A stretch of 62,587 nucleotides of DNA, the filler included, from Asterionella formosa (taxonomy: Eukaryota), in NCBI GenBank assembly GCA_002256025.1. It is 17 parts of 17 records of this genome, joined end to end, with 100 filler letters (N's around TTAATTAATTAA, not from the genome) between each part and the next. Parts side by side here need not be neighbours in the genome. Positions count along the whole stretch, not along the records: positions 1 to 30,453 come from NKIB01000868.1; 16 more parts are not named here. One strand, given 5' to 3'. This document shows positions 1-62,587 of this stretch, piece by piece; within the stretch, counting starts at the first letter, position 1; each line of letters opens with the position of its first letter. The notes below the pieces were generated by a model. It was not told where the DNA came from. It was given only the letters and a program-made list of their open reading frames with translations, and did no database searches. The position numbers and the translations under genes are program-made.

Positions 1-1
1 C

Positions 2-661
2 AACTTTTGGATTGCAACAGACGCCAATTGGACTCTCTGCGAGGCACCTAACGAGGCGATATCACCGAACTTCACCTCCAAAAGTGGTTCGTCCTACTAT
101 GACTTGGGACATGGGATTGTTCGGACCAGTGATCATTGGACTGGACAACATGGAGTGTATCGTATTGTTGATTGTCAGTGGAGATTGAACCAAGAACATA
201 TCAAAGGTCAGAATGTTAGTGCCTATTGTAGTTATGAAGGATTTGGGAAAGTACTATTCAGAGGACGGAAAACTATGAAACAACGGGGGATTGTCCTTGT
301 ACCAAGAAGGGAATCCAAAAGAGAACTAATCATGACAACACCGGGAAACATTGACTTTACCAATTTTTGGAGGGGAACTCTTGCCACATTCACTACATGT
401 GACGTTCCGGATCGAGACCCTGATTACAAGAGCAAAAGTGGATCGGTGTATTGGGATGAGGGGGATTCCGTTATTCGATGCAGTGATCACTGGAGTGAGC
501 AGCATGGAGTCATAAAGATCGTGGATTGCCATTGGACGATAGATCAGCCCTTTAAGAAACGCCAACCTGTTAGTGCCCGATGCTCCTACGATGACTTTGT
601 CAGACGGAAGAAAACGGAGACCAAAAACAAGAGAGTAGGATGGAGAAAATTAAGTCATTAA
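2..661 (+). CDS. Hypothetical protein (5' partial) with two tandem copies of an ~85-aa domain
   Basis: Frame is open from base 2. Copy 1 is NFWIAT...PNFTSKSGSSYYDLGHGIVRTSDHWTGQHGVYRIVDCQW...SAYCSYEGF. Copy 2 is NFWRGT...PDYKSKSGSVYWDEGDSVIRCSDHWSEQHGVIKIVDCHW...SARCSYDDF. Confidence 0.75.
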   Translation, partial: NFWIATDANWTLCEAPNEAISPNFTSKSGSSYYDLGHGIVRTSDHWTGQHGVYRIVDCQWRLNQEHIKGQNVSAYCSYEGFGKVLFRGRKTMKQRGIVLVPRRESKRELIMTTPGNIDFTNFWRGTLATFTTCDVPDRDPDYKSKSGSVYWDEGDSVIRCSDHWSEQHGVIKIVDCHWTIDQPFKKRQPVSARCSYDDFVRRKKTETKNKRVGWRKLSH

Positions 662-1098
662 GTTTCCTTCGTTTTCTATTGTTAGCACGTCTTGAAAAAA
701 GGTCCGACTCTTTCAACGACGATTGTGGTAAATGGACAGTCATTACAAAATAGCGGGTGACATTTCTATAAATACTTTTCACAACTAAGGAACACACATC
801 GCGGAGAACGCACCTGACAAAATCGGGTGCACTCGAATAAATTCTACAAAAATCTACGGCACCAATGGATTTCGGCACGTCCGTATCCATGAACAATCCA
901 GTTATACTTCCATGGCTTCGAACTCTTCGTCCAAAGCAACTCCTTTGTTTTATAGGATCGGAACCTGGTAGCCATAAAAATAAGTTTCATGTTCGTGTTG
1001 CTTTAGCCGCTGTGCGCGTTCTTATAGTCGTTTTATCAATTGATATTGTAGCCTTGTCACTTTTACCTCGGTTATAGAAATTTCCCGCTATAGCTTGT

Positions 1099-2699
1099 CT
1101 ATGGAAGCTTCAATTTATCTAAACCACTAGTCACCTTGGCAGAGGTGATGATATCTCCTTCTTTGATATCAGACAAGAAATCATTTCCTTCAACGACATA
1201 ACCAAAGCAAGGGTAACGACCATCCAACACATTCTTTCCAGCTGGAGTCAAATCAGAATCAAACAGCAACCAGAAGAACTGACTACTTCCGGAATTTGGA
1301 TCATATTCTTCTCTTGCCCATCCCATGGCCCCATAGGAAGAAAAAGGTAAGACAGTGGCTTGACCACCACGACCTTCATCTTCCATTGTGGTTTCGTAAA
1401 AAGGTCCCTTATCACCTTTTATGAAAGTTTCCAATGGAATTAAACGTTCGCCATGTTTTCCAGCACCAAGAGCCTTTCCAGGCTTGCCAACGTAGCCATC
1501 TGCCTCTCCTTCCGGATTACCAGTTTGCACCACAAATCCATCACTACGCTGAATATCCATCTTGGTGTAAAAGCCCTTATTTACTAAATCAACAAAGTTG
1601 CCTCCAGTGACAGGGGCTGAGATTGTAAATGGATAACGCGAAACCGATTGTATGCGATGAAGGTTAGAAGATTCAAGCGTACAGCAATTTGAACCACCCA
1701 CCGCAAAGAAAAGCTCCTTTCAACTTACCAGTGTACCCATCAATTACCATGACTAACTTGGCTTCGTCGAAGTTCTCTCCATTAATATCAAAAACTCCAC
1801 CATTTGCCTTTTTCAAGACAAATTCAACTGTTGCGCGTCCCTTAAGCTGCGGCAGATCATTATATTCTTCAGGCACGGGTGTTTCATATCCCCGTGGGAC
1901 CATATTTTCTTCCAATTTGTTCAATTCTTTTGTCAGCAATGTTTGTGCCACATATGCCTTGTCCAAGGCTGTGCGTTCTTGTTCGGAACCCCGAGATGCT
2001 TCTTGGGAATCCAAAAGAGCCTTTTCGAGGGGGTCTAACTCAGTGCTGATAGTGTTTAGAAGAGAGGTACAATACGTGGCATCCTGGCAGGACGCTGTGA
2101 TCTTACTACTTTTGGTTTTGATTTGAGTCCGTGCCTTCTTGACCCCGTCCAGTGCAGCAGCCTTGCGTTTGGAGCTAACATCTGTTTTAATATCTTCAAT
2201 CGTAGACTGAAGTTGACGGACCTGTGAAGTAGCATGGTGTTGTAGGATGGACGACATAGAAAGATGATGCGTGATGTGTGAGCATTAGTTTGAATGCACA
2301 GATCGTGTGAGCTTCGACAACTGCAAACAGAACAAACAACAGGAAGATGACATGAAATGGATATCTACAAAAACACACCTCCTTGTTATCAATTGGAAGA
2401 CCAAGTCGAAGCAAGGATTCAGGATCTTTATTCACTCGAGAACCTGATCCCGATGCCATTTCCTTAGCAACAGCTGTATTGGTGGGAAGGTGATCCAAGA
2501 ATGAGATAGCAGGGGCAGACCAAAGTGAAGCAGTCAATACAGCCACCGCCATGACCTTGGACGCTTGGTCTTGTAGGAATGCCATCTCTTTGTTGACGGC
2601 TTGCAGTGGCGTGGCGAAACTTCGTCGATGAGAAGCCGATGGACTGAAGGCGGATGCCGCAATCATCAGGACCGAAAAGGTAGCAAAGAAACACTTCAT
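1099..2699 (-). CDS. CYP38: Thylakoid-lumen cyclophilin-type PPIase, CYP38/TLP40 family. Exons 2699-2379, 2221-1729, 1616-1099 (~443 aa)
   Basis: GT-AG introns at 2378-2222 and 1728-1617 join three ORFs in frame. Motifs: KDPESLLRLGLPI, LPQLKGRATVE, IDGYTAPVTGGNFVDLV, SGSSQFFW, LDGRYPCFGYV. The N-terminus has a signal peptide plus ASAF motif and a second hydrophobic stretch ending AVA (lumen targeting). Confidence 0.9.
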
Positions 2700-3081
2700 T
2701 CTCTACAACTTTTCTTTATGGCTTGCTTAAGTACTGAAGCGGCTAGACCTGAAGGAGAGCCTTTCCGTTCTACTGTTGTGGAAATGTAATTGCTGCAATG
2801 ATGAATCTACGCTATGATGTTCTAGCCGATGCACTGAAATGCATGTCAAATGGACAATCTTGATGACACAGGATTCGCCCTTGGTTGGCACCATCACTGA
2901 CGTTATCGACTCGAATGAGTCCTGAGTCAAGAATGAGAAGCAAGCCAAGAAAGATTTGCTTCCACTAGCATGCGCCTTGTGACTGTTCTCTTAGGCTGTG
3001 ACGGATTAGGTTTAAACATGCATGGCAGATTGCCCAAGCACACGGCACCGCCTCCTTGTCCCTCAGCCCATCAAACCCAAA

Positions 3082-3501
3082 NNNNNNNNNNNNNNNNNNN
3101 NNNNNNNNNNNNNNNNNNNNNNNNNNNNNNNNNNNNNNNNNNNNNNNNNNNNNNNNNNNNNNNNNNNNNNNNNNNNNNNNNNNNNNNNNNNNNNNNNNNN
3201 NNNNNNNNNNNNNNNNNNNNNNNNNNNNNNNNNNNNNNNNNNNNNNNNNNNNNNNNNNNNNNNNNNNNNNNNNNNNNNNNNNNNNNNNNNNNNNNNNNNN
3301 NNNNNNNNNNNNNNNNNNNNNNNNNNNNNNNNNNNNNNNNNNNNNNNNNNNNNNNNNNNNNNNNNNNNNNNNNNNNNNNNNNNNNNNNNNNNNNNNNNNN
3401 NNNNNNNNNNNNNNNNNNNNNNNNNNNNNNNNNNNNNNNNNNNNNNNNNNNNNNNNNNNNNNNNNNNNNNNNNNNNNNNNNNNNNNNNNNNNNNNNNNNN
3501 N
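3082..3501. other. Scaffold gap (N run)
   Basis: Continuous N run. Confidence 1.
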
Positions 3502-4923
3502 AGAAATTCCTTCTTCCACCGCTCTTTTGTTGCTGCACGTCGACTTGGCCGAAGAGCTTGAAAAGCAAGCTGAATAGCAATTCTTCGACCATGTTCTTCC
3601 CATCCATTACCCAGACATCGTTCCAGAACAGCCCCTGCTACAGCTGCCATGAGTGGTGGACATACGGCATTTCCAATCATTCGATATTGTTCTTTAATGT
3701 AAGCCATTTCACCTTGATCTATTTGTTGAAGTGGGAGTTGGAAGGTCATTGGAAATCCCATGACTGATGCACATTCACGTGGTGACATGCGACGAGGTGT
3801 ACGGCTGGTGGGTACCAATTGAGAATTACCCTTTCCAACGCAAACCCCATAATGAGAATCAAGAGTGTCACACACAGTATCCTCCCATGCGAGTCTAGAG
3901 GGTTTCCATTTGGACTTTTTCGAACCAAGTTGTTCCATTTGAGCATCTGTCATTTCTAAAATGGATTTGTCTAATTCGTAGTCCAAGACATCTCCAGCTC
4001 GCAACCCCAAATCAGGAATGTAAGGAAATTCAAATGGCGTAGCGGTCGTGTTACATGATGGACTACTTCGCAATCCCACAAATAGTAGCCGCTTTCTGGA
4101 AGTTGCTGTAACACATCGAGCCGATATTACCTCTGTTTTGACCTGATATCCAACTCCCTCCAACGCTTTGACTATAGTTTGAAAGGCATCAGGCAGTTGT
4201 AACATACCAGGTACATTTTCTAACAAAAAGGCCTTTGGTTGGACCACTTGAAGGAATCTAACAATTTCAAGAAAAAGTCCCCCACGAGTGGTATCATTCA
4301 ATCCAGGTTGAGATCCCAGAGCGGAAAAAGGTTGACATGGAAAGCCTCCCACCAATAGATCCACTGGAATTTTCGTTAGAGCGGCTAGTTGATGGTTGGT
4401 AACTTTGTAAATATCACCATGCATGTCCGCAGCATCCATGGTTGAATTATTTCGGTAGACAGTTTGGCACCGGTCCAACACTTCTGAACAAAACACACAT
4501 TTACCTCCCATGGCTTCCAACGCCAGCCCAAATCCTCCAATCCCCGCAAACATTTCGCAAAACTTAAATGTCTCAGCAGGGAATGATGATGAAGTAGTGG
4601 TAGTAGTAGTGCTTCGTCGTTCTGGATGAACCGTTGCATCCACGCACTCCTGTTTTGGTATTTTGTTACTGGGTGTCACAAGCTTGTGAATTATTTGCAC
4701 TCCATCTGTCTGAAGTAGTTTTTTGATATCTTCGTTTGTATTTAGTAGTTGTACCACCGCGGTTGATATCAATGGTATCCCCATGCTGTCATTGTTCACG
4801 CGATGTGTCCTCGAACCATGCCGACCTGCTGAATGCCAAGGTCGAGGAACACTACCAGTAAGAAGGAGTGTTTGATACGCCGATTTGGTTAGTTTGGGAG
4901 GAACCAAAAGGACTGCTTCCATT

Positions 4924-4957
<34 letters not shown>

Positions 4958-5015
4958 CATTTGGATTGTTGTGTTCAGCCGCATCCATCCCGATCTCAAT
5001 TTGTCGTGTTTTCAT
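3502..5015 (-). CDS. DNA (cytosine-5)-methyltransferase with bacterial Dcm/HhaI-like motif order; 3' end lost in the gap; start ATG at 5015 or 4988
   Basis: Motif I EMFAGIGG, motif IV GGFPCQPFS, motif VI LLENVPG, motif VIII SRKRLLFVG, TRD DTL, motif IX RRMSPRECASVMGFP, motif X YRMIGNAVCPP. Intronless, with a poly-Asn N-terminal extension. Confidence 0.93.
4927..4957. repeat. (TTG)n microsatellite encoding the poly-Asn tract of the methyltransferase
   Basis: About 10 consecutive ttg units. Confidence 0.9.
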
Positions 5016-5270
5016 GAATGACAAGCCAATTAATTTATCCTTGTTTCGGCAGCAGGACAATGACAATCAATCAAGCAAAGCACACGTTCATGAAGAAGCA
5101 ACATCAATGACAGTGGGTATATGGTAGGCAAATAAATACAATCAAAGTGTGCACAGCCTTGACTTTCGCTCGAGTGCAATTGAAATAACATGATCTGATG
5201 GGACCTCACAAATTGAGAGATGCGAGCGCGTCTGGCATGGTACGTTGTACATGTCTGCATGGTATCGGGG

Positions 5271-5402
5271 GTACTGGTACCAGTACAAACCGGTAGGCCA
5301 CTTCCCAAATGCTGTACTGTACAGGTACCCTGGTACCTGGTTGGCAAATACCGGTACTCCTGGTAAGTACCAGGTACCTGGTTGGAGTAGGACCTGGTAC
5401 TT
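5271..5402. repeat. Cluster of GGTACC/CCWGG palindromic motifs in a divergent intergenic region
   Basis: Perfect palindromes gtactggtaccagtac (5271-5286) and accaggtacctggt (5369-5382), plus several partial units. Confidence 0.75.
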
Positions 5403-6070
5403 GGAATTTGGAACTACCTGTTGTCCTTTATTATCCAAGAAGCAATGTGGTGGCGTTCCCACTCTGCCTCACCACAATCCTGTCAACATACATACATGCA
5501 AACATACAAGGAATACATTACCGGTAGTGCGTTGTCAGTCTATGGCGTCGACATGGCACTTATGTATGTAATGTCATACTGATGACCACATCATGATCGG
5601 ATTAAATAAATAAACGTTTTATAGTACCAGGTACCAGGGACCGGGAATACGATGACACCACGTCATGGAATCTTCTGTTCGCACTGTCATGAGGTTGATT
5701 GTGTATTTCATAAAGACATGTATATATTGAAATGATAGCAACTGAATGGAAGCTCCATGAACACAGTTCGGATTCTAATCCACTATTCCGGTATCAGGGT
5801 TACCTGCACACGCACATTCCAATACTGTTTTGGAGCGGCGCAGTAGACTACCGGCAATACTATGAGTATTTTACCGAAAGTTAGTTAGTAGCTACATACA
5901 GTTTTTACATATGACATTAGTATGATCATATTTCTGAAAGTGACTTATTTTACTGACATCAGCCTTTCCCACTTCATTCCCATCGCTGCTGCTTGCCATT
6001 CGATTGCTTTTCCCTCGATATAAACGTCTTTGAACACCACTCCTTCGTTGCCCTCATCGCTAGTGTCATC

Positions 6071-6751
6071 ATGATGTTCCTTCAAAGTCTCCTTGCTGTT
6101 ATGCTGTTGGTGGCACCCGCCTCGTTCGGATTTGTTGCCGTTGCTCCGCCCTTGTCCCGGACGACTTGTACTGCATTGGCCATGGCCAACAACGAAGATA
6201 TGATGCGATGGGCACGAGCCTCTAGGCAGGCCTCATCGGACGATCGCGTGGTGGAACTCCGACGTCCCTTGGGACTGGTGTTGAATGAAGATGACAATGG
6301 GAATGTCTACGTTGAAACTGTCGCTCCAAAAGGAAATGCTGCTCGAGCTGGAGGGGTAGGTTGCTTTCGTTCTGTGGCTAGCTGACTTCAGATGCCACTG
6401 CTGCTAGAGAGCGCTCTTCTAACTGTATTAACAATCCACCATTTATTACAGGTCAAGGAAGGTGATGTGGTCACCATGTGTTCGGCAACCTTTGGAGATC
6501 AAATGTGGTCCACCCGCGGTGTGGGATTGACTAGAGTGTTGGCGGCTATTCGAGTTAGATCAGGACCAACAGTCAAGTTGGTCTTTGAGAGTGCGACGGA
6601 AGGACGAAAGAAGGCGGCCTTTTCGGTGCAACAAGCCAAGGCCATGGAAGATGCACGACAGGCGGCGCAAGCGAAAAAGGATACACTTTTGAAGGAATTG
6701 GAAAAGGATGAACTAAAATTGAAAAAGGGAAAGTTTTTGGGATTGTTTTAG
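6071..6751 (+). CDS. Plastid-targeted PDZ-domain protein (MET1/TEF30-like PDZ). Exons 6071-6355 and 6452-6751 (~194 aa)
   Basis: The intron gtaggt...ttacag joins RPLGLVLNEDDNGNVYVETVAPKGNAARAGG to VKEGDVVTMCSATFGDQMWS. Signal peptide ends ASFG-F. C-terminal coiled coil. Confidence 0.8.
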
Positions 6752-7170
6752 AATGGCATGCATTCCATGAGGACAGTACAGCTTTGAACTGCAAAATGCT
6801 GCCATTTTATTTTACCAATTAGAAAATTGATCCACAAGAAATCATGAATGATTGCACTACAACAAACTATCCTGTGTTTGACATGGGTAGAAACTGAACG
6901 ATTCCATTCATTTTGTCTACAAAGTATAAGCTAAAAGTAGACAATTCTTTCAAAGAATAGCTTGCTTGCTGCTAATAGTATTTGCCCACAACGTCAGTGT
7001 TTGTGTTTCCTTGTTTTCTAAACTTGAAATGTCATAGTTCCCATCACACTGGAAGGTTTTAATTGATGTTACTGTTCCTATTGATCAGAACGCATCCAAT
7101 TTCTGCATCATCAAATGGGACTGGAAAGAGAAAAAGGATAAAACAATGGATTCGTTGACTGACTTGTTTT

Positions 7171-8583
7171 TCACTTCACGATTACTTCACCTGCTCCTCC
7201 TCCATCGCCATTTAATCGTTCCTGTCTGTCTTTTGCGGACTTTTGTGCTGCACCAAAGAAGTCATGTTTCACAGCGGCCACGATACTGGATCGGCGAGTG
7301 GGTTCCAGCGCCAAACACTTGTGTAAGAGATCTGAGAACAATAGTACCAATGGCCGAGAGTCGGTGGGGGACTTGGATTTCAACAAAAGTTGTTGTAACG
7401 GTGCTGTGGGGAATTTTAGCAGCGACATGGGGTGCACCACGGCCCGATTTGTGACTGGATCGACGCTGGACTTTAGAAATTGATACTGTTGTTGCGACAT
7501 TGAAAAATGCGACACAATTCCTGCATGTTTTGTCATGGCAACATGATGATGTCGAATGGTCTTATTAGGGACTGGTCCTAATTTCGCCATGAATTGAAAG
7601 ATCATATCATTGTTTGATTTACCAGCGAATAATACAGACCCCGTAAAGAGTTCTGCGACTGTGACGGCAATACTCCATAGATCAAGAGCTGGGGTGGGTG
7701 TGTCTCCTAAAATAACTTCGGGAGCTCGATAATACCTCGATACTAAATACGGCGTCGGCAAAGTCGATCCTTCTTCCATGGCACTCCCAAAGTCACAAAA
7801 TTGACAGGTCGTAAAGTCATGACATACCAAAATGTTGTCCGGTTTCAAATCAGCATGAATGATGCCATGTATTTCTAGATGATGTAGGGCAGATAGAAAT
7901 TGTCCAAAGTACGATGCGACAGCTGTTAGACTCAAACCAATACCCTTGCCAAACTTCTGTAATACATCCCGTAAGTTGTAACGAATAAATGGAAAGATCA
8001 ATACAACATGACCCCGATGTTCTAGCAAATCAGGTATCAACAAGGATACAATGTGTGGATGGGAGGCCAGTTTCTGCAAGAAACGCACTTCTGATTGTGC
8101 GGCCTTGGCCATGGTATCATTGTGGCGAATCATTTTGATTGCGACAGTTGGTGGGAATGAGTTACTACAAGTTGATGAGGTTGTTGTTGTGGAACATTGC
8201 AGCACTGTGGAAAATACTCCCTTGCCAACCACCCCCAAGACAGTAAACTGTGTGTTGGCCAAATCCAATGTTTCTCCCATCACAGCCTTGTAATATCCTT
8301 CTTCATCTTGGTAATCTGCAGCCATCATTGTGGTACCAAGTTTGGTGCTGGAGATCCTGGCTCGTTTTGTTGATGTTGCATCAAAATTATCACTATCATC
8401 GTCAGGTGCAATGGACGAAGAAAACATGTCAAAGATATCTTCCTCCTTGTCATCATTCGTCGTCATGTTGGTGGGTTCGATGCGAGGAGCTGATTCCAGT
8501 TCTAGTGCTTCTGTAGTACCAAGTCTAGCTCGACGAAGATTCGTTCCTTCTTGGTGGATTTTGAGTGGCTGTTGCTGTTGGTG
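7171..8583 (-). CDS. PRPF4B: Pre-mRNA splicing kinase PRP4 (PRPF4B); 5' end may run into the gap
   Basis: Motifs DYQDEEGYY, GKGVFSTV, VAIK, NLRDVLQKFGKGIGLSL, HADLKPDN, DFGSA, TPYLVSRYYRAPE, GKSNNDM match the PRP4 kinase subfamily. Confidence 0.92.
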   Translation of the reverse strand, partial: HQQQQPLKIHQEGTNLRRARLGTTEALELESAPRIEPTNMTTNDDKEEDIFDMFSSSIAPDDDSDNFDATSTKRARISSTKLGTTMMAADYQDEEGYYKAVMGETLDLANTQFTVLGVVGKGVFSTVLQCSTTTTSSTCSNSFPPTVAIKMIRHNDTMAKAAQSEVRFLQKLASHPHIVSLLIPDLLEHRGHVVLIFPFIRYNLRDVLQKFGKGIGLSLTAVASYFGQFLSALHHLEIHGIIHADLKPDNILVCHDFTTCQFCDFGSAMEEGSTLPTPYLVSRYYRAPEVILGDTPTPALDLWSIAVTVAELFTGSVLFAGKSNNDMIFQFMAKLGPVPNKTIRHHHVAMTKHAGIVSHFSMSQQQYQFLKSSVDPVTNRAVVHPMSLLKFPTAPLQQLLLKSKSPTDSRPLVLLFSDLLHKCLALEPTRRSSIVAAVKHDFFGAAQKSAKDRQERLNGDGGGAGEVIVK

Positions 8584-9201
8584 NNNNNNNNNNNNNNNNN
8601 NNNNNNNNNNNNNNNNNNNNNNNNNNNNNNNNNNNNNNNNNNNNNNNNNNNNNNNNNNNNNNNNNNNNNNNNNNNNNNNNNNNNNNNNNNNNNNNNNNNN
8701 NNNNNNNNNNNNNNNNNNNNNNNNNNNNNNNNNNNNNNNNNNNNNNNNNNNNNNNNNNNNNNNNNNNNNNNNNNNNNNNNNNNNNNNNNNNNNNNNNNNN
8801 NNNNNNNNNNNNNNNNNNNNNNNNNNNNNNNNNNNNNNNNNNNNNNNNNNNNNNNNNNNNNNNNNNNNNNNNNNNNNNNNNNNNNNNNNNNNNNNNNNNN
8901 NNNNNNNNNNNNNNNNNNNNNNNNNNNNNNNNNNNNNNNNNNNNNNNNNNNNNNNNNNNNNNNNNNNNNNNNNNNNNNNNNNNNNNNNNNNNNNNNNNNN
9001 NNNNNNNNNNNNNNNNNNNNNNNNNNNNNNNNNNNNNNNNNNNNNNNNNNNNNNNNNNNNNNNNNNNNNNNNNNNNNNNNNNNNNNNNNNNNNNNNNNNN
9101 NNNNNNNNNNNNNNNNNNNNNNNNNNNNNNNNNNNNNNNNNNNNNNNNNNNNNNNNNNNNNNNNNNNNNNNNNNNNNNNNNNNNNNNNNNNNNNNNNNNN
9201 N
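8584..9201. other. Scaffold gap (N run)
   Basis: Continuous N run. Confidence 1.
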
Positions 9202-10309
9202 TATTTGTTGCACTCAAGGTCAAACCTACCAATTTTTTGGGGTTAATTTCGAAAAATGATATCTTTAAAATATTTGCCATTATAGCTATAACTTTAGTTC
9301 CCATTGCAATGGGGAGTTGTTTGGACTAAATGTTTCCAGTAATGGGAGCTATGGGGAGCAACACAAATGCTGCGGCAAATGCCATGATTGAGCAGGATGA
9401 TGATATCAGGATCAAACTGGCTGTTGTGGAGGATATTTTGGGCAAAAGCTGTTGGATGCCATCAATGCTCTCCTCATCAAGGATGGCACAGATTTTTGTA
9501 CTTTTTCTGGGCAGGAAAGGCAATGTGCAAGGCCCAAGTACATCGACAAGAAGTTATTGCAGGTTCTAGAGCTTTATAATGATGATGAGAATTCAATGAT
9601 GAGAAAGAAGGAGAGCAACAAGCACGCACTGTAAGCCACCACTTGGTGAGCAACAATCTTAATGACTTTGAAAGAATTAGATCTTAATGGCTCAATACAC
9701 TGAATCAAAACTGATTACTTACACATGCAACAATTACTACAGGCAACAGGCCTGTCTATTTGGATTCATTGGAGACTTTGTGTGAATGTTAATGAGTTTG
9801 TCTACACTAAAATAGGAACATTATTGTGGGATCAGAATATATAGCATATTTTTAATGAATCATGGTATGACGGTGTGTCTTATTCGCTAGTAAATGTTAG
9901 CAGTAGAGTAATTCTTGTTTGAATCAAGCTCATCATTATGACAAACCTTTGTATATATGTGTAGCTTTGTCTAGCTTCATTGTGATGAAACATTTCTGCT
10001 ACATGCTGTTTCTACGTCAAAACATACAAGCGCAAAAACTCAAAAAAATATCATTGTTACTTTGCGATTACTCCACGCCAAAACAGATATATAAATCAAG
10101 AGTATGTACTACTCATGGCTCTTGTTTAAGCAAAAGAAGTAGATTTAAATTACTCTAGCTACGTCCAAAGGCATGTATTTAAATATGTACTGGATTATAG
10201 TCTTGGTTAATGACGATGGCAGGCAGGATGACACTATAAAGGCACCAGTACTGCCTGCTGATTATTTTACTTACCAGTATACGCACAGTACATCTTATAC
10301 ATGTGGTTC

Positions 10310-10880
10310 AAGTGAGGCTGGCGTAATTTTACAAGACTGGGATACTCCAGCCGAGCTAAAGCAGGTGAGCAAATTCAATTCAACCAATCAAAATAAGTGT
10401 AGTGGCTGATGCGGGAACTAACCATGGAGTCTTTTCGGACAGAGAATTATGCAGGCAAATAAACCTAGCTACGCAAGACTCCCATGTTTACAATAACATT
10501 TTCACATGTAAAAATTCCGATTCCAATATTTTAGTGACTGTTGAAAAAGTCGATTGGGTCGGCTTTTTGGAGGAGGATTGCTCTACATCTAGCACCGGAG
10601 GGTTTCATGACAATTAAAATAGATAGCCATGTACCCTAGTATAACGTCAGGAGTTAACTTCTGGAGAGAAGTGGTAGTTATGTATCGTAGATTTTTTGAA
10701 AAACTTAGTAGCCCCTTTTTTGACTACTTTTGTGGTAGTTACAAATCTATTATACGTGACTGCCACTTCTTTCTAGAAATGGGGGGGGGGTCCTTACCAT
10801 CTCTGAATATTGATCATAGTCGAGCAATGTCTGTATCCAAGCATATGCAAAGTGGTTGAATTGCTGAAGGCTAATTTTAC
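10310..10880 (+). repeat. Dispersed hairpin-bearing repeat family, copy A (boundaries approximate)
   Basis: Collinear similarity to 59450-60056, 42622-42940 and 55600-55925 (reverse), e.g. accaatcaaaata, gattcc.a.att.t...ac.gttgaaaa and ctgtat..aag.at.tg.aaag. Stem 10659-10694 pairs with 10743-10778. Confidence 0.75.
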
Positions 10881-10966
10881 CTTCAACTATTTTATTTAGT
10901 TGTACATCATGTGTGGATTGAGGTACATCATAAAAATATTTGTGAAAAAACGGCCCTCGCTACCAT

Positions 10967-11097
10967 GTGTAGCTAACTGTGGGGACTTTGTACAGATAGA
11001 GAGTAGGGCGAGAACACGAGACAGGCATTCACAGACAAACAGACAGACACATGAATCTACCGATACGTCATGATAGGACGCACAGTGATTCATAACA
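10967..11097 (+). mobile_element. 5'-truncated solo LTR of the short-LTR family at 50816-50955
   Basis: Reverse-complement match to 50816-50955 (gactttgta..gatagagagtag...gagaacacgagacaggc..tcacagacaaacagacag), ending exactly at the gattcataaCA terminus. Confidence 0.75.
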
Positions 11098-11612
11098 ACC
11101 ATTCTTGGCTTACTGATATTGCTTTATGTGGTACTCCGGAGTACGTAAGAATTGGTGCTGCAGACGTAATCGATCCTTGTTGATTCAAACCAGCCAGCAG
11201 CTGTTGAATGATATGATACCAAGTACCGGCATATGTGCATAACGGCTTAAACGAAAATGTCGTGTTCACAATGACCTTCAATATGCGTCAGCGAGTGTCC
11301 CTGCTGATATCGGATTTGCCCTGTCGGTATTCGAGAAATCAATTATTATTGTCTCATAATTGGATTGTTATTCACTGGAAGTCCTTGCCTACAATAGCTC
11401 GAACCGTCTTTTACGGCACCTTCCAGATATAGTTTAACCTTCGGAAACGACGCAAGGTGGTATCATTCGGTTTCCATGTAATATATCATTATTTTGGCAT
11501 CTTGTCGAGAGGCATTACATACGCAATACATACACAAGACATAACACAACAACACAACATCGGCTAGACGATTGTTCCCTCCTGCTCGCGATCGATTTTC
11601 AGCTATCGCAGC

Positions 11613-14200
11613 ATGTCCAATGTTCAGGAGCACCACGAGGACTCAGACTTTTCGTACGATGGAAAATCCAGAGTGAATCGACTGGACAATAGTACACGAA
11701 TCGCTCATATTAGCACGATCCTCCCCTTCACTTACTTTGACGAGAAGGGAAACCGATTAGTAGACCCCTTTTGGCTATTCCACGACGCCGCCGCCTGGGT
11801 TGCTGCCAAAGATTTCAATGAACGGAATCCCAGGATCGTTAAGGACCTGCTGCAACACACGCAAGGCTGTGATGTCAAGCTCGTCCTCAAGATGCACGAC
11901 ACCCAATTCATCACCTCCCTAGCCCAACGTTATCTCATTAAATCATTGTATTTGCCCAAGGTCGAACAACCAGCAGGGATCATCGGAGAAGTTTCCTCGT
12001 CAGCCTCAAAAACAGTGGCCACTCTGGCAGGAGCGTATGAATTGCCACAGCTGTCGTCGTCGTCCACATCAGAAGGCCTGGAGAGCAGAGACACATATCC
12101 TTTCTTTGGGCGAACCATTCCTACAAATGCAGCGGACGCGAAAGCCCTATGTATTTACTTCCAATCCTTGGGAGTCACGCACTTTGGTGTTGTTTACTCA
12201 AAAGGCGACTACGGAACAGCCTTTTGGGCAGATATTCGGATGGAAGCAGAATCACGAAACATGGTGGTAAAAGGCATGCCCTTTGTAGGCGATTCTGATA
12301 GTACAAAAACAGCTGTTGAGCAAATGGCAGCGACGCAATTTCGGTACTTTTTTGGTATTATTACGTACAATGAATACCGAGATCTCTTTCTTCAAGCAAA
12401 GGAAGTAGGCATTATAGGAAATCCAGATTACGTGTGGTTGCTCAGTGAGGCTGCCGTTGAATCATTTCAGGAAGAAATTGCATTGGATCCTATCGAGGAT
12501 GCCGATCTTTTGACTGCCATCAACGGAATCGGTTATATCATCTTAGACATTCCTGAAAGTGAAGAATTATATGCAGCACTCTCAGAGTTAACAGAGCAGC
12601 CAGTATTGTTACAGGAAATGATATCTGTTCATGATGACCCTTTTGCATTTGAACATTTTGACTTGATAGGAACCACGGTAATTTCGTCGCAATATCATAT
12701 ACTGAATTACGATGCCATGATGGCAATGGGTTTTGCCATTTGCATGGCAGACCAAGAATTTCCAACTGGACCACAGATATTTCACTCCTTAACTCGTAAC
12801 GTAAAATTCCAAGGAGCGTCCGGTAATGTAGATCTGGACAATGTTACTGGCTCACGTGTGCTGGAAGGCTTGAAGTATGCTGTCTACAACGTTCTCGTCA
12901 AAAGGGACGAATCAGTTACTAATCATACTCACTTGAATATTATACAATCGGCATTAGTGAATTTCGTTGGTGCTGGTGCCGTAGAGCACGTGTTCCCATT
13001 TGTTTACTCCAATGGAGCCACTGTTCCACCCTTGTCACTACCACCAAGGAACGAAAACCTCAATCTTATTCCAACAGGAATAAGAGCATTTGGATTCAGC
13101 CTTTTCATCCTGGCGTCATTTACTTCGATCGGATGGGCGACATTTACCATCAAATACAAGAAGAAACCTATTGTCAGGGCATCCCAACCGTTTTTCCTAT
13201 GCATGACATGTGTTGGAGCATTTATCATGGGTCTGTCTATTTTGATGTCTGGGTTCCAGGAGCCAATGCCCATCAACGTCTTGAATTTCGCGTGCGTTGC
13301 AAACTTATGGTTCTTCTCGTAAGTTTTCCATGAAATCTGAAGTTTGTTTGCCTTGTTTCACAACCTCGCGACTCATGCTACATCAATTGTCGTTTCATCC
13401 TAAGAATCGGATTTGTAACTGCCTACTCTGCGATATTTTGTAAAATGTGGAGATTAAACCAAGTGAATTACAAAGGCAACCGCTTTCGACGAGTTGTTGT
13501 ACGTCCTAAGGACGTGCTGTATCCCTTTGCCATCCTCATGTCTGCCAATATCGCCATCCTGACTGCTTGGACAATCGTAGATCCACTTCGGTGGACGAGA
13601 GTTGAATTGGCCAACTACTTTGATATCTTTGATAGGCCATCGGATTCAGTTGCGTATTGTCGAGGAAGTGACAGTACGACCTCTTATTTTATCTTTATGT
13701 ATGTGGGGATCAATGTTGTCGCACTGATATTTGCCAACTATCAGTCTTACGTAGCGCGAAAGTATCCATCGGCTTACAACGAAGGATATTATATCGCTCT
13801 GTCTGTTGGTTTTTTACTGGAAGCATGCTTGCTGGGGATTCCTGTTATATACCTGGTGAAGGATACGCCTAGCCAAGTATTTTTGGTCAAGTCAATCTTC
13901 ATTACAATGTTATGTCTTTTGATTCTTCTCCCTCTTTTTATCCCCAAGTACTTGGCTCGAAATGAGATGGAAATGAAGGAGCCCACCCGTCACGTTTCCA
14001 ACCATGTTCCACCGAACTCAACGTTTCCTTCCCTGACAAGAAGGAGCTTGGGACGCCTTCGTTTGAGCCAGTGTTCGTTAGGCGGTGGCTCCGACAGTGG
14101 TCATCGCTTCAAGGATAATTTCCCCGACGTTACCCCACGAGAAGCGAATAACACTTCCATCGATCACAACAATGTTCGAGGGGACGCCATCGCCATTTAG
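11613..14200 (+). CDS. Class C (GABA-B-like) GPCR with Venus-flytrap domain and 7 TM. Exons 11613-13318 and 13405-14200 (~833 aa)
   Basis: ANF-receptor motifs PQLSSSSTSEGLESRDTYPFFGRTIP and FQGASGNV. IVRASQPFFL after TM1. The intron gtaagt...taag gives WFFSIGFVTAYSAIFCKMW. Also AWTIVDPLRW and LFIPK. Seven hydrophobic segments. Confidence 0.9.
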
Positions 14201-14735
14201 GCTGTAATTGCTGAAAGTGGGGATGATTTTCATCCTATTTTCAAGTTTCATTGAAGGACTAATATTATTTGATTGTACAGCCAAGGACATGGAATTGCTC
14301 ATCCACCACACAATTCTGACAAATGTATGTCCACAAATAATGTCAGCATTTCCACTTGCACAACTAGATTTGTCAATTCATGTTGGGAACAGAACAAGAT
14401 CTTGTGTATGTTGAGCAGTCAGGTCCAGCCCATGTATGTTTATTATTATTGCCTCACTTTAAGTAGGAAACATGCCTATGGAATATCATACTAATGACTG
14501 ACTGTACATCGTGTAAAATTCCAGGCATGCAACGTATTTGGTTACTACTGTATGGCCTTATCTACACCAACCAGGATTGACCACTCGTTCCCTCCCTTCA
14601 TCTTTTCAATTTCAGCCCACCATCCCCAAGAGGCATTTTGGAGGGGGCCCTCTTCTGTTCGTCCATCCATTTCCAATCGCTGATGTGCGTCATCATGTCC
14701 AATTCCCAATGTTCCAAATAATGAAGAAATTCATT

Positions 14736-15221
14736 CTAATGATGACCAGCTTTTCCAGGACCGCTACTCTTGTACTTTAATCCGCAATAGATGCAAGACT
14801 TGACATCTCCTGGACGTTGTAGAGAAATGTACTCAATAGGGTGCCCAAGGGCTCCCCCTCCGCCGTCACAAATGGCACGCTCCCCTTCCACCATAATGAT
14901 GGGTTGAGCATTGACTAGTTCCAGAGCATTGGATCTGTGCTTTCCAAGAGCAAACTAAGGAATATGTTTGGAATATTAGAAATGGCAGTAGCAGCAGTAG
15001 CAACGTACTGACTAACTAAGAAAGGAAACACAAACACTACTTACCGGAACCTCCCTGTCGTACGTGTTGGCGTAAGTGTTGCCCAAGTAATACTTTGTCT
15101 TGTCGTAATAATCTTTATCGTCCGTCCCCATGCTTCGCACTTGCATCACCCCAGCGCCGCGGCATCGGAGACTCAAACAACGACAAGCCGCCAAGGAGGA
15201 TCTGATGGTCAACAACACCAT
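14736..15221 (-). CDS. NDUFS6: NADH:ubiquinone oxidoreductase 13 kDa-A subunit (zf-CHCC). Exons 15221-15045 and 14954-14736 (131 aa)
   Basis: The intron gtaagt...ccttag links an Arg-rich mitochondrial presequence exon to FALGKHRSNALELVNAQPIIMVEGERAICDGGGGALGHPIEYISLQRPGDVKSCIYCGLKY. Exon 2 is missing from the ORF track. Confidence 0.93.
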
Positions 15222-15351
15222 GATGGTCTGAAGAATCTATGTATGTGAATGGTTGGAACAACCGTTGTTGTATTGAGCGACGCAACAATACGTATTATTG
15301 ATGTTCGCGATTCTGCTGCTATATTAGTACCTCCTCATACTGTTCTACCGG

Positions 15352-15373
15352 TGGTACCTGGTACCAGGTACCA
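15352..15373. promoter_or_regulatory. Perfect 22-bp palindrome ~130 bp upstream of the NDUFS6 start; regulatory role unproven
   Basis: tggtacctggtaccaggtacca is its own reverse complement. Confidence 0.4.
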
Positions 15374-16945
15374 GGTACTGGGACTGTATGTACATCGATG
15401 TAAATATTATACCATGATCATCATGCCACATGATGCTTGCCTTCAGCAATCGCAGCCGAGGTGGTCTCTTGCCTTTTCTCGAATGCATATGTATGTACTA
15501 GGCTGGGTTGGGTTGGGAACTGGAATTGATTCGGCGAAAAAATGAATCCTTGCTATGAGCGCTCATTATCAAGGTAGACATTTAGAGTGGTTAATGCCTT
15601 GGGAGTCCCCCTTTGGGTATTTGTTGATATTATCACATCCAGCCAGTGCTAGTACCATTCCCCAAAGAGACCTCCAATTTCCAGGCAGCATCAAAAAAAG
15701 AAATTGCCTTTCCCCTGCCTGATGCTTTGCCATGCATGAACACATGCATACCGCTTTAATATCTTTCATCCTTGGGTTTCCTGTGTGCCTTTCAGCATGG
15801 AGCTATCTGAGGATAGTAATATGACTGTTCCTCCCACCATAATAGCCAGTGTTGTCAAATTGTTGTCAAATGAAAGGATGTCTGATGGAAATGTGTAGTT
15901 ACCTAAGGCTTGTCAGAGAGCTACTAAATGGAGTGAGGGAATATAGATCCACAAGTCCCTGAGGGTGTCTTTGCATGGTGGAGATGGTTGTGTCTGTATC
16001 AGAGAGGAGGGGAGGCCCAATATTTCAATTATTTTTCAGTCTGCAAGCAGTAATTGTGGTGAGATTTAATCTTGATGGGTGAGTACTAAACTACACCATG
16101 TATGACGAGGTTTGAAATATGTGTAGGCTGTGGCCCTGGTTGTGTCTTGGATCTCCTCTACCAATCTCAAACAGGGTATGATCTAGACCTTAGCTTTAAC
16201 TTTTGCTGGCTGGATGCTGCTTGAAGCACAACAATCTGCAGGAGAGTCCTTGAACTGAGCACAAACATACTTCTACTAATGTTACTATATCATGATATTT
16301 CATATTTAAATAAACAAGCCACTATCTAACTGCATTATTAGTTTCTAATTGACCATCTTAGTAGCCTTGTAGCGAACATTACCTAGCTCCCTAAGCTCAA
16401 CAAGTAATGAAGAAACAAAAATAGCTAGGTGGATCTGATCATTAATTGTGAGGCTTTGTTCGCAAACCTAGATCTGTGATTCAATTATAGACAGCTAGGA
16501 TTAACAATCAGCCTAATAATGAGAGACATCGCCAATTCTACCCACTTAATACAATACCTGATTTCGATGTAGGGTGCGTAACACATTGATAAACTAGAGT
16601 GGTTGTTCAAGGATCATCTACTAGATTAGTAGACTCAACCAGGAAGACATTTGCTTTAGAAATGGAAAACTAATAAGCATTAAAAACTTATTACTATCGA
16701 AGTGAGGATTAGGATTAAACCTGAAAATGATTACTAACTATATATGTCATCAAATGATGGTAAAGAAATAAATGCTATACTTCTATTTTTATGTTCTTTA
16801 GATAAGCCAGGAAAAATAAGACAGGGCTGTTTTAGGTACTAATGGAGATGCCTTGAAGAACATCATTAAATAAATGCAGGTTAATTGTTTAATTGTGATT
16901 TTCCAGAACATTTACTATTGTGTTTAAACAATCACAATCTATTCT

Positions 16946-18615
16946 TTATCTGGAAACTTTGGAAATATCCAACATCACATCGTCATACTCAATTGTAGTA
17001 ACTTCGTCACTCCAGTCTTTTCTGCTATTGTAACCTCCCAATATGAGAGAATGAATACCAGGACTCAGTGTGCCAAGATTTACGTCGAACCTTAGCCACC
17101 CAGTAGAAATTTCAGATCCTCCATTGCCATCACCCACGACGACAGCCAAAGTTTTATCATTTGGTGTTTGCCCCACCAATATGCCATCGATACTGACCAA
17201 AGCTTGACTTTGTTCATCACTTTCGTATTGTGAATTCTGTGTCAAACGGAATCGCAGAGAAAGACTCACAGCCGTTGCAGCTGACAACGAAAACATTAGT
17301 TTCCATCCACCAGACATGCCAGAAATAGAAACATTGTCGACCCCACCAAGAGTGACTTGCAGGGCTCCACCAGTAAAGCCTCCACTCACAATACGAAGGC
17401 CTTTGGCATATAATGGTTGTTGTGTTCCACGGAAAGTGTCATCAATATACGCAAACCCTTCAAAGCCTGTATCAAAATTTCCCCTGTAAATAACTGTCGA
17501 TGTCGGCCTATTGATTCACATTAGGAGAAATGAGGGAACAAGGTTGTTAGGCTTGGTAGCACCGGCGGGTCATGCACGAAACAGCAAAACAGAATTCTAT
17601 GAGCAGGCAAAAGTGGCGTACACCTCCACTCTCCTTCCACAAACAAACCGAACATACCCACAAACTCAAACTCAAACTCAAAACTAAACACAACACAAAA
17701 TAATGCATACCTCAGTGTGGGAACCGAAGTAAAAAGAACGTTATTCGTCGGAAGTAGAGTGGGAGAAGGTGTTGGACTAGAACGATAAAAACATTGTGAG
17801 TTGAGGAATGTGTCAAAAATTCAACAAATCAGTATAACACGGTTGCAAAACGCATACCTCAATGTTGTTGGCACTGGCGTCGTTGGACGAAGTGTCGTCG
17901 GTACAGCGGAAGGCGAATTGTTCGAACCAGGAATTGGCCACTGTGTTTGACTTAATTGATGGCGAAACAATGATGTACCGTTAATTTGGTGATTTTATAA
18001 ATATGGCGAAATTTGTAAAGAATGGAAACATACCTCATGGTTGTTGGCTCAGGTATTGGAGGGAGGGTTCTATCAGGTGATGTTGTAGGCCAAGGTAATT
18101 TCCTAGGTCATGTTCGTAAGTATAATGCATGAATGTGAATACCAAATGTGAATCCAGGCAAATAAAAAACAAGACAAAAATCCTAATGTCGAAACTTACA
18201 TTGTTGGGGCTAGTACAGCAGGTTGTGCTGTAGCACAAGGCTCCAGGTCATGACAGTCCCATGTCCACACATTGCTGTTGTTTGGTTGACAATCGCATCT
18301 CGTTTTTGGAAGTACGGAATTGCTGATTACAGCATTCAATTCACACCGTTGTTCACCAAACAAACACATGTACCATTCGCTTGTAAAGATTTTACAAGTA
18401 GAATCCTGAACGGGAATTATGTTATGTAGAAATAGACATTTGCGAACATGAACAGAACCAAATTCTTTCCGATATACCGTCCACCACAATGGTTTCGTCC
18501 ATGTCTCCAGAGTTCGTTCAGTATTGTTAGCCGCAGAAGCTACTGGCCAAAGTAGCAGTAGAGTGGGTAATGTTGAAAGAAGAAGAAACAACATCGGAGA
18601 CGCATTGCCAACCAT
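16946..18615 (-). CDS. Secreted protein with signal peptide, Cys-rich domain, Pro/Thr linker and beta-rich C-terminal domain. Exons 18615-18200, 18102-18034, 17950-17858, 17776-17711, 17507-16946 (~401 aa)
   Basis: Four phase-2 GT-AG introns (gtaagt, gtatgt, gtatgc, gtatgc) give a stop-free frame. The internal exons are 69, 93 and 66 nt, all Pro/Thr-rich. Confidence 0.75.
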
Positions 18616-19998
18616 TGTTTCGAATCAATCTGAAGTTGACGATATCGTTGCTTTTGTGAGGTTTCATATAATCATGTCTATTTGCCATAAGCTATGTCAT
18701 CGTCTCATAAATATTCGACAATGATGTGTAGAAGTAAACTTAATAAATGATTTATATATTCCGGATTTTAATACTTTTGCAATTCTGGATGCTCGTGAAC
18801 GGTGGATCGAATTTGTCGATTGGTGAATCATTTGATATATTCCATTTAGGGTAGGCCGGCGATGAGCGTATAACTATGACTTGTGACATCGCTTGAAAAT
18901 TTCATGGACTCCTTCATTGGTTCAAATAAAATCACAAGAATCGAAAAGACATGTGAAGAAAAGGATTAGTAGAAATAACTCTACATTCTTGGTATCTATT
19001 TCTTTTATTTCTTGCGATATGATTGACTATGATAATACGTAGACTTTATTCAGATTCCTATGGGCCGGTAACAAGTCGAATTCATTTCTTGGAAGAGCTG
19101 TGGCTGGCTGAACTAAAGAATTATTCGATGTCCTGAAGTCCCGAAACTAAAAAAGCGACGAGGTAGCACTTGACAAACTCGAACCTTACTCTAGTATTTC
19201 ACCAACTTCAAACTTGGAGTAAAAAACGATACTTCGATGAAAAAATTATTTTAGCATGTTCACCTTTTCCTTTAATAAATGATTTGTGACTCAATTAGTA
19301 AGCGATTTTGACCCCTATTATGAGGTGAGCGAAACGACCAATGACCATGATGGTTTCATTGGATGAATGGCAAAGAGCTACTCCTTTAATGGAAGCCACT
19401 ATTCTACTAACTACAGCTGCTAGCAGCCTATAGAGGCTATTATTTATGTACTCGGAGTATTTAGCTTGAGCTGCAATGATAGATTGTAATTAACATCAGG
19501 ATGGTCAACCCATTTATTAGTATGTATTAAGCCGGCACAGTCTAAAATTTAATCTTAGCAACAAAAATGGACAAAAACTATGTATTTCCTTACATCTTCT
19601 AGCATGGAAATAGATCAGCTTTTTCATCTATCTAAGCGTACCTGTCATAACAAGGAGATAAAGATTCCATTAGGTTAATTTTTTTATCACGGTGTTCTTT
19701 AAGGGTTAATTCTGGCAATACTCCAACCAGATATGAAAATCCTATTAATTAGACTATAGCAGGAGTGCACTGATAAGATGCGTACTTCTAGATACTGATA
19801 AGTGGCAAAAATAGTAACCCAGATACTATATGCAACTTTTGTATGCGTTCAGAAGGTGCAATCAGACATTTTACTCAATTCTGCATTGTAGTCATCAGTC
19901 ATCATAAGGTTTTGCACTCTTGCATTTTGATTGACAAACATGCTGACAAATTCACAGAGCAAAAAGCAGTCATTGTTTCAAATGAGTGCTAATCATAT

Positions 19999-21278
19999 TT
20001 ACTTCCTCAGTAAGGTCACTGCCAATACTGCGGTCACTACTGCTGCTGTGTACCATTGCAGAGCTAATCCATACCAAACCTTGTCTTCCTTTTCCCTGGC
20101 AATAGTTGTATTAGTTGTTGGTACCGACAAAAAGTTTTGAAACAATCGCATCAAATTCCGTTCCAACATGGCCACTGTTACTTTGCCCACCAGCGGAACA
20201 TAGACGACTCCTGGGATTTGAAGGAGTTCCTCTTCATCAACATTTTTAAATGAACTGACATTTACCACAGTCGTATAAGGTTGTATCCATTCGGTTGTCA
20301 AGCGATATGATTTGGTTGGCACTCCTGTAATGACCACTTGAGACATTTTCACACACGATTCGACAGTTTCTTCACATTTGACCAATTTACCACCACCCCG
20401 GAATAGGTAGATGGAATTGATATCCACCGAATACACATCTGCTCCATCGTTGGCCAACATGGCAGCCAAGGGCCTTCCTACAATTTCGCTTCGATTAATG
20501 ACCGTCACTGTCTTTCCGGCCAATCGTTTCCCAATCGGTTTGGACATGTCGTATGCGCTCGGACAGTGTTCCAGGATCTTCAGTACCGACAGAGCGGTAC
20601 AAGGTAAGAGGCATTTGATAGTGTTGGTTGGGTAGTCCAAGAAGCGCACATTGCGATACAGGTTGGTCCGGTACAAATGGCAAAGTCCCTCGACATCGCA
20701 CTTGTGTGAGACGGAATCTCGCAAGTAATCGTCCTGGGAGGCGCCACTAAAGGATTCTTCTTGACCAAAAATGGGATAATAGACAATGATGCCGTGAACA
20801 CGGGGGTCGTCGTTGGCATCCATCAATGCCGCCTCCACGTCAAGAGCATCGTCAAGCTCGCGAAGCTCATATCGAAGTCCGTCGGCCCGACATGCCTTTC
20901 CAGTCCATTCGGCGTACTGTTTGGCAGCTGGGTCTTTGTTGGCGAGGATACCGACGAGGAGCGGCGCATCTGTTTTGGTGGTCAGTGATGGGATATAATA
21001 ATATAGAAGCGTGAGCTTGACGACGTGCGTGTTCCGTATACTATCGGTCCAGTTCATTGCAAGACATGCAGAGAAAATTCTATACTAAACTCAAACTAGA
21101 TCCACACTAAGCCCAACAATCATCAGTGTCTACTCTCGTCTGACTTACCGATTCCTTGCTTCTTCAAATCAGCCACTTGCTTCTTAATTTCGTCGCGAAA
21201 AGACGTAGCAATTATCCCAGCGTCAACTTTGATGCCCTTGGTTGGGTCTACTGTGATGAGTGGAGTCGATATCATCAT
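19999..21278 (-). CDS. MTD1: NAD-dependent methylenetetrahydrofolate dehydrogenase (yeast Mtd1 type). Exons 21278-21149 and 20969-19999 (~366 aa)
   Basis: Motifs PLLVGILANKDPAAKQYAEWT, HGIIVYYPIFG, DVEGL, LPCTALSVLKILE, INRSEIVGRPLAAMLANDGA, VGKVTVAMLERNL. Intron gtaagt...aaacag at 21148-20970. Confidence 0.92.
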
Positions 21279-23128
21279 GGTGGAGCGCCACGCAACAAGC
21301 AGTGACCGTGACTGTTTGATCAGTTCTGTCCTGCAGAGGTTGGGTTTCTGAAAAAAATATACCGGTATAACTGTAATGGTCACGTGTATCGGTACCGATA
21401 TTACGGTAAAAAATATGAAAACTTTCCTTGATGCTAAATACTTTTAGACTCTACCATATCGTATGGTCTAAAAGTATCACCTACGCTGTAAACATTTACT
21501 TTGTGCAGCCACAGCCATACAAACACGTATTTTAGAATTCACTAAGAAGGCGAACAAATGAGTGAAACAAGAATACTCATGCATGAATCTTTGTTTTGAT
21601 CCATCAAATATAAGCAACGTAAAAATTTGGGCTAATAGAATGAGTTGATGGATCCACGAGGGCACTTATTTCTTTTGAGTATTTGCCGTTTTTTACATTC
21701 TTGGTGTGACCATAAGCACTAGTAATTGACTTGCTATTACTAAGCGAAATGCACAGGGGCGGACATTTGGTCTAAGGTGGAGGAATGGACCATGAGAAGT
21801 ATGATGAAACTCAAAACTAGGGAAGTTATTAAATGCTAGAATATAATCAATAACATACAGTAGTAAGTGGAAAGAGTGCACCTAAATTTGATGATATAGA
21901 TCCATTCCAAGACATGTGTGGTGGTGCAGTACAATGCCTGAGTCGACCTTCTTGCACTTCGCAACAAGTATATCAAAGTATGAAGGTATGAATACCGAAA
22001 TACATTGTGGTTGAGATACAGTCACCCAGCTTCTTTTTCTTTCTTCCAAAGATGTTCATGGACAGAATTATAGTGGTAGTATATATGTGTCTTCAGAACA
22101 CTCAAATGAAGAACATAAATTTGAATGGACACACATTCCTGTTCCAAGACACAATAACAAAGATCATGCATCTCCCATAACATGCATCAGAACTTTTATC
22201 CAGCCATGCATACTTGATCGACAAAGGCATTCTATTGTCGACACGAAAAGTACAATTAATTCTCCCTTCCAAGACACTCTGATCAATTTTCTCACTTAAA
22301 CCACTTCCAATTTTGATTTCGACTTCTTCTTCCCCCTAACTTTCCCAATATGACAACGGATCTTATCCTTCTTGTGCATCTTGTTGAAAGTTGTAGATAT
22401 CTTCCTCCTATCCTTGTTACTTTTATTGAAACAAATAGACATTCACCTCGGCAAGCTTTTGGCAATTCTGACACGTTGTCTCTTTGTACTATTTGGACAT
22501 GGGCTTGGATTTATACCGACATGCAAAGATTTGCTTCTGTGCCTTGATTTTTTGGTCTTGTCATCGTTGATCTTGTTCCTTTTCCTTCTTAACTAAAAAT
22601 CAATTCCATGCATCGAACAATCTCATGGAACATGGAATGAATGATACAAACTGTCACCAAAAGTGGCCAGGGCTGGTTGATAATATAGCAAGGCCTAGAT
22701 GGTGAGGATCAAACAATGGCAAACGGAGGTATTTATCATGGTGAGAGAAGTGATTGAGTGCAAGGTTGTGGCTGAGCTTTAATGGCATCCATGTGTTGCT
22801 AACAAGAGAGTCATCATGATTCAGTATTAACGACTGGTATATTCATACACATTCACTGAAGCCGAAATGAACACAAAATAAAACGACTCTATGTATGCAA
22901 AACAAATATTTTGTGATGCTAAATTTCCAACATACTAAAAGCTACGGGCGACTACCTGATGTACTTTGCTGGTACACCCAGCAGTCATATCCAATAATCG
23001 CACTTTTGCTCAAATAAATGGACAGCAGAATTAGTACCGGTTTTATTCGTCCGTACAGTACAACGGTACCTATTTCCTCGTTAGCCACACACCCCGGAAC
23101 CCTAGGGACTAGATAAATAAACGAAAGG

Positions 23129-23193
23129 TGGAGAATGCAGGAATCTTACCCGCCAGCTCGTCATGAGGTGTGCTAACCACTTAGCCATTCCCC
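23129..23193 (-). pseudogene. Degenerate tRNA-Ala-like sequence (pseudo-tRNA or SINE head)
   Basis: GGGGAAT/ATTCTCC-A acceptor stem with G3:U70. D arm GCTA-AGTGGT-TAGC. T arm GCGGG-TAAGATT-CCTGC. The anticodon arm is shortened. Confidence 0.6.
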
Positions 23194-24124
23194 AGCTACT
23201 CAAGAATTTCTAATTCCATTATTACAGACAACCTAACAGGCGAAGCAGAACATATTCTGATACCACAGAATTTGCAACCACATCATCCTTCAGCTGGTCT
23301 GACACATGAGGTGAAAGGGTTATTATTGGTTGCATATAAATAAGAATGAGTCATAATAAAGGATAAGATTTTCAAATTATCCTGTTTTAACCGGTACTTT
23401 CAAGGAATTTATCATGACAGTTGCAATCTTCTCTGGGTAGGTACACTCCCCTAGTCGCTTTCCCTTTCATAATACTCACACCACTGGATTACTGGAAGTC
23501 TGAGTAGAGATACATGAACTATGGATAGACGCCTTCAGTATTGTGGGAATGGAAGTTCCGAATTCTTTTTCCATCTCAGCGAATTTCGGCAGCATTCCCG
23601 ACTTAATCTTTCTTGTATAATTGCAACATGGTAGGTTTGTGAGTACAAGTGATGATCTCATAGTGGTGTAATAATTCTGTAGCAAGAGATCAGATTCCAT
23701 GAGAGCAAGCCAGCAGTGTTTTGGTATCTTTAAAACAATTATTCATCAAAAGTTGATTATTTACTGTAGAGGAGTTCTGTAGCTAAAAGAAGGCAATGGT
23801 ATGAAAATGATTCACAATGAACAACACCAATGATAATGTGCTGCAAAAGCAAGAAAGCAAGAAGGAAGGCAAGAATCTTTGAAAACCAAACAAGACCCTC
23901 TTGATAAAGGTTATTCAATACAATTGTCTTACAGATGTAGAGCAACCAAAATGTGATTTTGTAATCAGCACCAACAGTGGAATCAAATCACCAATTTCAT
24001 TTCGCTCATTCAAGGAACTGATTCGGCTCATTACCTGTAGTGACGCGAATCATTAATTTACTGATTTTTAATAATCTTTTTACATCAAACTACCGGTACA
24101 CATCTTTATATAGGCATGCATACG

Positions 24125-24263
24125 TAGAACATTTTTTGACACATGCGAGTACTCGTGGTTAGTGCTTAGTTCGCTCACCAAGGCCTTTAGAATACTTTTT
24201 TTGACACATGCGAGAAGGCGAGGTAGGCAGTGCTGGGTAGTTCGCTCGCCAAGGCCTTTAGAA
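24125..24263. repeat. Diverged tandem duplication of ~65 bp
   Basis: ttttttgacacatgcgag...agtgct..tagttcgctc.ccaaggcctttagaa occurs twice. Confidence 0.8.
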
Positions 24264-24744
24264 ATGGCCTATACAAATAGCCTATTAAGATTCACTTGTT
24301 AGATTCTAATAATTCATAAAATTTGACGACAAAATTAGTAGGCTTATCTACTATTTTGTTTTGTTGCTTCTTTAACATGTTCGATGGCCGCGACAAGGCA
24401 GGCCTATTAAAATGGCCTTCTACGTACCAGTCAGGGATGATGATCTACAAGCAAATGTCGTGCTTGTTAGTATCAAATGTGGTGACTAGCGACAGCAGGT
24501 GAAGTATTGATTAGGGCTGTTGAGATGGCCTTCCACCACCAGTTGCGTACTATATACGGTGGTCGTTGCCAAGGCCCCTCTCGTACCGGTCGCTTTACAA
24601 TTATTTATGGCCTGTTTTTGTACGACTGTATATTTGATTACAAGAGTATGAGTCATGAACACTATCTTCACTGATTTTGTCGTGAACCAGCCACTTCAAG
24701 ATAAGGAGTACGAGATAAGAGAGAGAAAGACCTAGTAAGAAACC

Positions 24745-25629
24745 ATGACGAAGCAAGAAGACGAAGAGTCTCAAATGATTGCATTGGAGTTAGATTTGGA
24801 AAAGGCACAATTTTGTGCCAGCAGAGAAATTCGTCAGGCCGTTCTTGAAGCCGACAAGGACGGCAGCGCTGGACATGTTCATGCGCAAGCAGACCCTGCC
24901 TCGGCTCAGATTCTCTACCTAATGGGAGATGTGCACGAATATGGAGTGTTGAAGGCTCGTCAGAACCACTTGTTGCTGTACGTCTTCCTAGTTCTGCTTT
25001 ACATTGGACTCAACGTGGCATTGTTGGGGGCCAACTTTCAGAGTCAAGAACTCATTGAGGAGGAGTACTACAACTCGTTCCATATGGCAGCCTTTTGGGG
25101 GGTATTCGGGTTTACCTTGCTGGAAGCATTCATTCTCATTGCTACTGACATTATCACGTGGGCAAACAGGTGTCAGACGCTGGTCATACTGTTCAATGTT
25201 ATGGCAGCCTTTGCAACTGCCATGCTCTTTAGCTTTGATCCACATTTGTATGAAGTACCTGCTCATTACATGGAGTATTCGGTTCAAATACTCATTTCAT
25301 GGGTCAATATTATCTTCTTACGAAGTTACATGATAAGGGCAGCAAACACTGGCCCTAACAGCATGTACCGATACGGGAGCGTGGAAATGGCAGTTGCATT
25401 GGCAGTCTTGGGACTTGCCATGTTAACCCTTATTGTGTACACGGGTGTTATACCTACTGACATGGGACCGGAACGTGCAGCACACTTTTGTGAATTTATC
25501 AATGAAATTTTCAATGGACTCTTTGCATTGGCCTATGCGACATTTTGTTACAAAGATGCAAACAAGCAACTGGATCAACATTACAAGGGAATGAAGGCAT
25601 TGCGACGTCATGAAGTGGATGTTTTGTAA
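24745..25629 (+). CDS. Hypothetical multi-pass membrane protein (294 aa, ~6 TM)
   Basis: Intact ATG-TAA ORF with a hydrophilic N-terminus, about six hydrophobic segments and recurring H-x-x-E-like motifs. Confidence 0.8.
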   Translation: MTKQEDEESQMIALELDLEKAQFCASREIRQAVLEADKDGSAGHVHAQADPASAQILYLMGDVHEYGVLKARQNHLLLYVFLVLLYIGLNVALLGANFQSQELIEEEYYNSFHMAAFWGVFGFTLLEAFILIATDIITWANRCQTLVILFNVMAAFATAMLFSFDPHLYEVPAHYMEYSVQILISWVNIIFLRSYMIRAANTGPNSMYRYGSVEMAVALAVLGLAMLTLIVYTGVIPTDMGPERAAHFCEFINEIFNGLFALAYATFCYKDANKQLDQHYKGMKALRRHEVDVL

Positions 25630-26107
25630 GTATGTGCATTGCTTCCTCTTTTGGTTTACGTTTCGTTCATTTAATTGCACACATTAAAGTGTGTTACTTT
25701 TACGTCATTGCTGTATAAATAATTATTATCATCATGCCAATTATTTTGGTGAAAGGATAAAGGCCGTTGTATTTGTATTCAACAGAGGAGAGAAACTACT
25801 TTTAATCCAATCTTCTAATGGACTCTACATTGTTGTTATTCAGAGCCCATCAGTACGTAAAATAGTTATCAACCAGCGGTAGACTAACGAGCTGTACAGT
25901 CAAAGCAACAGCTCCAGACAGGGAGTATGATGTCACCTGCAGTTCCATATATTGCAATCGTCAGTGTTACATAGGAGTCGAGCTTCGAAGTACTGGATGT
26001 GTGGGTTATACCGGTGTTAAGGTACCGGTAACCTTCTCGTTCATTGAAAGCAGTAAGAGGGAAATAACTAGTTTCACATGTGATAATATAAATAGATGAA
26101 ACAATCA

Positions 26108-26305
26108 TTAATATCCAGCCTTGTTATCCACAGGATTCAACAGGGGCTCTCGTCTCATGAATCTCGGTACACTTTCGCGAACAAAAAATTCAGTCGCTTC
26201 GTGCATAAGGGTGGCAGTTTGGTCCATATTGTGTGGACTCAACAAGACATTTTCCAACTCCCACAATTCACTGGATGCTGGAAATGGTTCGTTTGTAAAC
26301 ACATC
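26108..26305 (-). pseudogene. 3' fragment of a D-isomer-specific 2-hydroxyacid dehydrogenase, cut by an LTR
   Basis: DVFTNEPFPASSELWELENVLLSPHN...NPVDNKAGY*. The sequence immediately 5' is the LTR terminus, and the rest of the gene is absent from the window. Confidence 0.8.
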
Positions 26306-26466
26306 TGTTGGAGAAATTAGTTTAGGAAAGAAAAATCCCGGTATGAAATATCTACTAAATGAATCAAAGAAGAATATGGTACCAGAGAAAACTCAGAATT
26401 CGAAAACAATCTACATCACCAGTAAAACCCACAATTCAACTAACACTCTTAGGAATGATTACAACA
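26306..26466 (+). mobile_element. Putative 5' LTR of the decayed copia element
   Basis: TGTTG...CAACA inverted termini, directly followed by leader and gag-like sequence. Confidence 0.55.
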
Positions 26467-29400
26467 TCGTAGTTCATTTCTACAGCCTATTTGGTCCCTG
26501 ACGTGTCCTTACAGTGACGTGTCCTTACAGGATACAAGAAAGAAATAGAGAGCTTTGGGACACAATTTCAAATCAACAACAGGTGGACAGTTGAGAGTCC
26601 GGAGAAAAGATCTGAGGGTACCAGACCATCCAGAGTCTGAAGAAGTTGCACAAGGCACATCATGAGTGGCAAAGGAAAGTATACCAAGAAGGCTCAGGCC
26701 AAGGGCAAGTTTCAAGCCAAGGGAGGGAGCAATAATGCTTCTCACACCATCAAAAAGTCAGTTAATGACTTTAACTACTACCTCGGATCAGCAAAGCAGG
26801 CATCTGATTATGAGACTACTACTGAGTAACTCATCAACTACATCAAGAAAGTGTTCGACTATGGCAACAACATAGGAAAAGCGCTCAAGTTGTTAGAACC
26901 AATTAACACATTGGCATGAAAGCCAGGAATACAAGTGAGCATTGCAACAACAGAAGAAGATCACACTGCAAAGAATTGGCAATATGAGATTGAGTTCAAG
27001 GCTGATAAGATAAGAATAAACCCAAAGAGGAATGGGCAATCAACAAGGCCCATCAAAGCCATGCACAGGCACAGGCTACTACATTGGACACGAATACAGT
27101 TACCTCTGTCAATTCCAACAATTCACTGTCATCACAAGCTTCACAACAAGCAAATGTCAATCAAGTTGGATGGGCTGGAGCTCATATCAAACTACAATTT
27201 TACCAAGCATCTAAGATGCATGACTGGATAATATTGGATAATCAATCAAGTGTCACTGTCTTTTGCAATCCAAAAATGGTTGAAAACATTCAAATGCCGA
27301 CCAATGGAACCATGCACCTGGCCACAAATGGTGGATCCATGGTCACTAATATGAAGGCTGATCTTCCACAATGGGGAGAAGTGTGGTTTAACGAAAAGGC
27401 AATCACAAACATCTTCAGTCATGCCGAAATGGCAGATGGGTACAGAATTACCTATGACTCTCAGAAAGAAGATGCATTCATTGTTCATTTGCCTGACAAG
27501 CCAGTTCGATTCAAAAGAATTGGGATTACTTATATGTTTTCAAGCCTACTACAAAAATTAAAGCGGAAAATGCTCAAATGTTTAATTCGGTTGAAGAAAA
27601 CAAAACATTTTACACTGAGCATCAATTTGAGAGAGCCAAGCAAGCTCATGATCTATTTCATGTCTTGGGTAAACCATCAATTAATGATTTCAAGGCAATA
27701 ATTTGTATGAATACGATCAACGATAATCCAGTGACTACTGATGATATCAAAATTGCACAGAAAATTTTTGGACATGATGTCAGAACACTAAAAGCCAAGA
27801 CAACTTGTCGCAAGCCACTGCCAGTTGTGAACGACTACATCAAGATCCCTAAGAAGCTTATTGAAGCTCAATGCGAAGTGACTCTTTGCATGGATGGAAT
27901 GAAAGTGAATGGACAATCATTTCTCACAACAATTTTTTTCGAAACATTTTTTATAGGACAGCGCAATGGGTCAAGAATCAGACAGCTGATGTCTATTGAG
28001 ATACTTTGACTCAGCAGGTATTCTGTGTTTATATTACCGGAGGATTTAAAATTACAACAATCCACTGTGACAACGACTTTCGAGCTTTTATGGAAAAACC
28101 TTAAACCTTCCAATGAATATCAAGTCACCATGAACCAATCAAACCCATAAGAACATGTTCCTGAAGCGGAACAAAATAATCGAGTGATTAAAGAACGCGT
28201 GCGCGCAGCTTATCATCAATTACCTTTCAAACATTTGCCACGACTGATGATTAAGATTCTAGTCACAGAATCTGCAAAGAAAATGAATTTCTTTGGGATC
28301 TCCCTGTATTACAGTCCTTGTATGGTTTTACATCAAAGAAACCTGGACTATGCTCAACATTGCCAGTACACATTTGGCAGTTATGTCCAAGCACATGAAG
28401 AACCTGTGTTTTCAAATACTAATGCACCACGCAGCCTAGATTGCATTTATCTACACTTCAATGACAACATGGAAGGAGGTCATGAACTATGACAACTACT
28501 TACAAATTCATTGATCACTAGACAAACAGTTACTCCTCTACCACTTACCCCAGCAATCATAAATCAAGTACATGCCTTTGCAAGACCACCATCAAAGCTA
28601 ACTATGGTCCAACATCATTTGCATAACCAAGCACACTTTCAAGAAGAATATGCAATAGATAATGCAAAAGTGATCGCAATGACAATTCATTATATGAATG
28701 AGATGTCTATTGATAAAGAAGCATATCACTTTGTTCAGTCATACAGCTTAAGAAAAGGCCTCAAGAAATTTGGCCAGAAAGGAAGGGATGCTGTGCTCTA
28801 CAAGGAAATGAAACAACTATATGATAAAGTTCTATTTGAACCAATTAGGATTGAAGACCTAACAGAGATCGAAAAGCGACGCGCAATGGAAAGTCTAATT
28901 CTTTTGGTTGAAAAGAGAGACAAGAGTATTAAAGGCAGAGCTTGTGCCAATTGCAGTTGAGCAACGTGAATACATGGAAAGAGATGAAGCAGCTAGTCCG
29001 ACTACCATGACTGAATCTGTTATGATAACAGCAACAATTGATGCAAAGCAAAATCGCAATGTTATGACTGCAGATACACCCAATGTATTTGTGCAAGTGG
29101 ATATCAATGAGAATAAAGAAAAAGGGGAACGAATCATTATGATGATAAGAGGTTTACTTGTAAATATGTTGATAGAACTCAGCTCTGAGACTTATGAAAA
29201 ATATGTTGTTTATGAAGGGAACAACAAGGTCCTATATGTTAGGATGATCAAGGCATTATATGGCATGTTAGCTACAGTCATATTGTTATATTACAAGAAG
29301 ATTCAGAAGGATATTGAGTCAATTGGATTCAAGTTCAATCCATATGATCCATGCATTGCAAATTGCATTGTTAATGGCAAACAGCACACAGCTACTTGGC

Positions 29401-29634
29401 TCATTGACAATTTGAAACATGGACAGCAAAGTGAACAATCAATTTTTGGAATGGCTCAGAAAGAAATATGCTTCTGACAAAATTGGTGAAGTCAAGGTCA
29501 TGTGTGGAAAGAAGCATGATTATTTGGCAATGACACTAGATTACTCTCTTCCAGGAGTAATGAAGGTGGATATGACCATGTATATGAAATCAATGATTGA
29601 TGATTTTCCAGAGAAACTTGAAAATGCCAATTAA
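26467..29634 (+). mobile_element. Decayed Ty1/copia (diatom CoDi-type) retrotransposon: gag-PR-IN-RT remnants, 3' truncated
   Basis: Protease WIILDNQSSVTVFCN. Integrase HVPEAEQNNRVIKERVR. RT motifs IKGRACAN, ADTPNVFVQ, KALYGML, FNPYDPCIAN, HDYLAMTLDY. Many frameshifts and stops. Confidence 0.9.
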
Positions 29635-29665
29635 ATAGTAACTTAAAAATTGATGTCACTACTAT

Positions 29666-30453
29666 CTAAGTCGCGCTTCGAATCGTAAAGAGATTTGCAA
29701 GCGCTTCTATCCCCTCTAGGGCTGTTCCTGTGTTGGATCGTGACCTACCGGGCACTTCAACTGGCACATTGTGCAATGAGTTGGCTGGGTTCTGTCCTTT
29801 GATCTGAAGATCAACTGGCAATGAGGGGGCACTGTAGCGCATGTCTAGTTGCTTCTGAACTTCAAGACAGTAACTGAACAAATCAGCCTTGCTTTGGAGA
29901 ATAGGCACCAAATTCTGCCAAGCCTCCCGATGCTGACAAGAAATCACGTAGGCGATATATCCTAGGTCTGTCTCCACTTTACATGCACGAAAGCCAGAGA
30001 GGGACAACCATTCTCGAGGCCTTGCTTTAACAAATTCTTCCACAGTCTTTCGGAATAACTGGACCTTGGCATATGGGACATCCACGCCGAACTTGAGGTG
30101 TAAATACACTAAAGCACGGGGGGATCGAGCGGCATTGATGACACGGGCCGAGGCTAGAGCACCATTGGTCAGAGTTGCAACTTCGTTGGTGGCTCCAGAC
30201 CGAACTGTGGTAGTATACAAGTCGACACTTTCTACGTACCAACACGACGATCCGTCTACATTGGTGTCTTTGGTTGGGTCTGAAATGGCAATTCGATCAC
30301 CAATGTCATAGGGCTGACGAACCAAAATAAAAAGGATTCCCTTCAAAACACAAACAAACGAGATTAGATTGAAATGAAGTGGCTCCATGAAGATGATTCC
30401 CCATTACGCAACTCACCTCAAAGTATTTCGCACTTGCGCTACCAATCATAAAT
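29666..30453 (-). CDS. MscS-family mechanosensitive channel, C-terminal part. Exons <30453-30417 and 30340-29666
   Basis: FMIGSASAKYFE joins GILFILVRQPYDIGDRI across a gtgagt...tgaag intron. Also WYVESVDLYTTTVR and NGALASARVINAARSP. Confidence 0.88.
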
Positions 30454-30553
30454 NNNNNNNNNNNNNNNNNNNNNNNNNNNNNNNNNNNNNNNNNNNNTTA
30501 ATTAATTAANNNNNNNNNNNNNNNNNNNNNNNNNNNNNNNNNNNNNNNNNNNN

Positions 30554-32465
30554 TGCGCATATATTCCACACCTAAGTGTTTTCGTAGGGGACCTTGTTCC
30601 GTGATATTAAAATCCTCCTTGATCATATCTTTCATGTAGTCCACTGCATTCCTGGTACCACAAATAATTCCATCATCCACATAGTTTGCCAACAGCCCTT
30701 CAATTTGTCCATCGTTGCTACGGTAGATAAACAACATTGGGTCTATTTCGCTTTTCGTTATACCTTTCTTGCTGGTGACGCACTTTGCGAATGTCTTGGA
30801 CCAGCATCTTGGAGCTTGTACAATTCCATACATAGCCTTAATTAATTTGCAGATATGTATATTCTGATTGATCCCTGTCAATCCTTCTGGGGGCTCAATA
30901 TATATGTCTTCGTCGACGTCAGCATTTAGAAACGCTGCTTCAACGTCAATTGCTTCCGCTATCCAACCGTAGTACAAAGTAACAGCCAGAACAGTTTTTA
31001 TTGTAGCATCACTTGCAACAGGAGCGAATGTTTCAGTAAAATCAACTCCTGGGATCTGTTCATATCCCTTTACAACCAACCGTGCCTTGTATACTGTCTT
31101 TCCAGTTATCACGTCCTCCTTAATACGGAAGACCCATCTTGTCTTAAGAGCTCTCTTGTTCACGTCATTTCTCTTAACTATTTTCCACACTCCTCTTGCT
31201 TTGAAGTTTTCAAATTCTTTCTTTATAGCTTTCATCCACTCTTTGCGATCAGGTCTTACCATTGCCTCATCATAACTATTTGGTAAACCTGGGTCCGATG
31301 CAAGACTTGCATTGAATACAAAATTTACTTCAGTTTCCTTATTCGAAGAAGCTTCCTCCTCAATCACATTTGGTAGTGAAGTGTCTGGAGGGAATTTAAC
31401 ATTTTTAGTTGGATTGTATGATGAGTCCAACTTCTTCATTTCTCGTTCCAACTTTGCCTGTTGCTTCAAAACATTTCTCTTTTCTAGGTCAGAAATTTCA
31501 TCACTCCTTGAGGTAGTTTTTCCTTTTTCAGTGTCTGCGGTTGATTTATCCTTGTCGTCGTCATCTTCCTTGTTGTCTGAACCTTCTGGTAGTAAATCTT
31601 CATTGTAGAAATCATCATCTAATCCATCATTATTGACTTCAGCTTCTGGTTGAACTGTTACTTTCTCTTTAGCATTGTCCTTGTAGATTTTTCCTAGTCT
31701 GTCCGTAGGTGCGTTTGTTCCATGCCACTCACTCCACTTAACATCGCGTGTATTGATTACAGTGTTAGTCTCATGATTATACATACGATACGTATCTTGG
31801 GAGTGGTCCTCCGAATAACCCAAAAAGACACACTTGAAAGAACGTGCGTCTAATTTCTTAATGCTGTGTCTTGCAGTAACCCATCCTACGCGCCCAAATT
31901 GCTTGTATAACTTGTAGGGCCTTCTTGGATTCATTTCGCCGTAGAACATGTCGTCGGGACTTCTTTTAGTTACTGAGTTAACTGTACTATTTGTTAAACG
32001 TGTAGCTGTATGTACCGCCTCTGCCCATAATAGCCCTTGGTACTCATCTGTTAGTTTCGCACTTAGCATCATTGCTAGTGCCCTCTGTCGCACAATGACA
32101 AAACCGCGTTCCGCTACACCATTGTGTTGTGGAGTGTGCGGGGCAGTAAATTCCATTTTTATACCGCGATTTTCACATACCTTTCTCAATTGTTTAGTAT
32201 TCTCGCCTGCGTCATCGCAACGGACATACTTTGTCTTGTGACCGGCTCCGGCTAAACTTGATAGTAAAATTTCAATGACTGTTCCGATATCGCTCTTCTT
32301 TTTAATGAAATAGCTCCAGCGCTTTCTTGTGTAGTCGTCCACTGCCATGACCCAGTACTGATTGCCAACAGCGGATTTCGCGTAGGGTCCGCTGATGTCC
32401 ACAAACAGTCTCTCTCCAGGTACCGTCGATTTTTCTTGCGTTGTTTTTGGGACGGCTCGTGCTTT
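30554..32465 (-). mobile_element. Ty1/copia pol fragment (integrase + RT), open frame
   Basis: Integrase DISGP, VDDYTR, RCDDAGEN, TPQHNGVAER. RT YKARLVVKGYEQIPGVDF, IDVEAAFLNA, KAMYGIVQAPR, YVDD. Confidence 0.97.
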
Positions 32466-33554
32466 NNNNNNNNNNNNNNNNNNNNNNNNNNNNNNNNNNN
32501 NNNNNNNNNTTAATTAATTAANNNNNNNNNNNNNNNNNNNNNNNNNNNNNNNNNNNNNNNNNNNNGTATTTCGGTATGCAGCAGCGGTAAGGAGAGGAAG
32601 GTGTGACTGATGGGACACCAACAGCAGGTGAAGGAGGGAAGTATGAGCTGCCAGTTTGTTTTTGGAACTATATACTTGGGTTGTACTCCCAGCAGATCGA
32701 GATGCAATGTCGCCTAGTTTTGAAACTAAGGTGGATGACATCAGCCAGTCGACTCTCGTCTTGAAGGAGTGTTGACTCCTGACTACTAGTTATTGGTGGT
32801 AGCAGGAGTGACAAGTATGCAGAACGATGATTGAGAGTCCAGAAATGCCTCAAATGTGGTGTTTGAAGAATTTTTTAACAATTAACAAGTTGATGAAGCA
32901 ACAGAAATGATACAGGATTTGTGTCAAAGAGGTAGCTAGGAGGGAGGAAGCAATTCTGTCAGTATTGTAGTCTTTCTGTTACACCAAAAACTATTTGTTC
33001 TGTGGTAGGAATGCAAAAATTTGGAATTAGGTTTGTAAGGTTGCTGAAAATTTTACAAGGGTTGAGCAGGATATAGTAAGAAAGGTGGAGTATTGTTGCT
33101 TGGCAAAGCGTTGTGTGGGATATGATGACTGCCCTACTTTGAGCTGCGGTTTTTTCACTGCCACATTGCAAATTGACAAAATGTATGAGGTATATATTCC
33201 AGATAGAACAGTGCCACAGATTAGATTGCCAATCAATTGAGGATATCTGCTGATCATCACACTGGTGGTCATACACAGCTAGTATGTGTTTAGGTTATTA
33301 TTACACAGATGCATGATTTCATACAACTGTAGCTACATTATTTTTTCACTATTTTTCATTAGCTATATATTTATTGTTTTCACTTCATTTCGGGTATATG
33401 TATATTAGACATATACACACACCCACACACACCCCTACAATAAAAGACTTGGTCCTCTATTTACTGTAATATAGTGCTATAGTATATGTACTCGTGGTGA
33501 CTCCATATTAAGTACTAGGTACTCTAAATACATAAAATGGTCTATTCCCGCATA

Positions 33555-33815
33555 CACGTACCCTGGTACGGTACCTGGTACCGGTACCCTGGTAACCAGT
33601 CAATACGAGCAAATGGGCGCCGGTACCAGTACTAAGTACTGGTACCTGGTACCACAACCGGTATTGTCGCCAAGAATAGCTTTGTGCACTGTACTGGAGT
33701 AGTAGTAAACTACAAGTGCTAGCTTCCACTACGGGTTTAACTGGGAGTTTAATTTTTTACGACTACGTTCCCGGTACCAGTATTACCGGTATTCAATTTA
33801 CAGTACCAGGAAAAG
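33555..33815. repeat. GGTACC-rich palindromic cluster upstream of the CAP gene
   Basis: ggtaccagtact-a-agtactggtacc (33622-33646) plus many ggtacc/accggt units. Confidence 0.75.
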
Positions 33816-34179
33816 ATGGACAACCAATAGCTAAGATACTGCTATACGAATAATAACATATCACGTATATCTTTCACAGCGGCACCGTCATTGTTTTGCC
33901 CACCATCACACGCAGTGTGTAGTTTGCCAGTACTTCCGTTATTTTAAACACGCAAACTGCAGTACAAACATAAGTGTGGTGCTACTCCGAAGTACCAGGT
34001 ACTGTGTAACTGGAATGCGTATAACGACTTCCGGTTTGCTTTATCCCTTTGCTTGTAGTTAATAGATATACTCATGGCTGCAAAAAACAAATCAGCATAT
34101 GTGCTCAAAGGAAGATCCATTCTGGAAAAATCAAACGATCAGGGAACTCCCGGTAGATTATTTTTCGTCCTCGCAAAAC

Positions 34180-34476
34180 ATGTCATCGAAGCAACCCAAA
34201 GAGCTTGCTCCTCTTCAGGACCTACTTGACTCTGTCTTGAGCCGATTGGCAGCACTGGAAAGCCACGCTGGAATCGCACCACCAGCTCCTTCCGCGGCAA
34301 AACATTCAGTAGTCGAAACTTCTCCTTCTCCTTCCGCAGTTCACGATGAGCATCCAGCTGTCGTAGCTTACGATTCGTTCATCGAGTCAGCTGTGGTTCC
34401 ATTTTGCAATTCATGTTGCGAACTGGAAGGCATGCAGAATACTGGAGACCTTTTCAGGAACGCATGGGTAGGAATT
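34180..34476 (+). CDS. Adenylyl cyclase-associated protein (CAP/Srv2), N-terminal fragment
   Basis: LLDSVLSRLAALES (RLE-type coiled coil), an Ala/Pro/Ser linker, then HPAVVAYDSFI...F at the start of the helical domain. Truncated by the contig end. Confidence 0.7.
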
Positions 34477-34576
34477 NNNNNNNNNNNNNNNNNNNNNNNN
34501 NNNNNNNNNNNNNNNNNNNNTTAATTAATTAANNNNNNNNNNNNNNNNNNNNNNNNNNNNNNNNNNNNNNNNNNNN

Positions 34577-34760
34577 ACAGGAGCTATTTTTATCGCGAAG
34601 AATCAGAAAATTGGAACCAGTACAAAACACATTGATATTAAGTATCATCATGTAAAGGACATGATTGAGGATGAAGAATTGGAAGTCATTTTTATAAGGT
34701 TGGAAGATAATTTTGCGGCCATTATGACTAAGAACAAGAGAGAAAGTAAGTGGTACTAGG
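34577..34760 (+). mobile_element. Copia RNase H C-terminal remnant
   Basis: TGAIFIAKNQKIGTSTKHIDIKYHHVKD...EDNFAAIMTKN. Confidence 0.85.
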
Positions 34761-34873
34761 TAGTACTACGAGCACGTAAGAGTCTACGTGAAGAGAGACC
34801 CAGCCCGTGGGAACAAGTACGGACCATTTCAACAGTAGTCTACCTCATACCGCCACCAGGTGGATGGTAGACT

Positions 34874-36488
34874 CTATGTACCAGCAAGTTGCAGTAATTT
34901 TGATGAAACTAAAGATTTAGCTATCTTTATCCCAGATAGAAATGTTGTTCGTTTAAGCAAAATGACAGAAACTTGCAGGTAACTTGCTCTGTTGTACATC
35001 AGATAAAAGAAACATTTTTGAAGCGCAAGAGCGCTGCCACTAGCAAACAGAAGGCACTCCCAGTGTTGGGCGACCTTTTGCATGGATGAAACAAGGGCAG
35101 GGCTAGTGAGGGTCTCGGATGTGATCCAAAGATCCGTATCGTCTACAAATGCCTCTCCTGGGAGGTTGGAGTGGCGGACAGAGCGGGGAAAATGGGCGGA
35201 AAAGCCATTAGTGAGGTTGGAAAGAGCTTGGAGGAGCACATTGATCATGCACATCCATATACAGGGAGCAGCACCACTGCCCTGCAGAACTCCCAAAATT
35301 AGAAGAGTGCTGGTTGTGGTGAAATGGGCAGATGAGACACGACCATAAGCTGTGCGAACAAAAAAGTTCATAGCAAGAATGATAGCGAGCATGCAGGCAG
35401 CAGCTGAAGAGGGCATTCCTACACAAGATTCTGTGGCCATGAGACCCAGAAAGGGAATGACTCGGCCACAGCAAGCTTTGTCGTCATTGTTGAATATAGC
35501 AGCACAAGAGCGGCGGAGGCAAATGTAGTCATAGTAGGAAATACTCTTAAGGAGGATAGCGCTTAGGCAGCTGGCACCAGCAGGAATATTGCCAAAGTTC
35601 CATCGAGTCAGAGCGTTGTGGTGGAGAGCATGATAAACTAGGCGTCTACCCCATAGAAGGCGGAATGCTAAATTCATGTTGGCCTCAAGTAGTTGAATTA
35701 CTTGGAGGCGGGTGATGAGAGGATTGCCACTGTCTTTCTCAAGCATGAACTGGATGGCGGTAAGCCAACGAGTGGGGGCAAAACCAAGACGAAATGGGAG
35801 AGTAATTGTCATGAAGGCAAGAGGAGTCGCTATGGAGTCATCCCTGGCTAGAACCTTGTAGTGGATGAAATGCCGACCTGATGGGCTGGAGGCAGTATTT
35901 TCCGAAAGTGTTTTGAAACTGGATTGGAAATCCTCCATTGTGATAGTTATCTTGATTGGGTCTATGCCCTGGAGGGAGTCTGGGACAGCCATAGTTTTGA
36001 GAAAAAGACTGACTTCCAAGATGGGATCTAATGAAGCGTTTTTCCGCATGGAGAAGGGCAGCAGTGATATCTCGGTCTATCGATTCATATAGGGGTTGGA
36101 TGACTGTGAGGGGAGCATGGGTGGTGGTGTGAGATGGGCAAGATTTGTGTAGCGGGGGAAGACCTCCTGGTGAGTGTTGAGGTAGTTGTGGACAAAGGAA
36201 AGATATCGTTGGCACTGCTCTGGGTTGCATAGTCGAAGCAGACGTTGGCTGGGGGCAGTTGGGTCAGTGGAGCTATCCTGGAAGAGCGTGTGTTCATCAA
36301 GGTTGACATAAATAGCACGGTGGTCGCTGAATGGGCTGTGTTCATAGCTCAGAATACCATCTTTGCAAACTGCGGATAGAAAGAGTGTAGTTCCAAAAAT
36401 AAAATCGATGCAGAGAGATAGTTGATCTCTTATATTGGTGGAAATCGCCAATCCAAACTCACTGGATGATATGGTAGCAGCAGCTTGG
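34874..36488 (-). mobile_element. Decayed non-LTR (LINE-like) retrotransposon: end of the AP endonuclease plus RT
   Basis: Endonuclease IDFIFG...SDHRAI. RT SSPSGRH, RLQVIQLLEA, NDDKACCGRV, GVLQGSGAAP, FVDD, LALQKCFFY. Frameshifted. Confidence 0.88.
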
Positions 36489-36588
36489 NNNNNNNNNNNN
36501 NNNNNNNNNNNNNNNNNNNNNNNNNNNNNNNNTTAATTAATTAANNNNNNNNNNNNNNNNNNNNNNNNNNNNNNNNNNNNNNNNNNNN

Positions 36589-38500
36589 AAAGCACGAGCC
36601 GTCCCAAAAACAACGCAAGAAAAATCGACGGTACCTGGAGAGAGACTGTTTGTGGACATCAGCGGACCCTACGCGAAATCCGCTGTTGGCAATCAGTACT
36701 GGGTCATGGCAGTGGACGACTACACAAGAAAGCGCTGGAGCTATTTCATTAAAAAGAAGAGCGATATCGGAACAGTCATTGAAATTTTACTATCAAGTTT
36801 AGCCGGAGCCGGTCACAAGACAAAGTATGTCCGTTGCGATGACGCAGGCGAGAATACTAAACAATTGAGAAAGGTATGTGAAAATCGCGGTATAAAAATG
36901 GAATTTACTGCCCCGCACACTCCACAACACAATGGTGTAGCGGAACGCGGTTTTGTCATTGTGCGACAGAGGGCACTAGCAATGATGCTAAGTGCGAAAC
37001 TAACAGATGAGTACCAAGGGCTATTATGGGCAGAGGCGGTACATACAGCTACACGTTTAACAAATAGTACAGTTAACTCAGTAACTAAAAGAAGTCCCGA
37101 CGACATGTTCTACGGCGAAATGAATCCAAGAAGGCCCTACAAGTTATACAAGCAATTTGGGCGCGTAGGATGGGTTACTGCAAGACACAGCATTAAGAAA
37201 TTAGACGCACGTTCTTTCAAGTGTGTCTTTTTGGGTTATTCGGAGGACCACTCCCAAGATACGTATCGTATGTATAATCATGAGACTAACACTGTAATCA
37301 ATACACGCGATGTTAAGTGGAGTGAGTGGCATGGAACAAACGCACCTACGGACAGACTAGGAAAAATCTACAAGGACAATGCTAAAGAGAAAGTAACAGT
37401 TCAACCAGAAGCTGAAGTCAATAATGATGGATTAGATGATGATTTCTACAATGAAGATTTACTACCAGAAGGTTCAGACAACAAGGAAGATGACGACGAC
37501 AAGGATAAATCAACCGCAGACACTGAAAAAGGAAAAACTACCTCAAGGAGTGATGAAATTTCTGACCTAGAAAAGAGAAATGTTTTGAAGCAACAGGCAA
37601 AGTTGGAACGAGAAATGAAGAAGTTGGACTCATCGTACAATCCAACTAAAAATGTTAAATTCCCTCCAGACACTTCACTACCAAATGTGATTGAGGAGGA
37701 AGCTTCTTCGAATAAGGAAACTGAAGTAAATTTTGTATTCAATGCAAGTCTTGCATCGGACCCAGGTTTACCAAATAGTTATGATGAGGCAATGGTAAGA
37801 CCTGATCGCAAAGAGTGGATGAAAGCTATAAAGAAAGAATTTGAAAACTTCAAAGCAAGAGGAGTGTGGAAAATAGTTAAGAGAAATGACGTGAACAAGA
37901 GAGCTCTTAAGACAAGATGGGTCTTCCGTATTAAGGAGGACGTGATAACTGGAAAGACAGTATACAAGGCACGGTTGGTTGTAAAGGGATATGAACAGAT
38001 CCCAGGAGTTGATTTTACTGAAACATTCGCTCCTGTTGCAAGTGATGCTACAATAAAAACTGTTCTGGCTGTTACTTTGTACTACGGTTGGATAGCGGAA
38101 GCAATTGACGTTGAAGCAGCGTTTCTAAATGCTGACGTCGACGAAGACATATATATTGAGCCCCCAGAAGGATTGACAGGGATCAATCAGAATATACATA
38201 TCTGCAAATTAATTAAGGCTATGTATGGAATTGTACAAGCTCCAAGATGCTGGTCCAAGACATTCGCAAAGTGCGTCACCAGCAAGAAAGGTATAACGAA
38301 AAGCGAAATAGACCCAATGTTGTTTATCTACCGTAACAACGATGGACAAATTGAAGGGCTGTTGGCAAACTATGTGGATGATGGAATTATTTGTGGTACC
38401 AGGAATGCAGTGGACTACATGAAAAATATGATCAAGGAGGATTTTAATATCACGGAACAAGGTCCCCTACGAAAACACTTAGGTGTGGAATATATGCGCA
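36589..38500 (+). mobile_element. Ty1/copia pol fragment, near-identical to the reverse complement of 30554-32465
   Basis: Same boundaries and length; few differences (RNNDG/RSNDG, MKNMI/MKDMI). Confidence 0.97.
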
Positions 38501-38601
38501 NNNNNNNNNNNNNNNNNNNNNNNNNNNNNNNNNNNNNNNNNNNNTTAATTAATTAANNNNNNNNNNNNNNNNNNNNNNNNNNNNNNNNNNNNNNNNNNNN
38601 G

Positions 38602-39126
38602 CGACTAATTTGTATCTTGAGCTACAATGGATCTGGGATTGACATCATTATTAATTATCTCCTGTTCATCATCAATCTACTTTGGTGCCTGGCGGCATGT
38701 CGATTTCATGCAGAGCAAGAATCAGAGAGAGCTTGGAAGATACAGATATTTTCAATGTTGATCATGATGGGCGTGATTGTGTTCCAAATCAGCCTATGCT
38801 TCATTGTAGGATGCATGGGAATTTCTATTATTTGGTGCGCCATGGCAGTTTGGATGGCCAGCAAACGTCAACAATTCAAGCAACGAGATGAGGCAAATTT
38901 GGCCATAGGTACATATCAGTGGACGGATGTTGAACTTTTCATAGTCGTGATAGATACTGGTGCTATTTTTTACTATGGATTCATGGCGCAGCCAATAACA
39001 ACATTTGCACACATATGCGCTCTGATATTGGGAGCAATACTGTCAATGATTTCAATTACGATGTTTGATTTGGCTGAAGATTCTGGAGTGACGACAGCAT
39101 TGATAGTCAATGAGCACCATGAATAG
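38602..39126 (+). CDS. Hypothetical multi-pass membrane protein, 5' partial
   Basis: Frame is open from the contig edge, has about five hydrophobic segments and ends in TAG. Confidence 0.6.
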   Translation, partial: RLICILSYNGSGIDIIINYLLFIINLLWCLAACRFHAEQESERAWKIQIFSMLIMMGVIVFQISLCFIVGCMGISIIWCAMAVWMASKRQQFKQRDEANLAIGTYQWTDVELFIVVIDTGAIFYYGFMAQPITTFAHICALILGAILSMISITMFDLAEDSGVTTALIVNEHHE

Positions 39127-40914
39127 TTGAGCTCAGGTAGTTCCTAGGTCTGCACTGACCCCAACCCTTCCTTGGGGAGTTCCAATCGAACTCTAATAGC
39201 ATCTACACAGAGTTGATTATCATATAATTTAGAAAATTGCCAGTTTCTACTTGACATACATAAATGTTGATGTTTCACTGACTATGGCAACAGTTGTTAA
39301 CCCTTGTTCACCTGTGTTCCTGAGCTAAGAAATATGACCTTAAGAATAGTAGTGGTATCTGCATAATGTCCGCAATATCATCAGCTTTTGCGTTTCTGAT
39401 AGACAAGGTTTCCAGCATTATTACCTCTGCAGGTTGTGGTAATTTTGCTGGAAGTGTTGTTCATACTCAGGACTGACAGATATTCCTTGACTCACCAGCT
39501 GTTTAAAATTCAAGGTTTGAAACTTTTAACAGTTGGCACCTACCAACAAAAATAAAATAAATGGACAAATGCAATATTTTCAGAAATGAAATAAAATATT
39601 TTTCAGGAAAGCAACTATTAGCAAAGGTAATGAAGGATTATTTTAATTTAAACAATTTCAGTCTACATGAAGCAATACCTTGATTAAAATAATCTGTTAT
39701 GCTTCAACTAATCCATTTTGCTTAAACTAATAAAGTCCTTATGAACATACCACCAATTATGTCACTTCCATTTAAACTATGATTATACAGGGATGTATTG
39801 TTGAAATGATTTACTGGTGGTGATACTAGTCGATGTCAAATACTGGTACCAGTATCATATGATACCAGTACACCATGCAACAGCATCGCCTGCCCAGATA
39901 ACTATTTCCTCCTTTGCCTTGCTTTGAGTGTCCCCTGTTGCTGATCAAAGGAAGAGAAAAGTGTTGTTGGAAGCTGCTGGCACCTTTGGATTGTTGTTTG
40001 TCCATCCTGGTAGAGTCCCATGAGGCGAGTGCCCTTTGATGCTAAAACACGAAGTGTTTTTGCAGTTGAATGGAAATGCACAGTTGTTGGCGGCTTGCCA
40101 CAAGAGTTGATGATCTGATAATGTTTTTGATAATATCCAGTATGTCTACCTATTTACTATATTACTGGTAAATATATTATTCTACAATATTGTGCAATGC
40201 CTTTACTTTCACCTCCAGTCTTGTGTATTCTGGTATCAGTAAAAAACTGCCATGACCCATTGAGTTAGGGTGTTTGTTTGACTCCTCCGACTAATGGAAA
40301 ATTCTACCGAATTGCGGATCCGTTTCTTTGATAGCGTCAGAGCAGCATCGATCAATTAAGCTGTCGTGTTAGAATTCTGATTGAATGATTTCATCAGAAG
40401 ATATGATGATAATAAAACAGCTAAAAAGTGATTTCAATGGGTCACGGCAGTATATACTTTTTTCTCGATAAACGTATATAAATTTATATACATTTTCGAG
40501 GACGGATTAGGNNNNNNNNNNNNNNNNNNNNNNNNNNNNNNNNNNNNNNNNNNNNTTAATTAATTAANNNNNNNNNNNNNNNNNNNNNNNNNNNNNNNNN
40601 NNNNNNNNNNNAAAGTGAAAAAGTTTGCCATTTTTATTCAAGGAACATCCCACATTTACCAGAGGAGATGGCCAGTCTCCATAAGGGTAGTTAGCCAAAT
40701 ATAAAAGTGGTATCCACATCATGGATGGGCAAAAATGACATGGTGCATTCAGTTAAACACTCAGTAATTGCTGTACTTCACACATGTCTATGCATAAGTA
40801 CAAAAAGTTTCACATCAGAATTAGACAATGCCAACCTCTCCCTTCCTCAGAAGTTGAATTTATAAAAACAAAATTTTGCTCAATTCGATGATAGAGTTTC
40901 AAAAAAATTATGAT

Positions 40915-42237
40915 TTACAATGACTCAGACACAGCAAGATTTAAAGCACATGTACATCCCAACTGCTTACAACCACAAACACACTGAGGACCAAGTCCGA
41001 GAGGACCTGTATCGCCACCAGTAGTTTCAGAGTTGCGGGAGATTCCATCTTCAAAAAGTGGCTTCAAAGTCTGACGACTCTGTCGATGAAAGGATCTCTT
41101 TTTCTCGACCACTGAATAATCCAATGTACTATCAAAATCAGTATTGCGTGATAGTACTGTGGATACCACTGAGGCTGGCCCTGTACTCATAGGTTCTTCG
41201 TCTTGATATTTTTGTTCTTCTCGTTCTTTTACCGCATTACGCCTTTTGTAGATGAAACGCATGGTACCAAAAGACGTGATTAAAAAGGCAATGCCACCAA
41301 CAAATATTGCAACCCAGATGTAAATACTAAAGATGGCCCAGAGATTTGAGGTACCAGTAATTGTGGTTCCGCCTTCCGCAGGTGAAGTCTTTGATCCCCC
41401 TTCCACTACTGCTACAGGTGTATGATTTGTTGACGTAACAGTCACCACTTGTCTGAAGGAAATGTCGTTGGTCGCCTGAAGCCGGTCGACAAGGATATGC
41501 CCCTTGTCATCAAAGATGGTATTGCATATTGCTGCTAAATCCGAATCCCCCACTTTTGTATCTCCTGATACAAGCATACTTATTACAATATCAGTAGCCT
41601 GTATTACCCGTCGTCGTAATGTTAACTTTGACAATGATTGATTAAGCACTGTAACTTTCACGTGTGACACGGGAGGTACTTGGAATTGCAACCAGTTGCT
41701 CAAAAACGCTTGCGTAATATTTCGAAATGTCTCCGTAGAGCTGACATCCATTTCAGCCACCATCCGGGCCATAGTGACCGACACATGGGCTTGTAAAGCA
41801 TACACTATTGTCAATGTAGGTTTATCAGTGAGAGCAGTTGCGAACAATGAAGGATGATCAGTACGAGAAGCAGCGGAGTCAGCAGTCGGTGTTAACGTTT
41901 TGGCAGCGATGTGCAAGGACGAAGGGTATTCAGTCGGTATCATTGTGGGTGGAGCACTAGGTGAAGTTGTAGGTTCCACAGTCGGTTTCAATGTAGGCTG
42001 ATCAGTAGGTGCAGCTGTGGGGCCTGCAGTCGGTTTCAATGTAGGCTGATCAGTAGGAGCAGCTGTGGGGCCTGCAGTCGGTTTCAATGTAGGCTGCTCA
42101 GTTGGAGATGCTGCGGGTTCGTTAGTCGGTATCATTGTAGGCTGCTCAGTAGGAGACGATGTCGGGTCCGCACTTGGTGTAATTATAGGCTGACCAGTAG
42201 GAGAATCTGTGGGATATATAGTCGGAGCGTTCGTCAT
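40915..42237 (-). CDS. Pro/Thr-repeat single-pass cell-surface protein; 5' structure unresolved
   Basis: PTxxPT repeats including a 48-nt unit (PTAGPTAAPTDQPTLK), a globular segment, a TM helix LWAIFSIYIWVAIFVGGIAFLITSF followed by KRR, and a cytoplasmic tail. The upstream Thr-rich ORF 42504-42316 may belong to the same gene. Confidence 0.75.
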   Translation of the reverse strand: MTNAPTIYPTDSPTGQPIITPSADPTSSPTEQPTMIPTNEPAASPTEQPTLKPTAGPTAAPTDQPTLKPTAGPTAAPTDQPTLKPTVEPTTSPSAPPTMIPTEYPSSLHIAAKTLTPTADSAASRTDHPSLFATALTDKPTLTIVYALQAHVSVTMARMVAEMDVSSTETFRNITQAFLSNWLQFQVPPVSHVKVTVLNQSLSKLTLRRRVIQATDIVISMLVSGDTKVGDSDLAAICNTIFDDKGHILVDRLQATNDISFRQVVTVTSTNHTPVAVVEGGSKTSPAEGGTTITGTSNLWAIFSIYIWVAIFVGGIAFLITSFGTMRFIYKRRNAVKEREEQKYQDEEPMSTGPASVVSTVLSRNTDFDSTLDYSVVEKKRSFHRQSRQTLKPLFEDGISRNSETTGGDTGPLGLGPQCVCGCKQLGCTCALNLAVSESL

Positions 42238-42621
42238 AAGTGGATGAGTAGGGAGGAAAAGGTGTGTCAGTTCATGGGGCCAATGTCGGCTAAAAAGTAG
42301 TAGACGGGGATGGGTCTATTCCTTACTCAAGGTAAATTCTGAACTTAGAGTTCTAATTGTTATCTTTGCAGAGGTCGGGGCGTCGGGACCGGTTGATTGA
42401 GAGTATCTAAAATTGGTTGAATGGAAGCCATTCGGTATTGTAGTTCCTGACGAAACAGTCGTCGGTATGATTGCAGCATTCTTTGCTGACGAAATAAATG
42501 GCATACCAACATTTGTCCTTGNNNNNNNNNNNNNNNNNNNNNNNNNNNNNNNNNNNNNNNNNNNNTTAATTAATTAANNNNNNNNNNNNNNNNNNNNNNN
42601 NNNNNNNNNNNNNNNNNNNNN

Positions 42622-42940
42622 TTTACCAGGCCAAATAAACGAGTTAGCCCGGTAAAATCCACTATTTTCAGCATAGTTAAAAAACCGAAGTTCCTTTCTG
42701 CAGTTTCTCGCCAGATCCTATATCCTGACGATATATAGCGTTGACCTATACCCCTACTTTGATAAATGACTGTATTTAAGCATGTGGAAAGGGTGTGTAT
42801 TGGTGAAAGCTCAGTTTAGTGATATACATTTACGTTTTTACTCGTAAGAAGTCTATGTTTGACTACTCTGACTTAATTTTATTTTTTTAACCCTATCTCG
42901 AGCTAGGGGTTCAAATGCAGGAACCTTAACTAAGTTCTGA
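42622..42940 (+). repeat. Dispersed hairpin-bearing repeat family, copy C (3' half)
   Basis: Closely collinear with 59755-60056. Contains the 3' stem arm at 42681-42710. Confidence 0.85.
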
Positions 42941-44300
42941 ATAATTAGGTAGTAATATTTAACCCACCAAAATGATTGCCGTCAAACGGTAAGCATGTTT
43001 TCCGGATGTCCCAGGTACCAGAGTACCAGGTACCAGTGGTACTCAGTAGTTCAATCCCATTCTCTACATAACAGCTCGCCAGTAGCTACTAATGACAAGT
43101 GCTTCATTGGTTATTTGCAAGCAACAACAGCAAATACCACGACAGCCGGATGTCGTTGCCAAATGTAGCCCGGGATTGGAATCTGGTCCTATTGAATATC
43201 TTGGTTCTGATTAAATATACATTTCGATTCGCTTTGGGTGTAGAAAATCTCTACATGTTCCTATGGAACGCTGTTCACTGTTCAATCAATACACCGGTAG
43301 TGATATTACAATGCTTCAACATCAATGACGGTGAAATTTACCTTTTTATGCTAGGCTTGCATTCCAAATGTCAGGTTCAAGTCGACATTGTCCTATCCAA
43401 TCAAATATACCAGTAAATGAAACACTCTGTCGAAAGTCCGGTGAAACACGTTTCTACTTAGAAAAATATAAAGCTCAATGTCTCGATTACCGGACATTTT
43501 TGAAATGTATACCTGTACGCTGGGCATGGAGTCTATTTTGGTGTTCGAATGTCGTTCGTGCCGATGGGACATTTGACATCCAACGTACGTACACATGCAT
43601 GTCAGCCTCCGTATAAAAGCACCTTAGTAAACCGTGGTTCAAACGTACATCTGAACCGGTGAAATGAAGATACGGTACCAGGTACAGTTATATAATTTCT
43701 ATCTATGTATGTCCTACTGTAGGTATGTGACATAGAAATAGACGTCATGAAGTCATACGATGACAAATGTCCAATAGGGAACGTAAAGTTATCACCAGCA
43801 GGATTGATGACGAGTTTAGTGGGTCAAAAGCGCTGAATAGTTCGATCGACATAGGTAAAGACATTTAGAAAAGTATTAATTTGACTCAATGTCTCATAGT
43901 TATAAAAACCATCCTATGATAGTGATTTGCCCAATCATATGAGAATGTAGCAATGTGTGATTGTTCGCAATACATGAACATGGTCTTGTACACCGCGTAC
44001 TGTACCATCTACAATGAACGAAGCGAACACCGGCACAACAAGGAGGGAAGCTCTCGCTGCGTGTTGTGAAAAAGGATTAGGCGAAATCTTCAACATATAT
44101 TTTTTTGTCTTTTGTTTGCCTTTTCTTGGTGATAATCACTTCTGCCTTTTCACCATCCATCTCGCTCCGGAAAGGCAAGACATAAAATACTCAAGGCCCG
44201 CTAGAAGGTTCCACTTGATTCCACTAGCCCTCACGCTTTCCTATAAATGCAAAGACGCAATTCTTAACAAACTCAGCGCTATAAACAACTCAGCTCGATT

Positions 44301-44529
44301 ATGATTCCTTCTAATGACCCAAATGCCCAATCCGCTTCGTTCCAACGAAATTCAATGGCGTTCTTAACTGACTTGTTTATGCAACACGAAAATACAGCGC
44401 AACCCTCAATGGCAGAAGAATCAGAAATGAGCTTGACCGAGTTTCGGGACTTTCAGAAGGTCATTTCTGACAAGGGCAACATGACGAACAACTCCACTTG
44501 CATCAAGATGGAGATGGCCAACTTCATCG
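44301..44529 (+). CDS. Possible N-terminal fragment of an unknown gene
   Basis: ATG-initiated frame open to the contig end; no recognisable motif. Confidence 0.3.
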
Positions 44530-44630
44530 NNNNNNNNNNNNNNNNNNNNNNNNNNNNNNNNNNNNNNNNNNNNTTAATTAATTAANNNNNNNNNNNNNNN
44601 NNNNNNNNNNNNNNNNNNNNNNNNNNNNNG

Positions 44631-44921
44631 ATAGAATATGTTCAGAAGAAGTTTCAAGACTCTCACACGTTTCATGTACACGCTGGAGGAGTGGACTTGT
44701 CTTTTCCTCATCACACTAACGAGATTGCACAATCTGAAGCTTACCATTCTGACGAATGCTCCCACGAATGGATTCCTCACTGGGTACATACAGGACACTT
44801 GTATATACAAGACTTGAAGATGTCCAAGTCATTAAAGAACTTTATCACAATTAAAGAGCTGCTTGAAGTAGATGCGACCGTGAAGTCGGCGCTATCCGCG
44901 CCTGGTGATGACTTTCGCCTA
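44631..44921 (+). pseudogene. CARS: Cysteinyl-tRNA synthetase fragment, broken after DDFRL
   Basis: [37 protein letters not shown]. The downstream sequence is unrelated, stops at 44990, and has no splice donor at the junction. Confidence 0.8.
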
Positions 44922-45899
44922 CGCGCAGCCAACAAGTCTGAGCATATGCTGTCAGTTCCTGAAATTAAGATCCTTGTGCGATGGTTTTGACGCAACGGAG
45001 ATTTCCCGGTACCACAAACAAGACAAGCCCTTCTTACCCGCTTGGGAGAGACCTCACACCGAGGAGACCAGCAGGCGCCAGCAGAAGAGATCAAAACTGC
45101 TGTGGTTCTTGCTGCGAGTCCCATCCCCCCTATTCTCCCCCCTTGGCCTGGAGTTGACAATTGTGCTGGCACATAAGGGGGACCATCCGCACTGCCTTGC
45201 ATGCTTCGGTCAAGGAAGAATATGAAGGGTGGCTGGCTGAGAGGAGGAATATGAAGGAAGCGACGAAACAAGGAGGCGGAAGCGGAAGCGGAAGCGGAGC
45301 AAGGTGGAGGCGAAGGTGGAGAAGCAAACAAGCAACCAAACAAAAAATTCTTGCTTGGCTGAGTAGCAACACCAAACCAGTAGCCTGATGTTAGCAGAAC
45401 AATAATTAGTGACGAACGTAAATAATCCCTATATAAATCTATATCAAACCATCATCAAAACGAATGAAAGTAAGATTATTGAGACAAAAACTGAAATAAT
45501 ATTTGAGTTAAAAGGCAAACGCATTATTATTTAAGGTTTAAAAAATGAAAACAATTAATAATAAATGGGTAGATGATGCAACGGACAAATAATATTGTGG
45601 CAGGAAAAAGCTTTAGAGTGAACAATAGGGTAATCGAAACCAGAATTTGAATATAAAATTGTCTTCAGGTACGTAGTAAAAAATATGTATTGACAGTCAT
45701 CCAAAACGACCATAATCATCAACTTTAAAACTTCATATCTCTTGAATTATCAAGCATCATTACTAATTAAACAGACCTATTGAAAGCGGAGAGCCTGTTC
45801 TAGATTTAGCTACGTACTTGATTTGTTGTCACCATGAAATTTGACTAAAATAGTTTGAGTCGAAACATGGGGTAAACTTTATATGACTCTCAGTTTTAA

Positions 45900-46262
45900 G
45901 GTGGTAACCTGGTACCGGTATGCTACCAGGTACCGCATCACCACAATGGCTGGCTGTGGTACCAGGTACCTAATACGGTGCCCTGGTACTCATCATGTCG
46001 TTCATACCCCCCTGCCGCTTTAGAAGGTCCGGCAATCGAGATATTTAGCTTCATCTTTGCTTAAGTTTAAAACGTGTTTACCGTTTACCGGACCTTTGTG
46101 GGAACATTTACCTGTACGTACATTGCATTTGCTTGGTTAGCCGTGTAGTTAGTTAGTATCCCAGAGTGGTGCGAGGTACCTGGTGCCAATCAGATCTACC
46201 GGTATACCGGTAACAGGTACCAGGCACCTACCTGTATTCTGGTGCTAGGAGTACCGGTAGCT
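45900..46262. repeat. GGTACC/CCWGG-rich cluster
   Basis: Repeated cctggtacc, ccaggtacc and taccggta units. Confidence 0.7.
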
Positions 46263-46637
46263 ATCATTGCTTTGATGTTCTGATTATTTTGTATGGCTCT
46301 GGTCCCATGATTTCTGCTGCTTGTTCGTTTCTTGAAGCCAGCAAGAAAGAGTTCTAATTAAACCACAGTCTACCATCATTGCTACATGCCATTTTCTGCT
46401 TATGTTGTCCTATCATAGACCGGTAAATAGCTCTGTATACATGTTGTCATGACAATACCGAGACTTGCAATCATCAGTGGAATATTAGGCGCAACAGCGT
46501 CATGCCTTGCGAAATTTGCTCTAGCGCCAGAATCTCCNNNNNNNNNNNNNNNNNNNNNNNNNNNNNNNNNNNNNNNNNNNNTTAATTAATTAANNNNNNN
46601 NNNNNNNNNNNNNNNNNNNNNNNNNNNNNNNNNNNNN

Positions 46638-47748
46638 TGAATGCTGCAACTCGATCGAAAATGGAAGTTCGTTCAAAAGCTACTTGGTCACTGCATTTTC
46701 CCGGTGCAATTACACCAAAATAAATAAATCTTGAGTCAGCATCACAAACAGCCTGGACATTGATTCCATAAGTCATGTAGTGACCGGAAAAAAATGAACC
46801 AGGGTTGTTGCCACTTTCAACTATAGTCGGGCGGTTGATGGTGGCTAGGAAGCCGTCAATAGCACCAACACATCCTCTCATCATGCCCTCTGAGCTTTTG
46901 CATTCAAAGCTGGAAGCCAATTTGATAAATTCTTCTTTTTCTTTTGGAAAAACAATTTCGAGTTCTCCACAGTTTAGTACAGCATCAATGAACAAATCAC
47001 GACATCGATAAAGTGAAGCAATGCTACAACCGTAGGCATGACGAATGTCGATGTACCTGCCACCAGCCAGCCATCGCAAACCATTGGCTGCCACACTTTC
47101 GGGAATTATGGGCTCAGAAGTGCCACATTTGGAATAATTCCCTGCAATCTGAATTTCCAGCATGGAGGTGAGTTTTTTGAATGCTCTGTGTGACATTCTG
47201 TATGTCTTCTCGAAAGCAATCTCGTGATTGAGTTTCTCGACATGTGATTGCCAGGAGATTCTTTCGTGGTGCCACTTGTGCCTTCGTTGTCGTCGTCGTT
47301 CAGATGACTGAAGCTGCCGTTTACAGCGTCGCCTTTGTCGTTTGGATGAGTGTTCTTTTTCCTCTGCTTCCTTAGCTAAATGACAGAGGAAGAAGAAATC
47401 AAGATCACTACTGTCATCGTCATTATCATCAAGTAAATCAAATGGCGACGACATGATTCATGCAAATGTGTGTTTTTAATATTATATTTAGTTTCCCGGT
47501 AATTATATTTTGTTGTTGCTTGATATCAAGACCATCATTATATTCCGGAGGGATATACACATGATCTTCGCCAGCCAGTTGCCGTTGAAGATTCATTTTA
47601 CTCCATGATACAATGTGATCACAAATTAGTGATACAGTGACACTTTTGGAATGAATGAAATTCAGTTCAAATCGAGTTACCGTTGCTGATACATTTTCAA
47701 AAAAATTCAAATTCCGTGATACACGAAAAAAAATGATAAGAACGACCC
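46638..47748 (-). mobile_element. PIF/Harbinger DNA transposon, copy 1: 5' terminus plus transposase 47454->46638
   Basis: YRMS...F, LRWLAGG..Y.DI, GCVGAIDG, FFSGHY, INVQAVCD. TIR GGGTCGTTCTTATCATT ends at 47748 next to a TAA target. Confidence 0.92.
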
Positions 47749-48544
47749 TAAGATAGACGGTAGTACTACGAAATACGAGGTTACAGGTACCAATACCCCA
47801 ATTGTGAAGGCTAAATGTGCGGAAAGTGCTCAGTCTAAGCAAGCGAAGTTGGCACGTGAAATGCGAAGATTGGACTCATCGTTCAATCCTACGAGTACGA
47901 AAATTGTGAAATTTTCAGGAGATACTGAGATGCCTGGTGTTATCGAGGAGGATAACATGAAGGAAATTACGAAGAATACACAGGTGAATTTTGTGTACAA
48001 CGCAAGTCTGGCTTCTGATCCAGGATTACCAACAAGCTACGATGAAGCAATGGCAAGACCAGACAAGAAAGAGTGGATCAAGGCGATCAACAAAGAATAT
48101 GAAAACTTCCAGTCGAGAGGAGTGTGGAAAGTTGTCAAACGTGATACTGTTAAGAAGCGAACACTAAAAACGAGATGGGTGTTTCGAATTAAAGAAGATG
48201 TGTTAACCGGGAAGACCATTTACAAGGCAAGATTGGTCGTGAAGGGATATGAGCAAATCCCAGGTGTCGATTTTACTGAGACATTTGCTCCAGTTGCAAG
48301 CGATGCGACAATCAAAGCGGTACTCGCAGTGACGATGTACAACGGTTGGCGAGCGGAGGCTATTGATGTGGAAGCAGCATTTCTAAATGCTGACGTCGAT
48401 GAGGACATTTATATTGAGCCCCCTCAAGGTTTGATCGGAGTCGATTCCGATACACATGTTTGCAAGCTTGTGAAGGCTATGTACGGGATAGTACAAGCTC
48501 CACGATGCTGGTCCAGGACGTTTGCGAAATGTGTCACCAATAAA
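47749..48544 (+). mobile_element. Ty1/copia pol fragment (IN-RT linker + RT), subfamily related to 36589-38500
   Basis: AKLAREMRRLDSSFNP, SLASDPGLP, YKARLVVKGYEQIPGVDF, KAMYGIVQAPR. Confidence 0.95.
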
Positions 48545-49283
48545 NNNNNNNNNNNNNNNNNNNNNNNNNNNNNNNNNNNNNNNNNNNNTTAATTAATTAA
48601 NNNNNNNNNNNNNNNNNNNNNNNNNNNNNNNNNNNNNNNNNNNNGCAACACTATTCGAATTTGGTTATGATCAACCCAAACACAACCTCCAAATATTTTC
48701 AAAAGGTCACATCAGGTGCAATAAGTTCCAACAGTGGTACGCATTTTAGTGAATTTGTTACATCCATTGTCGAGCTCCCATCATAATGAATCGTAAGACA
48801 AAAGGTAAGCATCTGGATAAGGAGGATCGTTATGAGAAACCGCAAATTGACATGACTACCAAACCAGCCATTGACGCGGCCACTACCTTGACAGCCTTAT
48901 CGGAAAGGCGATTCAATCCCATTCCTCAAAAGCGTGCACCAAAACGCCGCGTATACAACGCGCCCTCAGGAGTGATGGGCCGGTCCAAACACCGGAGTCG
49001 CTAAAAAAAATATCAGGAGAGAAAAGGAAATTTCGACCTGATCCGGCTTAGGCAGACTCTGGATCATTGAAAGTTGCGCCATCGAAGGAGGAGGAGAAGG
49101 AGGAGCCAGTGCTGCGGGAAGAGTTGAAAGCAATACGATCTGATATGGCGCAGATGATGGGTGTGTTTATGGGTGCTATGTCTAACTTTCAGCCTCAGTG
49201 TCAGGATGAACTTCAAACATTAACAGAAGCGGTATTATCTCATGAATCGAAAGCCACAGTTATACCAACACAACAGTTGTTTC

Positions 49284-50551
49284 ACTACTGACTTGTCAAT
49301 AACTTCATCAATATTGGAGCAATCCATACCTACGAACCACTCAACTCATTGGAAGATAGTACCGAAAAAGATGGTATTCCGTTGATTCACAATGGTTCAA
49401 TGCTACTCATCATTTACATGTCACAGCCCGGATTTTTTCACATACACCCTACATAGTGGTGATTGTTACAACTACTGACTTGTCAATAACTTCATCAATA
49501 TTGGAGCAATCAATACCTAAGAACCACTCAACTCATTGGAAGATAGTACCAATAAGATGGTATTCCGTTGATTCACAATGGATCAATGCTACTCATCATT
49601 TACATGTCACAGCCCGGATTTTTTCATCTACAAACTACACGGTGGTGATTCTTCGTACTATTGATTTGTCAATAACTTCATCAATATTGGAGCGATCCAT
49701 ACCTAAGAACCACTCAACTCATTGGAAGATAGTACCGAATAAGATGGTATTCCGTTGACTCACAATGGATCAATGCTACTCATCATTTACATGTCACAGC
49801 CCGGATTGTTTCACCTACACCCTATACAGTGGTGATTGTTACAACTACTGACTTGTCAATAACTTCATCAATATTGGAGCAATCCATACCTAATAACCAT
49901 CCAACTCATTGGAAGATAGTACCGAATAAGATGGTATTCCGTTGACTCACAATGGAATAATGCTACTCATCATTTACATGTCACAGCCCGGATTTTTTCA
50001 CATACACCCTACACGGTGGTGATTGTTACCACTACTGACTTGTCAATAACTTCATCAATATTGGAGCAATCCATACCTAAGCATAAGAACCACTCCATTG
50101 ATTCACAATGGTTCAATGCTAATAAAAAATCCGGGTTGTGACATGTAAATGATGAGTAGCATTGATCCATTGTGAATCAACGGAATACCATCTTATTCGG
50201 TACTATCTTCCAATGAGTTGAGTGGTTCTTAGGTATGGATTGCTCCAATATTGATGAAGTTATTTACAAATCAATAGTACGAAGAATCACCACCGTGTAG
50301 GGTGTAGGTGAAAAAATCCGGGCTGTGACATGTAAATGATGAGTAGCATTGATCCATTGTGAGTCAACGGAATACCATCTTATTCGGTACTATCTTCCAA
50401 TGAGTTGAGTGGTTCTTAGGTATGGATTGCTCCAATATTGATGAAGTTATTTACAAATCAATAGTACGAAGAATCACCACCGTGTAGGGTGTAGGTGAAA
50501 AAATCCGGGCTGTGACATGTAAATGATGAGTAGCATTGATCCATTGTGAGT
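49284..50551. repeat. ~187-bp satellite with an internal switch of orientation
   Basis: Forward units start at 49284, 49471, 49657, 49844 and 50031. From ~50124 the same unit runs in reverse complement with the same period. Confidence 0.95.
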
Positions 50552-50651
50552 NNNNNNNNNNNNNNNNNNNNNNNNNNNNNNNNNNNNNNNNNNNNTTAAT
50601 TAATTAANNNNNNNNNNNNNNNNNNNNNNNNNNNNNNNNNNNNNNNNNNNN

Positions 50652-51009
50652 CCTGTCTCGTGTTCTCTCTCTTCTACTCTCTATCTTTACAAAGTCTACT
50701 TTAACTATACTCTAATCACTCTTTTAACATACCCCCTTCCAAACTCCTCTTGAGCTTGTCAGGTTAGTTAATTGACTCACACCGCTAGATTCCATTCACT
50801 CTTCCATTTTCAATCTGTTATGAATCACTGTCCTATCATGACGTAGATTCATGTGACTGTCTGTTTGTCTGTGATCGCCTGTCTCGTGTTCTCTCTCTTC
50901 TACTCTCTATCTTTACAAAGTCTACTTTAACTATACTCTAATCACTCTTTTAACATACCCCCCTTCCAAACTCCTCTTGAGTTTTCAGGTTAGTTAATTG
51001 ACTCACACC
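50652..51009 (-). mobile_element. TRIM-like tandem: 140-bp LTR (50816-50955), 86-bp internal region, next LTR (partial, 50652-50729)
   Basis: TGTTA...TAACA termini. On the minus strand each LTR is preceded by the purine tract GAGGAGTTTGGAAGGGGGTA. Period is 226 bp. Confidence 0.65.
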
Positions 51010-51520
51010 ACTCTCCTCCTTCTCCGTTCACAGCAGGGTATGAGCACATGCTGTTTCCTTGAAAGAAACGAAATTGTTGATTGTTAATTCTATCTCACAT
51101 CTAAGCCGCGAAATATGCCACTTTTCGAAATTTGTTCTACGTAGGAGTGTTAGAAGGCATAAATAATAATCAACCACAATCACCACCAATCATCACCAAT
51201 CATCATGACCTAAAAAGCACCTCAAAAAGGAAATTATGTGGTACTTCACATGAGTTAATGCCACTCTTCCTGTAGAAAAGATAATTTTTTTAGAGGATAA
51301 ATCATTGCGAAAGACGACTTCACTACAAATTGTTTAATTGCAATCTGCCCTGAATTGATTGAGAAAAACGGAGCGAAATGGATCTCGAGAAATATCGCGA
51401 CATGATTCATGAGGATGCAAGCAACAACCAACCCTAATGAGGACAAAACAGGTACGGAACGAAACATTTAATATTGAATTTGAAATGCTAAACTAAATAT
51501 CTATTCGAATTAGTGTGTGT

Positions 51521-52558
51521 TATCGACTGCAAATCTTCGGAGTGCTATTGGGCATGAATTGATGGAGAAAATCGAAGCAATGTGGTTGTCAGCAAGTGGG
51601 TGCATGAAGCATATCAACAATCATCCTTACCATCGATATTGTCAGCATCCAATATGAATTCTCTTAGTATCATTCTTTTACATAAACTATATTTCGTATG
51701 AACTCTGAAGAAACAAAATATATGGATAACATACCTGGTGTATTGTGAAAATGTCTGGAATGGCATCGTGATGCTGAGTGTGTTGACCTCAGCTAATGAA
51801 TAGTAGGTATGGTACCTGGGACCAGGTACCGGTATACAAGGCCTACTCAGGGCTACTATGATACATACTTCTTAGGCTGGTAACAGGGGAGTACCTGTTA
51901 CCTGGTACCTTGTACCTTGGGTCTTTTGACGTTGCACTCAGACATACTAACAAATAGCTATACTGTATGGTACCACCAGGTACTCCTGGCTGGTAGGTAC
52001 CAGGTCATCGTTACAAGTGTGAGACTGTAGGTTTGCCCTATCGACTGCAATTCTTCGGAGTGCTATTGGGCATGAATTGATGGAGAAAATCGAAGCAATG
52101 TGGTTGTCAGCAAGTGGGTGCATGAAGCATATCAACAATCATCCTTACCATCGATATTGTCAGCATCCAATATGAATTCTCTTAGTATCATTCTTTTACA
52201 TAAACTATATTTCGTATGAACTCTGAAGAAACAAAATATATGGATAACATACCTGGTGTATTGTGAAAATGTCTGGAATGGCATCGTGATGCTGAGTGTG
52301 TTGACCTCAGCTAATGAATAGTTGGTATGGTACCTGGGACCAGGTACCGGTATACAAGGCCTACTCAGGGCTACTATCATACATACTTCTTAGGCTGGTA
52401 ACAGGGGAGTACCTGTTACCTGGTACCTTGTACCTTGGGTCTTTTGACGTTGCACTCAGACATACTAACAAATAGCTATACTGTATGGTACCACCAGGTA
52501 CTCCTGGCTGGTAGGTACCAGGTCATCGTTACAAGTGTGAGACTGTAGGTTTGCCCTA
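51521..52558. repeat. Near-identical 518-bp tandem repeat (two copies, runs off the contig)
   Basis: Units start at 51521 and 52039 (tatcgactgca..tcttcggagtgc). Each contains a GGTACC cluster. Confidence 0.95.
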
Positions 52559-52658
52559 NNNNNNNNNNNNNNNNNNNNNNNNNNNNNNNNNNNNNNNNNN
52601 NNTTAATTAATTAANNNNNNNNNNNNNNNNNNNNNNNNNNNNNNNNNNNNNNNNNNNN

Positions 52659-54565
52659 TTTGCATTTCTAGGAACATACAATCATAGATAGACCCATGTC
52701 TATCTCACACTTACTGATCATAGGTTTTTAAACATGATCATTCATTTCAAACTATCGGTCTTCCAAAAAAGCTTATATTGTTCGGCTCATTATAGTCGGA
52801 GTAACAAGGTATAATGTGTGGTTGATGAGAGCTTGGTACATCAAAGTTGACTCATTCGAATCGGTTGACTCGTTTGACTCCGAGTCCTAACTACGTAGAT
52901 GAGCTCACTTTAACACTCTCCTTGTTCCAACAATCCATCATCCCGTTTTGGATCGCGTATCTGTGCATGTTCATAATCTTGTCCGTGACATTTTTAGTTA
53001 GAACATCTGCTGGATTCTTTTCCATATTGACGTAGTCAACCTTAATCGTCCCGTTTTCGACTTGTTCTCATACATAGTGGTATCTGATGTCGATGTGTTT
53101 TGTACGTGCCCCGACCTGATGATTTTTCGTTAAATAAATCGCACCGGTATTGTCCTCACCCATTAGACTAGGCATCACGATGGTGGTTATTTCGCCCAGT
53201 AGATTCGTTGCGAAGACAGTTTCCTTTGAGCCGTTACTGAGTGCGACATATTCACACTCGGTGCTTGATTGCGTTACGATGTCCTGTCCTTTTGATATCC
53301 AGTGAATTAGGGCGCACTCTCCGATCGTGCCTAAATAACCGCTGACACTTTTTCGTGTATCAGGATTAGAGGCGAAGGCGCTGTCCACGACATCTTGAAT
53401 ACGTAGCTCGTTGGGAGCACGTAGTTTCATTCTGCATGCAATGTCCCCATGTAGACACAAATACCCGAGTAGGCGTTCCAATCCTTGCCAGTGCGTTTCC
53501 CCTGGGTTGTCGAGGTGCTGTGACAATTCACGACATGCAATGGCGCATACTGGCGATATTTTCTTCACGAAGTAAAGTATCTTTCCAACGAGGGAGCGAT
53601 ATTCCTTATTCTTGATCGTCTCTCCTCGGTTCTTACTTAGGACCGTTCCCGGGAATCCCGGCGTTGAGGCTTTCTTTAGTTCCTTTCCAAATATAGTCGT
53701 GTAGTCATTAATCATATCTTTGACAAAGTCCTCCATTTCGGACTGTAGATAGCGTCCTTTCTCGTCTTCGCCCCATTCGTACCATACTCCTAGATGCTTG
53801 CGTAGCTGGCCAAGCTCTTTAACGTTGAAGTATTGTTTCAGTGCCAACTTGAACTTGTTGACGTCGGCTTGGGTGCCGGTTACTGCGAGGTCATCGACGT
53901 AGGTGCATAGCAGTAGGGTAAGGATGCCTTCTCGTTTTTCGTAGAACACGCAGGGGTCGACACGGCTTTGCTTGAGTCCCATATCAAGTAGGCAGTCTCG
54001 GAGTTTCTTGAACCATTGCCGTGCAGCTTGTACCGTGCCGTACATTGCCTTATCCAGTCGGATACAGTTGTCAGTCATAGTCGTTTCGTTTTCGTAGTGG
54101 AAGTCAGCGATTCCATCTGGCCATTCGATGTAAATTTCTTCGTCGAGGTCGGCTTCGAGGAATGCCGCTTCGATGTCCACAATTTCACATAAAAAATCTT
54201 TCCTGTGTAGGGTAATTGTAAACACAATACGTAGGCCAGTATCCGTGACAACAGGTGCGAATGAATCTGTGAAGTCGACACCTGGTATCTGCACGTAGCC
54301 TTTTACCACAATACGGGCGGCCCTTGTAGCGCGTAGTGTTGTCGTGCTCGTTCTTTTTTTTAAATACCCATTTTGCTCCAAGTGGCTTTCGTCCATTTAG
54401 ATTCTTACGAGGATGTAGTTTCCACACTTTGCGGGAGAAGAAGTTTTCAATCTCTGCTTTGATTGCCTTGGTCCATTCGTCTTTTTCGTTACTTAATAGT
54501 GCCTGCTTGTAGCTCTTGGGTTCCAGTGGGTCAGAAGCTAGGCTCGTTGAGTGTGCTTCCTCACT
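52659..54565 (-). mobile_element. Ty1/copia RT-RNase H with frameshift and premature stop, followed by PPT and the start of the 3' LTR (~52915)
   Basis: VVKGYVQIPGVDF, DIEAAFL, KAMYGTVQAAR, YVDD, SSTECEYVA, EDNTGAI, TKHIDIRYH. Frameshift near 54340 and TGA at 53068. GGAACAAGGAGAG is followed by TGTTAAAG. Confidence 0.95.
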
Positions 54566-55466
54566 NNNNNNNNNNNNNNNNNNNNNNNNNNNNNNNNNNN
54601 NNNNNNNNNTTAATTAATTAANNNNNNNNNNNNNNNNNNNNNNNNNNNNNNNNNNNNNNNNNNNNCCTCGCATTTTTTCGCTGCAGTCGTTGCATCGCTC
54701 ATCATTCTTATACTCCCATTGTATCTTGTCATGTAATAGGAGCGACCGAAGGGGCTCTCGAGGTCAATACTGTCTTGAATGAACTTTGTCTCTCTAGTAA
54801 TTCAATTGGTAATAAATCAGACATGATGCCTTGCAGACAGTGATGACTGAATACATTGTACTGTACCAGTTGTATGTCCGCGTCTTCGTCTACAGGTAGC
54901 AGTATGCTGTCTGTCATCAATCCAAATATTCAAGGAGTACTGTCACATGCAAAACGTATTAGGCGCTGTAATTTGATGATACAGAGTGCATTTGCGCTCT
55001 TTCAACAATCACTCATCAACATTCACTACTATATAGGTATGCCGGATCAAATATCTTTTATATTTCTGACGAGCAATTTTGGACAAGGTAATTCCAGAGC
55101 TGAATGACTATAATGCTAACTCTTCGTTCATTCTCCGGCTCGATGCGCAGTTGTATGGAAAAATGCAGTTGAATCATTGGATGCATCGAATCGGTTTCTG
55201 GCACCAAGTTATCGGAACTCGCACGGCGTTTTGTTGAGGGATACATGCACCAAGTTATTGGAATTCTCGTATCGAGCAAACAGCCTTTAACGATCTGACA
55301 ACAGGAACGTAGTAGTTGTGTGGAAGTAAGTTTGTAGTTTGCGACCGTGATCATTGCGAACGACATTAAGATCCAACAAAAAAAACGCAAAGGCGAGCGA
55401 GTGCTTCCAGTTCTAGCTCTTATTTTCAATCGAAAGAAAGCTTTACTACAAAGGGAATTCGAATGT

Positions 55467-55534
55467 GAAAAAATCACTTGAATGGGCTTTTTGAAATTCG
55501 GAAAAAATCACTTGAATGGGTTTCCTGAAATTCG
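55467..55534. repeat. 34-bp tandem duplication
   Basis: gaaaaaatcacttgaatggg....tgaaattcg occurs twice. Confidence 0.85.
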
Positions 55535-55599
55535 GGTCGCGATGCATGATTCAATGGTTCCATGCCAAAGGCGGTTTCTCAACGCTTGTGACTACCGGT

Positions 55600-55925
55600 A
55601 CTGATGCTATTTGAAAGTTACTTATGTATCTAAATCGCCGTCAGACCCAGCCAACGTTTAGCTATCGTCGTCCAAAAACTCGACAAAATCGGCCTTTTCT
55701 ACGGTCGCCAAAATATCGGAATCAGAATTATTAAGTGCTGAAACGTCATCATCGGAATGGCAGTCGTGTGCCGGAAATTTTAGTCCTAAAATCTCCTGTC
55801 CGAAAACTTCCATTGTAAGTGCCCGCTTCCACATATATAATATGATTGGTGAGCATGAAGTACATTCCTCTGTTTGATTGGCCTGGTTTGCGAGGTCGTG
55901 CAAACCCACGCTGGCCACATTGGAT
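55600..55925 (-). repeat. Dispersed hairpin-bearing repeat family, copy D (5' half, lacks the long stem)
   Basis: The reverse complement aligns with 59450-59700 and 10310-10620; translates to SDSDILATVEKADFVEFLDDDS. Confidence 0.8.
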
Positions 55926-56671
55926 TAACATGTAACATTTTCTTGGGTGTACTGACAGTCCGGTGCTACGGTATATTCACGACGGGTACCAGTAGATGAT
56001 CATCATTGGACATACCGTTACGCGTACCGCTCCTTGGGTTCACTTTCAAATATTTGCCGAGCCGCCAGGTCGTATACATGATACATGGTCGTCGATCGGA
56101 GAACCGATTGTAGAACCAGGGATATGCACATTAAGCGATCTAAAATCTGAATATATATAGGAACGGATTCAATGCATAGCATATAAAATCGTTAATCGGA
56201 GTATAGAGTGTCTATGCATATATGTCAATCGTATTTTTAGGGTATATATACATACAGCGACAAGGGTGTTTATATATATATATTTAGCGATTTCGACAAG
56301 GAATATATGTACGTAATCGCAAATTTCCAACTGATTAAAATTGCTTATTCTGTACGTTTAACACAATATTCAATCAGAATTATGAACGACGATAGCAAGG
56401 ATATCAAGAAAGGCAGCCAAAGTGATCACGTAAGTGCACACAAGCCTTCTCCCACTGCCCAAAAGAAGGGTATTGATGCCAGCTTGCCTTTTGCAGATGA
56501 AGCAAAGGAGGAAGAACGAGCACGGGACTCTGACTCTTCACATGGAGAAGTCCAGCATGTTGTGAAGGAACNNNNNNNNNNNNNNNNNNNNNNNNNNNNN
56601 NNNNNNNNNNNNNNNTTAATTAATTAANNNNNNNNNNNNNNNNNNNNNNNNNNNNNNNNNNNNNNNNNNNN

Positions 56672-57155
56672 TGTGCGCAGGATGCGCAGCAGCCAAGGCG
56701 AAAGCACGCGCAGTACCCAAGATGACGCAAGAGAAGGCTACGACACCAGGAGAAAGACTGTTTATTGATATTAGCGGACCCTACGCAAAATCCGCTGTGG
56801 GAAATCAGTATCGGGTGATGGCCGTGGACGATTATACAAGGAAACGCTGGAGTTATTTTATTAAGAAGAAAAGTGACATCGGAACTGTCATTGGAGCGTT
56901 ACTCACAAAACTTGCAGGTGCGGGACATAAGACTAAATTTGTCCGATGTGATGACGCAGGTGAGAACTCCAAGCAACTAGAGAAAATGTTCAAACCAGTC
57001 ACCAACCAACAGGATACGGAGATATCAATACGAGAAGATAATGAAGAGTTACATGACGATTTTTACGACGAGTTCGAACCTCGAGAAGTGTCCGATAATG
57101 AAGATGAAGATGATGACAAGCAAGAATTGGGGAGGAAAACTGAACAATCAACTAA
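56672..57155 (+). mobile_element. Ty1/copia integrase fragment with an internal in-frame deletion, ending at the Harbinger insertion
   Basis: CAGCAAAKAKARAVPK...FIDISGP...RCDDAGENSKQLEK, then a jump to the acidic linker LHDDFYDE. Confidence 0.92.
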
Positions 57156-58577
57156 GGGCCGTTCTTATCATTCTGTTATTTGTTGTCATTGGTGTATCAT
57201 CGCCGAAATATGATACAAAAATGGCGGTTTGGTTTTTTTTTGTGTATCACCAACGGTTTTTTTGGTCTGATCACCGGTGTATCATGGGTGTATCACTGAT
57301 ACAGTTTTTGGACCCCTGACCAATGCTGTATCACTGATCAAGCCGTTGATCACTGTGTATCACGTCCGTTGCCACTGATAAAATAACTGTAAATACGCAA
57401 GCACAACACTATTAAATATTGCGCCAACTATTTTTTGTTATATATATACTACGGTACTCTGTATACATTACCTTTCAGCTTCGTGAGTCATACAAGAATC
57501 AGTAGTCCGCTCATCTCTATACCAATCTTCCGACATCGACTATATCTCGATTAATTGGCGCAATGAGCAGCAAAGTAGTGGGTACGGCTGAAACTTCTGA
57601 TGCTAAAGGGAACAAGCATTACATCAGACAATGTGTAAGCTGCATCGCCGACCAGATAAAAACCTGTGTTGAATGCTGCAACTTGATCGAAAATGGAAGT
57701 TTTTTCAAAAGCTACTTGGTCACTGCATTTTCCCGGTGCAATTACACCAAAATAAATAAATCTTGAGTCAGCATCACAAACAGCCTGGACATTGATTCCA
57801 TAAGTCATGTAGTGACCGGAAAAAAATGAACCAGGGTTGTTGCCACTTTCAACTATAGTCGGGCGGTTGATGGTGGCAAGGAAGCCGTCAATAGCACCAA
57901 CACATCCTCTCATCATGCCCTCTGAGCTTTTGCATTCAAAGCTGGAAGCCAATTTGATAAATTCTTCTTATTCTTTTGGAAAAATAATTTCGAGTTCTTC
58001 ACAGTTTAGTACAGCATCAATGAACAAATCACGACATCGATAAAGTGAAGCAATGCTACAACCGTAGGCATGACGAATGTCGATGTAACTGCCACCAGCC
58101 AGCCATCGCAAACCAATGGCTACCACAATTTCGGGAATTATGGGCTCAGAAGTGCCACATTTGGAATAATTCCCTGCAATCTGAATTTCCAGCATGGAGG
58201 TGAGTTTTTTGAATGCTCTGTGTGACATTCTGTATGTCTTCTCGAAAGCAATCTCGTGATTGAGTTTCTCGACATGTGATTGCCAGGAGATTCTTTCGTG
58301 GTGCCACTTGTGCCTTCGTTGTCGTCGTCGTTCAGATGACTGAAGCTGCCGTTTACAGCGTCGCCTTTGTCGTTTGGATGAGTGTTCTTTTTCCTCTGCT
58401 TCCTTAGCTAAATGACAGAGGAAGAAGAAATCAAGATCACTACTGTCATCGTCATTATCATCAAGTAAATCAAATGGCGACGACATGATTCATGCAAATG
58501 TGTGTTTTTAATATTATATTTAGTTTCCCGGTAATTATATTTTGTTGTTGCTTGATATCAAGACCATCATTATATTC
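57156..58577 (-). mobile_element. PIF/Harbinger transposon, copy 2: defective transposase 58486->~57605 plus 3' terminus
   Basis: Near-identical to copy 1. Premature TAA at 57968-57970 and truncation after LVGDAAY...LVPF. TIR GGGCCGTTCTTATCATT starts at 57156 after TAA. Multiple TGTATCA subterminal motifs. Confidence 0.92.
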
Positions 58578-59087
58578 NNNNNNNNNNNNNNNNNNNNNNN
58601 NNNNNNNNNNNNNNNNNNNNNTTAATTAATTAANNNNNNNNNNNNNNNNNNNNNNNNNNNNNNNNNNNNNNNNNNNNCTCTGGTTTTCATGTTCTTCCTC
58701 GTACCACTTGTACTAACGAGCCCGCTACCATGATGAAATATATGGCGCTACTCTAGCGCGCTCCAGTACCGCCCTGGAATGACCGGTCAAGATCTTTCTC
58801 ACGCAAGAAGTCATTTCAAGGAAAATGAGAAAGCCAGTGTGATACATTCCTGTTGCGATTTCGCACCATGATGCCTTTTCAAGAATAAATAATTTTTTCA
58901 TTCAGAATGAACGGAACCTTTTTGTCTTGCATTGTCCTTACAGACGTCTCACGATGCCTGCCTTCTCAAGACTGAAGATGACATTCTGAAAGAAATGCTT
59001 TGTTTGATTGCACATCGAGATTTGTTTCCCATGTAATGTGAAATACCGGCAGTTAAATTAGAAATCAACATATTTGATTGTACTTTT

Positions 59088-59232
59088 AAATTACGTAAAC
59101 AAATTTAATACATTACGTGAACTAAAGTATAGAATAACGTGAAAAAATTATAAGGCAATGTGAACTAAATTACAGAATTAAGTGAAGTATTTCAAATAAT
59201 TACGTGAAGTATTTCAAATAATTATGTGAAGG
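59088..59232. repeat. Degenerate ~22-bp tandem repeat with a TTACGTGAA core
   Basis: About seven regularly spaced variants (ttacgtaaa, ttacgtgaa, taacgtgaa, caatgtgaa, ttaagtgaa, ttacgtgaa, ttatgtgaa). Confidence 0.7.
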
Positions 59233-59449
59233 TGATCACGTGATATAGTGATGATCAGGAATGCATGCATGATACTCTGATCAAATAATTACCGTGATGT
59301 ATTCAGATAATATAAAGATATATTCAAGTAAGCATTTTGATGTATTCAACTAATTCATGTGATCCATTCAAAATCAACTAGGCTTATTTACTTGATGGTC
59401 TCTTCATGTAATACGCGGCTTAGATAAAATATCGGTAAGTATTTGAACT

Positions 59450-60056
59450 TGACCAATCAAAATATTTATAGTGAAGCGGACACTTGCAATGGAACTTTTT
59501 GTACAGAAGATTGTAGGACGAAAAATTGAATCACAAGACTTCAATTCTGATGATGACATTTTGTTGATTAGTGATCATGATTCCGACATTTTGGACACCG
59601 TTGAAAAGGCCAATATTGTCGAATTTTTGGGGGACGATAGCTCAACGATGGCTGGGTTTGAAAAAGAGTTGCTTAAGTACACAGGTATTCTTCATATAGC
59701 CCCAGAAGTTAATTTTCGGCGAGAAAGTGCAGAAAGGAACTTCGGTTTTCTAACTAAACGAGTTGGCCTGGTAAAATCCACTATTTTCAGCATAGTTTCA
59801 AAACCGATGTTCATTTCTGCACTTTCTCGACAGATCCTATATCCTGATGATATATAGCATTGACATATACCCCGGCTTTGTCAGAAGACTGTATCTAAGT
59901 ATATGGAAAGGGTGTATATTGGTGAATGCTCCGTTTAGCGATGTACATTTATGTGTTACTTGTACGAAATGTTTGTTTGAGTACTCTGACTCAATATTTT
60001 TTTAAGAACCCTACCTCTAATCTAGGGTTGAAATGCCAGAACCTTACTTAAGGTTG
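59450..60056 (+). repeat. Dispersed hairpin-bearing repeat family, copy B
   Basis: Stem 59720-59749 pairs with 59800-59829 (28/30 pairs). Terminal mini-hairpins aacccta/tagggtt and aacctta/taaggtt. Carries a 128-codon open frame. Confidence 0.85.
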
Positions 60057-60308
60057 TGGCCCAGCTTAAACCTAGCTTGTAGAAAACACTGCTAGTGTTG
60101 TAAAAATAGGAAGAAAAAGGAGTTTGCTTCTATGAATTCCCATGATTTGAGTGTCGATTAGAATATTTGAATTAAATAGGAATCGGTGCCAGATTGATAG
60201 AGTTCCATTCAAAAAAATTGATATATTTCGGAGGAAAACAGACCTCGCAATGTGTAGCTGTGGGGCCGCAGCCTTGCCGGTAGCTAAAACTCTTGCTCAT
60301 TATCTATT

Positions 60309-60497
60309 GGTTACCTGGTTACCTGGTTACCTGGTTACCTGGTTACCTGGTTACCTGGTTACCTGGTTACCTGTACCAGGTACCTTGTACCTTGTACCTT
60401 GTACCCTGGTACCCTGGTACCCTGGTACCCTGGTACCCTGGTACCCTGGTACCTTGTACCTTGTACCTTGTATTAGGTACCTGGTACCTGGTACCAG
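60309..60497. repeat. Compound microsatellite: (GGTTACCT)8, then (TGTACCT)n and (TGGTACCC)n
   Basis: Directly visible tandem 7-8-mers. Confidence 0.97.
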
Positions 60498-60892
60498 GGG
60501 TACTACCAACTGAAAGTAGAGTAAACTTGTCTACCGGTAATGTATCTTAGGTCTAGGGTCGTGGCAAAAGAATAAATATATANNNNNNNNNNNNNNNNNN
60601 NNNNNNNNNNNNNNNNNNNNNNNNNNTTAATTAATTAANNNNNNNNNNNNNNNNNNNNNNNNNNNNNNNNNNNNNNNNNNNNGGATGGAAATGACGAGCC
60701 AAATTACATTACTTGAACTGGTACATTATCCTACCAAGAAATTCGAATACAGGAATCAAATAGAAACAATACATATAATAATTAAATATATGTAGTCAAA
60801 AGGGTTACTATTTAAATTACGAGGGCATTTATCACAATTATTAGATGATATAACGAAAAATTATGATCAGATGATCATAATCCTATGATGCA

Positions 60893-61730
60893 TCATGGAA
60901 ATATGATGGTTTTTATTTGCAGATGATATGACACGGCACCACTCGTTTGTTGTTGCGTATTTGCCATTAGATTGGGAGACACCGTACTCAGATGGGATAC
61001 ATGGTATTTTTCCATTGGGATATGCATTTTTGTCAAGAAATTAGGTTGAAATTTGTTTAAAATTTGTTTAACATCTGACACTTTACGACGTTCATATCCA
61101 ATATCGGGATTATCAGCATCTTCAGTTGAAACCAGCCAGGCAATCAAGACAAACATATCGTCGATATAATCCATTACCACCCCTGAAACCGCAAATTTTG
61201 TTGTGCTCTTCTGTATCTCCAATGATCATTCTAATCTGGAGATAAACTTATGTCATACCAAGACCATGAACCCAAATATCGTATGACTTGTTTGGATCTT
61301 CGAAAGCCAGGCGACAATAGAAATCTTGTAACAGAATGATATAATTTGAGTCTACATAAGGACAAGTCGTCACCAGATAACAACTTATTATTCATTTGTT
61401 TCTCCAGATCACTGACTTCAATGTCTGGCAAAAGAGATGCATACCAATTGCCATCCATCAACTTTTTCCCTTCCTTCTAATGTTAAGTTTATCATTGTCA
61501 ACAAAAATGGATGCTCGGAATGTTTCATTTGTTTATCAATAGGTGAACCATCACTGAAACTTCTAGGACAACAAATAATCACCCTGTCTTCAACACTCCA
61601 TTTTCTGATGCAGGAGAATTGTTGAATGCATTTTCAAACCAAGTCGCGGAAGTTACTTCGTCATATATGCATGCGTTCTCCACAAGTTGTAAGTTTCACT
61701 TGTGGGTGACATACAAAATGTCAGGATCTA
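60893..61730 (-). mobile_element. Degenerate Plavaka-like transposase remnant
   Basis: Across frameshifts: YDEVTSATWFENA, IICCP..FSDGSPIDK...HPFLLTMINL...R...GW, SLLPDI, RLKLYHSVTRFLL. This order resembles the Plavaka transposase family as I recall it. Confidence 0.45.
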
Positions 61731-61732
61731 GA

Positions 61733-62587
61733 TTACTCTAGGCCTCTTCCATAAGGGTCTGGTGGTCCATTGCTGCTGGAAAATAGCTTTCCGTACCCTC
61801 CGGGTGCGTTACTCCCGGTTGGTGCATGGATCCGTGCAGGTTTATTATGCTCCTGCAGCATCGCATTCGCCGTACGACTCCTGCTACCCACATCACAACG
61901 TACGTATAGATGCAGTCCCTCCATATTGCTGCGTACCCGATAGACTTAAACCTGGAGGTAGTCCTAGTCTATCACACAAAGGGGGATTACTCCCCACGAG
62001 GTTTTGTGTGACCCCGTCCTTGATCAGGCAGTGAGTATATTACAGTAGTTGGAACCACTACTTTCATCGCTTGCCCGTAGGAGCTACATGCCAATGTACT
62101 ATGTGTACCTGACCACCCCTCAAGCTATGAACGTAGTGCCTCTAAAGTAATGATGAATCTACCATATTGCCTCGTTATCATATATGTCACGCTGCAAAAT
62201 GGCATCTTCTATGATCAAGGTAGATAGACTTCTCGATAGCTTTGGTAAAGCCATCGCTAAGATTCAACTTAGTGTCTACCTTCGCGAGTTGGATGATTCC
62301 AGATGCACAACACTCTCGCACACAGTGGTAATTAACCATACTATGTTTCTTATGGCATTCAGACTCAGGATTCGAGGTACTTTGGAGCGATCCTAGGTTG
62401 TCTCCCAATAATAGCGTTCGTGTCGTCACGGGCACCCCTAAAGATCTCAGCATGTATCTAATGCTGATGGCTTCCTCAGCAGCCGTTCTACCCGCACATA
62501 GCTCTGCAGTGTAAGTGCTAGTTGCTATGGCCCCTTGACGCTTCGATGCCCATGTTACTGGGGTAGATCCTATGAAGGCAATTATCC
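61733..62587 (-). mobile_element. Ty1/copia RNase H C-terminus (62587->62187), 3' UTR, PPT-like GTGGGGAG (~61990) and probable LTR
   Basis: TPVTWASKRQGAIATSTYTAE, LRSLGVPV, GDN, KKHSMVNYHCVRE, NLSDGFTK. Confidence 0.88.

Follow-up and report, generated by a model that had tools for sequence, protein, structure and literature searches.

In the accessible portions of PMC9587614, Kolobok elements are described as DNA transposons that duplicate a TTAA target site, have ends of the 5'-RR / YY-3' type, encode a DDE transposase with a DxxH motif, and count a diatom among their hosts. The Kol0 lineage, of the Kolobok-1_XT type, carries a second gene, KolX, which is related to the tail of P2X7, and a CCHC finger is listed for the KolobokP, E, D, 5 and solitary families and not for Kol0 (PMC9587614). 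Neither the text nor the four supplementary files of that paper, in their accessible portions, describe an internal hairpin. The T2-MITEs of Xenopus are abundant non-autonomous TTAA elements, presumably moved by Kolobok transposases, and the accessible part of the paper on them (PMC6004289) nowhere mentions a stem or palindrome. Our literature search found no Kolobok element described as having such a hairpin, and the families treated here may be catalogued in Repbase or Dfam.

This report addresses a long hairpin in a stretch of 62,587 nucleotides from Asterionella formosa (assembly GCA_002256025.1), called the window, which is made of contigs joined by N spacers; the genome searches cover the 68.4-Mb eukaryotic assembly. 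The hairpin lies internally, close to the right end, in two related and abundant families of Kolobok cut-and-paste elements, A and B. The superfamily is already known, diatoms included, and the system itself is not new. Like Kol0 elements with KolX, as far as the accessible portions of PMC9587614 characterize them, these families combine TTAA, RR/YY ends, a DxxH transposase and a second gene akin to the tail of P2X7; unlike Kol0, their transposase contains a CCHC finger. They resemble the T2-MITEs, as presented in the accessible part of PMC6004289, in being abundant, non-autonomous and tied to TTAA, and differ from them in their ends (GGTT here, AGGRR there) and in that the common forms here are deletion derivatives of 1.0-1.2 kb, keeping ~650-700 bp of the right end.

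Two Kolobok families and their copies in the window

Features of the window, by position and strand:

10072..10106, +, family-A left-part remnant (matching reference positions 233-267 at 91%)
10262..10986, +, copy A, decayed right portion of a Kolobok element of family A (82% against L034, a full-length family-A copy, over 10262-10960; aligned with 29 other matches)
10443..10617, +, predicted last (acidic) transposase exon (predicted GT..AG intron from 10365; stop TAA at 10615-10617)
10659..10694, +, hairpin A, 5' arm (from the pairing count)
10743..10778, +, hairpin A, 3' arm (from the pairing count)
42622..42925, +, copy C, young element of family B, its right 304 bp (97% match with the family-B reference; exact TIR)
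55606..55950, -, copy D, family-B fragment ending just before the hairpin (matching reference positions 522-858 at 77%)
59424..60043, +, copy B, right portion of an element of family B (with predicted intron 59435-59506, last exon and hairpin, up to the right TIR, which ends at 60043)
59720..59749, +, hairpin B, 5' arm (from the pairing count)
59800..59829, +, hairpin B, 3' arm (from the pairing count)
60052..60273, +, 222-bp family-A element, internally deleted and hairpin-less (starts 8 bp past the right end of copy B)

Family A includes copy A, and its sister family B includes copies B and C. Copy A has lost the last ~10 bp of its right TIR and is therefore likely immobile; a further dispersed repeat, present at 10984-11097 and 50652-50969, takes the place of its right tip. 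The element of copy C is cut by the contig edge, with its 3' arm at 42681-42712 and TTAA at 42926-42929. The element at 60052-60273 has a sole close full-length match, L127, with identical flanks. In both families a small hairpin lies just inside the right TIR, within the last ~45 bp (e.g. 60008-60030), and its sequences differ.

The window holds other genes and repeats. A class C GPCR-like host gene (11568-14200, +, by eye) lies ~600 bp downstream of copy A, and an ORF at 3500-5066 (-) resembles a C5 cytosine methyltransferase (motifs by eye). Copia-type integrase/RT fragments were recognized by eye at 30498-32513 (-), 36541-38556 (+), 47720-48592, 53068-54396, 56620-57213 and 27009-29477, two 2-kb contigs among them being near-identical inverted copies, and a broken RT-like ORF of the non-LTR retrotransposon type was recognized in the same way at 34874-36532. 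Two transposase ORF starts, at 46582-47457 and 57968-58489, are 99% identical, and from their motifs we take them to be Harbinger-like. Tandem repeat arrays with a 187-bp unit stand head-to-head at 49277-50551.

DNA searches of the genome gave 853 candidates with the B region and 539 with the A region, 40 being scored in each search, and each family likely numbers hundreds of copies. As exact terminal words, a family-B 19-mer occurs 423 times (both ends) and a family-A right-end 16-mer 104 times, with 0 for the controls; a 12-mer of the outer arm occurs 656 times in the genome, against 8 for its control. The termini and target-site duplications, which the earlier note had left to be defined, are GG...CC ends with TTAA: the TIRs of both families start with GG and finish with CC, the 5'-RR / YY-3' type, and in the alignments the right end is sharp and followed by TTAA, with matching left ends upstream. 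TTAA stands on both sides in 46 of 76 complete-element rows (eight of them reverse views of one B element), the remaining listed pairs being mostly 1-2 bases off, and it is found after 44 of 54 ends in B and after 57 of 88 in A. The location of all three copies at Kolobok right ends bears out the suggestion that the hairpin is a cis-feature of a mobile family. The proposal of a new system or free-standing RNA gene did not stand, as the host element belongs, at the superfamily level, to a described transposon, and an Rfam 15 scan of the window gave no match above the gathering score.

In the long forms, of ~3.9-4.0 kb, two genes lie in the same orientation, the larger encoding a DDE transposase with PF20700 (Pfam, E 8.5e-41 and 3.8e-43); the partner, for which HUH/Helitron, Fanzor and DDE types had been suggested, is thus of the DDE type. 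At least 116 matches were listed in a genome search with PF20700, largely at known loci; a new locus, L302, belongs to family A, and weak matches fell on C14439 and C1590. A metagenome scan gave six loci, among which contig L290 stops before the hairpin and holds, at 1205-3577, an intact KolX-like gene together with the transposase P0002, of 791 aa and 95% identical to the genomic ORF. P0002 shows D308, D403-405 and D455-x-x-H458, near-invariant, as well as a candidate E582, and Pfam finds no significant family in the intact transposase besides PF20700. The family-A loci are decayed copies, with ~41-63% matches to the catalytic part of the intact B transposase. The CCHC finger follows the first D of the transposase and points to a branch other than Kol0. 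The small gene, ORF1, is called KolX-like because its profile (with 21 relatives) matches the P2X7 tail first (P2X7 537-593, E 4.3e-5) and 4 of the 21 relatives pass the PF20478 cut-off; ORF1 alone gave no Pfam match and no meaningful PDB match, and its ESM Atlas matches were all below 0.9.

Other classes were considered and rejected. KolobokP has long terminal direct repeats and a His-Me nuclease, in place of the simple TIR ends and two co-oriented genes found here; piggyBac has non-RR..YY termini and a piggyBac-type transposase, in place of GG..CC ends and a PF20700 protein. An LTR element or a SINE is ruled out by the TIRs and TTAA. Helitrons and Helentrons (HINE) come with a Rep/helicase partner and leave no target duplication; here a DDE partner is present, with TTAA on both sides. 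A SECIS-like element is excluded on the general features of such elements, the stops being TAA or TAG. Viral contigs matched neither a relative of the transposase nor the arm-pair pattern.

Pairing, geometry and strand symmetry of the stem

The arms of copy A form 29 Watson-Crick pairs, 6 G-U pairs, one mismatch and no A-C pair, and those of copy B form Watson-Crick pairs at 28 of 30 positions. The loops are 48 nt (copy A) and 50 nt (copy B), and the 3' arms of the two copies are identical at 16 of 30 bases. On recomputation, all of these values of the earlier note came out the same. Folding z-scores on the + strand are -9.8 for copy A and -8.0 for copy B, with 0 of 200 shuffles equally good, and on the - strand -6.2 and -8.5, copy B folding slightly better on the - strand. 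A covariance model of the hairpin, run on the window, recovered copies A, B and part of C, and nothing else. The strong fold, together with a covariation score of 0.364 against 0.149 in shuffles (40 related rows), would be in keeping with a free-standing structured RNA gene, or with an element of an HUH/Helitron-type or Fanzor single-strand system. However, every hairpin examined lies within a TIR element, the long copies encode a DDE transposase, the intact element consists of two genes, and in the intact transposase Pfam detects no further significant family. This explanation is already largely refuted, and we consider it extremely improbable.

Across the genome, 91 A and 71 B hairpin regions were extracted, and 89 and 62 were kept after removing one misassigned row and near-duplicates. 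The strand counts use 125 of these 151 copies (78 A, 47 B), from four subfamilies of each family with at least three members; the other 26, copy A included, fall in smaller groups. Departures from the consensus at Watson-Crick pairs comprise 62 G-U and 63 A-C, or 48 and 51 as distinct events, and the + strand folds better in two of eight subfamily consensuses. The better stem on the + strand, claimed from copy A, thus finds no confirmation at the level of the family. Six stem sites of copy A depart from the nearest consensus, five of them as G-U and one as a mismatch; such a run is a 1-in-32 outcome, hence unremarkable among ~150 copies, and the G-U pairs of copy A are for the most part private decay. 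Inserted copies decay neutrally, with singleton rates in stem and flank of 0.021 and 0.022 (A) and of 0.027 and 0.024 (B). When all departures are counted the stem rate is lower (0.038 vs 0.050; 0.033 vs 0.052), a difference that therefore comes from shared variants, since the singleton rates are equal.

In 40 representative copies, 89.4% of cells are paired, against 76.1% in shuffles, and 19 pairs show a two-sided change, which is not clearly above shuffles (37/500), the rows being related. The 3' arm of copy C had been said to restore both mismatches of copy B; it does repair both, but a new G-G mismatch arises, because copy C belongs to another subfamily than copy B. The mini-stem in the loop, also reported to covary, has two of its five pairs open in 12-13 of 40 rows and a two-sided change in two cells only, and it is absent in two B subfamilies. 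Selection on a single-stranded form, as the earlier note had it, is therefore unsupported: the argument fails because G-U and A-C changes are equally common across copies, private changes are equal in stem and flank, and the mini-stem lacks covariation.

Pairing conserved despite divergent sequence, by contrast with these claims, is borne out. The stem is near-perfect in all eight subfamily consensuses, with 31-34 of 35 Watson-Crick pairs in the four A subfamilies and 31-33 of 33 in the four B subfamilies, around consensus loops of 50 nt and 57 nt. In either family it lies about 210-335 bp inward of the right terminus, the 3' arm ending 209 bp (A) and 212 bp (B) from the terminus, and in 8/8 subfamilies neither the lengths of stem and loop nor the end distance vary, though the region is deletion-prone. 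The inner arms of A and B match at ~6 of 16 positions, near the synonymous level (12-14 of 24 third codon positions of the adjacent exon differ between A and B), and pairing is kept. The outer arm, of 17 bp, is identical at 16 of 17 positions between subfamilies A6/A9 and B13/B9, as read from the alignment, and is far more conserved than synonymous sites. The span of the B hairpin exceeds that of A by 11 bp, or about one helical turn, and loop deletions of 10-12 bp are seen in several A copies (L137, L195, L256, L111, L190); T-run slippage or helical phasing may account for both.

Possible roles of the hairpin

Our favoured reading, to which we assign a probability of about 0.45, is that the hairpin is a selected DNA-level cis-structure of the right end, the arms of which are likely re-matched by template switching. 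The stem is likely a candidate signal for the transposon's own use, and not a new RNA gene. Selection is favoured mainly because the geometry is constant in a deletion-prone region, and the DNA level is preferred over the RNA level on three grounds: strand symmetry, a constant end distance and retention of the stem in non-coding derivatives. In such a scheme, a mutation in one arm would be copied to the other during single-strand synthesis, for example in gap repair after excision, and this copying would produce mirrored block changes; amplification would continue only in lineages that preserve the stem, its ~50-nt loop and the end distance. The outer ~17 bp would serve as an inverted pair of putative binding sites, likely read by the transposase or the KolX-like protein, and the inner arm would be needed for pairing only.

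The changes in the stem bear on how pairing is renewed. Of 16 stem differences between subfamilies, 7 are mirrored by hand count, against 5 of 207 distinct events within subfamilies; six of the seven fall in two 3-nt blocks and four have no G-U route, and the Fisher p of 4e-7 is inflated because mirrored positions come in blocks. The B copy L250 has the complement of the 5' loop in place of the 3' loop, and the loops of two truncated A copies, L238 and L231, are reversed. Template switching yields multi-base mirrored changes, loop inversions and loop-to-stem copying, according to the accessible part of PMC8794818, and these loops and the mirrored blocks fit it. The cases in that part of PMC8794818 are RNA genes, whereas here the hairpin belongs to a DNA transposon with no sign of strand preference. 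Nine rows flagged as inverted loops by a scripted scan were rejected, six being the other strand of the hairpin and three normal loops with a mutated motif. Renewed pairing is confined to lineages that have amplified, and since passive copies show no self-correction, re-matching must depend on selection, on the transposition cycle, or on both. In family A, all four combinations of outer with inner stem variants are represented, the inner block going with the loop and the outer largely with the flanks, so elements have exchanged sequence within the hairpin.

The template-switch footprints at three loci and the block-like mirrored changes could also come from a functionless palindrome, re-matched by template switching in repeated gap-repair synthesis of active lineages. 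The neutral decay of inserted copies, and the mismatches (G-U counted) fixed in six of the eight consensuses, are consistent with such a by-product. However, mirroring in passive copies is as rare as 5/207 and singleton rates are equal, so ordinary replication is not maintaining the stem, and both the constancy of stem, loop and end distance in every subfamily and the conservation of the outer arm well above synonymous sites make a palindrome of no function unlikely.

The selected cis-structure has its own difficulties. The left end has no counterpart to the long hairpin, none to its core 12-mer and no long local inverted repeat, and in the commonest A subfamilies three bases of the putative binding word are altered in both arms; these points are against it. 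A common 7-8 bp word underlies short palindromes that are found no more than 50 bp from the left end in each family and from the right end in B. The multi-copy clusters of complete elements are all of hairpin-bearing types (3/3, with 28, 16 and 3 members, 4 of the 28 having failed the hairpin motif test), and the eight hairpin-less or half-deleted variants are each found at a single locus; for two hairpin-less deletions, no second copy of the junction turned up among the 40 candidates scored per search. Amplified structural variants number 3 of 15 with the hairpin, the other 12 being single loci, and 0 of 8 without (p = 0.53), in a sample which favoured the hairpin, as many loci were recovered with hairpin-containing queries. 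A cis-requirement for amplification thus lacks statistical support, the base of comparison being two families in one genome.

The stem begins 38 nt (A) or 33 nt (B) past the predicted stop, and this position suits an mRNA element equally well. The stretch of 24 codons upstream of it differs between A and B at 4, 2 and 13 first, second and third codon positions, as in a coding-constrained exon, and is probably the last acidic exon because GT and AG splice-like sites precede it in both families. The stem may accordingly act in RNA, at the start of the transposase 3' UTR, as a Dicer substrate that limits the element or as a 3'-end or stability signal, non-autonomous copies merely inheriting it. 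The long hairpin is found downstream of the ORF only, a Dicer substrate would favour perfect Watson-Crick pairing and is compatible with the scarcity of G-U, and RNA-library contigs from three studies cover the element. However, neither folding nor consensus mismatches show a strand preference, and the contigs carry no strand or ends, their many and varied flanks beyond the TIR being as in DNA carry-over or read-through. No GT..AG joint of the predicted intron was found in the RNA contigs, which cross it unspliced in all three runs, and Rfam offers no match. In two runs the contigs thin out or break over the hairpin, where the long contig of the unlabelled run also stops, which is likely an assembly effect. 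Taken with this evidence, a role in the 3' UTR is possible, if doubtful.

Family-A ends abutting family-B ends

Eight of 85 A right ends (duplicate flanks removed) have a B terminus across the 4-bp target site (L187, L188, L194, L205, L209, L222, L224 and L240), and the arrangement also occurs at L126 1038-1043 and at 60043-60052 of the window. The abutting B termini are both left and right ends, the sequences of which differ. Uniform TTAA targeting would give less than 1.5% even with 5000 B ends (p <= 4e-5, under a crude model that ignores clustering), which suggests insertion next to existing Kolobok ends. IS30 inserts beside its own inverted repeats, and the accessible part of PMC9333248 shows the likeness in insertion adjoining the inverted repeat of an existing element. 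Unlike the present case, in which the ends of two families have one TTAA in common, IS30 is bacterial, moves by copy-out-paste-in and makes a 2-bp duplication (PMC9333248). Circular intermediates have been proposed for KolobokP, in the accessible portions of PMC9587614. A rather improbable extension would have these elements move through a single-stranded or circular intermediate, like IS256/IS30-like bacterial counterparts, with the 120-nt hairpin, set at a constant distance from the right end, as a folded cis-signal, for instance for second-strand priming or protein loading; insertion against the ends of the other family would then follow from the same chemistry.

To our knowledge, Kolobok transposition has been little studied. 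In repeats, perfect "compensatory" changes can arise without a strand-specific signal, so covariation alone is no proof of RNA. A stem geometry that outlasts near-saturated synonymous sites is a precise target, and may reveal a cis-requirement or a self-regulating RNA of these transposons.
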